56,671 nt of DNA, taken from the NCBI GenBank assembly GCA_045863855.1, contig BTVV01000033.1, positions 1-56,671 on the forward strand, read 5' to 3'. The notes below the pieces were generated by a model, which was given only the letters and a program-made list of their open reading frames with translations, had not been told where the DNA came from and ran no database searches. Below, one piece after another: positions 1 to 56,671 of the stretch (positions are counted from its first letter, which is position 1; the number at the start of each line of letters is the position of its first letter). Both the position numbers and the translations under genes were made by a program. Source of the DNA: Planctomycetota bacterium. GTDB taxonomy: Bacteria > Planctomycetota > SZUA-567 > H5-PLA8.

Positions 1-945
<945 letters not shown>

Positions 946-1133
946 TGTTAATTTTCAGGGTCGATCCATTGATTGAGCTACGTTCAACGTTGTGTCTTGT
1001 TGCACGTGCTCGGTGCTTGGTCGCAAACCATTCCCACGAACCCCTCCACGCACCGCAAGCGGTACGCTTCGAAGGCTCGTGTGACGGCTTGCTCACACTA
1101 TGCTCTTCTTTGCGTGCTGACTGCCTATGAACT

Positions 1134-1145
1134 TGTCAAAGAGCC
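1134..1145 (-). promoter_or_regulatory. rrn leader boxA antitermination element
   Basis: Minus strand reads GGCTCTTTGACA, close to the boxA consensus TGCTCTTTAACA, about 190 nt upstream of the mature 16S 5' end. Confidence 0.75.
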
Positions 1146-1273
1146 ACTAAATCTCAAACTGCAAATCTACAATGACGACGCCAGCCCTCGCTTCTCCCCA
1201 CCTGCTGAGCAGCGTGGCTAGCCTTTTAAAGGCTTTTGAAGGCGGCTCCCAGATATGTCGGAAGCCAAAGACC

Positions 1274-1302
1274 TATATACTGGCACCGGCCTTTAGAGTC
1301 AA
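1274..1302 (-). promoter_or_regulatory. Putative sigma70 rRNA operon promoter
   Basis: Minus strand TTGACT-17 nt-TATATA upstream of boxA, with an AT-rich tract further upstream (about 1315-1400). Confidence 0.6.
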
Positions 1303-1609
1303 GGCGGTTCGAGGTTCTATCTCGATTTCCTTTCACATATTTTAACCTCATACGTGGACTAGCCTTATACAAACTCGCTTAAAGCATTTTTAGATTTTTC
1401 TGCACGTGAGCGTCGCAGCATCAATCTCCAACCGCCATTCGTTCACATCCCTCACTTGCACCCGTGCTCCTACCCTAGAAGACGACTTCTAAGGCCGACA
1501 GTTCCTTTGGGCTACAGGCCGGAGTTCCCGTTGCGACGGAACCCTCTTTTCGTAGGCTGAAGGCCCTTTACATCCTGTCCGTTCTTGTAAACGCTTGATC
1601 GTGCGATTC

Positions 1610-1638
1610 TTGACGGACCTCATCCCGTTGGGTACAGT
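1610..1638 (+). promoter_or_regulatory. Putative sigma70 promoter for the Phd/YefM-like gene
   Basis: TTGACG-17 nt-TACAGT, about 95 nt upstream of the ATG at 1732. Confidence 0.55.
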
Positions 1639-1731
1639 GCAGGTGGCGTTCGTCACTTGCCTGCGGAGCATACTACAAAAACTTGTTCGAGCGCGACTAT
1701 CGCGCCGGATCGGCACTGGGGAGGTCTGGTT

Positions 1732-2019
1732 ATGGGAAGCGCGCGCTTCGTAGGCTCTGTGGAACTACAAACCCGTACGGACGTTCTACTTAAAGAAGTG
1801 CAAACCTCAGGGCAACCGTGCTACATCACCCAAGATGGGAAGGCCGCAGCCGTACTGATTGACATCAATCGCTACAACGCCTTGATGGATCTGGTCGAAG
1901 AAGCCGAAGCTCCTCATAAAGCCAACCCCGGTGACGAAACGCGCGAACAGGCCAGCGTACGCGTCATTCTCAAGCGTTCTTCACGCCGATTTAATCGAAC
2001 GACTCGCCGCTTAGGCTAA
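1732..2019 (+). CDS. Phd/YefM-family antitoxin-like protein (95 aa), no adjacent toxin
   Basis: ELQTRTDVLLKEVQTSGQPCYITQDGKAAAVLIDINRYNAL fits the Phd/YefM N-terminal fold (..LL..V...G.P..IT..GK..AVL). GGGGAGG RBS precedes the ATG at 1732. Confidence 0.75.
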   Translation: MGSARFVGSVELQTRTDVLLKEVQTSGQPCYITQDGKAAAVLIDINRYNALMDLVEEAEAPHKANPGDETREQASVRVILKRSSRRFNRTTRRLG

Positions 2020-2118
2020 GTCGCACCCACTCCCAGGTTGTTCCACCCGCCTTCCCCGGCGTGCGCGGTGACTCCGTGGCGCGTATACTCGTTAGCTCTC
2101 CATAGGAAGGGGCTTCGC

Positions 2119-4443
2119 GTGCGCAACGCATGGTTACGCGTTCTTCGTTTCATCCCGCTCTGCGCCGTGGCGCTCAGTTTCACCGGCTGCCAGGAATTCC
2201 AGGGGCCCGCTTGGGCGCCGGACGGCGATTTCATCGCGTACACCACCTACCGCCGCAGCGATCCAGGCAGCTCGCTGGTCGAGACGGACGTGTACCTCGT
2301 GGATTTGCGCATCGAGGACGGCGAGGCGAAGCCGGTCGCGAAAGCGGCCGCGTTTCCGCGCTGGGTGCCGGATGGCCCGACGCTTTATATGGCCGGACAA
2401 CGCGATGCGCGGAGCGGACTGTACACCGCGATTCTCTCGCATCGGCCCACCGAAGCCGCGGAAGGCGCCGAACCCTGCCGGGTGGTCCTCGATAAAGTTC
2501 GCCTCTCGGGCTTTCAGCTTTCGGTGGACGGCACGGTCGGCCTGCTCTGCTCGGGGAAAAGCACCAAGCCCGGCGAGCCGCAGCGCCTGGAGCTTTGGGA
2601 CCCGAAGAAGAACGAACGCCGCTCGCTGCGCGAGATCGGGGACGTCTTGTCGCCCGCGCTCTCCCCGAACGGCCGCGTGCTCGCCTTTGCGGCAAGCGAC
2701 AAGAAGATCATGAACGGGCGGCCGTACGTGGCGGTCCTGGAGCTCGACCGGCCCGATCCGGCTCCGAAGCCCGTTTTCCCTACGGTGGAATTCGACGAAC
2801 CCGCCGCGGCGACGTACGTGGTTCACGCGTTTCCGGACAGCGAGCGCTTCCTCTTTTACGCGCCAGGCTCCCCTTCTTTATGGACCGTGCGCTACAACGG
2901 GAACGACTTGCAGCGCTACAACCTGCCCAAGGGCTTCTCGAGTCCGCTGATGGTGACGCTGCGCGAGGACGGCCGCAGCGCGACGCTCACGCTGGTCAAG
3001 ACCGATAAGGATGCGGTGCAGTATCACGTCTTCGAACTGGATTTCCGTAAGGGCGCGTGCGCGAAACTCGACGGCGACGCCGCGGACCTCCTGGGCGGGC
3101 ACGCGCTCGACCCGCAGACGGTGCGGCGCAAGGCCAAAGAGCGCTGGGCCTGGCTATCGGCGGGCGGTTTGGCGCTGGGGGTCAAAGGCCAGGCGCGCTA
3201 TTTTCCGCAGACGAGCGAACAGGGTGTGGCTGCGGCGAGTTTCTATTTGGCCCAGAACGATCCCGATCGCGCGCTGGCGTGCGTCTTGAAGGCGCGGGAC
3301 TTCAAACCCGAGCCCGCCGATCCGGGCGCGCTCGATCGAGCCGAAGCGCGCGCGTACCTCGCCGCCGGCGACGGTGTGCGCGCTTCCGAGGCGTTCGGCC
3401 GCGCGCATCTGCTCCACCCCATCGGCCCCGACGGCCTCGCGTTCATCTTCCCCGCCGCCACCGGCCTCCCGCAGCAAGCGTGCGCGGACGCCTCGGCGCT
3501 GGTCAAGGAGATGGAGGCGTATTCGACGGCCAACCCGAAGGACATCCTGATTCAGGCGCTGCGAGCGGCGCTGCTGGCGCGCGTCGAAGGCAAGTACGCG
3601 GACGCGTTGGCCGCGTACCAGCGCGCGCAGGAAGTCGCGCCCAGCGAAGCCTTGATCGGCGGCGTGCGCTTCCAGGAAGCGATGACGTGCTTCGAGAGCG
3701 GCGATATGGTGCTGGCGGGCGAACGCTGGGAAGCCGCGTCGCGCACCAAATCGTTCGGCGTGCGCGAATACGCCGCCGGGCTGGCGGCCATCGCCTTCGC
3801 GCTCGACGGCCGTCCCGCCAATACGCAGCGTGCCAACGGAGCGCTCCAACTGCTCCGCGATCTAAAGTCCGGGCTTACCGACGATCTGGTCAAACTCACC
3901 CGGGAACTCGACCGCCGCGCGTTCAAGCTCCAACGCTTGAGCGAAGAGTCGCGTTCGCCGGACAAAACCCTGCGCACTTGGGTGGACGTAACCGAATACT
4001 GCATTCCCCAGGCCTTCCTGTCACCGCGGCGCTTCCTGACGCCGGGACTCGAGTACGACGTGCGCCGCATCGGTGCGTCGATCGTAACCAGTTCTCAGAT
4101 CGTGGTGGCCGGCCTGCCCGAAGGCACACAGACGGTGCTGCGCATCCCGCGCCCGGTCAGCGTCCCCGTCTTCGCGCCGAACAACGACCTGCTCGCCTTC
4201 CGCGCGGTGGGCGAAGTCTTCCCGCTGCCGGATACCTTTTGCGAAGCGTATGTCGTGGATCTGCGTGGCACGCTGCTGCTGGGGGATCCCAAAGCGCTCC
4301 AGACGGGCGCGCTCACCCGCCGCCACGTGCTCGAGACCCTGACCTGGACCAATCCGCGCGAACTGCGCCTTAAGGGCACGAACGTCGACGCCTTCGGCAA
4401 CCAGACCGCGCTCGACCAGACTCTCCCGCTGGGGCCGCGCTGA
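2119..4443 (+). CDS. Lipoprotein with TolB/PD40-like beta-propeller repeats and TPR-like helical region (about 774 aa)
   Basis: Signal peptide with lipobox LSFTGC. PD40-like motifs PAWAPDGDFIAY, PRWVPDG, PALSPNGRVLAF, PVFAPNNDLLAF. Central Ala-rich TPR-like helices. GTG start chosen after AGGAAGGGG. Confidence 0.75.
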   Translation: MRNAWLRVLRFIPLCAVALSFTGCQEFQGPAWAPDGDFIAYTTYRRSDPGSSLVETDVYLVDLRIEDGEAKPVAKAAAFPRWVPDGPTLYMAGQRDARSGLYTAILSHRPTEAAEGAEPCRVVLDKVRLSGFQLSVDGTVGLLCSGKSTKPGEPQRLELWDPKKNERRSLREIGDVLSPALSPNGRVLAFAASDKKIMNGRPYVAVLELDRPDPAPKPVFPTVEFDEPAAATYVVHAFPDSERFLFYAPGSPSLWTVRYNGNDLQRYNLPKGFSSPLMVTLREDGRSATLTLVKTDKDAVQYHVFELDFRKGACAKLDGDAADLLGGHALDPQTVRRKAKERWAWLSAGGLALGVKGQARYFPQTSEQGVAAASFYLAQNDPDRALACVLKARDFKPEPADPGALDRAEARAYLAAGDGVRASEAFGRAHLLHPIGPDGLAFIFPAATGLPQQACADASALVKEMEAYSTANPKDILIQALRAALLARVEGKYADALAAYQRAQEVAPSEALIGGVRFQEAMTCFESGDMVLAGERWEAASRTKSFGVREYAAGLAAIAFALDGRPANTQRANGALQLLRDLKSGLTDDLVKLTRELDRRAFKLQRLSEESRSPDKTLRTWVDVTEYCIPQAFLSPRRFLTPGLEYDVRRIGASIVTSSQIVVAGLPEGTQTVLRIPRPVSVPVFAPNNDLLAFRAVGEVFPLPDTFCEAYVVDLRGTLLLGDPKALQTGALTRRHVLETLTWTNPRELRLKGTNVDAFGNQTALDQTLPLGPR

Positions 4444-4473
4444 TTTCCGAGCCGGCCGAGCACGCGGCGTTCG

Positions 4474-5688
4474 TCACTCGGCTTTCTGCGACTCCCGGCG
4501 CATGCGCGCAACGAACTCGACCTCATCGGCGTTTCGCGCCAGCCATGCTTCCTGTTCGTGGCGCAGTTGCACGATCCGCGCTTCCACGCTTTGCGGCGTC
4601 AAACGAATCCCCCAATCGTCGGGCAGCGCTCCATCGGGCGGGGTCTGACCGTGAATGCGATAAAGCACGAGGTCGCCCAGTTCCATGCGAAAATGCGAAG
4701 ACTCCCAGTACCAGCGCATCTTCGTTTCCGTATCGCCTTCCGGCGGAAACGGCTCCGCGTTGAAGCCCGAGTACGCGGTAAAGTCCCAAAGTTCGGGAGG
4801 CGGCGCGCCGGACTCGCCCCTCGCAGAATCGCTTACAATGCGAGTCAAATCGCGTTTCCATTGCTCGAACGAATCCCAAAGGCCGGCGGAGCGGATCGCT
4901 TCGAGTTGGATAGCATGTATCGGCAGAATGACCACGGTGAGCCGGATGCCGTGCGCGCGGCAGCCTTCCACTACCGACTGAAACCGCTCCACTCTATCCG
5001 TACTGTACTCGTACCTGCCATACGGCCCGCTGGGCTTGTAAAAGCTGCGTAGAATGTTGTGCAACATGCCGCGATGGCCGATGCGTTTGAGCAGATTGGA
5101 ATTCATGCCCCGTAACCAAGCGCCGTGGTCGCCGTATCCGCTTCGCCTGTCCCGGTACCGATTTTTCAGCACCTGCACGCTTCCATCGAGCGAGCGTTCG
5201 CTCCACAGCAACTGCAGGTGGTAGGGAATTTCGGCCTGCTCGGGAGCGAATCGCGACTGCTTGAAATCTTCCCCGACTCCGCGCCGCGACGAGAACATCA
5301 GAAAATCGGCGAAGCAGACCACGCGCTCGATGGGTTGTTGCGCAACGGCGTACCGGAACACCGCCTCGGTCTCGATAAAATTCGTGGCGCCCAGCGCCAT
5401 GTTCAGCGTCGCCGAACCGCCCCAAAGAGGGTGCTCCGGATCGATGCCCATTTCGGTGCGCGAACTGCCCAAAAGCAGCGTGCGGCACGGCCCGTGGCGG
5501 ACCAGTTCGGCCTTCGCGGTCCGGGTATTCCGTTCCATCTTGTACGGTCCCAACGCTTCGCGGGGCGCCCAGCGGTACGCTTCGAACGGATCGACCCATG
5601 CGTTCAGCACTGCGATGGCCAGCAAAGCCGCGGCCGAAAGAACCAGCCACAGCTTCAGAAACAGGCTCGTTTGTTCGCGCATGCCCAC
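4474..5688 (-). CDS. Membrane-anchored SGNH-like protein, partner of the MBOAT (AlgJ/PatB/DltD-like role)
   Basis: N-terminal TM helix ending in N.WVDPF, LLLGSSR block-I-like motif, C-terminal YWESSHF (variant of DxxH). Lies 6 nt downstream of the MBOAT gene. Confidence 0.65.
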   Translation of the reverse strand: MGMREQTSLFLKLWLVLSAAALLAIAVLNAWVDPFEAYRWAPREALGPYKMERNTRTAKAELVRHGPCRTLLLGSSRTEMGIDPEHPLWGGSATLNMALGATNFIETEAVFRYAVAQQPIERVVCFADFLMFSSRRGVGEDFKQSRFAPEQAEIPYHLQLLWSERSLDGSVQVLKNRYRDRRSGYGDHGAWLRGMNSNLLKRIGHRGMLHNILRSFYKPSGPYGRYEYSTDRVERFQSVVEGCRAHGIRLTVVILPIHAIQLEAIRSAGLWDSFEQWKRDLTRIVSDSARGESGAPPPELWDFTAYSGFNAEPFPPEGDTETKMRWYWESSHFRMELGDLVLYRIHGQTPPDGALPDDWGIRLTPQSVEARIVQLRHEQEAWLARNADEVEFVARMRRESQKAE

Positions 5689-5694
5689 TCTCGT

Positions 5695-7206
5695 TCAAAA
5701 CTGGTAGTAAAGGAATTCCGAAACCCGCGTCAGGTACAGCACGGTCCACACGAAAAGGACGCTCAAACACACGGCCCGCGCCGGCGTGAAGCGCCATAGC
5801 CAGCACAGCGCCCAGCGCCGCGACCAGCCCTCTTTAGGGAGCGCCGGCAGCGGTTCGAGCACGGGCCGGTAGCGCCGCATCACTTCCTGGGTGGTCGGTA
5901 CGACGTTGACGGCCAGCAACAACAGCGCCAGCCAAGGCCATGCCTTGTTCGCCGCCACGGTCGCGGCCGAAGCGCCACCCAGCCCGTAGACGCCGCACAT
6001 GCCCTTCAGCACGCGCATGGCCGATCCGAAGTCCTCGGCACGGAACAACACCCAACCGACGATCACCGCAAGAAACGTAAGTCCGCGCGCCGCCACCAGC
6101 TCCGGCCAGCCACCGGCGCCGGGCGCCCAACCCAGGCGCTTGCGCAGCGCATGCCAGGCGTGATTGATGCAGAGGTACAATCCGTGCAGCGCGCCCCACG
6201 CCGCGAAAGCCCAGCCCGCGCCGTGCCAAAGTCCGCCGAGCACCATCGTCAGCAGCAAGTTGAAGTAACGCCGCGACTTGCCGCAGCGGCTTCCGCCCAG
6301 AGGAATATACAGGTAATCGCGCAGGAACCGCGAAAGCGTGATATGCCAGCGGCGCCAAAAATCGACGATATTCGCCGCTTTGTACGGTGCATCGAAATTC
6401 TGCGGCAAGCGAATGCCGAATAGCCGCCCTAAGCCCACCGCCATATCGCTGTAGCCCGAAAAATCGAAATAAAGCTGGAAGGTGTACGCCAGCGCGCCCA
6501 CCCAAGCCTCGGCCGCTCCTGGCGTGCCGCCCTCCAGTGCATTCGTGAAGACCGGCGTCGCGTAGAGGGCGATCGGGTCTGCGATCAACACTTTTTTCGC
6601 CAGCCCGATTACGAAGATCGTGAGCCCCACCGCAAGATTTCGCGGGTTGAAGTGGAAGACCCGGCGCGAGGCGAACTGCGGGAGGACTTCCTTATGGTGC
6701 ACGATCGGTCCGGCAATCAATTGCGGGAACCACGTGACGAAAAGCATGTACTCCGTGAAGCGATACTCGCGCGTCTGGCGTTGATACACATCGACGAGAT
6801 ACGCGATCTGCTGGAAGGTGAAGAAGGAAATGGCCAGCGGCAAAACCGGCGATTCGACCGACCAAGGTTTATCGAATAGCCAAGCCAGCGAACCAATCGT
6901 GAAGGCAATGTATTTGTAGTAACCCAACAACAATAAGTTAGTGCCAATTCCGGCGAAGAGCATCATGCGGCGAAATCGCGGGGTGCCCGCGGGCCGATTC
7001 AGCGCCAAGCCGATCCCGAAATTGAACAGGCAGGAAAGGAGAATCATCGCCAAGTACGGCGGATTCCACCATGCGTAGAAAAACAGCGAAGTCAGCGTCA
7101 GCCAAGTCAAGGCTTTCCCGTATTGAGAACGGGCGCCTAACGCCAGATAAACGAAAAGCGTAATGGGGAGAAACAAAAAGATAAATACGTGCGAACTGAA
7201 AAGCAT
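5695..7206 (-). CDS. MBOAT family O-acyltransferase (AlgI/PatA/DltB-like)
   Basis: Motifs MLFSS.FIFLFLP, LPLAISFFTFQQIAYLVD, FPQLIAGPI, QLYFDFSGYSDMA, DFWRRWHITLS, GGLWHGA (catalytic His) and C-terminal FLYYQF. Confidence 0.95.
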   Translation of the reverse strand: MLFSSHVFIFLFLPITLFVYLALGARSQYGKALTWLTLTSLFFYAWWNPPYLAMILLSCLFNFGIGLALNRPAGTPRFRRMMLFAGIGTNLLLLGYYKYIAFTIGSLAWLFDKPWSVESPVLPLAISFFTFQQIAYLVDVYQRQTREYRFTEYMLFVTWFPQLIAGPIVHHKEVLPQFASRRVFHFNPRNLAVGLTIFVIGLAKKVLIADPIALYATPVFTNALEGGTPGAAEAWVGALAYTFQLYFDFSGYSDMAVGLGRLFGIRLPQNFDAPYKAANIVDFWRRWHITLSRFLRDYLYIPLGGSRCGKSRRYFNLLLTMVLGGLWHGAGWAFAAWGALHGLYLCINHAWHALRKRLGWAPGAGGWPELVAARGLTFLAVIVGWVLFRAEDFGSAMRVLKGMCGVYGLGGASAATVAANKAWPWLALLLLAVNVVPTTQEVMRRYRPVLEPLPALPKEGWSRRWALCWLWRFTPARAVCLSVLFVWTVLYLTRVSEFLYYQF

Positions 7207-7322
7207 AACGCACTGCTTTCCTCACACGCCCATTAGCGCGTGACCCAGGACGAATCGGTAAATCTGTTAAAGGTCTGCGACGAGAATAGCCGAAGCGAAA
7301 GTCCGCGCAATCCGCGGAATCG

Positions 7323-8228
7323 CTACGGAGCGCCCTGGAAGGGTTGGAACTCGACCGGCGTGCCGTCTTTGGCGGTCAGTTGGGGTTCGGCCTGCGTCAG
7401 CGAGCCGACCAGAATGTCGCCGCGCTTCACGTGGGTCAAGTCGGCGGGATCGCCCACTTCCAGCTTGATGTTTTTCTGCAAGCCGCGGTTGCGCAGCGTG
7501 ATCGTGCCGTCCTTGCGGTCGATATCCTTCACGCGCCACTGAAAGATCAGGACCATCTCGCGTTCCGAGACTCCGTCGCCCGCGCGCGGTCCGGGACCGT
7601 CGCCCGAGCCGCCGCCGCCGGTTCCCGCGACGCGTTGCACGTCGCCCGATCCGGCCGCCGCGCGCGCCGTACGGTTCGCGTCGTTGCGGGCCGCTTGAGC
7701 GTCCTTCGCGGTGGCGGCCTTGCCTGCTTCGCCGCGCTTCGTGCCCCCACCGGTTGCCGCAGGGTTGGCGGGCTCGCTTACGTCTCCCGTCGCGGCGCCG
7801 TCGCCCATCGCCACGCCGGCTTCGGCGGCTTCCGCTTCTGCCTTGGCGCGCGCTTCGTCGGCTTCGCGCTGCCGCTCCAACTCGGCCTTATGCTTGTCTT
7901 GCGCCATCTCCAGCGACTTCTTCAACGCTTCATCGGGTTCTTCATCGAGGATCGTGACTTCCCGCAGCGCCGCGCGCAGATACCAGTAGCGCGTGCCGTC
8001 GATCACCACCCACGCACCCAGGCTTTGCATCTCGACCCAGCACTTCTCGACCACCCGCCCGTCGACAAACGACACCTTGGCCAAGAGCGGCCCCGGTTTA
8101 AGCGCCACCGGCCAACCGGCTACCGGCGCTTTGGCCGATTCGGCGACTGGCGCCGCCGCTTCTTCGGCACCTCCGCACACGCTCGCGCAACACACCAGGA
8201 CCAGCACCAACCCGCACGTTCGATGCAT
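7323..8228 (-). CDS. Secreted hypothetical protein with coiled coil, low-complexity linker and C-terminal OB-fold-like domain
   Basis: Signal peptide MHRTCGLVLVLVCCASVCGG, E/K/A-rich helix, G/A-rich linker, C-terminal VKDIDRKDGTITL...VKRGDILV. Confidence 0.6.
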   Translation of the reverse strand: MHRTCGLVLVLVCCASVCGGAEEAAAPVAESAKAPVAGWPVALKPGPLLAKVSFVDGRVVEKCWVEMQSLGAWVVIDGTRYWYLRAALREVTILDEEPDEALKKSLEMAQDKHKAELERQREADEARAKAEAEAAEAGVAMGDGAATGDVSEPANPAATGGGTKRGEAGKAATAKDAQAARNDANRTARAAAGSGDVQRVAGTGGGGSGDGPGPRAGDGVSEREMVLIFQWRVKDIDRKDGTITLRNRGLQKNIKLEVGDPADLTHVKRGDILVGSLTQAEPQLTAKDGTPVEFQPFQGAP

Positions 8229-8433
8229 CGTTTCGCCTCACTCGCCTATTGATATGACGCCATCCAGTATAAGCCTGCTGCATGCGCACCCATGTCCTAA
8301 TTCGCCAATTCGTTGGGCCAAGCTATCCCTTTACGGGCTAACGCCTTGAATCAATCGCCGGAAGGTGCCCTCTGCGCTCTACTGGGGTATCCCGCGCTTG
8401 CCCTGCAAGCCGGGTTGGTGGCACAATGGCCGC

Positions 8434-10251
8434 GTGAGCACCACGCCCAGCCCATCCGCTCAGCGCGAATCGGCGCCACCCGCGCCGGCCGAGCCCGTTG
8501 AGCTCAAGAGCCCCCCAGTACCTTCGACCGTCGAGCCGGCTTGGCGCGTGGACGTGCTGTGCGGCATCACCACCGGAATTCTGGCGGTCCCCCAAGGTAT
8601 CGCGTTCGCCTTGATCGCCAACGTTCCGCCCGAACACGGGCTCTATGCGATGATCGTGCCCACGATCGTAGCGGCCTTGATCCGCAATTCGCCCTTCCTC
8701 ATTACGGGCGCGACGAACACTTCCGCGCTGGTCATCGGTGCGCTGGTGGCCGCGTTGGCCTTGCCCGTCGATTCCATCGTGCCGGTGATGCTCCTGATCA
8801 CGCTGATGATGGGTGCGATTCAAGTGGGCTTCGGCACCCTGAAGCTCGGCTCCCTGGGCCGGTACTTTTCGCAAGCCGTGTTGGTCGGCTTCACGCTGGG
8901 TGCCGCGACGTTGATTTTCGTCGACCAGATCAAGAACGTGCTGGGTCTCAAGCTCGAACCTTCGGCGACGCTGCTGGAAGAATTGGCGCACCTTGCCGGC
9001 AGCCTGGGCGCGACGAACGTTCGCGGCCTGGCGCTGGGCGCCGTCACCTTGGCGGTCGTGGCGCTTTGCGCACGCATTTCGAGGCTGATTCCCGGCGCGA
9101 TGCTGGCCGTCGTCGCCGCGGGACTGCTGGTCTGGGCGCTGGGCTGGCACACAGGCCCGAGCGCCGTGCTCACCGTCGGCTCGGTGCCGCGCTCGCTCCC
9201 GGCGCTCACGATTCCCGAGTTTTCCTGGGAACGCATCCGCCAGGTCGCCGCGCCCAGTCTGGCCATCGCGATCCTAGGCATGGTCGAAGCCATCTCCATC
9301 GGCAAGGCGCTCTCCGCCAAGGCGCGCGTTAAATTCATGGCCAACCAGGAACTGCTCGCCAAGGGCATCGGGAACGTCGTCGGAGCGTTCACCGGATGCA
9401 TGCCGACTTCCGCGAGTTGGACCCGCAGCGCGATCAACCTGCAGATGGGCGCGCGCACGCGCTGGGTGGGCGTCTACGCGGGGCTTACGGTTCTCGCCAT
9501 CATGCTGCTCCTCGCGCCTTGGGCGATTTACGTGCCCAAGGCCTGCCTGGGCGCGCTGATCATGTGGATCGCCTGGCACATGGTGGATCTGGGCGCGGCG
9601 CGCTACGTCTGGCGCTGGAGCCGCACCGACGCCGCCGTCATGGTCATCACCTATCTCTCCATGCTCTGCATCGAGATCCAGTACGCCATCTATTTGGGCG
9701 TCTTCATCTCGATCCTGATGCTGCTGCGCCGCGCCGGGCAGTTGCATATGGTCGAGATGGCGCGTTCGGGCAGCGAGCAGTTCCGCGAAATCGAGATCGA
9801 CGCTCAGACCGGCCGATGGCCCATTGTCCTGCTGCAGCTCGAGGGCGACCTCTTTTTCGGCATCGTCGAAGAGTTGGAAGAAAAGTTGGAGCAGATCGCA
9901 AATCACGGCGCGCGCGTCATCGTGTTGCGCATGAAGCGCGCGCACGCCATCGACGCCACGGCCGCCGAATCGCTCTCCGCCTTCGTCGCGCACTTCAAGG
10001 AAAGCGGCGGGCGCATGATCCTCTGCGGGCTCAAGGACGACTTGCACGCCCAGATCGCCCGCGCGCATCTGGGCGATGTGCTGGGCGCCGAGAACCTGAT
10101 GAAAACCGAGCCGCGCGCCTTCGACAGCGTCCGCCACGCGCTCGACAAGGCGCGCCAGGAGATCCGTGCGCGAGGCGACTGGCCCGCCACCGAACCGATG
10201 GTTCGCCACGTCCCGCCCGAATTGCGCGACGCCTGGAATTATTCGATCTGA
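8434..10251 (+). CDS. sulP: SulP family inorganic anion transporter with STAS domain
   Basis: D..CGITTGILAVPQGIAFALIA..P..GLY signature, NQELLAKGIGN, SWTRSAIN..GART, and STAS motifs LEGDLFFG and IDATAAESL. Start inferred at GTG 8434. Confidence 0.93.
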   Translation: MSTTPSPSAQRESAPPAPAEPVELKSPPVPSTVEPAWRVDVLCGITTGILAVPQGIAFALIANVPPEHGLYAMIVPTIVAALIRNSPFLITGATNTSALVIGALVAALALPVDSIVPVMLLITLMMGAIQVGFGTLKLGSLGRYFSQAVLVGFTLGAATLIFVDQIKNVLGLKLEPSATLLEELAHLAGSLGATNVRGLALGAVTLAVVALCARISRLIPGAMLAVVAAGLLVWALGWHTGPSAVLTVGSVPRSLPALTIPEFSWERIRQVAAPSLAIAILGMVEAISIGKALSAKARVKFMANQELLAKGIGNVVGAFTGCMPTSASWTRSAINLQMGARTRWVGVYAGLTVLAIMLLLAPWAIYVPKACLGALIMWIAWHMVDLGAARYVWRWSRTDAAVMVITYLSMLCIEIQYAIYLGVFISILMLLRRAGQLHMVEMARSGSEQFREIEIDAQTGRWPIVLLQLEGDLFFGIVEELEEKLEQIANHGARVIVLRMKRAHAIDATAAESLSAFVAHFKESGGRMILCGLKDDLHAQIARAHLGDVLGAENLMKTEPRAFDSVRHALDKARQEIRARGDWPATEPMVRHVPPELRDAWNYSI

Positions 10252-10273
10252 TGGAAGGCCGGGGTGAGGAACC

Positions 10274-11074
10274 TCAAGCCGGCAGCGCGACCTTCGACTG
10301 GTCGGTAAGTATCTCGATGCGGTCGGGATGCACGACCACCGTATGTTCGAAGTGGACGCTGCGCCCGCCGTCGGCGGTCCGCACCAGCCACTCGCCTTCC
10401 ACGCTCTCTACCTGCGGCGATCCTTCGTTGACCATCGGTTCCACTGCCAGCGACATGCCCGGCTTGAGCACCTCGCGGAAAAACGGGATCATCTGGCCCG
10501 TCTGAACGTAGTTGGGCACCTGCGGTTCCTCGTGCAGGCTCTGTCCCACCCCGTGTCCGACGTACTCGCGCACCACCGAGTACCCGTTCTTTTCCACATG
10601 CGTCTGGATCGCGCGCGAAACGTCCACGAGCTTCCCGCGCGGCTTCATCGCCGCGATGCCCTTGTACAGCGACTCCTCGCCGATCCGCATCAGCTTCTGT
10701 GCATCCGCGTCGATCGCCCCGACCGCGTAGGTCCAAGCCGAATCGCCGATGTAGCCGTCCTTGCGCACGCCCACATCGATAGAGACCAGATCGCCCTTGC
10801 GCAGCGGCACGTCGTCGGGGACGCCGTGCACGACCACGTCGTTCACCGAAGCGCAGATCCAAGCCGGGAACGGGACCTTGCCCGGAAGCTCGTAACGGTA
10901 GAAGGGAGAAGTTCCGCCGCGCTTGCGGATGTGCGCGGCCACGGCTTGGTCGATCTGCCGCGTGGTCACGCCCGGCTCGATCATTTCGCGGATCAGATGG
11001 TGGCATTCGGCCACCACGCGCGACGATTCGCGAATCAGGTCGATCTGCCGCTGCGAATACAGGATGACGGCCAA
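10274..11074 (-). CDS. map: Methionine aminopeptidase type I
   Basis: CASVNDVVVHGVP, GDLVSIDVG, GYIGDSA, GHGVG..LHEEP, EPMVN, SVHFEHTV. Follows adk. Confidence 0.97.
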   Translation of the reverse strand: MAVILYSQRQIDLIRESSRVVAECHHLIREMIEPGVTTRQIDQAVAAHIRKRGGTSPFYRYELPGKVPFPAWICASVNDVVVHGVPDDVPLRKGDLVSIDVGVRKDGYIGDSAWTYAVGAIDADAQKLMRIGEESLYKGIAAMKPRGKLVDVSRAIQTHVEKNGYSVVREYVGHGVGQSLHEEPQVPNYVQTGQMIPFFREVLKPGMSLAVEPMVNEGSPQVESVEGEWLVRTADGGRSVHFEHTVVVHPDRIEILTDQSKVALPA

Positions 11075-11203
11075 GTCCGGTTGCCTTCCTCGCGCGATAC
11101 CGGTCCGCCGCCGCGCGCCACGGATGCCCGCCTGAGTCTAGCCCTGCTCCCGCATCGGTCCAGTCCAGACGGCGCGTCACGGACTGTGGAGCGTGATGGC
11201 CCG

Positions 11204-11866
11204 CTAACGCCGGCCGCTCACCGCGCGCTCGACCGATGCCGTCACCACGTCCAAGGGCAGATCGCCGGGAATCTCGGTCAGCAGTCCGCGCGTGCGGTAA
11301 AACTCGATCAGCGGCGCGGTCTCCGACCAGTACTTGCGCTGCCGCGCGCGCACCGTCGCTTCGCGGTCGTCGGCGCGCTGGTACAGCTTCCCGCCGCATG
11401 CGTCGCAGCGCCCGGGCCGCGCCGGCGGCTTGTGCATCAGATTAAAGATCGCTCCGCAATCTTCGCACGATCGCCGCTGCGCCACGCGGTGAACGACGAT
11501 GTCGTCCCCGGTGTTGATCAACACCACCGTCGTAATCGACTGGTTGTACTGCATCAGGAACTCGTCCAGCGCGATGGCCTGCGGAAGCGTGCGAGGAAAA
11601 CCGTCGAAGATGATGCCGCGGTCCGCGCCGATCTCTTCGGCCAGCGTCTCGCGCACCAGACCCACTACCAGTTCGTTGGAAACCAATCCGCCCGCTTCGA
11701 GGATCGGCTTGACCTGCTTGCCGAGGGGGGATTCCTTGCGCACCGCATCGCGGAAAAGGTCGCCGGTGGCGATGTGCCGCCAGTTCCAGCGTTCGGCGAG
11801 GCGCTTGGCTTGGGTGCCTTTGCCGGCGCCCGGAGGACCCAGCAGGATCAAGCGTGGGGCCGGCAT
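11204..11866 (-). CDS. adk: Adenylate kinase (zinc-lid type)
   Basis: LLGPPGAGKGTQA, FDGFPRT, CEDC...CDAC lid, QRADD. Confidence 0.98.
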   Translation of the reverse strand: MPAPRLILLGPPGAGKGTQAKRLAERWNWRHIATGDLFRDAVRKESPLGKQVKPILEAGGLVSNELVVGLVRETLAEEIGADRGIIFDGFPRTLPQAIALDEFLMQYNQSITTVVLINTGDDIVVHRVAQRRSCEDCGAIFNLMHKPPARPGRCDACGGKLYQRADDREATVRARQRKYWSETAPLIEFYRTRGLLTEIPGDLPLDVVTASVERAVSGRR

Positions 11867-11929
11867 CGGCTGCGATCTCCCGGCGCGCCGCTACGGTTCG
11901 CATGCCGCGCGGTCGAGCGCGGACGAGCG

Positions 11930-13276
11930 TTACCCGCGCCGGCCGCGGATGCGACCGCCGCTTTTCAGGAACCCGTCGTACCGTTCCATCAGCATGTGCG
12001 ACTCGATCCGGTTGATCATGTCCAGCGCCACGCCCACCACGATCAGCAGGCCCGTGCCGCCGAAGAAGTCCGAGACCGTGAAGCCGACCTTCAGCCCCGC
12101 CTGGATCAACTGCGGCACGATCGCGATGATCGCGATGAAGATCGCGCCCGCGAACGTGATCCGGTTCATCACCGTCTCCAGATACGCCCGCGTGTCGTTG
12201 CCCGGACGGATGCCCGGAATGAACATACCGTACTGCTTGAAGTTCTCGGCATGCTCCTTCGGATCGAAGATCACCGCGGTATAGAAGTAGCTGAAGAAGA
12301 CGATCAGCAGCAGGTACATCGTCATGTACAGGTACGAACCTTGCTGCACGAACGAGGCCAGTTCCTGCACCCACAGCACCGGCACCATCATCAGGAACGA
12401 CGGTAGCATCATCAGCGCTTGCGCGAAAATGATCGCGATCACACCCGACGCGTTGAGCTTCAGCGGCAAGTAGTGCTGCTGGCGGAAGCCCATCCGGCTG
12501 CGCTTGGGCGTCTGCATCGGAATCCGGCGCGTCGCCTCGGTCACGAAGACCACCGCCGTCACCATCAGCAGGAACAGGAAACCCAGCAGGAACAGCTCGC
12601 TCGGACCGATCGACGCCGGACTCGGCGAATCGATCGCCGGATCGAAGCGCCGGAACACTTCCTCCAGCGCCACAGGCATGCGCGAAATGATGCCCACCAT
12701 GATGATCAGAGAAATGCCGTTGCCCAGCCCGAACTCGTCGATCTGCTCGCCCAGCCACATCAAGAATGCCGTACCCGCCGCCAAAATAATCGCCGATTGA
12801 ATCAGGAAGCTCAGCCCCGGATCCGGCACCATCGGCACGCCTTTCATCGGCGGCTGATTCTGCAGCGTCTGACAGATCACCAAAGCCTGGAAGATGCACA
12901 GCACCACCGTGCTGTAGCGTGTCCACTGATTGATCTTGCGCCGGCCGCTCTCCCCTTCCTTCGAAATCTTCTGCAACGCCGGCACAATCGCGCACAGGAT
13001 CTGGAAAATGATCGAGGCCGAGATGTACGGCATAATGCCCAGCGCGAAGACCGATACGCGCGACAGGCCACCGCCGGCGAACATGTCCAAAATGCCGATG
13101 AACTGGCTTAACCCGCCGCCTTCCGTCGGACTGAACATCTGGCGCACGGCTTCGAGGTTCACGCCGGGGAGCGGAATGTGCGAGCCCAGCCGGTAGACCA
13201 CCAGCAGGCCCATCGTCCAGAACAACTTCTTCCGAAGCTCAGGAATCCTGGCGATGTTGGAGAAGGCTTGAAACAT
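11930..13276 (-). CDS. secY: Preprotein translocase subunit SecY
   Basis: FALGIMPYISASII, WLGEQIDEFGLGNGISLII, IPGIRPG, GGTGLLIVVGVALD. Start at MFQAF. Confidence 0.99.
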   Translation of the reverse strand: MFQAFSNIARIPELRKKLFWTMGLLVVYRLGSHIPLPGVNLEAVRQMFSPTEGGGLSQFIGILDMFAGGGLSRVSVFALGIMPYISASIIFQILCAIVPALQKISKEGESGRRKINQWTRYSTVVLCIFQALVICQTLQNQPPMKGVPMVPDPGLSFLIQSAIILAAGTAFLMWLGEQIDEFGLGNGISLIIMVGIISRMPVALEEVFRRFDPAIDSPSPASIGPSELFLLGFLFLLMVTAVVFVTEATRRIPMQTPKRSRMGFRQQHYLPLKLNASGVIAIIFAQALMMLPSFLMMVPVLWVQELASFVQQGSYLYMTMYLLLIVFFSYFYTAVIFDPKEHAENFKQYGMFIPGIRPGNDTRAYLETVMNRITFAGAIFIAIIAIVPQLIQAGLKVGFTVSDFFGGTGLLIVVGVALDMINRIESHMLMERYDGFLKSGGRIRGRRG

Positions 13277-13357
13277 GGCGTCTACCCTGGCCGGCCGTAT
13301 ATGCATCAACGGCCGGTGATTCGAAAAGCGGCAAGCCGGGCAGGCGCGGCCCCGGCC

Positions 13358-13966
13358 TTACTTCGCGGGCGCCTTGGCCTTGGCCGCCTTGGGCGCTTCG
13401 CCGCTCTTGCGCTTTTCCTTCGCCGCCTTGGCTTCCTGCACGGCCTTCTCGGCGTCCTCAAGCAGCTTCTTCTGCTTGGCTTCGCGCACGAACAACGGAC
13501 CGGCCTTCTTGGGCGCGCCTTCCGCCCAGATCGCCTTCCCGCCGGCCTTCTCGATCTTCTCGATGGCGCTCTTGGAGAAGCCGTCCGCCGTTACCGTCAG
13601 CGCCACCGACAACTCGCCTTCGCCCAGAATCTTCACCGGCACGCGGTGAGCGCTATGCAGCAGCCCCGCTTCGCGCAACTGCTCCACCCCCACATTGCCG
13701 CCCTTGAACGACTTGCCCAAATCTCCGATGTTGACCACCGCGAAGACTTCCTTGAACGCGCCGTTGCGGAATCCGCGCTTCGGCAAGCGCCGGAAGAGCG
13801 GCATCTGGCCGCCTTCGTAGGTCACCTTCATCGACCAGCCCGAGCGCGAGGTCGCGCCTTCGCGGCCGCGGCAGCTCGTCTTGCCGTGTCCGCTTCCGGG
13901 GCCGCGGCCCACGCGCTTTTTGCGCTTATGGGAAAGCTGGGCCGTGCGGGCATCGTGCAGTTGCAT
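13358..13966 (-). CDS. rplO: 50S ribosomal protein L15 with Lys/Ala-rich C-terminal extension (202 aa)
   Basis: KRVGRGPGSGHGKTSCRG, YEGGQMPLFRRLPKRGF, VKILGEG, FSKSAIEKIEKAGG. Start at ATG 13966. Confidence 0.97.
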   Translation of the reverse strand: MQLHDARTAQLSHKRKKRVGRGPGSGHGKTSCRGREGATSRSGWSMKVTYEGGQMPLFRRLPKRGFRNGAFKEVFAVVNIGDLGKSFKGGNVGVEQLREAGLLHSAHRVPVKILGEGELSVALTVTADGFSKSAIEKIEKAGGKAIWAEGAPKKAGPLFVREAKQKKLLEDAEKAVQEAKAAKEKRKSGEAPKAAKAKAPAK

Positions 13967-14024
13967 GACGTTCGTCCACCTTATTCGGGCGCGAACTCCG
14001 GCGCTGCGCCGGAGCCACGCGAAC

Positions 14025-14747
14025 TCATTCTTTTTTCTCTTCGGCTCCGCCTTCGGCCGGCTTCTCGGCTTCGGGCTTCGCTTCCGCCACGGGCTCCGCT
14101 TTCGCGGGCTTGGGCTCCGGCTTCGGCGCGGCGGCCTCGGCCTTCGCGCGCTCTTCTTCCATCGCACGTTGCAGCATGGCGCGCTGAGCCTTCGCGCGGT
14201 CGCGCGTCGCCTGCACCTTCTGGATCGACTGGATCATCGGGTCGGCCTGCGGCTCCACTCCCCGCAAACGGCCCACGGTGTCCCGGCTGCGCAGTTCCAG
14301 CAGCGCATGCAGCGCCGCCTTGACCAAATTCTTCGGATTCGTCGTCTTCCCGATGCTCTTCGTCAGCAAATCGTGAATCCCGGCGCACTCCAGCACCTGG
14401 CGCACCGCCGCGCCGGCGATCAGCCCCGTGCCGGGCCGCGCGGGAAGCATGATCACCCGCGCCGAGCCGAACTTGCCGATCACTTCATGCGGCAGCGTCG
14501 AACCGTAAACCGGGATGCGCAGCAGATTCTTCCGCGCGTTCTTCGCCGCCTTCTCGATCGCGGCGGGCACTTCCCGGGCCTTGCCGTAGCCGATGCCGAC
14601 CACGCCTTCCCCGTTGCCCACCACCGCCATCGCGGCGAACGAAAACCGGCGGCCGCCCTTCACGACCTTGGCGCAACGCCAAATGTCGACCACCCGTTCC
14701 GTCAGAATCAGCCCATGGGGCTCGATCCGAGTACCTTGCGCGATCAA
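14025..14747 (-). CDS. rpsE: 30S ribosomal protein S5 with long C-terminal extension (240 aa)
   Basis: [43 protein letters not shown]. Confidence 0.97.
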
Positions 14748-14769
14748 AACGCAACCTCCCTTAACCCGC

Positions 14770-15135
14770 TTAGAACGCCAAGCCGCCTTCGCGAGCGCCC
14801 TCGGCGAGCGCCTTCACGCGGCCATGGTACAGGTACCCGCCGCGATCGAATACGGCCTTCTCGATGCCCTTCTGCTTGGCCAACTGCGCCAGCGCCTTGC
14901 CCACCGTCTTCGCCGCCACCACGCTCCCGCCCGACTTCAGCGATCCGCGCAGATCCTTCGACATCGACGTGGCCGTCACCAGCGTCCTGCCTTCCACGTC
15001 GTCGATCAACTGCGCCTGGATGTGCTTCGAACTGCGGAACACATTCAAGCGCGGCCGCTCGGCCGTGCCCTGTATCTTGCGGCGTACCCGCCGGTGGCGC
15101 TTCATGCGCTTGTCGTTCGACGATTGCTGAGCCAT
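14770..15135 (-). CDS. rplR: 50S ribosomal protein L18
   Basis: [44 protein letters not shown]. Confidence 0.98.
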
Positions 15136-15182
15136 CTCGAATCTCGCTCCGAAAAATCCAACCGCTCGCGTCCAGGCGACCC

Positions 15183-15737
15183 TTAGGTCCCCGTCGCGCC
15201 CACCGTCTTGCCTGGCAGCTTGCGAACCTGCTCGCCCTGGTACCGGATGCCCTTGCCCTTATACACGTCCGGAGGACGGATCGCGCGCAACGAGGCCGCC
15301 GCCTGCCCGACCAACTGCTTGTCGATCCCCGTGATCACCATTTCCGTCTGCGACGGGCACGTCACCGTCACGCCGTCAGGAATCTGGTACACGCGCGGAA
15401 CTTTCGTATTCCAGCCCACCCAGAGCAGCACCTGCTTGCCCGATACCTGAGCGCGGTAACCCACGCCCTGGATCTCGAGCCGCTTCTCGTAGCCCTTCGT
15501 CACGCCGAATATCATGTTCGCGGCCAACGCACGATACAACCCGTGCTTGGCGCGCTCGGCGCGAAGGTCGGAAGACCGGAGCACCATCAGCTCCTTGCCT
15601 TCGACGGCCGCGGAGATCGAGCCGCTCATGGCCAGCTTAAGCTGGCCCTTGGGGCCTTTAACGGTCACCTCGTGACCCTCGACGCTCACGTTAACGCCGT
15701 CGGGGATGGCGACCGGCTTTTTTCCAATGCGCGACAT
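15183..15737 (-). CDS. rplF: 50S ribosomal protein L6
   Basis: [34 protein letters not shown]. Confidence 0.98.
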
Positions 15738-15787
15738 GGCAATGCTTCCCGGTTCCTGCGTCCTGCCTGCGTGCTCAACTCAGCGCG

Positions 15788-16195
15788 TCACTCGACGCGG
15801 CAAAGCACCTCGCCGCCCACGTTGGCTTCCCGCGCTTTGCGGTCCGACATCACACCCTTCGGCGTGGACAGCACCCAGATGCCCAAGCCCTGCAGCACCG
15901 GCTTCAATTCCGTCACCTTCATGTAAACCCGGCGACCCGGCTTGCTCACCCGGTCGATCCGGCGAATCACCTTCTCGCCGCCGCGGCCGTAGCGAAGCTG
16001 GATCAGCAAGTCGTTCTGCACCTTGCACTCGGGGTTGGCCACCACCTCGTAGCGCTCGATGAACCCCTCGTCCTTCAGCGTTTCGCACACGCTGAGGCAC
16101 ACGTTCGTGCTGCGCACGCGGACCTGATCCATGAACCGCATATTGGCGTTGCGGATCCGGGTCAGCATGTCGGCGATCGGATCGGTCAATGGCAT
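15788..16195 (-). CDS. rpsH: 30S ribosomal protein S8
   Basis: TDPIADMLTRIRNA, RVSKPGRRVY, STPKGVM, GGEVLC. Confidence 0.98.
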   Translation of the reverse strand: MPLTDPIADMLTRIRNANMRFMDQVRVRSTNVCLSVCETLKDEGFIERYEVVANPECKVQNDLLIQLRYGRGGEKVIRRIDRVSKPGRRVYMKVTELKPVLQGLGIWVLSTPKGVMSDRKAREANVGGEVLCRVE

Positions 16196-16255
16196 GTCCT
16201 GCTCGCTCCGTAAACTCCGCGAAAGCGCGGCGCTCTTCCCGTTCTCAACCGGACG

Positions 16256-16441
16256 CTACCAGCTCGACTTGCGCACGCCCGGAATCTCACCCTGATGCGC
16301 CAGCTTCCGGAAACACAACCGGCAAATCCGGAACTTGCGCAAATACGCCCGCGAACGCCCGCACAGCTCGCAGCGGTTGTACGCGCGCGTACCGAACTTC
16401 GGCTTTTCCTTGCACTTCACCTTCCAGCGCAGGCTGGCCAT
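16256..16441 (-). CDS. rpsN: 30S ribosomal protein S14, zinc-binding (type Z)
   Basis: 61 aa, [29 protein letters not shown]. Confidence 0.98.
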
Positions 16442-16471
16442 GCATCACTCCTTACCCGTCGTAACTCGCGT

Positions 16472-17077
16472 TCAGCGTTCCCGGAACGGCATGCCCAAGT
16501 GCCGCAGCAGCGCGCGCGCCTGCTCGTCGCTCTTGGCCGTCGTGCAGATCGTCACGTCCATCCCGTGCACCACGTCCGCCTTGTCCGCATCGATCTCGGG
16601 GAACACCGTCTGTTCCTGCAACCCCATCGAGTAGTTCCCGCGCCCGTCGAAGCTGCGCGGAGACACCCCGCGGAAGTCGCGGATACGCGGAATCGCCACG
16701 TTCAAAAGCCGGTCGAGGAACTCGTACATCCGCGGGCCGCGCAACGTCACCCGGCAGCCCACCTTCATGTTCTCGCGCAGCTTGAAGTTCGAGATCGACT
16801 TCGTCGCGATCGTCACCACCGCCTTCTGGCCCGCGATCGTCGTCATGTCGCTCACGCACTGCTCGACGAACTTCGAGTTGCCCTCGGCCCCGGCCTTGCC
16901 GAAGCCCATGTTCAGGCACACCTTCGTCAAGCGCGGCACGGCCATCTTGTTCTTGATGCCGAACTCCTGCATCAGCGCCGGCAGCACCGTGTCCTCGTAG
17001 CGCTTGCGCAAACGCGCCTTCGCCGCCGGAACCACCGGTTTCTTGCCGCCCGCCGCCTCTTTCTTCTCGTCCGCCAT
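16472..17077 (-). CDS. rplE: 50S ribosomal protein L5
   Basis: [41 protein letters not shown]. Confidence 0.98.
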
Positions 17078-17118
17078 GGAATCGCTCGCCTTCTTGCCGC
17101 CCAGGACCCGCTACGCGC

Positions 17119-17448
17119 TCAACCGCGGTTGCGCCACTCGCGCGGGCCCGCCTCCACCAATTCCAGATTCGCCAGCGCGATCGGGCGCTTCATGATCTTC
17201 AGCCCGCCCGCCTCGCCGCTCTTCGGGTTGTAACGCACCGTCTTCCAGTGCTCGAGCCCGCGCGTCGGCTTCTCCTTCTCGCCGCGCTTCGCGCGCTTCT
17301 TCGGCACTTCCAGCACCGCGCGGCCCTTGATCCGGTCCACCTGCAGCACCGTACAGACCAGCGGAGCGCCCTGCTCGTCCTTCGCGTTGCGCCCTTCGCC
17401 CTGCACAATTCGGACCTTGTCGCCCTTGCAGATCTTGCTCTTGATCAT
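17119..17448 (-). CDS. rplX: 50S ribosomal protein L24, divergent
   Basis: Position between rplN and rplE. KOW-like KICKGDKVRIVQG and C-terminal GGL...RPIALANLELV. Confidence 0.85.
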   Translation of the reverse strand: MIKSKICKGDKVRIVQGEGRNAKDEQGAPLVCTVLQVDRIKGRAVLEVPKKRAKRGEKEKPTRGLEHWKTVRYNPKSGEAGGLKIMKRPIALANLELVEAGPREWRNRG

Positions 17449-17837
17449 CACACCACCTCAGCCGCCAGAGAGACGATCTTCATGAAGCCCTTGGAGCGCA
17501 GTTCGCGCGCCACCGGCCCGAAGATGCGCGTGCCGCGCGGCTCTTCCTCGGCGTTCAGCAGCACGATCGCGTTGTTGTCGAAGCGCACCGTGGAACCGTC
17601 CGCGCGCCGGATCGGCGACTTGGTACGAACCACCACGCCCTTCACCACCAGCTTCTTCTTTTCCTTCTTGTTCGCGCAGACGAAATCGCTGCCCGGCTGC
17701 ACCTTCTTCACCGCCACCACGATGATGTCGCCCACCCGGGCGTAGCGGCGCTTCGAGCCGCCCAGCACCTTGATGCACAGCGCCGTGCGAGCACCGCTGT
17801 TGTCCGCCACTTCCACCACCGTCTCTTGCTGAATCAT
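17448..17837 (-). CDS. rplN: 50S ribosomal protein L14
   Basis: [37 protein letters not shown]. Has a short Lys-rich insertion. Confidence 0.98.
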
Positions 17838-17871
17838 CGGTCTATCCGCCTCGTTGCCGCCGCCCGTCCGC

Positions 17872-18183
17872 TCAAACCTTGGCCGCTTCCGTGCCCGGCA
17901 CCGCGGCCAGATCGACCGCGCGCTCCAGCACCTTAATCAGACGCCAGCGCTTCTGCTTCGAAAGCGGGCGCGTGAACTCCACCTCCACCCGGTCGCCCTG
18001 CTTCGCCTCGTTCTTCTCGTCGTGGGCGTGCAGCTTCGTCGAACGGTAAATGTACTTCCCGTACGCTTCGTGCTTGAACAGGCGGCGCACCTCGATCGTG
18101 ATCGTCTTGTGGCGCTTGTCGCTCACCACCACGCCGATACGAGTCACCTTCGCCAGTTCGTCCGTCTTCGCTTCGTCCGCCAT
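17872..18183 (-). CDS. rpsQ: 30S ribosomal protein S17
   Basis: [36 protein letters not shown]. Confidence 0.97.
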
Positions 18184-18262
18184 GAATCGCTCTTCCTACC
18201 CGCTGCCCGGCTGCGTTCTAAGCCTGCACCCGCCGCGCGACGCGCGCGGCCCGGCCACGGCC

Positions 18263-18688
18263 TTATTTGCTCTGACCCGGATCCACGCGCTCCAGCACCT
18301 TGCGCACCCGGCGCGCCTCCGCCAAACGCACCGCCGCCCGGTCCGCCGCGCTCGTCTTCTCCAGGCGCAGATTCTTCAAGCGCACCCGCGGAAGCTGTAC
18401 CCGCGGCTCCGACGACGCCAGCTTGCGAGCCTTCGGCTGAGCGCTCTCCGCCTTCGGCTTCAACTCCGCGATCGACCGGTCCAACTCCGTGCGCAAACCG
18501 CGCTCGCGAAGGATCGTCCGGATACGCGCCACCAGCCGGCGGCCCAGCTTCTTCTCGTGCGCCTTGATCGCCTCGCCGCTGGCCCCGCGGACCGTCGCGT
18601 CGAAAATCTTCTTCTTCTCCATCGCGAGCTGATCCAGCAGTTCCTGGTCCGTCTTCTCGCGCAGGTCCTTGCCGATAATCATGGGCAT
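18263..18688 (-). CDS. rpmC: 50S ribosomal protein L29 with about 75-aa C-terminal extension (141 aa)
   Basis: Position between rplP and rpsQ. KDLREKTDQELLDQL...RRLVARIRTILRER. Confidence 0.9.
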   Translation of the reverse strand: MPMIIGKDLREKTDQELLDQLAMEKKKIFDATVRGASGEAIKAHEKKLGRRLVARIRTILRERGLRTELDRSIAELKPKAESAQPKARKLASSEPRVQLPRVRLKNLRLEKTSAADRAAVRLAEARRVRKVLERVDPGQSK

Positions 18689-18755
18689 TGTACGAATCCT
18701 TACCTCAACACCGGCTCAACGTCGTCTCGTTCCGTCCGTTCAAGCGCCGCGCGCC

Positions 18756-19175
18756 TTACACCGTCGGGCGCCGAGCCACGAACTTGATCTTCACCGGAAG
18801 CTTGCCCGCCTGCTTGCGGAAGAGTTCCCGCGCCAGCAAGAGCGGAATCCCGCCGATCTCGAAGAGGATCGTGCCGGGCTTCACCACCGCCGCCCAGTAC
18901 TCCACTTCGCCCTTGCCCTTGCCCATGCGCGTCTCGGCCGCCGTCGCCGTGACCGACTTGTGCGGGAAGACGCGGATCCAGTAGCGCCCTTCCGTGCCCA
19001 GGCCGCGCGAAAGCACCACGCGGGCCGCTTCGATCTGCTGCGCGCTCAGCCAGCCGGCTTCCAGCGCCATGCAGCCGTAGTCCCCGTAGGCCACGTAATT
19101 GCCGCGCGTCGCCATCCCGCGAATCCGGCCGCGCTGCGACTTGCGGTGCTTGACCCGTTTAGGCATCAAGGACAT
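18756..19175 (-). CDS. rplP: 50S ribosomal protein L16
   Basis: PKRVKHRK.QRGR, QIEAAR, WIRVFP, ETRMGKGKG, KLPVK. Confidence 0.98.
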   Translation of the reverse strand: MSLMPKRVKHRKSQRGRIRGMATRGNYVAYGDYGCMALEAGWLSAQQIEAARVVLSRGLGTEGRYWIRVFPHKSVTATAAETRMGKGKGEVEYWAAVVKPGTILFEIGGIPLLLARELFRKQAGKLPVKIKFVARRPTV

Positions 19176-19821
19176 GGGCCGTCTCCTTCTCGATCTTGCC
19201 CTTGTAGATCCACACCTTGATGCCGATCACCCCATACGTCGTCTTGGCTTCGGCCAGGCCGTAATCCACATCCGCCGTCAGCGTGTGCAACGGCAGCGAG
19301 CCTTCCATGTACTTCTCGGTGCGCGCGATTTCCGCGCCGCCCAACCGCCCCGCGCAGATGATCTTCACGCCGCGCGCGCCCGCGCCGCGCGAAGTCTCCA
19401 CGGCCTTTTTCATCGCGCGCCGGAAACTCGCGCGCTTCAACAACTGCTCGGCCACACCCTGAGCCACCAGCGCCGCGTCCAACTCCGGCTTCGTCACCTC
19501 GCGGATGTTGACCTGAATCTTCTTCGTTTCGCCCGAAGCGAACTTCTGCAAATCCTCGCGCAGCTTGTCGATCTCCGCGCCCTTCTTTCCGATCACCACG
19601 CCCGGACGGGACGTGTGCAGGAAAACGCTGATCTCTTCCCCGCCGCGCTCGATCTCCACGCGCGAAATGCCCGCCTGCGGCAGCTTCGCCATCACGTAGC
19701 GCTTGATCTTCTGGTCTTCCACCAGCCGCGCGCCGAAATCCTGCTTCCGGGCGTACCAGCGCGAATTCCAGGGCCGGGTAATCCCGACGCGGAAACCGAA
19801 CGGATGAATCTTCTGACCCAC
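19159..19821 (-). CDS. rpsC: 30S ribosomal protein S3
   Basis: MGQKIHPFGFR, RPGVVIGKKG, GRLGGAEIAR, PLHTL.ADVDY, YGVIGIKVWI. Confidence 0.98.
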   Translation of the reverse strand: MGQKIHPFGFRVGITRPWNSRWYARKQDFGARLVEDQKIKRYVMAKLPQAGISRVEIERGGEEISVFLHTSRPGVVIGKKGAEIDKLREDLQKFASGETKKIQVNIREVTKPELDAALVAQGVAEQLLKRASFRRAMKKAVETSRGAGARGVKIICAGRLGGAEIARTEKYMEGSLPLHTLTADVDYGLAEAKTTYGVIGIKVWIYKGKIEKETAHVLDA

Positions 19822-19843
19822 GCTCTAGCTCCTGGCGCGCGCC

Positions 19844-20386
19844 CTATTCGGACGCGGCCTGCTTGGCGCCTTCGGACTTCGCGGCGCCCTTCTTGGACTT
19901 GGACTTGGACTTCTTGCTCTTTTTCGGGCCCTTCGCCGGTGCGGCTTCCGCCGAACCTTCCGGTCGCTCGCCCAGCACCACCGTCAGATGCGAACTGCGC
20001 CGGATGATCGGTCGCGCACGCCCCATCGGGCCGGCCTTGAAGCGGTGCAGCCGCGAACCTTCGTTGCAGTACGCCTCCGCCACCACCAGTTCCGCCGCGC
20101 CCACTCGGCCGTTGGACTTCACGTCCGCGTTGCCCAGCGCGCTCATCAGGACGCGGTCGGCAAGGTACGCCGCGCGCTTCGACGAATAACGCAGCACCTC
20201 GCGCGCACGCTCCACCGGCAGCCCGCGGATCTGATCCAGCACCAGCCGGACCTTCTGCGGCGCCATGCGGAACCCGCGCAACGTCGCCCCGTACCGGCCC
20301 TCGGCGTACACCAGCCGCTGAGCCTTCGGATGCCCCTGCTCGATGCGCGCGGGGCTGACGATCTTGCCGTGCCGAATCTGTCCCAT
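19844..20386 (-). CDS. rplV: 50S ribosomal protein L22 with N- and C-terminal extensions (180 aa)
   Basis: RMAPQKVRLVLDQIRG, SALGNA, GRARPIIRRSSHLTVVL, followed by a Lys-rich tail. Confidence 0.95.
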   Translation of the reverse strand: MGQIRHGKIVSPARIEQGHPKAQRLVYAEGRYGATLRGFRMAPQKVRLVLDQIRGLPVERAREVLRYSSKRAAYLADRVLMSALGNADVKSNGRVGAAELVVAEAYCNEGSRLHRFKAGPMGRARPIIRRSSHLTVVLGERPEGSAEAAPAKGPKKSKKSKSKSKKGAAKSEGAKQAASE

Positions 20387-20434
20387 CGTTCCTCAACCTT
20401 CAATCGGGGGCCTGCGCCCGTTCGTACTCGCGCC

Positions 20435-20743
20435 TTACTTCTTCGCCGCCGGAGCCGGCGCCGGAGCGGCGCCCGCTTTGGCCGCGCCGCCCGAATGCCC
20501 GCGGAACGTCCGCGTCGGGGAGAACTCGCCCAGCTTGTGCCCGACCAGTTCCTCGGTCACGTACACGCGCAGGAACGTCTTCCCGTTGTGGACCAAGAAC
20601 GTATGCCCGACGAACTCGGGAATGACGGTGCAGGCGCGCGCCCAGGTCTTGATGGGCTCGCGGCCCCCCTGGTGCTTCTGCTTCTCCACCTTCACTCGAA
20701 GTTTCGGATCCACGAAGGGACCCTTTTTCATCGAACGGGACAT
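20435..20743 (-). CDS. rpsS: 30S ribosomal protein S19
   Basis: [36 protein letters not shown]. Confidence 0.98.
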
Positions 20744-20812
20744 CGTTTGCCCTGCTCCTTGGATTCGCCCTGCTCCAGGCCGCTACGCGCTTACGCCGCG
20801 CACGAGCGAGAC

Positions 20813-21673
20813 CTAGGACACCACTTCCACCGGAGCGCCCTTGCGCCGCCGGATGATCTGCTTGTTGCTGCGCGCCTTGGGCTTGCGCGTCTTGCCGCCC
20901 TTGGCCAGCACGCCCGTCGGGGACTGCGGAATGTGGCCCTTGCGCCGAGCCGCGCCGCCGCCCATCGGATGGTCCACGGGGTTCTTCGCCATGCCGCGGC
21001 CCGTGGGACGCGTGCGCTGCGCCTGCATCCGCCGGCCCGCCTTACCCCACACCACCAACTCGTGGTCCACGTTCCCGACCTGACCGATCGTCGCCCGGCA
21101 CGCTTCCGGAATTTTGCGCATCTCGCCCGAAGGCAGCACGATATGAGCGTACCCGCCCTCGCGCGCCACCAGCCGCGCTTCCACACCAGCCGAACGCGCC
21201 AACTGCCCGCCGTTGCCCGGGCGCAGTTCGATGTTGTGAATCACCATGCCCAGCGGCATGCTCGCCAGCGGCATCGCGTTGCCCACGTCGGGCTCCACGT
21301 TTTCCTTGCCGCTCAACACCTTCGAACCGACCTTCAGGCCCTTCGGCGCGATGATGTAGCGCTTCTCGCCGTCCGCGTAATGCAGCCGCGCGATGAACGA
21401 AGAGCGGTACGGATCGTATTCGATCGCCGCCACCTTCGCTTCGATCCCATCCTTGTCGCGGCGGAAGTCCACCTTGCGGTAGAACCGCTTCATCCCGTGG
21501 CCCGAAATCACGCGGTTCGTCACGCGGCCGTGATGGTTGCGCCCGCCGGTCCCGGGGATGAACTCCCGCAGGCCCGCAATCGGCTTGAGCTTGCCTTCAA
21601 GCTCCGCCTTGTAGTCGATCACCGAGGCGCCGCGGCGGCCCGGAGTCACCGGCTTGTATTGTTTAATCGGCAT
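20813..21673 (-). CDS. rplB: 50S ribosomal protein L2
   Basis: YKPVTPGRR, GGRNHHGRVT, IEYDPYRS, QLARSAG, LPSGE, GKAGR, NPVDHPMGGG. Confidence 0.98.
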   Translation of the reverse strand: MPIKQYKPVTPGRRGASVIDYKAELEGKLKPIAGLREFIPGTGGRNHHGRVTNRVISGHGMKRFYRKVDFRRDKDGIEAKVAAIEYDPYRSSFIARLHYADGEKRYIIAPKGLKVGSKVLSGKENVEPDVGNAMPLASMPLGMVIHNIELRPGNGGQLARSAGVEARLVAREGGYAHIVLPSGEMRKIPEACRATIGQVGNVDHELVVWGKAGRRMQAQRTRPTGRGMAKNPVDHPMGGGAARRKGHIPQSPTGVLAKGGKTRKPKARSNKQIIRRRKGAPVEVVS

Positions 21674-21706
21674 CGTTCTTTCCTGCCTTCCACCACGGCC
21701 CGAGCG

Positions 21707-22390
21707 CTACTCCCAGGACCACCGTTCCGGCGGCCAAAAGCGCCAGCGCACCTTGCCCTTGATCTGCCGCCGCGAGACGTACCCGATCTCCGGATACCGG
21801 CTGTCACGCGAATTCCAACGCCGGTCGCCCAGTACGAAGAAGCGTTCCGGCGGCACCCGGTAGCGTTCGGTCAGCGGACCTTTCGGCTGCGCTTCCCGAT
21901 CCCCGGGCCGTACGTTTTCGATCTCCCAGTCCTGCACCAACGCGCGGCCGTTCACCCAGACCTGCTCGTCGTACAGCTCCACCGTATCGCCCGGACCGGC
22001 CACGACCCGCTTGATGAAGTCGCGGTGCACCCAGCGCCCGCCCGTCTCCATCACCGTCTCGAAAATCACCACATCGCCCAGGTGCGGGTCGCGCCAGCGG
22101 TACGTTAGCTTGTCAATCAGCAGCCGGTCTCCGGGATGATAACCCGGCTGCATCGAATCGCCCTTCACCACCGAGACCTGGAATACGCACAGGTAAATCA
22201 GGAGCGCCCAGAAACCCGCGCGCACCAAAAGCCCCACCCACTCCTTCAGGGCCTCCAGCGCACCGTCGCCCTCGTCGTCCCCCGGCTTCCCGGCGCAGTC
22301 CGCATCCTGCTTCTCGACCCGATCTTCCTCGCGCACCGCTTCCACGATCAGGCGGCCTTCCAGGCCTCCGTCGCGAGCGCCGTCGCTCAT
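21707..22390 (-). CDS. lepB: Signal peptidase I (S26)
   Basis: Single TM helix, box B VKGDSMQP (catalytic Ser), GDRLLIDK, GDVVIF, box D FIKRVVAGPGD (catalytic Lys), box E FVLGDRRWNSRDSR, C-terminal RFWPP. Confidence 0.95.
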   Translation of the reverse strand: MSDGARDGGLEGRLIVEAVREEDRVEKQDADCAGKPGDDEGDGALEALKEWVGLLVRAGFWALLIYLCVFQVSVVKGDSMQPGYHPGDRLLIDKLTYRWRDPHLGDVVIFETVMETGGRWVHRDFIKRVVAGPGDTVELYDEQVWVNGRALVQDWEIENVRPGDREAQPKGPLTERYRVPPERFFVLGDRRWNSRDSRYPEIGYVSRRQIKGKVRWRFWPPERWSWE

Positions 22391-22406
22391 GCCTCTACCC
22401 GCCGCA

Positions 22407-22760
22407 TCAGATCAGGTCGATGGTCTTGCTGTCCTTCGTCAGGCGAATCACGGCCTTCTTGCGCACCCGCGTCTGGCCCACTCCGCTGGCCTTGCGCGAC
22501 ATCCGGAAGCTGCGCTGACGCGGCTTGACGATCATCGTGCTGACGCTTTCCACCTGCACGCCGAACGCCTGCTCCACGGCACGCTTAATCTGGTCCTTCG
22601 TCGACTTCGGGTGCACCTCGAAGGTGTACCGCGCACGATGTTCCTCACCCGACTTCTGGTGCAAGGGAAGCTGGTCGTGCGTCTTTTCGGTCAGCACCGG
22701 GCGGCGCAGGACGTCGTAGGCGTCCTTCACCAGGCCGTGGGCGCGATGATGGCGGCTCAT
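22407..22760 (-). CDS. rplW: 50S ribosomal protein L23 (117 aa)
   Basis: VLRRPVLTEK, YTFEV, K.QIKRAVE..F.V.V, KKAVIRL. ATGA overlap with the rplD stop. Confidence 0.95.
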   Translation of the reverse strand: MSRHHRAHGLVKDAYDVLRRPVLTEKTHDQLPLHQKSGEEHRARYTFEVHPKSTKDQIKRAVEQAFGVQVESVSTMIVKPRQRSFRMSRKASGVGQTRVRKKAVIRLTKDSKTIDLI

Positions 22761-23383
22761 GACTTCACGATCTCCGCGAGGTTCTCCACGGCGTCTTTGG
22801 TCAGCAGCAGACTCTTGTGCTTCAGGATGTCGTAGGCGTTCAGGTTGCGGGCGGGGACGAGGCGGGCGCGTTCGAGGTTTCGGGCGGATTTGACTACGTT
22901 CTCGCCCGGCGTTCGTGCGGCCACCAGACACGACTGATTATCGAGGCCCAGCTTCTTCAACGCCGTCGCGAAGCGCTTCGACTTCGGCGCCTCGTATTCC
23001 AGCTTGTCGATGATCTTGATCTGGCTGTCGATGAGTTTGCTGAGGAGGGCGGACTTCAGGGCTTCGCGGCGCATCCGGATCGGCATTTCCTGGCGGTAGT
23101 CGCGCGGCTGCGGGCCCCAGGCAACGCCACCCTTGCGCCACAGCGGCGATCGCCGCGTGCCCGCACGGGCGCGCCCCGTATGCTTCTGCTTCCAAGGCTT
23201 CTTGCCCGATCCGGCGCGCTCGGCTTTCGACTTCGTCTTATGCGTGCCCAGACGAAGGTTGGCCTCGTATTGCACCACCGCCTGGTGCAATAGTTTGCGC
23301 CGGACCTTCTCGCCCAGCACCTTCTCGTCGAGCGCGACCTTGCCCACTTCCTGGCCTTGCTCGTTGAATACGGACAGTTCCAT
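22757..23383 (-). CDS. rplD: 50S ribosomal protein L4
   Basis: GTHKTK, GSGKKPWKQKHTGRARAG, SPLWRKGG..GPQPRDY, SARNL, LNAYDIL. ATG at 23383 follows GGAG. Confidence 0.98.
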   Translation of the reverse strand: MELSVFNEQGQEVGKVALDEKVLGEKVRRKLLHQAVVQYEANLRLGTHKTKSKAERAGSGKKPWKQKHTGRARAGTRRSPLWRKGGVAWGPQPRDYRQEMPIRMRREALKSALLSKLIDSQIKIIDKLEYEAPKSKRFATALKKLGLDNQSCLVAARTPGENVVKSARNLERARLVPARNLNAYDILKHKSLLLTKDAVENLAEIVKS

Positions 23384-23592
23384 CGCCGCCTTCTCCACCG
23401 CGCGCTACCCCGCGCGCCTTCCAAACACAAGGGAGCCGAAGGCCAAGGAGGTCTCCCCTACAGTCGGGCCACGCCCGACCGCGACCTCGCTAGTCTTCAG
23501 CTCCCTGGAGACTGCTAACCTCGGGCTCTGAACTTACGGCCTTCGCGCCGCTTTCAAGCCCTAGAGGGGTACAAGCCTGCCTCAGCAGGGAG
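23384..23592 (-). ncRNA. Candidate structured 5' leader (r-leader) of the rplD-led operon
   Basis: Non-coding stretch between the promoter and rplD. Contains a 75-nt multi-segment hairpin (23431-23505), small hairpins CCUGC-UGAG-GCAGG and CCC-UCUA-GGG, and GCGCGC-GGGGUA-GCGCGC next to the RBS. Confidence 0.5.
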
Positions 23593-23597
23593 GGCTA

Positions 23598-23625
23598 AAG
23601 ATAGCGAGCACATGTGCTGCGTCAA
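23598..23625 (-). promoter_or_regulatory. Putative sigma70 promoter of the r-protein operon, with a palindrome in the spacer
   Basis: Minus strand TTGACG-16 nt-TATCTT, AT-rich upstream. The spacer contains the perfect palindrome AGCACATGTGCT (23607-23618). Confidence 0.65.
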
Positions 23626-23691
23626 CGCCATTTTTCACAATGCTTGCACAAAGTTAATCTCGCGTCGCCCCAACCACCCTACTCGCGGCAT

Positions 23692-23736
23692 TTATAAAAG
23701 GAAAGGCGAGCCAGCTTCCGCTCTGGCTCGCCTCTC
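23692..23736 (-). terminator. Rho-independent terminator of the pilin cluster
   Basis: 11-bp perfect stem AGGCGAGCCAG/CTGGCTCGCCT (23704-23733), followed on the minus strand by TTCCTTTTATAAA. Confidence 0.8.
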
Positions 23737-23766
23737 AGCCCCCGCATCCAACACGCCATTTTACCT

Positions 23767-26259
23767 TTAAGGTAGCGAGCCGACGTTGCGCGCCCAGCCC
23801 CGGCGCAGCAGGCCCCACGTCACCTGATCCGTATCGTCCAGCGGCAGGAACTGTTGCACTCGCGCATCGTAGTTCACCGTAAAGGCTTTGCGCTCGTAGC
23901 GATAGCTCCCGTCCGGGAGCCGCACCAGGTTGTAGCCGGCCGCCGGCGTGCTGCGCGTGGCCGTACCGCCGGGTACGAGAATCCCCAAATCCGGCGCGAT
24001 CAGCGCGCCGTTGACCTGCATGAACCCGCCCGATTTCGTATTCACCTTCGACCACGAACCGCCCGACCACGTCTGCGTGCCCACGTTCCAGGTTCCCGAG
24101 TACTTCTGAATCCGCTTGCGCTCGATCGCGAAGATCGCGTTGTTCGTGTAAAGGAGCCCGTCGAGCTGCCGTGGCTGGCTGGGCCGCTTCTGCTCTTCGT
24201 CCAGAATCAGCGCCAGCATGTTCCCCGGCGTAATCCAATCCGGATGGATATGCAGCTTCTGCGCGTTCGCCTCCTGCGGGCCCTGCATCGGGATCTGATC
24301 CAGGTTGCGCATCGTATTGTAAGTGTGCGGGTCGGCCGTGTTGTTCCACCAGTTCTTGGACGTCAGGAACTTGTTCTTGTCGTTTAAGTACACCGGCACG
24401 TTCCCGTTCTTGTAGAAGCTGTAGTACCTCGGCACGTAATTGGGGTCGTACACCGGATTGACCAGCGTGTACTTCGACGCGTTAGTGATGTGCGCCGTGG
24501 TGTTGACGAAATTGCTCGTGCTCGTCGTCGGCACGTGCGTCAGCGTACGGGTCAGTTCGTCGCGATTGAAGAACGCCAGTTCCTCCACCACGAAGTTAGC
24601 AAAGTTGGCGTTATTGGGACTCGCGCCGTTCAGGCTGGTCGTATCCGGCAGCGTATAGCCCGCGACTTTGTCCCCCGGCTCAGGCTTGCCGTACTGGTAA
24701 AAGTTAGTCTTCCCCGAATCCCAGTGCGTCACCTGGCTCAGGTAGTCGCCAATCACGATATTGCCGCCCGCCACCATCCCCAGCAGGTTCGAGGTGTCGT
24801 TCGAGTTCACGCCGAAGACTTCCGAATCCACCACTCCGTCGGCGTTGGTGTCGATCTGCTTGTTCTTGTAGATCACATCTCCGGGCGCGTAGATGTTCCC
24901 CGTGGCCCAGATCTGGCCGTTGCCTTCCACGTACCCGCGGATCATCACGTCGCCTTCGACCATCACCTTCCCGTCCAGCTTGATCGGATTGCTCTGCGTC
25001 CCCACCAGAATCAGATTCCCCGTATGCGTCTGATTGATGTTGGCCGCCGAGCCCGTCGTGGGCAGTTTTGCCGCGTTGTACGACGACCCGATAGGTACGT
25101 TCAACGCGATCCCGCCCGTCACCTTGCCGATCGCATCCGCCGCCGCGTCGGCCTTCTCTTCCGGATCGATCTTGCGGTTCACCGTCGGATTGCCCGAAAC
25201 CACCGGGTGAATGTCCTTGAACGGCGCCGGGAATGTCGTCGGCAGATCCCCGTCGCTGCCTTCCATCTTCACCGGATCCTTCGAGTAGTTCAGGTACAGG
25301 CTCTGGTTTGGCGGCCAAAGACCCGTGCTGCCGTCGGCGCCGTCGTCGTAAAAGCTGGTGTAATGCACCGCCCCGGGCTTGGTGTCCTCGGCCGCTTGCT
25401 GGTAAATGCTGTTCTCCCGGTCGCCGGCGTCGTCCTCGTTGAAGACCGCGCAGCGAAACGTCGATCCCGTCAATTGGCTCATATTCAGCGCGTCCCCGCT
25501 GAACTCTTCCTCGATCCGGCCGCGGTGGTACAGCGTGCCTTCTACGAACGACTCCGCGCTGCCCGGGCGAATCGCCAGCAGCTCCAGCGTGCCCACCTTC
25601 GCGCGTTCGAACGTACCGTAATCGTCCGGGTACGGATTGCGCGCCTTGGCCAGATTCTGGACGTGCAGGTGGCAGACCGAGCAGGTGATGTTGTTGGTCA
25701 GGATCGCGAACTTGAGCCCGTCGAACTTGTCCGGATTCCGCGCCGTCACCGCCCGCGAGGCCCAGACCGTTTCCCCCGAGTCCGCCCGCGCTTCCACTTC
25801 GACCAGCAGGTCCGTGAATTTCAAATAGCCGGCCGACTCCTCGCGGTCCTGCCGCGTCAGCCGGACTTTCGTGATCGTCGCCGCACCGATGCGCTGCCCG
25901 ATCCAGGCCGTCCCGTGCGGATTAGCGGCGTCCACCGTCACCTGCCCCGTCCCCGGACCGTTCAGCGTCGGATCCACCAGCGAAGGAAACCGCGCCGCCA
26001 GCCGGCCCCGGAAATCGCTGTTGCCCAGAGTCCGTTGGTGCAGGTGGTCGCCCCAAAGGTCGCTTACCACCAGATCCACCGCTCCCGTCGAAGCGTAAAA
26101 CGCCGCTTCTCGGCCCAGCGTCCGGTCGGTGTTCTGTGCGTTGTCCGAACTGATCTGCAGGATCGCCATCATCATCGCCGTGGCGAAGACGATCGAGATC
26201 AGCGCGACGATCAACGCCGCGCCGCGCGGGCGCGCACTCCGTTTCGTCAGCATAAACAC
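23767..26259 (-). CDS. Large PilX/GspK-like prepilin protein (830 aa) with extended beta-rich C-terminal region
   Basis: Class III leader RPRG|AALIVAL lacking Glu5 (a PilX/GspK hallmark) and the helix motif REAAFYAS.GA. The C-terminal region is rich in N/T/G/D, with repeats like DGKVMVEGDVMIRG.VEGNGQIWATGNIY. Confidence 0.75.
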   Translation of the reverse strand: MFMLTKRSARPRGAALIVALISIVFATAMMMAILQISSDNAQNTDRTLGREAAFYASTGAVDLVVSDLWGDHLHQRTLGNSDFRGRLAARFPSLVDPTLNGPGTGQVTVDAANPHGTAWIGQRIGAATITKVRLTRQDREESAGYLKFTDLLVEVEARADSGETVWASRAVTARNPDKFDGLKFAILTNNITCSVCHLHVQNLAKARNPYPDDYGTFERAKVGTLELLAIRPGSAESFVEGTLYHRGRIEEEFSGDALNMSQLTGSTFRCAVFNEDDAGDRENSIYQQAAEDTKPGAVHYTSFYDDGADGSTGLWPPNQSLYLNYSKDPVKMEGSDGDLPTTFPAPFKDIHPVVSGNPTVNRKIDPEEKADAAADAIGKVTGGIALNVPIGSSYNAAKLPTTGSAANINQTHTGNLILVGTQSNPIKLDGKVMVEGDVMIRGYVEGNGQIWATGNIYAPGDVIYKNKQIDTNADGVVDSEVFGVNSNDTSNLLGMVAGGNIVIGDYLSQVTHWDSGKTNFYQYGKPEPGDKVAGYTLPDTTSLNGASPNNANFANFVVEELAFFNRDELTRTLTHVPTTSTSNFVNTTAHITNASKYTLVNPVYDPNYVPRYYSFYKNGNVPVYLNDKNKFLTSKNWWNNTADPHTYNTMRNLDQIPMQGPQEANAQKLHIHPDWITPGNMLALILDEEQKRPSQPRQLDGLLYTNNAIFAIERKRIQKYSGTWNVGTQTWSGGSWSKVNTKSGGFMQVNGALIAPDLGILVPGGTATRSTPAAGYNLVRLPDGSYRYERKAFTVNYDARVQQFLPLDDTDQVTWGLLRRGWARNVGSLP

Positions 26260-26269
26260 GTCCTCCGGC

Positions 26270-27112
26270 TCACACGGAATTGCGGAAGTAATTGATCTTC
26301 GTCTTCACCACCCGCACGCGGCCCTTCTTCTCGCGCGGGTCCACGGCCATGATCTGGATCTCCAGCTTCGCGTCCCAGCGGCCGTTGTTGTTCGCGTCGG
26401 TGTACGTGTCCAGGTCCGGTTTGTCGTAGATATTGTTGTCGTTCTTGTCCACGAACGGCTCCGAATCCAGGTTGAAGACTCGCCCCATCACCCCGCCCGC
26501 CAGTTCCACGCAGCACCGGCCGGCCAGCACCCGCGGATTGCCCGGGCCCACCGCCTGGTCGTTGCGCATGAAGACCAGCGAACTGATCGTGAACGTGTCC
26601 GTCTTGTCGCCGTCCTTGTTCAGGTCTTCCTGCACCGCCGCTTCCGAGATCGTCTGGATCGGCGGCACGAACGCGACCTCCGGGTCCCCCGGCTTGACGA
26701 ACTTGATCGTGTACGTCGCGTTCGTCTGCTCCCCGCCCGCCGCGTTATTCCCGAAGGCCACGTGGTTGCCCATATCGCCCGTGCCGAACGCCACCGCCCC
26801 CGTACTCGACCAGTCGATCTGGCCGTTCGTCGACTTTAGCGGCAGCACGTACGTGAACGAAAGCCCGTCGTCGCTGAGCGCCAGCGGCCGAGATTCCTCG
26901 ACCTGGAAGACCATCTCGTTCATCACCCGCCGCAACCGCGTCTGCAGATCCGTCTCGGCGAACTCTTCGGTCGCCACGAGATTCTGCGCCACCAGCAGCC
27001 CGTGGAACGCCACGATCAGCACGGTCAGAATCGCCATCGAAAGCGCGGCTTCGAGCAGCGTGAAACCCGCCTGCGCCCGCCTCCGTCCTAGTAACGACTG
27101 ATGACCGTCCAT
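26270..27112 (-). CDS. PilW/GspJ-like prepilin with N-terminal cleavage/methylation motif
   Basis: RRRAQAG|FTLLEAALSMAIL with Glu5. Dx[DN]xDG-like motifs DLNKDGDKTD, DKNDNNIYD, DANNNGRWD. Confidence 0.8.
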   Translation of the reverse strand: MDGHQSLLGRRRAQAGFTLLEAALSMAILTVLIVAFHGLLVAQNLVATEEFAETDLQTRLRRVMNEMVFQVEESRPLALSDDGLSFTYVLPLKSTNGQIDWSSTGAVAFGTGDMGNHVAFGNNAAGGEQTNATYTIKFVKPGDPEVAFVPPIQTISEAAVQEDLNKDGDKTDTFTISSLVFMRNDQAVGPGNPRVLAGRCCVELAGGVMGRVFNLDSEPFVDKNDNNIYDKPDLDTYTDANNNGRWDAKLEIQIMAVDPREKKGRVRVVKTKINYFRNSV

Positions 27113-27699
27113 GTCTCGTACCGCTCCTCGCCGTAGCGCCCCATCCAGCGGATGATCACGCCCACCGGGTATCGCCGGCCCGTCTTGTTGGTCACGATCG
27201 CCGCGTGATTGTCCAGCGTGTCGCCGTCCATGTTCAGATCCAGCGGCAGTGGGAACGACTTCACCCCGTCGGGCAGGCCGTTCTTGGGCAGGAGATCCCC
27301 GCCCCAGTCCGCGCGGTCCTTCGTCTCGTCCGTCACGATCACCAGTTCGCCCGCGTAATCGTCCACCAGCCCCGGCAGCACGCCGCGCGCGGGTTCATTC
27401 GGATCGTGGCTCAGGTACACCCGGAACGGGAAACGCCGCTGCGTCAGCGGATCGACCGGAAACTGGATCATCAGCTCGTCGAACGCCGTAGCGGCCACGA
27501 TCTCCAGCGCTTCCCGCGTCGCCCGCGCCGCCGCCGCGTACTCGTCCGACTGCCGCGTCGCCGACATCGCCGTCACGTGCGCCTGCGTCAGCGACGCCGC
27601 GCAGATCGCCAGCAGCGTCGCCGCCACCAGAATCTCCAGCAACGAAAGGCCCCGCGGCCGCGTCTTTCCGGGTCGGAGCATGCGCGCGATCGAACGCAT
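27088..27699 (-). CDS. PilV/GspI-like prepilin with N-terminal cleavage/methylation motif
   Basis: RPRG|LSLLEILVAATLL with Glu5, A..A.REALE helix, DLNMDGDTLD motif, C-terminal V.IRW. Confidence 0.8.
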   Translation of the reverse strand: MRSIARMLRPGKTRPRGLSLLEILVAATLLAICAASLTQAHVTAMSATRQSDEYAAAARATREALEIVAATAFDELMIQFPVDPLTQRRFPFRVYLSHDPNEPARGVLPGLVDDYAGELVIVTDETKDRADWGGDLLPKNGLPDGVKSFPLPLDLNMDGDTLDNHAAIVTNKTGRRYPVGVIIRWMGRYGEERYETWTVISRY

Positions 27700-27705
27700 C
27701 GTTCG

Positions 27706-28092
27706 TTACTCCGCTTGAGCCTCGGGATCGGGTCGCATCGGCGCGCCGTGTGTCGCCGCCGTGTCGCCCACCCGCACCTTCACTTCCGTCAAATTGAGAT
27801 CCAGCCCATCGACCTTGTTCTGCAATTGCCGCACGAAGCGCTGCTGGTTGTCGAAGTTACGCATGAAATTCGCCAACTCCACGCGCATCTTGTTCACCTC
27901 GATCAACGCCTGCGTGTCCGGCGGTGTCGGCGCTTCCTCCACCGGCCGTTCCAGCGCCTGCAGGCTGTTCCGCCAAGCCATCATCGAGAACACCAAGCTC
28001 CCGAACGAAGACAGCGCCAACAGCGCCATTCCCGCCATCAGAAAGACCTGCCGATCCTTGGCTTTTTCAAGCTCCGGCAACGGTCGCGCCAT
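27706..28092 (-). CDS. Small single-TM coiled-coil hypothetical protein (paralog A)
   Basis: 128 aa, N-terminal TM VFLMAGMALLALSSFGSLVFSMMAW, Pro linker, heptad coiled coil. Lies 6 nt upstream of the pilV-like gene. Confidence 0.7.
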   Translation of the reverse strand: MARPLPELEKAKDRQVFLMAGMALLALSSFGSLVFSMMAWRNSLQALERPVEEAPTPPDTQALIEVNKMRVELANFMRNFDNQQRFVRQLQNKVDGLDLNLTEVKVRVGDTAATHGAPMRPDPEAQAE

Positions 28093-28202
28093 GACATCCC
28101 TCGCTTCAGGTTTTTATGCCTTTTGAATCGTCTACCGCGTAAAACTCATAATCTCTTTATTCAAATCTATTTATGAATCACACATCTACTTAAAACCCGT
28201 TT

Positions 28203-28219
28203 TGCACCTTGTGTACCAA
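28203..28219 (-). promoter_or_regulatory. Putative sigma54 (-24/-12) promoter
   Basis: Minus strand TTGGTACACAAGGTGCA has GG-N10-GC spacing, about 110 nt upstream of the 28092 start, in an AT-rich spacer. Confidence 0.6.
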
Positions 28220-28450
28220 GCAAACGAATTTACCCTACACGCACCCGATTTCGCAAGCCCTCCACAAGAAATTTAAACAAACAAAAATGTCTAAACGTCG
28301 TTGCGCTGACTTTAGTGCACCTTGCGCGGATTTGGTTTCCTACCCCTTTTTGCAATTAGTCGCGCCGCTATTTGGAGTTGTACGCAGACCAGCACGGGCC
28401 AAGAGACCGTGCTGATCCATTACGCGCAGCGATTGAGATAAAGAATATTT

Positions 28451-28813
28451 CTACGGACCGGTGCTGGCGGTCACCGCCTCAGGCAGCGCATCGGCGGCGG
28501 TTTCGGCGGCGGCCGAGGCTTCGATCGTGCCGGAATGTTCGAGCTCCAGGCATTCCAGCCGCGCACCTTGCTGCGCCACCAGCACTTTAAAGGTACGAAC
28601 CTCTTCGCGCAGTTGCATCAACTCCGCGTGTTCCGCCGACGCCGTTGCCGAAGGCGCCGCAGCCGCTTGCGCAGGTACCGACATCGCCTTGCGCAGCGCC
28701 AGTGCGCCGAACATCAGGCTTCCGATCGCCAGTACGCCCGTCAGAAAAAGGCCCGTCGAAAGCCAGAAGACATCTTCGGATCCCACGCGCGCTTGTTTGG
28801 GCTTGGCCATCAT
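28451..28813 (-). CDS. Small single-TM coiled-coil hypothetical protein (paralog B)
   Basis: 120 aa, TM VFWLSTGLFLTGVLAIGSLMFGALAL, Ala/Pro linker, coiled coil. GGAGG RBS. Confidence 0.7.
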   Translation of the reverse strand: MMAKPKQARVGSEDVFWLSTGLFLTGVLAIGSLMFGALALRKAMSVPAQAAAAPSATASAEHAELMQLREEVRTFKVLVAQQGARLECLELEHSGTIEASAAAETAADALPEAVTASTGP

Positions 28814-28870
28814 CGTTCGTCCTCCGTTCCCGCAACCGTTCCGTCGCGATCGCTTCTCGGAAATACGAAC

Positions 28871-28887
28871 CGCGAAGCCCGTGCCAT
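28871..28887 (-). promoter_or_regulatory. Putative sigma54 (-24/-12) promoter
   Basis: Minus strand TGGCACG-GGCT-TCGC, one mismatch from TGGCACG-N4-TTGC, about 60 nt upstream of the 28813 start. Confidence 0.6.
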
Positions 28888-28921
28888 AGGGGCCCCGCTT
28901 GCCTGCGCTTGCCGCCGTTCG

Positions 28922-30874
28922 TTACTTTGTGGCGGGTTTCGCTTCCCAGCGCAGCGCGCCGTCCGCATCGGGCAGCCCGCGCAAGCGCTCCCAACGCCCT
29001 TGGGTGTCGAGCAGTTCAACACCGAAGCCGCGCGGCTCGTTGTGGAATCGAACGAACGTCCGATCAGCCAACGCTTCATGCGCTGGATCGAACGCTCGCA
29101 AGACGTGGACCCAGCGCAGCGTTTTGCGCGGCTCGGGCAGACTTACGCGCAGTTGGCGGTAGCTCTCGCCCGCGATCTCCCGCGCGCTCGTCGCCGGCCG
29201 CACCTCGGCCTCCGTCCGCGCATCGCCCGGCCACGACGCCAGCAGCACGCTCCGCCGGGCCGACGCGATCCGCCCGCAAGCCTGCTCGCTCGCCGCGGCC
29301 GGCAGGACCTGCGCTTCCTGAAAGGTCGTGAAGCGCGCCGCGAACGCCGCCGCCTCGCAGCTCTCCGCCTCGTCGACGACCACCACCGCGCAATCGCGCC
29401 AGACCAGGAAATGCCGGCGGTACGTCCGCAGAATGGGGCCGTACAGCGGCGGAAGCTCCAGCGTGATCGCCGCCCACGCCTCTTCAGGGCCCGTCTGGAA
29501 ACCCGCCATCCGGCTCGCCGCGCGCAGCACCTGCTCGCCGCCGTTCACCTCCAGGCAGTTGTGCTGCAGGCTGCTCTTGTCGCCGTAGTTCATATCCGTC
29601 ACCAGCGGCTCGCCGTCGTACGCCAGTTCGAACGATCCCATATCGAACTGCAGGTGATTGCGTCCCGTGTCGATGCCCAGCGCGCAAACATGCAGCCGCT
29701 CGCCGCGCCACGCGAAGATCCCCGTATCGCGGTAATGCTTGGCCTTCGGCAGAGCCGGCGCCGTCCGGTCCACCGGTACGGTCGGCCGGAAGAGCAGGTT
29801 ATCGAAGGTCCAGAAGCTGTAGTCGTGCGTCGAACTCTGCACGCCTTCGGGGCCGCCCGGTTTCGTGTCCGTGGGCGTCGCGTCCCACAGCCGCACCAGA
29901 TCGCCGTCTTCGGGATGCAGCCCCATCAGCACCGCGACGAAGGGGCGCGTCCAGCCAGGGGACGAGTCGCGGAAGCGGAACTGCCGCTTCGTTCCGCCGG
30001 CGTCGGTCCACTTGAGGTGCGCGCAGTAGCGGCCGACGTTCTTGAAGCGCTCGCCCCAGCCGTAGTCGTAGCCCAGCGTCCGGCGCGCCGCCGCCACCAG
30101 CACGCCGCCGTAACGCATCGCGTAATCCGTGTACATCAGCCCTTCGTCCCAATCGCCGTCGCGCCCGATCGCGTTCACGAAGCGCGGGAAGAGCCACACC
30201 GCCGACTTCCAAGCCTCCCGCGCTTCAGGCAGTTCGCCCAGCAGCGCCAGCGCCAGCACCCCGCAGCCGCCGTTGATCACCGCGCCCCAGTTCATGTACT
30301 CCCGCACGCCCCATTCGCCGCGGCGCATCGCGGCGATCAGGTACGGCTTGAAGACGCGCTCGCGCGCCAACTCACGGATGAACGCGCGCTGCGTCTCGTC
30401 GAGCCCCTCGTACAGCCAGTCGTAGGCCGCCGCGAGCGCCTGGGCGCGCTCCCCCAACCCCAAATCCGCGAAGTGGATCGCGTTCGCCGGATCGTTCAAG
30501 CGCGAGCGATACGACTCGCTCAGCCATTCCGTCCGGTCCGCGGCCTCGATCTCGCGCATGCTGCGTTCGAGAAATTTCCGCTCGCCCGTCACCGCGAACA
30601 TGAACGCCGAGCGCATCACGATCGCATGAAAGCCGCGCGGACCGTTGTCCGGCTGGCCGCCCCCTTGCCGCGGGCGCGGCTGGCCCACCGTCGGAAACGT
30701 GAGGTCGTGCTCCGCCTGCCGCTTCAGAACCAGAAAGCTGTCCGCGAAGCCCGGATGCCGCATCCGCTCCGCCAGCCCCTCGCGTTCGGCGCGCGAGAAG
30801 AACAAGTACGGATGCGCCAGGCGCTTCAGGAAACTCTCGGGATAGCCGGTCAACGTTTCTTCAGGCGCGTCCAT
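28922..30874 (-). CDS. Heparinase II/III-like (alpha/alpha barrel plus beta-sandwich) polysaccharide lyase-like protein (650 aa)
   Basis: HPYLFF, AAAYDWLY, NWGAVINGG, DGDWDEG..Y..Y, H.QFDMGSF, HNCLEVNG.EQ. Start ATG at 30874 after GGAG; the longer N-terminus in the ORF track overlaps lacI and is not accepted. Confidence 0.75.
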   Translation of the reverse strand: MDAPEETLTGYPESFLKRLAHPYLFFSRAEREGLAERMRHPGFADSFLVLKRQAEHDLTFPTVGQPRPRQGGGQPDNGPRGFHAIVMRSAFMFAVTGERKFLERSMREIEAADRTEWLSESYRSRLNDPANAIHFADLGLGERAQALAAAYDWLYEGLDETQRAFIRELARERVFKPYLIAAMRRGEWGVREYMNWGAVINGGCGVLALALLGELPEAREAWKSAVWLFPRFVNAIGRDGDWDEGLMYTDYAMRYGGVLVAAARRTLGYDYGWGERFKNVGRYCAHLKWTDAGGTKRQFRFRDSSPGWTRPFVAVLMGLHPEDGDLVRLWDATPTDTKPGGPEGVQSSTHDYSFWTFDNLLFRPTVPVDRTAPALPKAKHYRDTGIFAWRGERLHVCALGIDTGRNHLQFDMGSFELAYDGEPLVTDMNYGDKSSLQHNCLEVNGGEQVLRAASRMAGFQTGPEEAWAAITLELPPLYGPILRTYRRHFLVWRDCAVVVVDEAESCEAAAFAARFTTFQEAQVLPAAASEQACGRIASARRSVLLASWPGDARTEAEVRPATSAREIAGESYRQLRVSLPEPRKTLRWVHVLRAFDPAHEALADRTFVRFHNEPRGFGVELLDTQGRWERLRGLPDADGALRWEAKPATK

Positions 30875-31020
30875 GCCAAGCTCCAGGGGTTGAGCATTCA
30901 GGGTTCCTGGATTCACATGTCCGATGCGCGGCTGCGCTGTCAAACCCGATTGCAAGCAAATACGAGCAAACACGGGAGCCCAACGCTCTTGCGTTTGCTT
31001 ACATTCCTGAAAATTTCGGA

Positions 31021-32040
31021 TTACAGCGCTTCGGCAGGCGGCGCCTCCGCCGCCCGGAACAACGGCGCGACCTTTACCGTGAGCGGTTCGCGCGGACCCA
31101 GCCCCGCGATGCGGTCCAGCAGCAGCTTCAGGGCCTGCCGGCCCATTGTATCGATCGCCAGGTCCACCCGGTCGAAGCAGGGATAGATCTCGGGGTCCAG
31201 CATCGAGTCCCCGAAGTGAGCGAACGCCACGTCCGCGCCGCCGCGCTCGCGCCACGCGCGCACGAACGGCCCGCTCAGCCAGTCGTTCCCGATCAGAATG
31301 CCGTCCAGCGCCGTGCCACGCGACAAAAGCTCCGCCGCCGCTCGAGCCCCCGAACCCAGCGAGAAGTTGCCCGCCACCATCCGGTTCGCGTCGAACGGCA
31401 ACCCCGCTTCGTCCAGCGCCATGCGGAATCCTTGCAGCTTCTCTTTGCTGTTCCAGTCGTCGGGCATGCACTGCACCAGCGCCAACGTCCGGCAACCGCG
31501 TTCGATCAGCCGCCGCGCCAGCCGGTACGCGCCATCCACGTTGTCCGGAACCACCGCGTCCAGCGTCCCCGGCGCGAGGTTGTAGTAACCCAGCAAGACC
31601 TTCGGTAGCGCCACGTCGCGCAAAGCGTCGATCAACTCACGCGTCGGATCGACGATCAATCCGTCCAGCCGCGCATCGGTCAAACTCGCGCGAACTCGGG
31701 CCGCCGCCTCCGCGCGATCGCCGCCGTACGGCACGTCCGCCACCTTCAGGAGTACTTCGTGGCGCACCGCCCCCGCCGCCTCGGCCAGCCCGCGGAACGA
31801 ACCCGAATGAAACCAGCCCAGGTGATGCCCCAACCCGCAGTACCCGATCCGCACGAACGGCGCCGGACGCGGCGGCGGCTCGGTCTCTTCGTGAAAGCGC
31901 CGCACCCCGACCCCATGCTTGTACGAAAGCGCCAGGATCTTCTCGCGCAGTTCCGGCGAGAGGCGGCCCTTTCCGCGCAGCGCCATCGAGATCGTCGCGG
32001 TCGAAACGCCCAGCAAGCGAGCCAGTTCCTTCTGTTCCAT
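31021..32040 (-). CDS. LacI-family transcriptional regulator
   Basis: HTH QKELARLLGVSTATISMALRGKGRLS and a sugar-binding domain (LDGLI, DNVDGA, GFRMAL, GND). Confidence 0.9.
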   Translation of the reverse strand: MEQKELARLLGVSTATISMALRGKGRLSPELREKILALSYKHGVGVRRFHEETEPPPRPAPFVRIGYCGLGHHLGWFHSGSFRGLAEAAGAVRHEVLLKVADVPYGGDRAEAAARVRASLTDARLDGLIVDPTRELIDALRDVALPKVLLGYYNLAPGTLDAVVPDNVDGAYRLARRLIERGCRTLALVQCMPDDWNSKEKLQGFRMALDEAGLPFDANRMVAGNFSLGSGARAAAELLSRGTALDGILIGNDWLSGPFVRAWRERGGADVAFAHFGDSMLDPEIYPCFDRVDLAIDTMGRQALKLLLDRIAGLGPREPLTVKVAPLFRAAEAPPAEAL

Positions 32041-32254
32041 AGGATCGCGCCGTGCCTCCGCCGAACGGTAAACTCAGCCCACGAGTATACCACTCGCCCG
32101 CGGCGATCTGAATGCTAAACCTATATGAGCTTTCGAGTAATCCGAAGAGCGACGATGTTCGGCGAACGGCGATCGGTGAATCCACGCGCAAGGGTTGCCA
32201 AATTCGACGGCTTTACCTCATTGCACGGCCCAACCCCCACCAGCCTGCGCTACC

Positions 32255-34060
32255 TTAAGGAACCTCCCCGCGCAGCGCCTTGCGCGCCTCGGCCACCAGC
32301 GCCGCATCCTTCAGCGCCGCTTTCGCCAGGCACTCCTCGGCCTGATCGAGCTTACCGTCTCCCGCCAGATACACGCCCGCCAATACCAACGCAGCAGGAT
32401 CGTCCCCCACCGCCTCGACCAACCCTCGCGCAAGCTGCGCCCGCTCCGTCACCGTTAAATTCTTCCAAGACACCGGCATCTTGTTTCCTTGCACCAGCAC
32501 CTGAACTTCCGTTGCGCTCACCGACGCGAGTTTGTACCGCTTCGGCGTGTCCTTCTCGCCAAAGAGCCGCAAGTACGTATGCACGCTCGCGCCGTCTTTC
32601 AACGCCTCCTGCGCACGCGCCTGCAACTTCCCGTCCCAAGCCGCCAGCGCCGCAGCTTCGATCAACGGCTTCGCTTCCACCGGCGCCGGCTTCACTTCCG
32701 GCGCCGCCGCCGTGGGTTCCGCCGGAGCCTTCGCGTTCGTGCCCGCCGCCTGCGCCGGACCGAACATCTTGAACGGCTGCTTGTAGTAATCGCCCACGCG
32801 CAGGCGCATGTATCCACCGTCGTCGTCGGCGTACTTCGATTCGTGGCCTAAGTTCCCCGCGATCGGCGGTGGGTTGGTAATCCCATCCTTCTTGTTGTCG
32901 TGCACGTGCGTCTGAAAGCCTTGGCCCGCGTTAAAAATAAAACCCGCACACCCGGCCGCGGCGAAGCGCGAGATCGTCGGGTTTTGCGGATAGCCCTCCA
33001 GGATCGACTGCGCGATCCCGTCGCAGTAATGCCCGTCGGTCTGGTTGCAGGTGCGGAAGTACGTGTTCCCCACTGCCACCTGCCACATCCAAACGTACAG
33101 CCCCGTGCCTTTATGCAGTTCGTCGATCCACTTCAGCATCGCGTCGTACGACTGGAAGCGCGTCACGAAATCGGCCTCGGTGTACGGCGGGTTCTTGCCT
33201 TGGTTGCAGCCCAGATCGCGGTCGCCGAACTCCAGCACCGCGCCGTCCCAGCGGTCCACGCCACAGGCCTTAAAGTATTGCACCCACTTCGAGCCTGCCA
33301 TCGGACCCTTCCACGCCCACGCCGAAGGATTCGCCACCAGCAGCACGTTATGCGGCGCGTATTGGTTGCGCAGCCGCACCCACGCCTGCGCATATCCCAC
33401 CAAATTGTCCGGCAATCCTTTCAACTCCTCGAGCCCCGTGCTGCCCACCTTCACGTCCACGCCCAGCGGGTCCAGCGTCTCGCCTTTCCCCGCCGAGAGC
33501 AGCAGATGCCCCCACTCGTCGGGCTCCACCTGAACCACGATCGGCGTCGGCTTGTACTTGTCGCACGACTGCATCAGCACGCGCACCTGATCCCAATAGC
33601 TGCGCATCGTCTCGGTAATCTTCGCGTTCGCCGGACACGATTGCGCCGGACCGGGCTTATAGTCGTGCGGGTTCGACTGCGCGAGGTTGTAGTACGTGAT
33701 CCAGGGTACGTAGCCGGCTTCGATCGAGCCCTTGATGAAATTCTCGCCCCATACCCCCCGGCGCTTGTCCGGATTGACCCACTTGTTCCACGGATTCAGG
33801 AAGACCGTGTCCCACGTCTGTTCTTTCGCGGCTCCGCCGCTGAAGTACTGCTGCCGGAACTTCCAACGCGCGCCGTTCTGGTCCCGCGTTTCGTTCATCC
33901 ATTCGACCGGCGCGCAGATGCCGATATGAAACGAGTCCAGCAAGCCGCGCAGCAACTGCTTGCGTGTCTCCGCGCCCGGATCCGCGGGTTCCCCCGCCGC
34001 CGCGCACGCCGCTCCCAGCCACACCACGCTCGCCAGCACCGCCAGGGGTCGGAATCTCAT
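32255..34060 (-). CDS. Secreted putative glycoside hydrolase-like protein with Pro/Ala linker and C-terminal helical domain (601 aa)
   Basis: Signal peptide, a Trp/Tyr-rich region (FRQQYFSGG, WITYY, VQVEPDEWG, LEFGDRD, WMWQV), P/A/E linker, C-terminal domain. The family is inferred, not established. Confidence 0.55.
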   Translation of the reverse strand: MRFRPLAVLASVVWLGAACAAAGEPADPGAETRKQLLRGLLDSFHIGICAPVEWMNETRDQNGARWKFRQQYFSGGAAKEQTWDTVFLNPWNKWVNPDKRRGVWGENFIKGSIEAGYVPWITYYNLAQSNPHDYKPGPAQSCPANAKITETMRSYWDQVRVLMQSCDKYKPTPIVVQVEPDEWGHLLLSAGKGETLDPLGVDVKVGSTGLEELKGLPDNLVGYAQAWVRLRNQYAPHNVLLVANPSAWAWKGPMAGSKWVQYFKACGVDRWDGAVLEFGDRDLGCNQGKNPPYTEADFVTRFQSYDAMLKWIDELHKGTGLYVWMWQVAVGNTYFRTCNQTDGHYCDGIAQSILEGYPQNPTISRFAAAGCAGFIFNAGQGFQTHVHDNKKDGITNPPPIAGNLGHESKYADDDGGYMRLRVGDYYKQPFKMFGPAQAAGTNAKAPAEPTAAAPEVKPAPVEAKPLIEAAALAAWDGKLQARAQEALKDGASVHTYLRLFGEKDTPKRYKLASVSATEVQVLVQGNKMPVSWKNLTVTERAQLARGLVEAVGDDPAALVLAGVYLAGDGKLDQAEECLAKAALKDAALVAEARKALRGEVP

Positions 34061-34295
34061 ACGGCCTCCAAGTCGCCCGTGTCCGTTCGTTCCAAGAAGG
34101 TTAACGTGCCCGGGCCGCGCGGGCGTTCAACCTTTCGGCTAATTACCGCGCGCCAGATTACCCATGCTTTTTAGGAGCCAAAGCCTGGATACCCAAGCCT
34201 TTTCCGCTGCTTACCCAAGAGAACTTCCGTATCAATAAACGCATCTTCCGCAGGCCAGCGATTCACACGCCGGCTTACCAAAGTTTGCGAAGGGC

Positions 34296-36416
34296 TCACG
34301 CCAAGCCGCTGAAGGTCGGCGACCAGCCGTCGGCCTTCGCGCCAAGCAGACCCACGTCCTCCGCCGGCGCGAGGAACTCCACCTTCAGTTCCTCCGCGCT
34401 CAACGGACGGCCGCGCGGCCCCAGCGGGCGGTCGAAGTACACCGGCCTCGGGCGCAGCGCCGCCAGCAGATCCACCGTATCGGCGACACGCAGAAGCCCC
34501 CACGCGCCCGTCTCGAAGTTCACCCGCTCGGTGTCGTAAAAGCGCTCTTCGGCCGCCGCGCGAAGACCGATCGGCGCAGACTCCAGCCGCAGCGAAGCGA
34601 AGCCCGGTTCCAGCGCCGCCGCGTACAATGCGAACGCCGCACCGTTGCCCACGCCCGAGAGACCGATCGTCCCCGCGTCCGTCCGCGTGCTCAGATAATC
34701 GTACGCGCGCAACACGTCGAAGACCCGCAGCCCCAGCGTCGAGGTGCGCAGCTTCATCGCGTCGGCGCCGAGCTTGAACTCGGTCCCGTGCGCTTCGATA
34801 TGCAGCCGGCCCGCTCCGCGCGTCGCCACCGCCCCGACCGCGCGCACGTCCAGCACGAAGACGCGCTTGCCCTGCTCCAGCAGCGCCACCGCCCGCGCGC
34901 GCTCCTGCCCCAGCGTTTCCGTGCCGTTCGGCAGCAGCAGCACCTCCGTCCCCGTCGCCTCCGGCTTGCGTGGATGCAGCAGGATCGCCGCCGCCGTCAC
35001 ATCCGGCTCGCTGAAATAAAAGATCTTCTCCGCCTTGTAGCCGCTCACCGTCGGCTCGGCGATGATCCGCGGATAAATCGTCCGCGCGCGCGGCGCGCCC
35101 TTCCACTGCGCTTCGCCCTCGGGCTGGCCCTCGCCGATCCCCAGCACCGTCGCCAGCTCCGCGCGCAGCGTCTCCGCATTCTGCAGCCGCGGCGAAAGCG
35201 GCAACTGAAGTTGGATCTCCTTGCGCAGCAGCGCGCTCACCGTTCGGCAATCGGGGATGCTGCGCAGCACCTGCCCGCGCTCCGTAACCCATAGCGCTTC
35301 TGGCGGCAGCGTCTCGGGCTCCTCCGTCTTGAAGCTTTCCGCCTCACCGCGCAGCGTCCGGCGGAAAAAGTTCACCGCCGCTTCGCGCAAGACCGTCCCG
35401 TACGTGTGCGTCGTCGGCGCGACTGCGTAATCCAGCGCCTGCTCCGCGCCGTTCGGATAAAGCGCATACATCTTCCGAGCTTTCTCGATCGCGTTCAGCG
35501 CTCCCTCGATCGGAAAGAAATCGTACGCCGCCAGTCCCACCCGCACCGGCTTGGGCGCGAACGCCGTCAGGTAGTCGTCGTGATCTGGCCCGTCCACGAA
35601 ACTCGCGTACAGGTTCTGCTCGCCGTCCTGCGGCTGCCCGGTCTTTAAATAGCTCTCGTAATCCATGATGAACGTGCACGGCATCGCTGCCGCCAGCCGC
35701 GGCTCGGCCATCATCAGGAACGCCGACTGCACCCCGCCGCCGCTGTTCCCCGTCACGCCGATCTTCTGCGCGTCCACTTCGGGGCGCGTGAGCAGATAGT
35801 CGATCCCGCGCATGCCGTCCCAGACGAACTGCCGCGCGATGCTCATCCCCGCCAGGTAATACTGGAAGCCCGCGTACGTATGCTCCGTCGTGCCCCAGTT
35901 AACCCGCTGCTCCCCGCTGCGCTCGTCGATGAACTGGAACCGCTCCCCCTGGCCCAGCGGATCCACCGCCAGCACTACGAATCCGTCTCGCGCCAGCTCG
36001 ATCAACACCTTCTGGTAACCCGGATACGCCTTGGCCACTTCGGCGTGCCCGCACACGAAGAGAATCGCCGGACCCGGCGACGCCCCCTGCCGGCTCTTCG
36101 GAACGTACAGGTTCGCCGTCACCGGGAAGCCCGGCACGCTCTCGTAAAGCACCTTCTCGATCGTGAATGCGCCGCGATCCAGCGTGCCCGTCACCTTCGC
36201 GTTGAGTTTCGTCTTTTCGCTCGGCAGTCCGCCGATCGCTTTCAGGAAGCGTTCGCGCATCCGCCCACGGTACGCCTCGAACGCCGCCACGCTCGTCAGC
36301 GCCGCGCGCTCGTCTTCGCGCCGCCGAAATGCCGCCTCGGCCCGCCGACGGATGTAATGGATGAACTGGTCTTCGACGTCGTAATAGCCGTCAATGCGCG
36401 GGCCGAACTTGAGCAT
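34296..36416 (-). CDS. Two-domain alpha/beta hydrolase (acetylxylan esterase-like)
   Basis: VTANLYVP, CGH, DPLGQGER, WDGMRGIDYL.TRPEVD, nucleophile GNSGGG. The second domain (DVRAVG, DVLRAYDYL, GVGNGA) lacks the nucleophile Ser. Confidence 0.85.
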   Translation of the reverse strand: MLKFGPRIDGYYDVEDQFIHYIRRRAEAAFRRREDERAALTSVAAFEAYRGRMRERFLKAIGGLPSEKTKLNAKVTGTLDRGAFTIEKVLYESVPGFPVTANLYVPKSRQGASPGPAILFVCGHAEVAKAYPGYQKVLIELARDGFVVLAVDPLGQGERFQFIDERSGEQRVNWGTTEHTYAGFQYYLAGMSIARQFVWDGMRGIDYLLTRPEVDAQKIGVTGNSGGGVQSAFLMMAEPRLAAAMPCTFIMDYESYLKTGQPQDGEQNLYASFVDGPDHDDYLTAFAPKPVRVGLAAYDFFPIEGALNAIEKARKMYALYPNGAEQALDYAVAPTTHTYGTVLREAAVNFFRRTLRGEAESFKTEEPETLPPEALWVTERGQVLRSIPDCRTVSALLRKEIQLQLPLSPRLQNAETLRAELATVLGIGEGQPEGEAQWKGAPRARTIYPRIIAEPTVSGYKAEKIFYFSEPDVTAAAILLHPRKPEATGTEVLLLPNGTETLGQERARAVALLEQGKRVFVLDVRAVGAVATRGAGRLHIEAHGTEFKLGADAMKLRTSTLGLRVFDVLRAYDYLSTRTDAGTIGLSGVGNGAAFALYAAALEPGFASLRLESAPIGLRAAAEERFYDTERVNFETGAWGLLRVADTVDLLAALRPRPVYFDRPLGPRGRPLSAEELKVEFLAPAEDVGLLGAKADGWSPTFSGLA

Positions 36417-36496
36417 AAAAAGCGCCTCCCGGGGATCGGGAAGCCGTTATACCCCGCGGACCCTTCGAATAAAGCGCCGCTACCGGGTTGCGCACG

Positions 36497-36943
36497 CTAC
36501 TTCGGCAGTTCCCGGGCCAGGATCCAGGCCCCGCTTTCCGGATGCTGCACGTAATGCCCCGCCGCAGCCGCTGTGCGGTACTGCGCCGCCGCGCCCTGCA
36601 TCACGCGCCTCAACTCGCTCTCCGGAAGCCCGCACGCCTTCAGAATCTCCACGTACAGCGCCCGCCGGTCCGCGTTCTCCGCCGTGACCAGATCCTGGAT
36701 TTCCTTTTTCTTCGACAGTTCCACCTTATCGAGCGTGCGGATCTCCAGCATCCCTTCGCGCCCTTCGCCGGCGAACGCCGCGTCCTTCAGCTTCCCCACC
36801 GCCTCTGACCGGGCGGCCAGCGCCGCGCGCAGCTTCACGATCGCCGGCGTGCTGACATTCAAATCCAGCACCCCATCCGCGCCGGCCGCCGAAAACGACC
36901 CCAGCCACACGCATAACCCCATGATCGCAATCGCGCCGCGCAT
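36497..36943 (-). CDS. YdbL/DUF1318-family protein (148 aa)
   Basis: Signal peptide, K...G.GE...GML, LVTAENADRRALY.EI, A.AG.YVQ..SG.W. TGATG coupling to the upstream gene. Confidence 0.85.
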   Translation of the reverse strand: MRGAIAIMGLCVWLGSFSAAGADGVLDLNVSTPAIVKLRAALAARSEAVGKLKDAAFAGEGREGMLEIRTLDKVELSKKKEIQDLVTAENADRRALYVEILKACGLPESELRRVMQGAAAQYRTAAAAGHYVQHPESGAWILARELPK

Positions 36944-39900
36944 CAGTCCGCTCCTTCCTTGACCGGTATCCCCTTCAACTGCTTCGCGCGCGCGCGCAGG
37001 AATTGCACCGTATCGCTCCACGCGCTTACCCGGTCGCTCTGCCCGCTCACGTCCGGGCTGAACAGCCCCGCCCCCTTCAGCACCAGTCCGCCCGAAAGTT
37101 TCGGCAGCGGACCGGCCAGCTTGCCCCCGGCCAGCGTGAAGCGCAGGCCGATCTTCTCGATCCCGAACGTCAGGTCCGCGATCCGCTCCACGCTCATCCC
37201 GTTCCGTTGCGCCGCCTCCGTCACCATCTCCGGCGCCAGCACGTACGCGAAACGCCCGTCGTAACTGTCTTCCTTGTCCGCGCGCGGCGAACTGTCCACG
37301 TCCACCACGAACGATTGCACGTCCTCCAGACCCAGACCCGTCGCCGTGAAGCCCGTCACCGCCACGTTCGCGATCGTCTTCAGGCGCCCCATCTGCGGGT
37401 TGGCCTTTGTCAGATTGCGGAAGTTCAGATCCTCCAGCGCCACTCGCTCCAGGCCCCACACCGGGCTCGATCCGAAAAGCCCGCGCCCGTAAAGCCCGCC
37501 CGCGCGCAGCGTTCCCGAGAAGACCGGCGCCGTCAGCTCGCCTTGCGCCGAAAGTTCCCACGAACCGATCGGCTCCACGCGCCGGCGCAACGCCACCCGC
37601 GCCAGCCGCCCGCTCACCACCGCCCCTTGTAGTCCGTTGATCTTGAAGCCTTCCTGCGCCGCCAGTTCGCCCAGCCCGATCCGCGTCACGTCCAGCGCGC
37701 CTTCCAGCGCCGGTTCCGTCCCTAGCAGATCCCGAGCCCGGAAGTGTTCCACCAGCACCTTCCCGCCCGGCACGTCGATGCTCAGCCCGTTGGCCAGCCG
37801 CAGTTCGTTCGGCGTCGCGATCAGCGCCAGCGGCGCCGGCCCCGCGCGCAGCGGCGGGAAGCGCAGTTCGCCCGCCGTCAGCGTCGCGCGCCGCTCCCGC
37901 GCCCAGTCCGACGGCCACAGCCCGAGGTAAAACGAGAGCGGAATCTCGCCGTACAGCTCGCGGACTTCGAACGGCCGCTCGCCCGCCAGCGCCACGCTCA
38001 CACCGCGCAGGCGCAGCGAACCGGCCAGCGCCGTCGTGTCCCGAGACCAGACGTGCGTTCCTTCGTAGCTCGCGCCCCCGCTGTAGCGTCCCGCCGCCAA
38101 TGCCGGGAATCGGACCTTCAAGTTCGGCTCGCCCAGCGCCGCATGCGCCCGAGCCAGGTCCGGCACGCCCGCGCGCAGCCGCACCAGCCCTTCGCCCCCT
38201 TCCAGCACGTTCCCGCCCGGCGGCAGATGCACGCGCCCGTCCGCCTCCAGCATCAGCAGCCCCGCCAGATCCACGGCCAGCTTATCGAGCCGGATCTGCG
38301 TCCCGATCCCGGCCTCTGTCACGATCCGCGCCGCGCATTGGACCGCCGCGCGCTGGCCTGCCGCGGGCGGCGGCACGTACACGTCGCGCAAGATCAGCGC
38401 CTCGTACCCGTCGAACTGCGCCGCAAGCCCGACCACCAGGCTCGGCGCCGCCAGTTCGCGCGCAAAGTTCAGCGCAAACGTTCCGCTCAACTTCTCCCCT
38501 TCCGAGGCGCTCGGCGCGTGCTTGCACCAGCCGTTTTTCAACGAACCGCTCACCCGCCCGGAAATCGGAAACTTCAAGTCCAGCAGATCCGCCAGCGCGC
38601 CCACCACGAAGGGCTCCACGCGCAGGCGCAACTCCGGAGCCACCCCGCCGAACCGCCACGCCTCCGGGAGCCACCCGCTTTGCAGGTAGCCGCGCATCCG
38701 CTCCAGATCCACCTCCTGGAAGTCGAGCACCAGCGGACCCACGCGCCGGTTCGCCGTGTCGTAGGTCAGGTCGAACGCGCACGCCGTCCCGCCCAGCCAA
38801 GACGTCTCCAGCCGCCCCCGCGCGCGGTACACGTTCGGCTCCGGAACCTCCAGCGTGCCCGCCAGCTTCAGCGAACCGCCCTGCCACGCCAGATCCAGGC
38901 CCAGCGCCCGGCCCTGCCCCGCGCGCGGCTCCAAGTCCACGCGCGCGGCATAATCCACCGGAAACGTCCCGCTCGACAGGTTCAGCATCAGCAGGAACAA
39001 CTCCCCGGATGCGATCCGCCCGCTCAGCACGGCTTGGCCGTTTTCGCGGCGGATCTGGCCTACCGCTGCGACGTTTTTCAGCTTCGCGATATTCATGCCC
39101 GCGATATTGAGCGGACTGTCTAAACCCGCGCCGTCCAAGCGGATAGCGCCCTCGAACGCGCCGCGTTCCAGGTCGTACGACGCCTTCGAAAGCTCCGCCG
39201 ATCCGGCCCACTTCAGCGCCAGCAGCTTGTCGATCCCGCACAGCCGCGCCAGTTCGTTCAACGGCGCGCGCAGCGCTTCCAGCTTCAGCGCGCGCGGGCG
39301 AAAACGACCTTCGGCGTCCACCCCCGCCTCGAGCGCGAACGCCGCTTCCAGCGCCTCTGCCGCGTTCGAACGCAGCGTGCCGCGCAGCGCCGCCCCATGC
39401 AGCGTGCCGCCTTCGAACCGCGCTTCCACGCCCAGCGTGCCGTCGAAGCGCCCCGGCAGCGGCCACTCCAACGGCCAGCGCGTCACCTCCAGCCCGCGCG
39501 CCTCCAGCCCTTCCAGCGCCAGCCGCGTCACCCCCGCCGCGTCGGTGCTCGCCGCTTTCAGATCCTTGCCGAGCAAGCGGCCCTGCACCGCCAGCGCCAG
39601 CTCTTCGCCGTGCACCCATTCCGGCGGCAGCCGCCGCGCGACCAGTTCGCGCCCGAACGGCGTGGCCAGGAACTTGGCCGCGTCGAGTTCCAGGTCGGCG
39701 ATCTGCGCGCCGCGCAGCAACTCCAAGAGCGGCGGCTCCGGCGGATTCCACGCGGCGCGCGCCGAAAATGCCGCGCGCGCCACGTCGCCAAGCGCCACCG
39801 TTGCGTCATTCAATTCCAGCCGCCCCGCGTCCGCGCGCAGCGTAAACGAAGCATCCAGCACCGGCAGCGTTCCGAACTCCGGCAGCGTCACGCGCACGCC

Positions 39901-41163
39901 CGGCAGCCGCAGCGTCCCCGCGAAGCGCGCAGCCGGCCACGCGCCGTCCAGCGGAATCCGCGCCGTGAGTTGCTCGGCCTCTAGCGTCCCGTCCACCTCG
40001 AACGCCTCACCGCCCAGCCGAGGTTCGAAAAGCCCGCGCAGCGCCGCCAGATCCGCCGCCACGCGGCCCGCAGCCCAGTCCAGCGCGTAGCGTTCCCCGC
40101 CCAGCAGTTCCAGCCGCCCGCCCACGCGACCCGCCCGTTCGACGCGTACCTCGAAGTCGTCCAGCGCCGGGGGCACGCCCTGCGCCGTCACGCGCCCCGC
40201 GCCGCGCAGTTCCACCGTCCGCCGGTCCAGCCGCAGCGCCAAGCCCGGACTCAAGGCGTAAAGCACGTCCTGAGCCGTCAAGAGCGCCGTCAACTCCAGC
40301 TTCCCCCCGCCCGCCTCGTTCGCCGTATGCCGCGCGTTCAGGTCGAAGCGCAGCGCCCCGTCGAACTTCAACTCCGGCGGCAGAGCGCCCGCCAAATCCT
40401 TGCTCGGTTCCACACCGCCCTGCAGCGCCAGCGACGCGTTCCAGCCCGGCCCCAGGTTCAGCGAACCGTTCAGCTTCTGCCCCGAAGGCCAGCGCGCCTC
40501 CAGCGTCCCCGATGCCGGCAGCGGCGCATCGGGGCGCGCCCACGTCGCCGCGATCTCGTCCAGCGCGATCGTACGATTCGGCGCGTACGCCAGCGCCAGC
40601 GCGCCTTCGCGCACGTCGATCTGTTCGATCACCGTGCTGCTCGGCGTGCCGCCCGAGGGCAGTTTGATATTCCAGGTGCCCGACGCATCGCGGCGCAGGT
40701 CCAGCATCGGCTTATGGATGTGAATCGAGCGGATCCGCTCGGAGGTCGCCAGCGCCCACAGGTCCCACTCGGCCGTTACGGCTTCCACGGTCGCCGCCGG
40801 CGGATCGGGACGGTCCGTTGCCGGCACGCGCAAGCCTTCCAGCCGCAGGCCTTCCAGCCCGCTGGTGGAAAGCCGCGTCGCGCCCGCGCCATCGCCGAAC
40901 GCGGAACTCATTTCACGATTGATCCGGCTTTCGAGGAATCCCAGTTTCACGTACGCCAGCACGCCCAAGTACGCCAGCAGCGGCAAGCCCGCCAAGACGC
41001 CCAGGAGGATCAGCGCGCCGAACCACGGCCCGCGCTTGCGCCGCTCGTTCGCCTGCTTCACCGGCGTTGAAGATTCCGGGCGCGCCGGCCAGTCGCCTTG
41101 CGGCGGCGCGGGTGGACCGCTCGCGGCGGCCGGATCGGGTTTCGCCGACGACTCCTGCGCCAC
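36943..41163 (-). CDS. Large AsmA-like/YdbH-like inner-membrane-anchored beta-rich protein (1406 aa)
   Basis: N-terminal TM helix, AsmA-type N-terminus (IRSIHIHKPMLDLRRDASGTWN), alternating amphipathic beta-strands throughout, translationally coupled to YdbL. Confidence 0.7.
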   Translation of the reverse strand: MAQESSAKPDPAAASGPPAPPQGDWPARPESSTPVKQANERRKRGPWFGALILLGVLAGLPLLAYLGVLAYVKLGFLESRINREMSSAFGDGAGATRLSTSGLEGLRLEGLRVPATDRPDPPAATVEAVTAEWDLWALATSERIRSIHIHKPMLDLRRDASGTWNIKLPSGGTPSSTVIEQIDVREGALALAYAPNRTIALDEIAATWARPDAPLPASGTLEARWPSGQKLNGSLNLGPGWNASLALQGGVEPSKDLAGALPPELKFDGALRFDLNARHTANEAGGGKLELTALLTAQDVLYALSPGLALRLDRRTVELRGAGRVTAQGVPPALDDFEVRVERAGRVGGRLELLGGERYALDWAAGRVAADLAALRGLFEPRLGGEAFEVDGTLEAEQLTARIPLDGAWPAARFAGTLRLPGVRVTLPEFGTLPVLDASFTLRADAGRLELNDATVALGDVARAAFSARAAWNPPEPPLLELLRGAQIADLELDAAKFLATPFGRELVARRLPPEWVHGEELALAVQGRLLGKDLKAASTDAAGVTRLALEGLEARGLEVTRWPLEWPLPGRFDGTLGVEARFEGGTLHGAALRGTLRSNAAEALEAAFALEAGVDAEGRFRPRALKLEALRAPLNELARLCGIDKLLALKWAGSAELSKASYDLERGAFEGAIRLDGAGLDSPLNIAGMNIAKLKNVAAVGQIRRENGQAVLSGRIASGELFLLMLNLSSGTFPVDYAARVDLEPRAGQGRALGLDLAWQGGSLKLAGTLEVPEPNVYRARGRLETSWLGGTACAFDLTYDTANRRVGPLVLDFQEVDLERMRGYLQSGWLPEAWRFGGVAPELRLRVEPFVVGALADLLDLKFPISGRVSGSLKNGWCKHAPSASEGEKLSGTFALNFARELAAPSLVVGLAAQFDGYEALILRDVYVPPPAAGQRAAVQCAARIVTEAGIGTQIRLDKLAVDLAGLLMLEADGRVHLPPGGNVLEGGEGLVRLRAGVPDLARAHAALGEPNLKVRFPALAAGRYSGGASYEGTHVWSRDTTALAGSLRLRGVSVALAGERPFEVRELYGEIPLSFYLGLWPSDWARERRATLTAGELRFPPLRAGPAPLALIATPNELRLANGLSIDVPGGKVLVEHFRARDLLGTEPALEGALDVTRIGLGELAAQEGFKINGLQGAVVSGRLARVALRRRVEPIGSWELSAQGELTAPVFSGTLRAGGLYGRGLFGSSPVWGLERVALEDLNFRNLTKANPQMGRLKTIANVAVTGFTATGLGLEDVQSFVVDVDSSPRADKEDSYDGRFAYVLAPEMVTEAAQRNGMSVERIADLTFGIEKIGLRFTLAGGKLAGPLPKLSGGLVLKGAGLFSPDVSGQSDRVSAWSDTVQFLRARAKQLKGIPVKEGAD

Positions 41164-41185
41164 CGCCTGCCCCTCGCTGCGCCGC

Positions 41186-42274
41186 TTACCGCGCCCGCCA
41201 GCCCAACGGCTCCGCGTGCACCCGGTACGCGTTCCCGTGCGCCGCCTGCAGAGCCGTCCACAACTCGTCAGGCTCGTACGCCAGACGCAGCCGCGCGCCC
41301 ACCTTCGGACATTCCGCCAGCCACGTCTCGATCAGTTCCCCGTCTTCGTGCGGCGCCAGCCCCGGCGCATAGAGCACCACCTGCTTCCACGCGCACAAGG
41401 CCGCCGCCAATTCCCCCGCCGGATCGCCCAAGGCCGCCGCTTCGTCCGACCGCAGCGCATCGCCTCCGGCCAGCGCCTCCTCGGCTTCGCGCAGCAACGC
41501 TTCCAGATCGCGCGTGAACCGCGCCGAGCCCAGCCCCTCGTCGGCCGCGCACGCCAGAACCGCGCTGCGCTCGAACGAGCGCGAAGCCGCGATCGCGCGG
41601 AAGCCGCAAACGGCCTCCTCCAGCGTCGCGTCGCTTGGGAACCCGCCGCCCGTCGTCAGACACACCGCCGCGTCGTACGCCGCCGCAAGCGTTTCCGCGC
41701 CCGCGCCGGGTGCCGACCGCAACGCCGCCAGCCGCACCGTCTGCCCGGGCACCGCCGCCATCCGCGCGCACCACGCCGGCGCCGCGGATTCCGGGAGCAC
41801 GCTCGACGCTTCGCTCAGATCGGGCAGTACCGCCAATCGCAGATCGGCTTGCGCGTACAGCGCGTCCGGACCGTCCGCCTCCGGCGTCCACGGCCGGATC
41901 TCGTACTCGCCCGTCAGTTCCTCGCCGTAACGCCGGATCGCTGCGCGCCCCAGCACCGCGTCGCACGTCCCCGGGCAGGCCAGAAAATGTATCCGCGTCG
42001 GCCGCACGCCTGCGGCCACCAGCAGCTTCGCCAGCGCCGGAAGCACCGCCGCGTACGGCCCCGGCAGCGAGACGTCCCCCACCAGCACCGCCGCGCGCCG
42101 CTTCCCGCGCGCCAGTTCCGCCACCTCCGCCAGCGCCGCGGAAACGTCGCACGCCGCCGCCGGATCGGTTCGCACCGGGCGCGGCGCATCCACGCGCACG
42201 CCTTCCGGCGCGGTCAGCGCAAGGCCGTCGTAGCCCAGGGCCAGCAGCGTGGATGCGGACACGGGGAGCGTCAA
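41186..42274 (-). CDS. Lactate racemase (LarA/DUF2088)-like protein, apparently degenerate (about 362 aa)
   Basis: L.YDG start, AAVLVGDVSLP (cf. V.IV.D.TRP), L..AGV...I.FLACPGT (cf. A.GTH), GGGFPSD (cf. GG.P.D), ACAADEGLGS. TTG start overlaps the creatininase stop. Confidence 0.55.
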   Translation of the reverse strand: MTLPVSASTLLALGYDGLALTAPEGVRVDAPRPVRTDPAAACDVSAALAEVAELARGKRRAAVLVGDVSLPGPYAAVLPALAKLLVAAGVRPTRIHFLACPGTCDAVLGRAAIRRYGEELTGEYEIRPWTPEADGPDALYAQADLRLAVLPDLSEASSVLPESAAPAWCARMAAVPGQTVRLAALRSAPGAGAETLAAAYDAAVCLTTGGGFPSDATLEEAVCGFRAIAASRSFERSAVLACAADEGLGSARFTRDLEALLREAEEALAGGDALRSDEAAALGDPAGELAAALCAWKQVVLYAPGLAPHEDGELIETWLAECPKVGARLRLAYEPDELWTALQAAHGNAYRVHAEPLGWRAR

Positions 42275-43083
42275 ACCGTCCCGAACGGAACCGTGTGCGA
42301 ACGGTCGAACGGGAAATCGTCGTCGATCTCCGCCGCGTGCAGTTCCAGCAGGTACGAACCCAGCCGCTCGCCGGCTTTCTTCAGATACTTCTCGCCCTTC
42401 GCCGCCGTCGCCTTGCGCGGATCGCCCACGCCGCTGTTCGTCGTCGCCAGCTCCCACGCCCGCGGATGCCAGACCCACTTGCGCCGCACCGCCTCGAAGC
42501 GCGACGGATACACCTGCCCCGCGTCCGCGGCTTTCAGATCCACCAGCCCCGGCTCCAGCGCCAGCATCAGGCTCGTCTCCATCTCGTCGGCGTGATCGCC
42601 CGGATGCGTGAAGAGCTTCTTGCCTTCGTCCGCCATGAGCTGGAAGAAATTCACCAGGCTCACGAAGACCGGGCTGCGGCCGTGCAGCTCGCGAATCCCC
42701 GGCTGAAAATGGTTCCCGCCGTGCCCGTTGGCCACCACCAGCTTGAAGACGTCGTACGCTTCCAGCGATTCGCAGACGTTCGCGACGATCTTGTCCAGCA
42801 GCGACTGGTCGCAGCTCACCGTCATCGGGAAGCCCAGCGTGTTCTGGTTCGCGCCGAACGGAATCTGCGGCAGCAGCGCCACCCGCGCCCCGCGCTTCCA
42901 GGCCCACGCGCACGCACGGTCGCAGATCGAGACGATCTCGTAGGTGTCCGTGCCGTACGGGAGATGCAGATTATGCGGCTCCGTCGCCCCAAACGGCAGC
43001 ACCGCCGCCGTGAACCCCGCTTCGCGCACGTCCGCCAGGCTCAATTCCTGCAATCGCCACGGCTGCTTCGCCTGCTTGGCCAT
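42271..43083 (-). CDS. Creatininase/creatinine amidohydrolase family protein
   Basis: Metal-ligand motifs LPFGATEPHNLHLPYGTD, NGHGGN, HADEMETS, and GVGDP..ATA.KG. Confidence 0.93.
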   Translation of the reverse strand: MAKQAKQPWRLQELSLADVREAGFTAAVLPFGATEPHNLHLPYGTDTYEIVSICDRACAWAWKRGARVALLPQIPFGANQNTLGFPMTVSCDQSLLDKIVANVCESLEAYDVFKLVVANGHGGNHFQPGIRELHGRSPVFVSLVNFFQLMADEGKKLFTHPGDHADEMETSLMLALEPGLVDLKAADAGQVYPSRFEAVRRKWVWHPRAWELATTNSGVGDPRKATAAKGEKYLKKAGERLGSYLLELHAAEIDDDFPFDRSHTVPFGTV

Positions 43084-43140
43084 CGGTATTCGCTTCCTTC
43101 TTAAGGTGTGAAGTCGGAACGCGGTCTTTATAGCCCGAAC

Positions 43141-44352
43141 TCACGCCGGCCGCACGCTCTTCCCCCGCGCGATCTCCACCGGGATGCTCACCCGCAGCGG
43201 CGAGCCTCCCGCACCGGCGGCCACCTGCCGCACGCGGTCGAAGCCCAACTCGCCCAGCTTGCCGTAATCCAGCCGCGCCCCGGCCAGCACTCCGTCGCCC
43301 GCCCCGCGCAATTGCGTGCACGCCAGCGCAGGCTTGAACGCCCCCGGCTCCGCGTTCCACAACGCTCGCGCCAGCGCCTCGTCGTCCACCAGCAGCGCCG
43401 TCGGAGCCGAAGCCATTTCCGACAACAGCGCGTGTGCGTGTTCCGCCGGAGCCCCCGGCGGCAGCGCGACCACCGCTTCCGCACGCAATTCCAGCCCTTC
43501 TTCGCGCAGCGCCAGCCGAGCGCCTTCTTCGCGCTGCAAGGCCGGCGCCCCCGGCTCTAGCGCCTGCGACGCATCGCGCACGTACGCCACGCGCCGGTGC
43601 CCCGCCTGCACGAACAGCCGCGCCAACTGGTAGCCCGCCGAATAATGGTCCAGCCCCACCGCGTTCAGCGGCAACTCGCCCGGCAACTGATCCAGCAGCA
43701 CCGCCGGCAACTCGGGGCGCAGCCAGCCGTGCAACTCCGGCAACGGACGAGGTCCCAACAGCAGCACGCCTTGCGCGCCCGCCGCCAGCACCTCCGCCGG
43801 ACCCGCCGCGCGCTTGCGTGCGTGCGCGCTCCACATCGCCAGCACGTCCCCCGACTCCAGCACCCGCCGCCGAATGCCCGCCAGCACCTCCGCGTACTCC
43901 GGCCGGGCCGCGAAGGCCTCCGCGTCCGGCAGCGCCAAGCCCCACCCGCGCCGCTCGGCAAACGCGCGCAAGCCCACCGGACGCGTGTCCAGCGCCGGCG
44001 TCAGATCGAAGAGCGGCGGCGTCGCGTCGTCAGCTACGGGCGGAGGCGAAGCGTAAATGGGTGCGGGCGGCGGCGGAGCCGTGGCCCATTCGCGCACGAA
44101 CGTCCCGCGGCCCTGTTCGAGGCTCAACAGGCCTTCATCCGACAATTCGGTCAGCGCACGCCGCACGGAGTTGTAACTGATCTTGTACGCCTTCATCAGC
44201 TCGCGGACGGTCAGGACCGGGTCGCCCGGCTTGAGCTGCCCCGAGCGAATCTGCCGCCGCAGGTCGCGCACCAGCGGATCGGTCACCGTGGACCCCCGTA
44301 AGCGCCGCGGATGCGCCGCATCTTCGCCCGATGTTTGGGAAAGCTCACTCAT
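43141..44352 (-). CDS. GntR-family regulator with LacI-like effector domain (AraR-type)
   Basis: IRSGQLKPGD..LTVREL..Y.IS..SVRRAL..L..EG.L..EQGRGTFV, with a C-terminal V.LD...G..LA..GHRRVAYV. Confidence 0.88.
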   Translation of the reverse strand: MSELSQTSGEDAAHPRRLRGSTVTDPLVRDLRRQIRSGQLKPGDPVLTVRELMKAYKISYNSVRRALTELSDEGLLSLEQGRGTFVREWATAPPPPAPIYASPPPVADDATPPLFDLTPALDTRPVGLRAFAERRGWGLALPDAEAFAARPEYAEVLAGIRRRVLESGDVLAMWSAHARKRAAGPAEVLAAGAQGVLLLGPRPLPELHGWLRPELPAVLLDQLPGELPLNAVGLDHYSAGYQLARLFVQAGHRRVAYVRDASQALEPGAPALQREEGARLALREEGLELRAEAVVALPPGAPAEHAHALLSEMASAPTALLVDDEALARALWNAEPGAFKPALACTQLRGAGDGVLAGARLDYGKLGELGFDRVRQVAAGAGGSPLRVSIPVEIARGKSVRPA

Positions 44353-44547
44353 GCCGACCCCCAGAAAAATTATTCATAGCTCATTCGTGATTCACGGCAA
44401 GTTCACCTCCCATCCCCTTGGACGCCCGCAACCCCAAGCATATGCGGACCATCCCGTTCCACGCGCAGCGATTGAAGCAGGGTTGAATTTTTTAGCCGCC
44501 GCGCCCACTCAGCGGTTAACCTCTACAGGAGCCGAGGTGACGCCCAC

Positions 44548-45312
44548 GTGAAGCCCCTTCGAGCCCGCACCGTCCTCGCGCTCTGCGTCGCGCTCCTTAT
44601 AGGTAGCACGCACCCCGCCGCGCTCCGCGCCGGGGAAGCCGAAACGTCCCAACCGTCCGAACCCGCGTCGCCCACCGAGATAGGCAGGCCTGCCGAGCCC
44701 AGCGACGTTCCGCCGCAGGAACCGCAGCCCGCCGTTCAAGCCGAGACCCAAAGCGCCGCGGCCGTCGCCCCGCCGGCGCTTCAGGATCACGCCCGCGCGC
44801 TTCCGCCCAGCGGCAAGAAAAAGGAGCCGGGTCTCGCGGCGCTCGCGTGGACCTCCGAACCGCACGGCAATCCCGCGCGCCTGGAAAACGAATCGCCGCC
44901 GCCCGCTGCGCCGGCCGACTGCCTGGCCATCGAACTTCTGGGCGGACCGAAGAGCTACACGTCGATTCGCTGCGAAGGAACCTGGAAGCTCAAGCGCGGC
45001 GACGGCGCGCATACGCGCCTCGTCATTTACAACGCCACGGCCGGCGCGCTGCGCATGAGTCTCGCGTACTCGGCGGGCGAACGCTTCGAGTGGCACGAGT
45101 CCCCCCCGCTCACCCTGCAACCCGGTTGGAACGAAGTGGAGATCGACCAAGGCGCGCGCCGCTTCAAGTCCGAACGCTCCGATTGGCGGCACGCCGCGCG
45201 CTTGCCCGACGAACCCTGCCGCGCCGTCAACCTCGTCTTCCACACCGGCGCGCGCACCGGGCGCCTCTTCGTCGAATCGCTCCGCCTGGACGCCGAACCG
45301 CTCAAGCGGTGA
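44548..45312 (+). CDS. Secreted hypothetical protein (Pro-rich linker plus beta-sandwich-like domain)
   Basis: Signal peptide, P/E/A-rich linker, then WHESPPLTLQPGWNEVEID and GRLFVESLRL, suggestive of a CBM-like jelly-roll. Confidence 0.6.
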   Translation: MKPLRARTVLALCVALLIGSTHPAALRAGEAETSQPSEPASPTEIGRPAEPSDVPPQEPQPAVQAETQSAAAVAPPALQDHARALPPSGKKKEPGLAALAWTSEPHGNPARLENESPPPAAPADCLAIELLGGPKSYTSIRCEGTWKLKRGDGAHTRLVIYNATAGALRMSLAYSAGERFEWHESPPLTLQPGWNEVEIDQGARRFKSERSDWRHAARLPDEPCRAVNLVFHTGARTGRLFVESLRLDAEPLKR

Positions 45313-45313
45313 C

Positions 45314-45342
45314 TTGACAGCCTTCGCCAACCGGTTAGCGCT
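45314..45342 (+). promoter_or_regulatory. TTGACA -35 box followed by a LacI-type palindrome
   Basis: TTGACA at 45314-45319. GCCAACCGGTTAGC at 45326-45339 (core AACCGGTT) covers the spacer/-10 region. The -10 box is weak. Confidence 0.35.
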
Positions 45343-45405
45343 GATACCTTCGTAGCCACAAAAAATCTTCCATCGCGCCCACGGGCGCCCCAGGAGCTGC
45401 CGCGC

Positions 45406-46650
45406 ATGGCCGCATTACGAGTGGGATTCATCGGTACGGGCAAGAAGCCGGAAAAGCCGGGGCCGCTGGGTTACGGCATGGCCCACCAGCACGCCGCGGC
45501 CTACCAGAGCCTGCCTGCCGGCGTCGTGGAGATTGTCGCCGTCGCCGACCTCTCGCGCGAAAACGCCGAAGCCTTCTGCGATCTCTTTCACGTCGATAAA
45601 AACAAGATCTACACCGATTACCACGCCATGCTGGCTCAGGAGAAGCTCGATATCGTCAGCGTCGCGACGTGGCCGCACCTCCACGCCCCGATGGTCCTGG
45701 CCTGCGCGAAAGCCCGTGTGAAAGGCGTCTTCTGCGAAAAGCCCATGGCCGACGGCTGGGGCGCCGCCCGCAAGATGCACGACGAATGCCGTGCCGCCGG
45801 AACTTGGCTCGCCTTCAACCACCAGCGCCGCTACGGCAAGCCCTTCCGCATCGCCCGCAAGCTCATCGTCGACGGCGCCATCGGCAAGCTCCAGCAAGTC
45901 CAGTTCACCTGCGGCGACATCTACGACTACGGCACGCACAGCTTCGACCTCTCCAATTACCTCAACGGCGAACAGCGCGCCAAGTGGGTTCTCGCCAACA
46001 TCGACTACCGCCAGGCCAAAGTCATTTTCGGCGCGCACTGCGAGAACCAAGCCATCGTCATCTGGGAGTACGAGAACGGCGTGCTCGGACTGGCTGCCAC
46101 CGGCGCCGGGCGCGGAACGGTCCTCGCGCACAACAAGGCCATCGGCAGCGAAGGCATCATCGAGATCGGGCCGCAGAGCGAAGGCAACCACCCCACCCAA
46201 CTGCGCATCCACCGCTTCGGGCAAGGCGGCTGGGAATACGTCGACTGCAGCGGCGAACACTGCCACGGACCCGGCTACATCGAACGCGCCATCGCCGATT
46301 TCATCCAGAGCGTCCAGGCCGGCAAGCCCAGCGAAGTCGACAGCGAAAACGCGCTCAAAGGCACCGAGGTCATCTTCGCCGCCTACGAATCCAGCCGCCG
46401 CCACGGCCGCGTCGATCTTCCGCTCACCATCTCCGACAACCCGCTCGTGAGCATGGTCAACGATGGCACCCTAAAGGTCGAAGGCCTCCCCGCGCCCAAG
46501 CCCGCGCCGAAACCGGCCTCCGCCCGAAAATCCGCTCCGCCCAAGAAAGCAGCCCCACCGGCGAAGCCCAAAGCCAAGCCCAAGCCGAAAGCGAAGCCGA
46601 AGTCCAAGGCTAAGCCGAAAGCTAAACAGAACTCGAAGCGCAAACGCTGA
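45406..46650 (+). CDS. Gfo/Idh/MocA-family oxidoreductase with Lys/Pro/Ala-rich tail
   Basis: LRVGFIGTG, LDIVSVATWPHLH, FCEKPMA, NHQRRY, DYGTH.FD. Confidence 0.92.
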   Translation: MAALRVGFIGTGKKPEKPGPLGYGMAHQHAAAYQSLPAGVVEIVAVADLSRENAEAFCDLFHVDKNKIYTDYHAMLAQEKLDIVSVATWPHLHAPMVLACAKARVKGVFCEKPMADGWGAARKMHDECRAAGTWLAFNHQRRYGKPFRIARKLIVDGAIGKLQQVQFTCGDIYDYGTHSFDLSNYLNGEQRAKWVLANIDYRQAKVIFGAHCENQAIVIWEYENGVLGLAATGAGRGTVLAHNKAIGSEGIIEIGPQSEGNHPTQLRIHRFGQGGWEYVDCSGEHCHGPGYIERAIADFIQSVQAGKPSEVDSENALKGTEVIFAAYESSRRHGRVDLPLTISDNPLVSMVNDGTLKVEGLPAPKPAPKPASARKSAPPKKAAPPAKPKAKPKPKAKPKSKAKPKAKQNSKRKR

Positions 46651-46658
46651 AGCCAAGC

Positions 46659-46700
46659 GCTGAGCCAGGAGCCCTCCGCCAAGCGCGCTCCTGGCTCAGC
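46659..46700. terminator. Strong hairpin between convergent genes (likely bidirectional terminator)
   Basis: Perfect 14-bp inverted repeat GCTGAGCCAGGAGC/GCTCCTGGCTCAGC with a 14-nt loop. No U-tract. Confidence 0.6.
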
Positions 46701-46756
46701 CACCCGAATTAGCCCTTCGGCTCCGTCGTTCATTCCAAAATTCAATATCGAAACGC

Positions 46757-47869
46757 CTACATCCATCCGAGGAAGGCCAAGACGATCTCGAAGACGATCA
46801 ACGCCACGATCATCATCTCCAGCAGCATCGAGCGCCGTACGTCGATCTCGTGCAGCACGTTCTGATACAGATCCTTCAGCGTCTCCAATTTTTCATCCAC
46901 CGTGCGCCGGTAATCGGTCACATGCAGGCGGCCCGCCACGCCCATGTACACGCGCGCCAGGTACCATTCTCCGAAGAACTTGCTCGTGTTCGCCAGCTCA
47001 TCCGAGACCTTGGCCATGTCCATCCGCACTTCGGCCAGCTCGCGGCTCATCCGCCACGCCTGCCGAGCGACAAGGCGCGGGCGCTTGGCCAGCGCCTCGA
47101 ACTCTCCGTAGCCGCGCTCCAGCACCCCGTCGAGGTAGCGGTCGTATTTGCGCAGCACCAGCAACTGCAAATTCGCGACTTCGAAGACGTACAGCAGATC
47201 CTCGTACGCGCCGCCCGGCTCCAACACGAACGCCGCGTCCCAGTCCACCACCACCAGATCGTCCCTGTAATAACTGAAGCGCTGCCGTAGCGTGTCTTCG
47301 ATCTCGCCGGCGGAAAGCCGATCCGGATGCGCTTCGCTTAACAGCAGACCCGCGATCTCTGCACGCCGGTCGGCCAGCAGCCGTTCGCCATCGCACACCG
47401 GGCCCGTCACCGCGTATATCGTGTAGCGTTCGGCCTCGATCTGAACCGGAAAGAACGCGTCTATCGCCGGCTTCAAAAGCGCAAGCAGCCGGTCCTCGAT
47501 ACGCTCGAACAGATCCCGGATTCCGCCTCCGGTGCCCTCCCACGCCCCGCGCCACTCGCCGGCCTTCGCGAAATCGCCCAGCACCGCGCCTTCCACCGGC
47601 ACGCGAAGCATCAGCGCCAATCCACCTACCTCGTGCAGCCGCGCCGAGAGACGCACCGGCCGGCCCGCGGCGTCCCCCAACTCCAGCCCCAGCGCACTTA
47701 AATTCAGCGCCAAGGGCTCCCCGAAATTCACGTACTCCGGAGCGCTGCGCGGCGTCTTCGGCGCGGCGCCTTCGGCCAGCGGCCCCAGCGCCGCGCGCGC
47801 CTGCGGCAGGTTCACCGTTCCGCCCAAGTCGTAAATGCGCAGGAAGATCGTCTCGCCCGTGTAAGCCAT
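46757..47869 (-). CDS. Hypothetical protein, RMD1/DUF155-like with C-terminal TM helix
   Basis: SYYRDDLVVVDWDAAFV, E.AN.QL..LR.YD..LD, YLARVY, C-terminal LE..IV.LI.FEI. Confidence 0.6.
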   Translation of the reverse strand: MAYTGETIFLRIYDLGGTVNLPQARAALGPLAEGAAPKTPRSAPEYVNFGEPLALNLSALGLELGDAAGRPVRLSARLHEVGGLALMLRVPVEGAVLGDFAKAGEWRGAWEGTGGGIRDLFERIEDRLLALLKPAIDAFFPVQIEAERYTIYAVTGPVCDGERLLADRRAEIAGLLLSEAHPDRLSAGEIEDTLRQRFSYYRDDLVVVDWDAAFVLEPGGAYEDLLYVFEVANLQLLVLRKYDRYLDGVLERGYGEFEALAKRPRLVARQAWRMSRELAEVRMDMAKVSDELANTSKFFGEWYLARVYMGVAGRLHVTDYRRTVDEKLETLKDLYQNVLHEIDVRRSMLLEMMIVALIVFEIVLAFLGWM

Positions 47870-47876
47870 AGCCCTA

Positions 47877-48722
47877 TTATCCGGCCGCCGGGCCGCGGTA
47901 ATCGAACCAGCTTCGCGCCGTCTCGATCAGCCGCACCTGATGCAGCGCCACCTTTCCGCCGTCCCGGCATGCGGGAATCTCCGGCTCCAGCAGTTCCCAG
48001 ATCGTCCGCGCGATATTCTCCGCCGTCGCCACGCGGTTCTTAAAGTACGGCGTATCCAGATCCAGATGCTTGTGGTCGAAGCGCGACTCCACCCCATCCT
48101 CCAGCAACTTCTCGAAGCGCCCCAGATCGATCACGATCCCCGTCCGCGGATCGGCCTCGCCTTTTACCGTCACTTCGGCGACGTAATTGTGCCCGTGCCC
48201 GTTCGGATTGTTGCACTTCCCGTAGATGCGTACATTCTCCTCGGCGCTTAACGCCGGCGCGTGCAGGCGGTGCGAAGCCGCGAACTCGATCGAACGCGTC
48301 AGATACACCATGGACGGATCCTTTCCTTCCAGCCGCACCGACATCCCGGGATGCTCTTCCAGCCGCAGCGCCGTCGCGTGCGCCGCGCCCAGACGCTTGG
48401 GCAGCCGCGCCCACAGCACCTGCGCAAGCCGCTCCGTCGTCGGCACCGCGTCCGCGAACTCCGCAAGCGCCGTGTTCAGCATTTTATGGTCGATCGGTGC
48501 GAGCAAATCCTGCAAAACCCGGTCCAGATCCTTGATGTTCACCACCATCCCGTCGCGGTCGCTCACCGGGCCCTCGACCGTCACCTCCAGCACGTAGTTG
48601 TGCCCGTGCCCCGAAGGCTCCGCCGCGGCACCGAAAAGCCGCTCCAGCTCCGCCCGCGAGAGACCCCCGCCGCGGTAGATGTGCCCCGCCGTGAACGTCA
48701 CACGCCGCGTCAACGCCAGCAT
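47877..48722 (-). CDS. 6-pyruvoyl-tetrahydropterin synthase/QueD family protein with two tandem T-fold domains (281 aa)
   Basis: Two copies of F.A.H...GHGHNY..EVTV.G......G.V......DHK.L......T.E.LA. Start after GGAGGAG. Confidence 0.9.
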   Translation of the reverse strand: MLALTRRVTFTAGHIYRGGGLSRAELERLFGAAAEPSGHGHNYVLEVTVEGPVSDRDGMVVNIKDLDRVLQDLLAPIDHKMLNTALAEFADAVPTTERLAQVLWARLPKRLGAAHATALRLEEHPGMSVRLEGKDPSMVYLTRSIEFAASHRLHAPALSAEENVRIYGKCNNPNGHGHNYVAEVTVKGEADPRTGIVIDLGRFEKLLEDGVESRFDHKHLDLDTPYFKNRVATAENIARTIWELLEPEIPACRDGGKVALHQVRLIETARSWFDYRGPAAG

Positions 48723-48969
48723 CGCCTTCTCCTCCCCGGCGAGGATACCACCGCCCCCACACCGCGCCACCGGAAGGAGCCCGCGCCATGCTCGAACAGG
48801 TTGAGAGAATGTCGGCTATGCGATCGTGCCCACCTCACTTGTCTTAAACAGCGCCGCGCGCCATTCACGTCAAGGCTTGTCATGACACTCACTTGGGAGA
48901 GGCCGTAGTCCTTCGCGTCCCGTAAGGACGCCGTGAACGCGCGCACGCCGCGCCTCCACGGCGGAACAC

Positions 48970-49896
48970 TCACCCGTACGCCTTGCCCAGCGCCGCCGGA
49001 GCCCCCGTGCGCTTCTGCAGCGCCAATCCCAGCGCAGCCACCGTCAGCGCGTACGGCAGCATCTCCAGCAATTCGTACGGCGCGCGCACACCCGTCACCT
49101 GCAGGTAATCCCGCGCGCTGAACGCCGCGCCGAAGAACAAACACGCGCCCGCCGTGCCCCACGCTCCGTAACGCCCCAGCACCACCGCCGCCAGCGCCAC
49201 GAAGCCGCGCCCGCCCGTGCACTGCGGCGTGAAGCTCGCCGTCTGCGAGAGCGTCAAAAACGCGCCCGCCAATCCGCCCAGCATCCCAGCCGCCAAACAC
49301 GCCTTGAACCGGCACGCCGCAACGCTCACCCCGCTCGCCTCCGCCGCCGCCGGATGTTCTCCCACCGCGCGCAGTTCCAACCCGCGCTCGCTCCGTTCCA
49401 GATACCACCACACCGCCGGAATCAGCATCAGCGCCAGCCACGTCAACACGCTTTGCGCGAAGAAGAACGGTCCCAGCACCGGCACGCCGCTCCACGCAGG
49501 CAGCAGTTTCCCGAACGTAGGCGCGCTCCACGGACCTTCGCCCGCCTGCCGCAGCCGAGCGTCGAGAATCAAATACCCCGCCCCCGTCACGCCCAGCGCC
49601 ACCAGGTTCAGCGCCATCCCCACCACAATCGCATCGGACTTCACTCGCAGCGTCATCCACGCCAGAATCGCCGCCAGCGCCGCGCCCGCCGCCAGCGCCG
49701 CCAGCGCGCCCACCCACGGCGATCCGCTCGCCGCGCCCGCCAGAAACCCGAAGAACGCCCCCGACAGCATCACCCCTTCGATCCCGATGTTCAGCACCCC
49801 GCTGCGCTCGAGGATCAATTCCCCCAGCGCCGCCAGCAACAGCGGAGTCCCCACGCGAACGGTGGCCTCCAGAAACAATCCCAACGCTTCGTCCAT
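48970..49896 (-). CDS. ABC transporter permease (nucleoside/simple sugar, BPD_transp_2)
   Basis: TPLLLAALGE...ERSGVLNIGIEG.ML, GL.LRAVGEHP.AA..SGV, GRGFVALAAVVLG, LPYALT. Confidence 0.92.
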   Translation of the reverse strand: MDEALGLFLEATVRVGTPLLLAALGELILERSGVLNIGIEGVMLSGAFFGFLAGAASGSPWVGALAALAAGAALAAILAWMTLRVKSDAIVVGMALNLVALGVTGAGYLILDARLRQAGEGPWSAPTFGKLLPAWSGVPVLGPFFFAQSVLTWLALMLIPAVWWYLERSERGLELRAVGEHPAAAEASGVSVAACRFKACLAAGMLGGLAGAFLTLSQTASFTPQCTGGRGFVALAAVVLGRYGAWGTAGACLFFGAAFSARDYLQVTGVRAPYELLEMLPYALTVAALGLALQKRTGAPAALGKAYG

Positions 49897-49931
49897 CGCG
49901 AACCTCGACCGCCTGGGTAAAGCCTGCCCAT

Positions 49932-50021
49932 CCTCAATTTCGAACTTTGAACTTTTGATTTCGAATTCAACGCTCAAGCAAGCGTCGGCCGCCCCAGCCG
50001 TTCAATCCCGATCCAAAATCC
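49932..50021. repeat. AT-rich degenerate heptamer tandem repeat with an inverted arm
   Basis: CCTCAAT TTCGAAC TTTGAAC TTTTGAT TTCGAAT at 49932-49966 and the complementary-type arm TTCAATC CCGATCC AAAATCC at 50001-50021. Confidence 0.6.
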
Positions 50022-51070
50022 TACCGTCCCGGCAACCGCAGCCCGCGCACCAGCAACGCCAGGATCAGCAGCCCCTCGACGAGATACACCACCTGGCTCG
50101 GCACGCCGGCGCTCCGTTCCATGCTCCTCGCGCCCGTCTCCAGCAGGCCGAAAAAGAGCGCCGCCGGAAGTACGCCCAGCGGATGCAGCCCCGCCACCAG
50201 CGCCACCGCGATCGCCATGTAGCCGTAATCGGCGTACGGATTCATGTTCGGCAAGTAACCCAGCGCCATCACCACCAGCGCCCCGCCCATCCCCGCCAGC
50301 GCGCCCGATCCCGCGAAGACCGCCCACGTCACCCGCGCCACCGGGATTCCGCACGCGCCCGCCGCGTCGGCGTTCAAGCCCGCCGCGCGCACGCTCAACC
50401 CCGCGCGCGTGTGCTGCATCACGTAATAAAGGTAGCCCGCCACGGGCAGCGCCAGGAAAACGCCGGCGTGAAAACTCGTCCCGCCCCACGCCGCCAGCGT
50501 CGCGCCCGCCGGCAGCGGCGCGCTCTGTTGATGCACTTCCGCAGGATTCTTCAGAAGTCCGTCGTAGCTCGTCAGGAGCGCCAAGAGCTTCAGCGCCACC
50601 GCGTTCAGCATCAGCGTCACGATCACTTCACTCACGCCGCGCCACTGCTTCAACGCCGCCGCGATGCTCGACCATGCCGCGCCTGCCAGCGCTCCCGACA
50701 AGAGCACCAGCGGAAGCGCCACCGCCCCCGGCGTCCCCGCGCCCAGCACCTTCACGCCCATCGCCGCGCCGGCCGCCATCCCCGCGGCCATCTGCCCTTC
50801 CGCGCCGATGTTGAACAGCCCCGCGCGAAACGAAAGCGCCACCGCCAAGCCCGAGAACGCCAGCACCGCCGCGCGCGAAAGCGACTCGCCCCAGCCCACC
50901 CGGCTCCCCGCCGCCCCGCGCACCAGCGCCCGAAACGCCGCAGCCGGATCGGCCCCGCACAGCTTCACCGCCAGCGCCACCACAGCGATCAGCGCCAGCG
51001 GAAGTAACACCAGCACCCAGTTCGCGCGCGCGCGCGCTTCCGGAACGGGCGCTTCGGCCCCCGCGCTCAT
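50021..51070 (-). CDS. ABC transporter permease (nucleoside/simple sugar)
   Basis: GLAVALSFRAGLFNIGAEGQ, EVIVTLMLN, GLNADAA..GI, SGALAG.GG, YGY.AIAVAL. ATGA overlap with the ATPase stop. Confidence 0.92.
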   Translation of the reverse strand: MSAGAEAPVPEARARANWVLVLLPLALIAVVALAVKLCGADPAAAFRALVRGAAGSRVGWGESLSRAAVLAFSGLAVALSFRAGLFNIGAEGQMAAGMAAGAAMGVKVLGAGTPGAVALPLVLLSGALAGAAWSSIAAALKQWRGVSEVIVTLMLNAVALKLLALLTSYDGLLKNPAEVHQQSAPLPAGATLAAWGGTSFHAGVFLALPVAGYLYYVMQHTRAGLSVRAAGLNADAAGACGIPVARVTWAVFAGSGALAGMGGALVVMALGYLPNMNPYADYGYMAIAVALVAGLHPLGVLPAALFFGLLETGARSMERSAGVPSQVVYLVEGLLILALLVRGLRLPGR

Positions 51071-52599
51071 GCGCCCACCATCGCCGCGCCCACCGCGTCG
51101 CGCGATACGCCCCGCGAACCCAGCAGCGTCAGCGTCCCGCCGTACAGCACCCCCACGCGGTCCGAAAGCGCCAGCACCTCGTCCAAGTCCGACGAAATCA
51201 GCAGCACCGCCGCACCCGCTTCGCGCGCAGCCGCCACCAGCCGCCGCTGCACCGCCGCGGCTGCCGCGACATCCAGCCCCCGCGTCGGATTCGAAGCCAG
51301 CACCAGCTTGATCCCCCGCGAAAGCTCCCGCGCCGCGATCACCTTCTGCTGATTGCCGCCCGACAGCGCCCCCGCCGGAAGCGCCGGATCGGGCGGCGTC
51401 ACGCCGTACGCCTCCAGCCGGCCCCGCGCCCGCGCGATCATCCGCGCCGGACTCAGCCGCCAAGCTCCGCCCAGCTCCGCCGCGTGCTCGGCCTCGTACG
51501 CTTCGCGTAAGTGCAGGTTCTCCGCCAGGGACAGCTCCAGCACCAGCCCCTCGCGCTGCCGGTCGCCGGGAATCGAAGCCACCCCCGCCGCCGCGCGCGA
51601 GCGCACGCTTTGCGTCAAAAGCTCCGCCCCGCACAGCCGCGCGCTCGATCCCGCCGCCGCTCGCCGCGTCCCCGCCAGCGCCCCGGCCAGTTCGTCCTGA
51701 CCGTTCCCTTCCACGCCCGCCACGCCCAGGATTTCCCCCGCATGCAGCGTGAACGACGCGCCGTGCAAGCCCGTCCCGTGCTCCGCAGGCACCCGCAGCG
51801 CGCGCACCTCCAGCACCGCCGCGCCCGGGCGAACCGCCGGCGCAGCGGCCGCGGCAGACGAAGCTTCGCCCACGATCATGCGCGCCAGTTCGTCCGACGA
51901 AAGCCCCTGCAGCGGACCTTCGAAGACCGTCCGCCCGCCGCGCAGCACCGTCACCGCCGAAGCCAGCGCGAAGACCTGGTCGAGCTTGTGCGTGATCAGC
52001 ACCAGCGTCCGGCCCGCCGCGCGAAGCGTCTCCAACGTCCGGAAAAGCTGATCCACCTCCGGCGGCGCCAGCACCGCCGTGGGCTCGTCGAGCAACAGAA
52101 TCCGCGCGCCACGCGTCAGCGCCTTCAGGATCTCCACGCGCTGGCGCATCCCCACTCCCAGGTCGCTCACCCGGGCCCGCGGATCGACGCGCAGCCCCGA
52201 CTCCGCGCTCAAGCGCTCCAGATCCTCTTCCGCCTGCCGCCGCGGAAAGCGCCAGCCCCCCGGCGATGCCCGCCGCCCCAGCGCCACGTTCTCCGCCACG
52301 CTCAAAGCCTCGGCGAGCAAGAAGTGCTGATGCACCATCCCGATGCCCGAGCCCACGGCGTCCAGCGGCGATGCGAACGACGCGGGCCGACCGAAAACCT
52401 CGAGCGACCCCGCGTCGGGGCGCAGCAGCCCCGATATCAGATTCATTAAGGTGGATTTGCCCGCGCCGTTCTCGCCCGCCACCGCGTGGATCGAACCCGC
52501 CGCCACCGTCAGGTCCGCCGCGTGCAGCGCCTGCACCGCGCCGAAGCGTTTGCTCAAGCCTGCGCACCGAATCGCAGGCGCGGTCGAAGAAGCGTTCAT
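51067..52599 (-). CDS. ABC transporter ATP-binding protein, double domain (nucleoside/sugar type)
   Basis: Walker A GENGAGKST, MVHQHF, LLLDEPT, ITHKL, GVEGNGQ, LSGGNQQK, PTRGLDV. Confidence 0.96.
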   Translation of the reverse strand: MNASSTAPAIRCAGLSKRFGAVQALHAADLTVAAGSIHAVAGENGAGKSTLMNLISGLLRPDAGSLEVFGRPASFASPLDAVGSGIGMVHQHFLLAEALSVAENVALGRRASPGGWRFPRRQAEEDLERLSAESGLRVDPRARVSDLGVGMRQRVEILKALTRGARILLLDEPTAVLAPPEVDQLFRTLETLRAAGRTLVLITHKLDQVFALASAVTVLRGGRTVFEGPLQGLSSDELARMIVGEASSAAAAAPAVRPGAAVLEVRALRVPAEHGTGLHGASFTLHAGEILGVAGVEGNGQDELAGALAGTRRAAAGSSARLCGAELLTQSVRSRAAAGVASIPGDRQREGLVLELSLAENLHLREAYEAEHAAELGGAWRLSPARMIARARGRLEAYGVTPPDPALPAGALSGGNQQKVIAARELSRGIKLVLASNPTRGLDVAAAAAVQRRLVAAAREAGAAVLLISSDLDEVLALSDRVGVLYGGTLTLLGSRGVSRDAVGAAMVGA

Positions 52600-52664
52600 A
52601 GCACCCGCAGTATGCCCGCTTTCACCGCCATCTCAATGCGCGCCGCACGATCGAGGATTCTCAT

Positions 52665-53264
52665 TCAAGCGAAGGTCCGCGCCATTCGCTCCGCGCGGCC
52701 CAGCCGCTTCAGATACTCCGCCAGCGATATCTCCACCGTCCCGAACTGCTGCAGATGCGGCGTCACGTACTGAACCTCCAGCAGCATGAAGGCTCGCTCG
52801 CGTAAGCGCTCCACCAGCTTCGCCAGCGCTACCTTCGAAGCGTCGGTCACGCGATGAAACTTGCTCTCCGCGCAAAACGCCGCGCCCACCTGCACGCCAT
52901 AGACGCCCCCGGCGAGTTGCCCCGCGTGCCAGACCTCTACCGAATGCGCCTGACCCGAAGCGTGCAGCGACCCGTATACCCGGTGAAAATCGCGCGTAAT
53001 CCACTCCGGCCGGCCTTCCGCGCAGCCGCGCATCACCTCGGCGAACGCGCGGTTGTACGAAACCTCGAACGTCCCGCGCCGCAGCGTCTTCGACAGCGAA
53101 CGCGAAACGTGAAAAGACTCCAGCGGAATAATCGCCCGCGGGTCCGGACGGTGCCACGTCACCACCCCGTGATCCGGCGCGCCCATCGGGAAAATTCCCT
53201 GCCGGTACGCCGCCGCGACCAGATCCGCGTCCAGTTCCCGAGTGATCCCGACCAGATCGTTCAT
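52665..53264 (-). CDS. aat: Leucyl/phenylalanyl-tRNA-protein transferase
   Basis: AYRQGIFPM, PDPRAII, SRSL.K, WIT, AHSVEVW, GG.YGV, ESKFH..DASKVAL, HL.QFG. Confidence 0.95.
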   Translation of the reverse strand: MNDLVGITRELDADLVAAAYRQGIFPMGAPDHGVVTWHRPDPRAIIPLESFHVSRSLSKTLRRGTFEVSYNRAFAEVMRGCAEGRPEWITRDFHRVYGSLHASGQAHSVEVWHAGQLAGGVYGVQVGAAFCAESKFHRVTDASKVALAKLVERLRERAFMLLEVQYVTPHLQQFGTVEISLAEYLKRLGRAERMARTFA

Positions 53265-53313
53265 CGCTCCATTATCCCGCGCCGACGGCACGCCTGGCAA
53301 GACACCGAAGGTT

Positions 53314-53390
53314 GGTAAACGGTGAATGGTAAGCGGTAACGTCAACCTCAACCTCCCGAACATCAACGCCGTTGCCGTTCACCATTTCCC
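53314..53390. repeat. Heptamer/hexamer tandem repeats arranged as an inverted repeat
   Basis: GGTAAAC GGTGAAT GGTAAGC GGTAAC GTCAAC CTCAAC ... GTTGCC GTTCACC ATTTCCC. Confidence 0.6.
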
Positions 53391-53440
53391 TCCTTCCGCT
53401 CTCCTTGCTCACCCCGGCGCCGCCCGCTATCCTGCCCGCC

Positions 53441-53971
53441 ATGCCCACGCTGCGCCTGATGCAGACCACCGCCCGCGCCGACGCTTGGCCGGACATCTGC
53501 GCGCTATCCGGCGATACCGCCGCGGTCACCGCGCGCGAGATCAACGTGCCGATGGCGCAAGGCGGAGCGATCCGGCTGCATCTCCCGCTCACCGAACGCT
53601 CCTACCGGCGCTGCCACGCCGTCCGGCGCATTCACGCCATCGCCGTCACCGTCGCATGGCTCAGCCCCGTAGCCGGCATGACCGTCTCCGCCGCAAGCCA
53701 CTCCGTCGCCGGCGTGATGGTCTACCTCGCGGCCTGCGCCCTCCCGCTCCTGACCCGCTACGCGCTCATCGACGGCTACCTCCCGCGCGTCGAAGCCTCC
53801 CGCGACGGCGCCCTCATCCTCTTTCTCCCGCACGCCGCAGCCGCCGAAAAACTCCAACGCGCCGCCGATCTGACCGAAGCTCTGCTCCACTTTGCCCAAC
53901 GCCGGCCCCAGATCCCATCAGCACCTTCTGCACCTTCAGCAACCGAAGCGCCAGCGCTCCCCCAGCCCTAA
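53441..53971 (+). CDS. Hypothetical membrane protein (two TM helices, 176 aa)
   Basis: ATG start, two hydrophobic segments, genome-like codon usage. Fills the gap between aat and yaiI. Confidence 0.5.
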   Translation: MPTLRLMQTTARADAWPDICALSGDTAAVTAREINVPMAQGGAIRLHLPLTERSYRRCHAVRRIHAIAVTVAWLSPVAGMTVSAASHSVAGVMVYLAACALPLLTRYALIDGYLPRVEASRDGALILFLPHAAAAEKLQRAADLTEALLHFAQRRPQIPSAPSAPSATEAPALPQP

Positions 53972-53985
53972 CGGCCAGCCCAAGT

Positions 53986-54079
53986 TCTAGATTTTAATTT
54001 TGGATTTTGAATGTCATACGTTGCCGCTTGCAGTTTGAAGTTTGTTGGGTTCTTGCCGTTTGAATTTTGAGTCTCGAAC
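53986..54079. repeat. AT-rich degenerate heptamer tandem repeat
   Basis: TTTGGAT TTTGAAT ... GTTGCCG CTTGCAG TTTGAAG TTTGTTG ... TTTGAAT TTTGAGT CTCGAAC, between convergent genes. Confidence 0.65.
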
Positions 54080-54089
54080 TGACTTCCCC

Positions 54090-54536
54090 CTACCGTTTCC
54101 TCTGCGCCTGAATCACCCGGTCCATTTGCTGCAAAAACGCCGACCGGTCCCGCTTGTCGAACGGCGCCGGCCCGCCCGTCACCGCGCCCATCTCGCGCAG
54201 CTTCGAAAGCATCTCCCGCCGCGCCACCGCTTCCCCGATCGACGCCTCGCTGAAGACGCCGCCCTTGAAATCCAGCACCCACGCGCCGGCCTTCACGCAG
54301 CGCGCGGCCAGCGGAATATCGGCCGTCACCACCAGGTCACCGCTCTCGGCGCGCTCCGCGATCCAATTGTCGGCCGCGTCGAATCCGCCGTCCACGAGCA
54401 CCAGTTCCAGCCCCGCGCCCGCAGGAATTTGCATCCCGGAATTGGAGACAAAATAAACCGGCAATTGGCAGCGCAGCGCCACACGAGCCACCTCGGCCTT
54501 CACCGGACACGCGTCCGCATCCACGAAAATCCGCAC
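54090..54536 (-). CDS. YaiI/YqxD (DUF188, PIN-like) family protein
   Basis: IFVDADACPVK, DAADNWI, GDLVVTADIPLA, GGPAPF..DRS.F. GTG start after AAGGAG. Confidence 0.93.
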   Translation of the reverse strand: MRIFVDADACPVKAEVARVALRCQLPVYFVSNSGMQIPAGAGLELVLVDGGFDAADNWIAERAESGDLVVTADIPLAARCVKAGAWVLDFKGGVFSEASIGEAVARREMLSKLREMGAVTGGPAPFDKRDRSAFLQQMDRVIQAQRKR

Positions 54537-54694
54537 CGCGCCGCTCCTTTGCGTATCGTCTGCCTTCACCGTACGGCCATCCGCGCGCACAAACTTAAAA
54601 ATCAAAAAACACAGGCGCAAGAACAGTCACCGCATTTTATTGCACGTATGCGAGGGGTACAGTTCGGTAAATGCAGGCAGCACGGAGTGACCCC

Positions 54695-55573
54695 ATGCCC
54701 GCCACGCTCGCGCCCAAACCCGTCTTCGACAACGGCCACTTCAAGAAAGATCAAAAGTTTGCCGTCTACGACGGACCGCTCGAAAACCTGCCCTACCCCG
54801 TTCGCTTCGACCTCGAAGCCGCCATTAACGGCATGTATAGCGACGGATTTGCCATCATTCCCGGCGTATTAAATGCCCAAGAAGTCGCCGAATTGCGCCG
54901 CATTATGGAAACCTCCGGCAAGCCCGACGAATACTACGACGAGACCGCCAAAGGCTGGTGCTTCAACAAGCATCTTACGGTCGCATACCACAAGGATCCG
55001 CACTTCCTGCGCTACATCGACCGTCCGGGCGTGGTGGACATCGCGCGAGCCGTCCTCGGCGCGGGCTGCCGCGTCCAGTCCGGAACGCTCTGGATCACCG
55101 GACCCGGGCGCAAGATGCCCATCCACGCCGACTTTCTGCCCGTCGCCCTGCCCGAAGCCTACGCTTCCGACCCGCGCGTCCGAGTCCCCATCGCCGAATG
55201 CGTCGCGCAGTTTTACCTCGACGATTTGACCGCCGATATCGGGCCCACCGTCGTCGTCCCCGGCAGCCATCGCTCCGGCCGCGCGCCCGAAGGCGAGACC
55301 GAATGGAACGGCATCAAACCCAAGGCCGCGATGCTCAAAGCCGGAGACGTGCTCCTCTTCCGCTTCGACTGCTGGCATGGCGCCTACTCCAACACGAACA
55401 AGGAAGGCCGCCGCCGCTACGTCATGCAGCTTTCCTACGCCCATCAACGGACCGAACCGGCCTATCCGCCTATGGTCTACGATCACTACTACAACCCCGA
55501 AGTCCTGAAGCTGGCCACGCCCGCTCAGCGCCAATTGCTGGGCGGCCGTCCGGCCAATAAAGCCGCCTATTAA
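54695..55573 (+). CDS. Phytanoyl-CoA dioxygenase (PhyH) family Fe(II)/2OG oxygenase
   Basis: DGFAIIPGVL, HAD iron motif, GPTVVVPGSH, KAGDVLLF, WHG, RRY. ATG after GGAG. Confidence 0.9.
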   Translation: MPATLAPKPVFDNGHFKKDQKFAVYDGPLENLPYPVRFDLEAAINGMYSDGFAIIPGVLNAQEVAELRRIMETSGKPDEYYDETAKGWCFNKHLTVAYHKDPHFLRYIDRPGVVDIARAVLGAGCRVQSGTLWITGPGRKMPIHADFLPVALPEAYASDPRVRVPIAECVAQFYLDDLTADIGPTVVVPGSHRSGRAPEGETEWNGIKPKAAMLKAGDVLLFRFDCWHGAYSNTNKEGRRRYVMQLSYAHQRTEPAYPPMVYDHYYNPEVLKLATPAQRQLLGGRPANKAAY

Positions 55574-55810
55574 CAGTGCGTCCTAGGCTCGGTCACGAAA
55601 CACTTCGAAGGCGGATGCGCCGCGCAGGTCCCCGCAAGCAGACGCCGAAGAAGGGTTTCGGGACAGTGCCTAATACCGGATCGCGTGGCGGCATCCGAGC
55701 GCCGGGCAAGAGAGGCGAGGCGGCACGCTGCGGCCGAGCGCCGCGTAATCGTCCTCCGAAATTTATTTTATTGTTCCGGAACCCGGACGCTGAAATTCGT
55801 TCCGAGCGCG

Positions 55811-56536
55811 CTATTTGATCTTCAAGACCGGCTTGAGCAACTCGAAGAAAACCGCGGCCAGCTTCTCGTCGCCCACGGCGTTCGGATGGACCCAATCGAC
55901 CGTGCACGTCCCGGGCAGGTCCGGCTTGCTGACCCAGCCCCCGGACGTCACGGCGCTCAGCACCGGCGAGTCGGCGGTAGTCAGCTTCCCCGCCAGCTCG
56001 GCGTACGCCTTGCCCAGTTCGGGAAACGGCTTCCACTCCTGAAACGGCTGCCCGATCACGATCGTCATCTTGGGATTATTCGCGCGCAGCGTCGCGACGA
56101 TCTCTTCCATCGCTTTCAGCGTCGGCTCGAGCGACTTTTCCTTCTCTTTGTCGTTCGTGCCCAGCATGACGATCGCGAGGTCGGCCTTCCACGTCTTGGA
56201 CGACTCCTTGAGCGCGTCGCTGACGGCCTGCGTCGTCCAGCCCCAGTAGCCCTCGTGGTCGTTTACGAACGGCTTGCCGCCGTGATCGGGGTACTCGGGC
56301 GAACCTTCGAAGCCTGTCTTGCGCGCGCCTACGAAGTTCACCGCCACGCCCGCATCGACGAACTTCTTCCACAACGGATACCGGTAACTCAGCGTCGGCG
56401 TCGCCTTGCCCCCGCCCTTACGCCCCTGCGTGATCGAATCCCCGATGCAAACCACCCGCAGCGGCTCCGCCGCCCAAGCGTACCCGATCGACCCGAACGC
56501 CACGCAAGCCAGCACCCACCCCATCGCGATCTTCAT
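55811..56536 (-). CDS. Secreted SGNH/GDSL hydrolase
   Basis: Signal peptide, IGDSITQG, HEGYWG, LGTND, DWVHPN. Confidence 0.92.
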   Translation of the reverse strand: MKIAMGWVLACVAFGSIGYAWAAEPLRVVCIGDSITQGRKGGGKATPTLSYRYPLWKKFVDAGVAVNFVGARKTGFEGSPEYPDHGGKPFVNDHEGYWGWTTQAVSDALKESSKTWKADLAIVMLGTNDKEKEKSLEPTLKAMEEIVATLRANNPKMTIVIGQPFQEWKPFPELGKAYAELAGKLTTADSPVLSAVTSGGWVSKPDLPGTCTVDWVHPNAVGDEKLAAVFFELLKPVLKIK

Positions 56537-56612
56537 GCGCCGAATTTCCTCGATGCCCGCAGCCCCAACCTACCACACCCCGCACCCCGCGCATGACGTG
56601 TCCCGCGGGTGG

Positions 56613-56639
56613 CCCGCACAAATCTCCGATTTGTGTGGG
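56613..56639. repeat. Palindromic hairpin (REP-like or terminator)
   Basis: CCCGCACAAATC-TCC-GATTTGTGTGGG, a 12-bp stem with one G-U pair. Confidence 0.45.
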
Positions 56640-56671
56640 TGAGCTTGCGAACAAGAGGCGCTCATACAGGG

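Follow-up and report, generated by a model that had tools for sequence, protein, structure and literature searches.

Lineage-specific additions to ribosome exit-port proteins and a signal peptidase I gene placed among ribosomal-protein genes in an uncultured order of Planctomycetota

Examination of a 56,671-nucleotide stretch of planctomycete DNA (contig BTVV01000033.1, assembly GCA_045863855.1; hereafter the window) revealed an L4-to-MAP ribosomal-protein cluster belonging to an uncultured order of Planctomycetota. The genes are tightly packed on the minus strand, to which all coordinates of the cluster refer, in the order L4-L23-lepB-L2-S19-L22-S3-L16-L29-S17-L14-L24, continued by L5-S14-S8-L6-L18-S5-L15-secY-adk-map. 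A consensus scan placed a terminator-like hairpin after the upstream 830-aa gene (23736-23701, minus strand) and a promoter-like site ahead of L4 (23625-23598, minus strand), and found no terminator-like site on the minus strand between 10000 and 23700. The next gene past map, a sulfate permease (8350-10248), lies on the plus strand; this orientation and the gene map confirm the initial annotation of the DNA, according to which the cluster opens with L4-L23-lepB and closes with secY-adk-map. The genes for S10 and L3 are not at the start of the cluster and were found on other contigs of the genome. The operon is plastic in this respect, L3 standing directly upstream of L4 in just 82 of 135 loci.

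The first gene, rplD (uL4, 22757..23398; Pfam PF00573, E 1.5e-64), encodes 213 aa with 0 inserted residues relative to the phylum core and without lineage-specific insertions or deletions. It is followed, beyond rplW and lepB, by rplB (uL2, 20813..21673; 286 aa, Pfam PF00181 and PF03947) and rpsS (uS19, 20435..20743; 102 aa), the latter with an Ala/Pro/Lys tail of ~13-16 aa. Ordinary lengths were observed for rpsC (uS3, 19159-19821) and rplP (uL16, 18756-19175), while rpsQ (uS17, 17872-18183) encodes 103 aa and rplN (uL14, 17448-17837) encodes 129 aa including a conserved 7-aa insertion. The block from rplE to rplO (13358..17077) comprises rplE (201 aa), rpsN (61 aa, short type), rpsH, rplF, rplR, rpsE (240 aa with a tail of ~74 aa) and rplO (13358-13966; 202 aa with a tail of ~53 aa), and rpmD (L30) is absent between S5 and L15 in this cluster. 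S5, L15 and L5 had been noticed before as extended too, and they are indeed longer than their E. coli counterparts (240 vs 167, 202 vs 144 and 201 vs 179 aa). The Lys/Ala/Pro-rich tails of S5, L15, S19, S17 and the L22 C-terminus represent a separate, older and more variable growth. The cluster ends with secY (11930-13309, start codon uncertain), adk (11204-11866) and map (10274-11074), all three recognised by Pfam. SecY has 3 residues inserted relative to the phylum core (median 5) and no unusual insertions or deletions. Among the Planctomycetota loci fetched, SecY is present in 108, Adk in 76 and MAP in 73, and secY-adk-map is the usual arrangement in the phylum.

The four proteins that ring the tunnel exit all carry conserved lineage-specific additions, so the proposal that the exit site has been remodelled stands. 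Located between rplP and rpsQ, rpmC (uL29, 18263..18688) encodes 141 aa against 63 in E. coli, in agreement with the doubling in length reported earlier. Its core (residues 7-63) matches PF00831 with 39.2 bits (cut-off 24.5) and TIGR00012 with 31.5 (cut-off 22.6), and past the Pfam domain follow 78 further aa, a C-terminal extension that is helical and conserved. The C-terminal motif is conserved and has invariant residues (alignment A1), and the extension is 43-53% identical between the window and three other members of its family. Metagenomes yielded 54 long-form L29 clusters of 103-165 aa. In an AlphaFold2 model (pLDDT 84.9, pTM 0.72), the core of ~60 residues forms a two-helix hairpin that superposes on bacterial uL29 chains (Foldseek, TMt 0.80-0.89, rmsd 1.4-1.8); it is the core alone that aligns with solved uL29, and Foldseek found no match for the extension among solved structures. 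Eukaryotic and archaeal uL29 also carry a C-terminal helical extension, and share with the window protein the layout of an L29 core followed by extra helices. Matches of the window L29 to eukaryotic chains are nevertheless weak and partial (e.g. 5xy3_h, 110 columns, rmsd 6.8, TMq 0.38, E 0.45), and the planctomycete extension is probably an independent invention.

The product of rplV (uL22, 19844..20386), a gene in its expected operon position, is 180 aa long against 110 in E. coli and is recognised by TIGR01044 over residues 34-137 (E 1.7e-24; 86 bits, cut-off 73.65). The N-terminal extension of about 30 aa and the Lys-rich C-terminal one of about 35 aa that had been described are both present: in alignment the protein reaches beyond that of E. 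coli by a conserved stretch of 29 aa at the N-terminus and by a variable Lys-rich tail of ~42-45 aa at the C-terminus. L4 and the tunnel hairpin of L22 form the tunnel constriction, and the length of each is unchanged.

The uL24 gene rplX (17119..17448), between rplN and rplE, encodes 109 aa from a conserved ATG. Because of its divergence the protein is missed by Pfam and NCBIfam, none of whose families (KOW and ribosomal_L24 included) matches at E <= 0.01. It is recognised by a profile built from the phylum (E 2.2e-14), and a profile of the order's L24 retrieved only uL24 from the PDB (best E 7e-4). The AlphaFold2 model (pLDDT 84.4) has the beta-barrel fold of solved uL24, and the best 50 Foldseek matches are ribosome large-subunit chains (TMq 0.45-0.57), among them the uL24 chains 9i5t_X and 9i5x_X. 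Both insertions claimed earlier are real: one lengthens the N-terminal hairpin by ~9 aa, and the other adds 12 aa behind E. coli residue 44 and 4 aa behind residue 55, both points being inside the exit-port finger (43-57). In total length the protein does not exceed the median of the phylum (109 vs 116, measured as stop-to-stop slots), and the C-terminal 20 aa corresponding to E. coli residues 85-104, where relatives carry a zinc ribbon, are lost. Over its whole length the window L24 has 59-65% identity to that of three other members of the family.

For L23 the listed open reading frame comprises 174 aa and overlaps L4. Translation likely starts from the ATG at 22760, in an ATGA overlap with the L4 stop, for a protein of 117 aa (E. 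coli 100). So delimited, rplW (uL23, 22407..22760) lies in its expected operon position and matches NF004363 (NCBIfam, E 1.4e-24; 86.5 bits, cut-off 81). Alignment to E. coli K-12 L23 places an 8-aa insertion after residue 21, and a 5-aa insertion, absent from the initial annotation, after residue 72 in the tunnel hairpin. The insertion that had been noticed is thus real, but it measures 8 aa and not 15, and the His-rich N-terminus described with it is not conserved in relatives. The 8-aa insertion occurs only in the family of the window (f1), and the hairpin is longer by 5 residues in one sister-family genome of the order and by 2-3 in the other. At the exit, L23 serves as the principal docking protein. 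A loss of trigger factor was considered and rejected, since the gene is present and has a GFRPGKVP motif.

Between rplW and rplB, lepB (21707..22390) encodes a 227-aa protein predicted to be signal peptidase I and to cleave signal peptides, with matches to TIGR02227 (E 1.1e-40; 139.1 bits, cut-off 47) and PF10502 (E 3.4e-36; 125 bits, cut-off 22.9). It starts 16 nt past the L23 stop and ends 33 nt ahead of the L2 start. In the protein, an acidic tail of ~50 aa at the N-terminus is combined with a single hydrophobic anchor and an S26 catalytic domain, which in this family acts on the far side of the membrane. Ser79 and Lys127, presumably the catalytic residues of the S-M-x-P box and the K-R box, are invariant in 4/4 family sequences (alignment A2). 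Even among members of the family the acidic tail shows little conservation, and LepB homologues encoded outside the operon can have long N-terminal tails too. In 30 other genomes from the phylum sample, homologues (31-48% identity) are encoded at other genomic locations, which makes lepB an ordinary housekeeping gene that moved into the operon. RNA-library contigs from two studies bridge L23|lepB and lepB|L2, whereas pieces from RNA run X18 lie within single genes only and bridge neither lepB junction. Co-transcription of lepB with the ribosomal-protein genes is suggested by these contigs, which do not amount to proof of a single transcript, as DNA may contaminate such libraries.

The position of lepB beside L2 and the changes in L22, L24 and L29 map to the stem of one order. 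Directly upstream of L2, lepB was found in 19/19 genomes of the order with an L2 match (18/18 without the unpublished G167) and in 0/38 other genomes of the class with such a match. The gene order was read directly in 12 loci of the order; among 8 class loci outside it, the 7 reaching L23 all have L23 followed directly by L2. G151 and, in diverged form, G167 share the N-terminal extension of L22, the finger insertion of L24 and the terminal motif of L29, and both the sequence and the length of the exit-protein additions are conserved over an order of genomes. Among 106-137 other Planctomycetota loci per gene, L29 ranks in the top 2%, L22 in the top 8% and L23 in the top 6%.

Wider sampling of the phylum showed that the two features also occur apart. 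More than 400 nt separate L23 from L2 in only 6/139 loci. G038 and G006 have an S26 peptidase at this position (Pfam E 4e-35 and 1e-37), with the same S26 motifs; the exit proteins of these genomes are of ordinary length (L22 118-121, L23 93-95, L29 64-69 aa) and the N-terminal tails of their LepB are short. Conversely, a clade formed by G029, G086, G131 and G150 has a long L29 (131-244) and L22 (196-244) without lepB at the junction. Gene-sized insertions at L23|L2 are found in four lineages, three of them S26 peptidases, against two at most at other junctions, which hints at selection for lepB beside rplW. These three are the only lineages of the phylum sample with lepB at rplW|rplB. Since the G038 lepB groups with that of the order (support 0.84 in a small tree), its capture may not be an independent event, and the junction captured lepB in at least two, perhaps three, lineages. 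Transfer of the flanking genes together with lepB was rejected, as L23, L2, L4 and S19 of G038 and G006 are no closer to those of the window than to those of their own relatives.

Residue changes of at least 14 were counted in 4/4 exit-ring proteins and in 3/14 other proteins of the cluster, a nominal enrichment (post hoc one-sided Fisher p 0.011, or 0.069 at a threshold of 10 residues) to be set against the S5 and L15 tails, which are as long as the L29 extension.

These observations are best accounted for, with a probability of about 0.65, by a lineage-specific remodelling of the exit port together with a separate relocation of the housekeeping gene lepB into the operon. In the ancestry of the order, the uL24 finger, which partly blocks the exit port, would have become ~16 residues longer, uL29 would have gained its helical C-terminal module (78 aa in the window) and uL22 its conserved 29-aa N-terminal extension. 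Later, in the family of the window, uL23 would have gained 8 aa near the factor-docking surface, and the zinc ribbon at the C-terminus of uL24 would have disappeared. The 5 aa added to the uL23 tunnel hairpin would be partly older than this family, because the sister-family genomes show +5 and +2-3. Conservation and confident predicted folds suggest that the additions are structural parts of the ribosome, and they would most likely reshape the vestibule and rim where nascent chains emerge and factors dock; the functional effect is deduced from the loop-deletion work in E. coli, as given in the accessible text of PMC6298777. Housekeeping lepB, for its part, would have moved into the tight rplW-rplB junction, where its expression would be joined to that of the ribosomal proteins, as already holds for secY. 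Nothing links this move to the exit remodelling beyond one common branch of the tree.

An alternative that we consider unlikely is that the additions are tolerated decorations on a long branch, kept by chance contacts and without effect on nascent chains, lepB having arrived by chance. The phylum offers some ground for it: ribosomal-protein tails and insertions of many kinds occur, with slots of up to 289 for L22, 244 for L29 and 355 for S5 and one L29-L24 fusion, length correlations across the phylum are weak and not specific to exit proteins, and the operon is often rearranged. Against it, the additions are conserved in both sequence and length across an order and fold confidently in models, and two of them lie in loops whose length, according to the accessible text of PMC6298777, matters for co-translational folding in E. 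coli. It is more improbable still that the additions compensate for altered 23S rRNA elements near the exit, by taking their place or stabilising them, as in organelle ribosomes. The four proteins do bind neighbouring rRNA, and several small insertions and deletions set the 23S of G066, a genome from the genus of the window, apart from that of the sister family; its length is nonetheless 2944 nt, compared with 2930-2937 nt for the sister family and 2904 nt for E. coli, and this single 23S of the order has no family-specific insertion or deletion >3 nt near E. coli positions 1314-1338 or 1527-1544, which we assume to be the exit helices. A search for 23S in G000 and G091 gave no match.

The initial annotation had gone further and tied the exit site to LepB, SecY and MAP. 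Put in full, extended uL29, uL22, uL24 and uL23 would hold LepB, by its acidic cytoplasmic tail, and SecYEG for co-translational cutting, the gene order reflecting the partnership; a proteinaceous collar of uL24 finger, uL23 hairpin, uL29 module and uL22 arm would recruit LepB to SecYEG-bound ribosomes. If so, cleavage would be coupled to chain emergence, and the partnership would have left its mark on the genome in the repeated capture of lepB behind rplW. The additions are indeed basic and the LepB tail acidic, lepB stands immediately behind rplW at a junction used in more than one lineage, and lepB and the changes in L22, L24 and L29 are perfectly co-distributed within the class. This co-occurrence proves nothing, however, because all these changes fall on a single stem branch and count as one event, so that independence cannot be shown inside the class either. 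Outside it the association is decoupled in both directions, in G038 and G006 and in the G029 clade. The LepB tail varies even within the family, and long tails are seen outside the operon as well; SecY shows no lineage-specific change next to a default secY-adk-map order, and the catalytic domain of LepB works across the membrane. A complex prediction for L29 (alignment A1) and LepB residues 1-80 (alignment A2) gave no answer (score 0.00) and speaks neither for nor against binding. The comparison across the phylum thus gives no sign that exit changes and lepB position depend on each other; a ribosome-LepB interface is unsupported, and we regard both the docking platform and the collar as very unlikely, the least probable of the explanations considered.

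In E. coli, deletion of the uL23 loop (65-74) or the uL24 loop (43-57) changes where nascent domains fold, as stated in the accessible text of Kudva et al. (2018, PMC6298777). The window insertions fall within these same loops, which were deleted in that work and are here naturally longer by 5 and 16 residues, the uL24 finger insertion being conserved across the order and the uL23 hairpin lengthened, by 5 or 2-3 residues, in the sister family too. An extended uL23 loop is described as a lineage-specific exit-tunnel variant of Porphyromonas gingivalis in the portion of PMC13338714 available, and is likewise a lengthened tunnel loop of a universal ribosomal protein in one bacterial lineage; in the order studied here, by comparison with that portion, four ring proteins are altered at once and uL29 is more than doubled. 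The literature search, in which most papers appeared as listings, returned no solved Planctomycetota ribosome structure, nothing specific on ribosomal-protein extensions in Planctomycetes, no lepB between rplW and rplB and nothing specific on lepB with rplS. With both loops longer and new uL29 and uL22 modules, the order is a natural experiment opposite to the E. coli deletions, and bears on how far a bacterial exit port can be rebuilt and whether folding or targeting changes as a result. As for lepB, housekeeping secretion genes among translation genes have precedents in E. coli, where secY belongs to the spc operon and lepB sits between lepA and rnc-era, whereas here it lies between rplW and rplB; its repeated placement behind rplW makes a small case of secretion-gene recruitment into ribosomal operons.

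The window belongs to an uncultured order of Planctomycetota in which the ribosomal exit port is rebuilt and lepB, the gene of signal peptidase I, lies within a ribosomal-protein operon. ORF calls combined with Pfam and NCBIfam searches placed a densely packed cluster on the minus strand, from 23398 to 10274, in the order L4-L23-lepB-L2-S19-L22-S3-L16-L29-S17-L14-L24-L5-S14-S8-L6-L18-S5-L15-secY-adk-map, and this gene map agrees with the initial annotation on how the operon opens (L4-L23-lepB) and closes (secY-adk-map). The most likely L23 start is the ATG at 22760 (minus strand), which overlaps the L4 stop and gives a protein of 117 aa rather than the full 174-aa ORF; the L24 start is a conserved ATG at 17448 (minus strand) overlapping the L14 stop, for a protein of 109 aa. 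Read on the minus strand, lepB begins 16 nt 3' of L23 and ends 33 nt 5' of the L2 start. Consensus scanning, the only basis for these sites, predicted a terminator-like hairpin and a promoter-like site just 5' of L4 and found no minus-strand terminator-like site within the cluster. In RNA libraries from two studies, contigs of runs X11 and X13 span L4-L23-lepB-L2 and contigs of run X17 bridge each lepB junction, all of them assembled contigs and as such not proof of a single transcript. The 3' neighbour of map is a sulfate permease gene on the opposite strand, and S10 and L3 are located on other contigs of the same genome (C88 and C13 of assembly G000). The S10 operon is thus split in this genome (window 23399-23766); L3 lies directly 5' of L4 in 82 of 135 loci of the phylum and in no locus of the window's class.

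Comparison with the E. coli K-12 proteins of the annotated record bears out the alteration of all four exit-ring proteins that had been proposed from the sequence. L29 has 141 aa in the window (63 in E. coli), L22 has 180 (110), L23 has 117 (100) and L24 about 109-110 (104). The alignments show two insertions in L23, of 8 residues behind E. coli residue 21 and of 5 behind residue 72; L24 gains 12 after residue 44, 4 after residue 55 and about 9 in the N-terminal hairpin, and is without residues 85-104. L22 reaches beyond the E. coli protein by 29 residues at the N-terminus and about 42-45 at the C-terminus; its tunnel hairpin is of the same length, and L4 carries no insertion relative to the phylum core. 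Kudva et al. (PMC6298777) describe E. coli strains in which loops uL23 65-74 and uL24 43-57 were deleted, the latter being a finger that partly blocks the exit port. From the positions of the insertions and the unaltered L4 and L22 hairpin, the changes involve the vestibule, exit port and outer rim rather than the constriction.

The window L24 is so divergent that it has no match in Pfam or NCBIfam. It was found by a profile of other Planctomycetota L24 genes (E 2.2e-14), the solved structures matched by a profile of the order's L24 were all uL24 (best E 7e-4), and its AlphaFold2 model (pLDDT 84.4, pTM 0.71) matches ribosome large-subunit chains; on these three lines of evidence the 109-aa ORF is uL24. 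Most L24 proteins of Planctomycetota have a CxxC...CxxC segment resembling a zinc ribbon at the C-terminus, which the window's family has lost (class loci L171, L172, L183-L190 and L020).

The additions in the exit-ring proteins are real protein. They are common to four members of the family (the window, genome G091 and two MAG contigs), with 43-53% identity to the window in the L29 extension and 38-61% in the N-terminal extension of L22. Among 5.8 billion protein clusters searched, 54 were long-form L29 proteins (103-165 aa), named, where a name is given, only as '50S ribosomal protein L29' of Planctomycetota, and an alignment of 24 of the 54 revealed a C-terminal motif with invariant residues. 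The predicted L29 model is confident (pLDDT 84.9, pTM 0.72) and has extension helices at 43-82, 85-92, 104-107 and 114-131, of a protein that solved uL29 structures match only over its 60-residue core. Lys, Ala, Pro and Glu make up 67-94% of the tails of S5, L15 and S19 and of the L22 C-terminus (50% of the S17 tail), and relatives differ in how long the S19, S17, S5 and L15 tails are. The His-rich N-terminus of L23 that had also been pointed out is not conserved.

Of 151 sampled Planctomycetota genomes, 149 gave a position for L2, and 15 kb around it were fetched for 140 of these; G068, G061, G111 and G123 (full L2 matches) and G121, G124, G126 and G130 (partial matches only) were left out of the fetch. 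Measured as slots, that is, stop-to-stop lengths free of start-codon guesses, the window stands high for L29 (163 against a phylum median of 74, top 2%), L22 (196 against 137, top 8%) and L23 (116 against 94, top 6%), and also for L15 (221 against 158, top 5%), S5 (247 against 184, top 9%) and S19 (125 against 96, top 4%); the L24 slot is not long (109 against 116). Relative to the phylum core, L29 gained 71 residues, L22 59, L24 25 (with 25 also lost) and L23 18, as compared with about 77 in S5, 54 in L15, 16 in L5, 13 in S19, 12 in S17, 11 in L2 and 7 in L14, and little or no gain in L4, S3, L16, S14, S8, L6, L18 and SecY. A gain of at least 14 residues is found in four of four exit-ring proteins and in three of 14 other cluster proteins, a nominal enrichment (Fisher one-sided p 0.011; 0.069 at a threshold of 10) in a small, post hoc test. 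Growth is not confined to the exit, S5 and L15 being extended too. Across the phylum, length correlations, uncorrected for phylogeny, are weak and not exit-specific (L29 with L23, rho 0.34; with L5, 0.39; with L22, 0.26). The S5-L15 gap of the window (13966-14025) is 58 nt with no L30 gene between, and the median phylum S5-to-L15 slot of 158 aa leaves no room for L30 there either.

A FastTree phylogeny of 15 concatenated proteins (130 taxa, 2557 columns) places the window's family next to a sister family (support 0.966) that has no lepB insertion and ordinary exit proteins (L23 93, L22 119-131, L29 66-68). The class comprises 62 library genomes, with L2 found in 57. A LepB orthologue is encoded directly 5' of L2 in 17 of 17 genomes of the window's family, the window included, and in G151 and G167, from two other families of the order, hence in all 19 genomes of the order in which L2 was found, or 18 of 18 without G167, which is marked unpublished and on which alone the statement for its family depends. 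The other 38 genomes of the class with L2 show no LepB match beside it. Among 20 further loci in which gene order was read directly, all 12 from the order have L4-L23-lepB-L2 (L181 begins at lepB), and all seven non-order loci reaching L23 have L4-L23-L2. G151 and, in diverged form, G167 have the N-terminal extension of L22, the finger insertion of L24 and the terminal motif of the L29 extension; in both, L24 still has its zinc ribbon and L23 is without the 8-aa insertion. Being common to the three families and absent elsewhere in the class, lepB beside L2 and the alterations of L22, L24 and L29 are placed on the order's stem branch, and the 8-aa L23 insertion and the L24 ribbon loss came later, in the window's family.

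A single branch is a single coincidence, and linkage of lepB to the exit port is inseparable on it from shared history. The two are distributed independently outside the order. An L23-L2 spacing above 400 nt was found in six of 139 loci (window, G066, G091, G038, G006 and G097). G038 and G006 have an S26 peptidase at that junction (Pfam E 4e-35 and 1.2e-37) with ordinary exit proteins (L23 93-95, L22 118-121, L29 64-69), whereas the clade of G029, G086, G131 and G150 has long L29 (131-244) and L22 (196-244) and no lepB at the junction, its extensions being seemingly unrelated in sequence, or at most distantly related. G097 carries there an unrelated 192-aa ORF (L108:2906-3481, plus strand) whose N-terminus bears a hydrophobic anchor and which matches no Pfam family. 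L23|L2 is the most interrupted junction of the cluster, in four lineages against at most two for every other junction, and this is the sole remaining observation in favour of some benefit from having lepB after rplW.

The lepB gene encodes a complete signal peptidase of family S26 (139 bits to TIGR02227), with Ser79 and Lys127 invariant in the family, and the genome has three S26 loci elsewhere. Thirty other genomes of the phylum sample carry homologues (31-48% identity) that are not next to L2, which makes this lepB a common housekeeping type that has moved. Its acidic N-terminal tail is weakly conserved in the family; tails of equal or greater length occur in copies outside the operon, and the G038 and G006 copies are short-tailed. 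In a small LepB tree, the G038 copy branches next to those of the order (support 0.84) and the G006 copy groups with copies outside the operon (0.965), implying at least two independent captures and one possible transfer. No close lepB orthologue was found in sister genomes of G038 and G006, and there was no sign of co-transfer of the flanking ribosomal-protein genes.

SecY has 3 inserted residues relative to the phylum core (median 5) and no tail, L15 is followed by secY, adk and map in most phylum loci extending that far, and a trigger factor gene with the GFRPGKVP motif is present. The 23S rRNA of G066, of the same genus and the one sequence available from the order, has 2944 nt (2930-2937 in the sister family), and no family-specific indel above 3 nt was found in it near the exit helices (around 1314-1338 and 1527-1544 in E. 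coli numbering). The initial observation holds, and more sharply than the sequence alone could show. The ribosome-translocon-peptidase interface proposed with it is improbable: its support ends at one shared branch, and it fails the comparative test elsewhere. The finding belongs to lineage-specific ribosomal-protein elaboration and operon reshuffling, both already known kinds, and the order matters mainly as a structural target. Metagenomes from bioreactors, sludge and aquaculture contain DNA of its close relatives.

In the near-complete G066 genome, one contig holds both the 23S gene (C3:425843-428786) and the ribosomal-protein cluster, about 22 kb apart. In the window, 5' of the cluster (23767-27699, minus strand), an 830-aa protein and two smaller ones with prepilin- or pseudopilin-like N-termini are encoded, none with a Pfam match, and a small ORF at 1591-2016 (plus strand) has a Phd/YefM antitoxin domain (E 1.2e-7). 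Finally, genome G104 carries a single ORF between L16 and S17 (L060:6137-6706, plus strand) with an L29 domain (22-78) followed by KOW and ribosomal_L24 (117-186), an apparent fusion of the exit neighbours uL29 and uL24; L5 directly follows L14 there.
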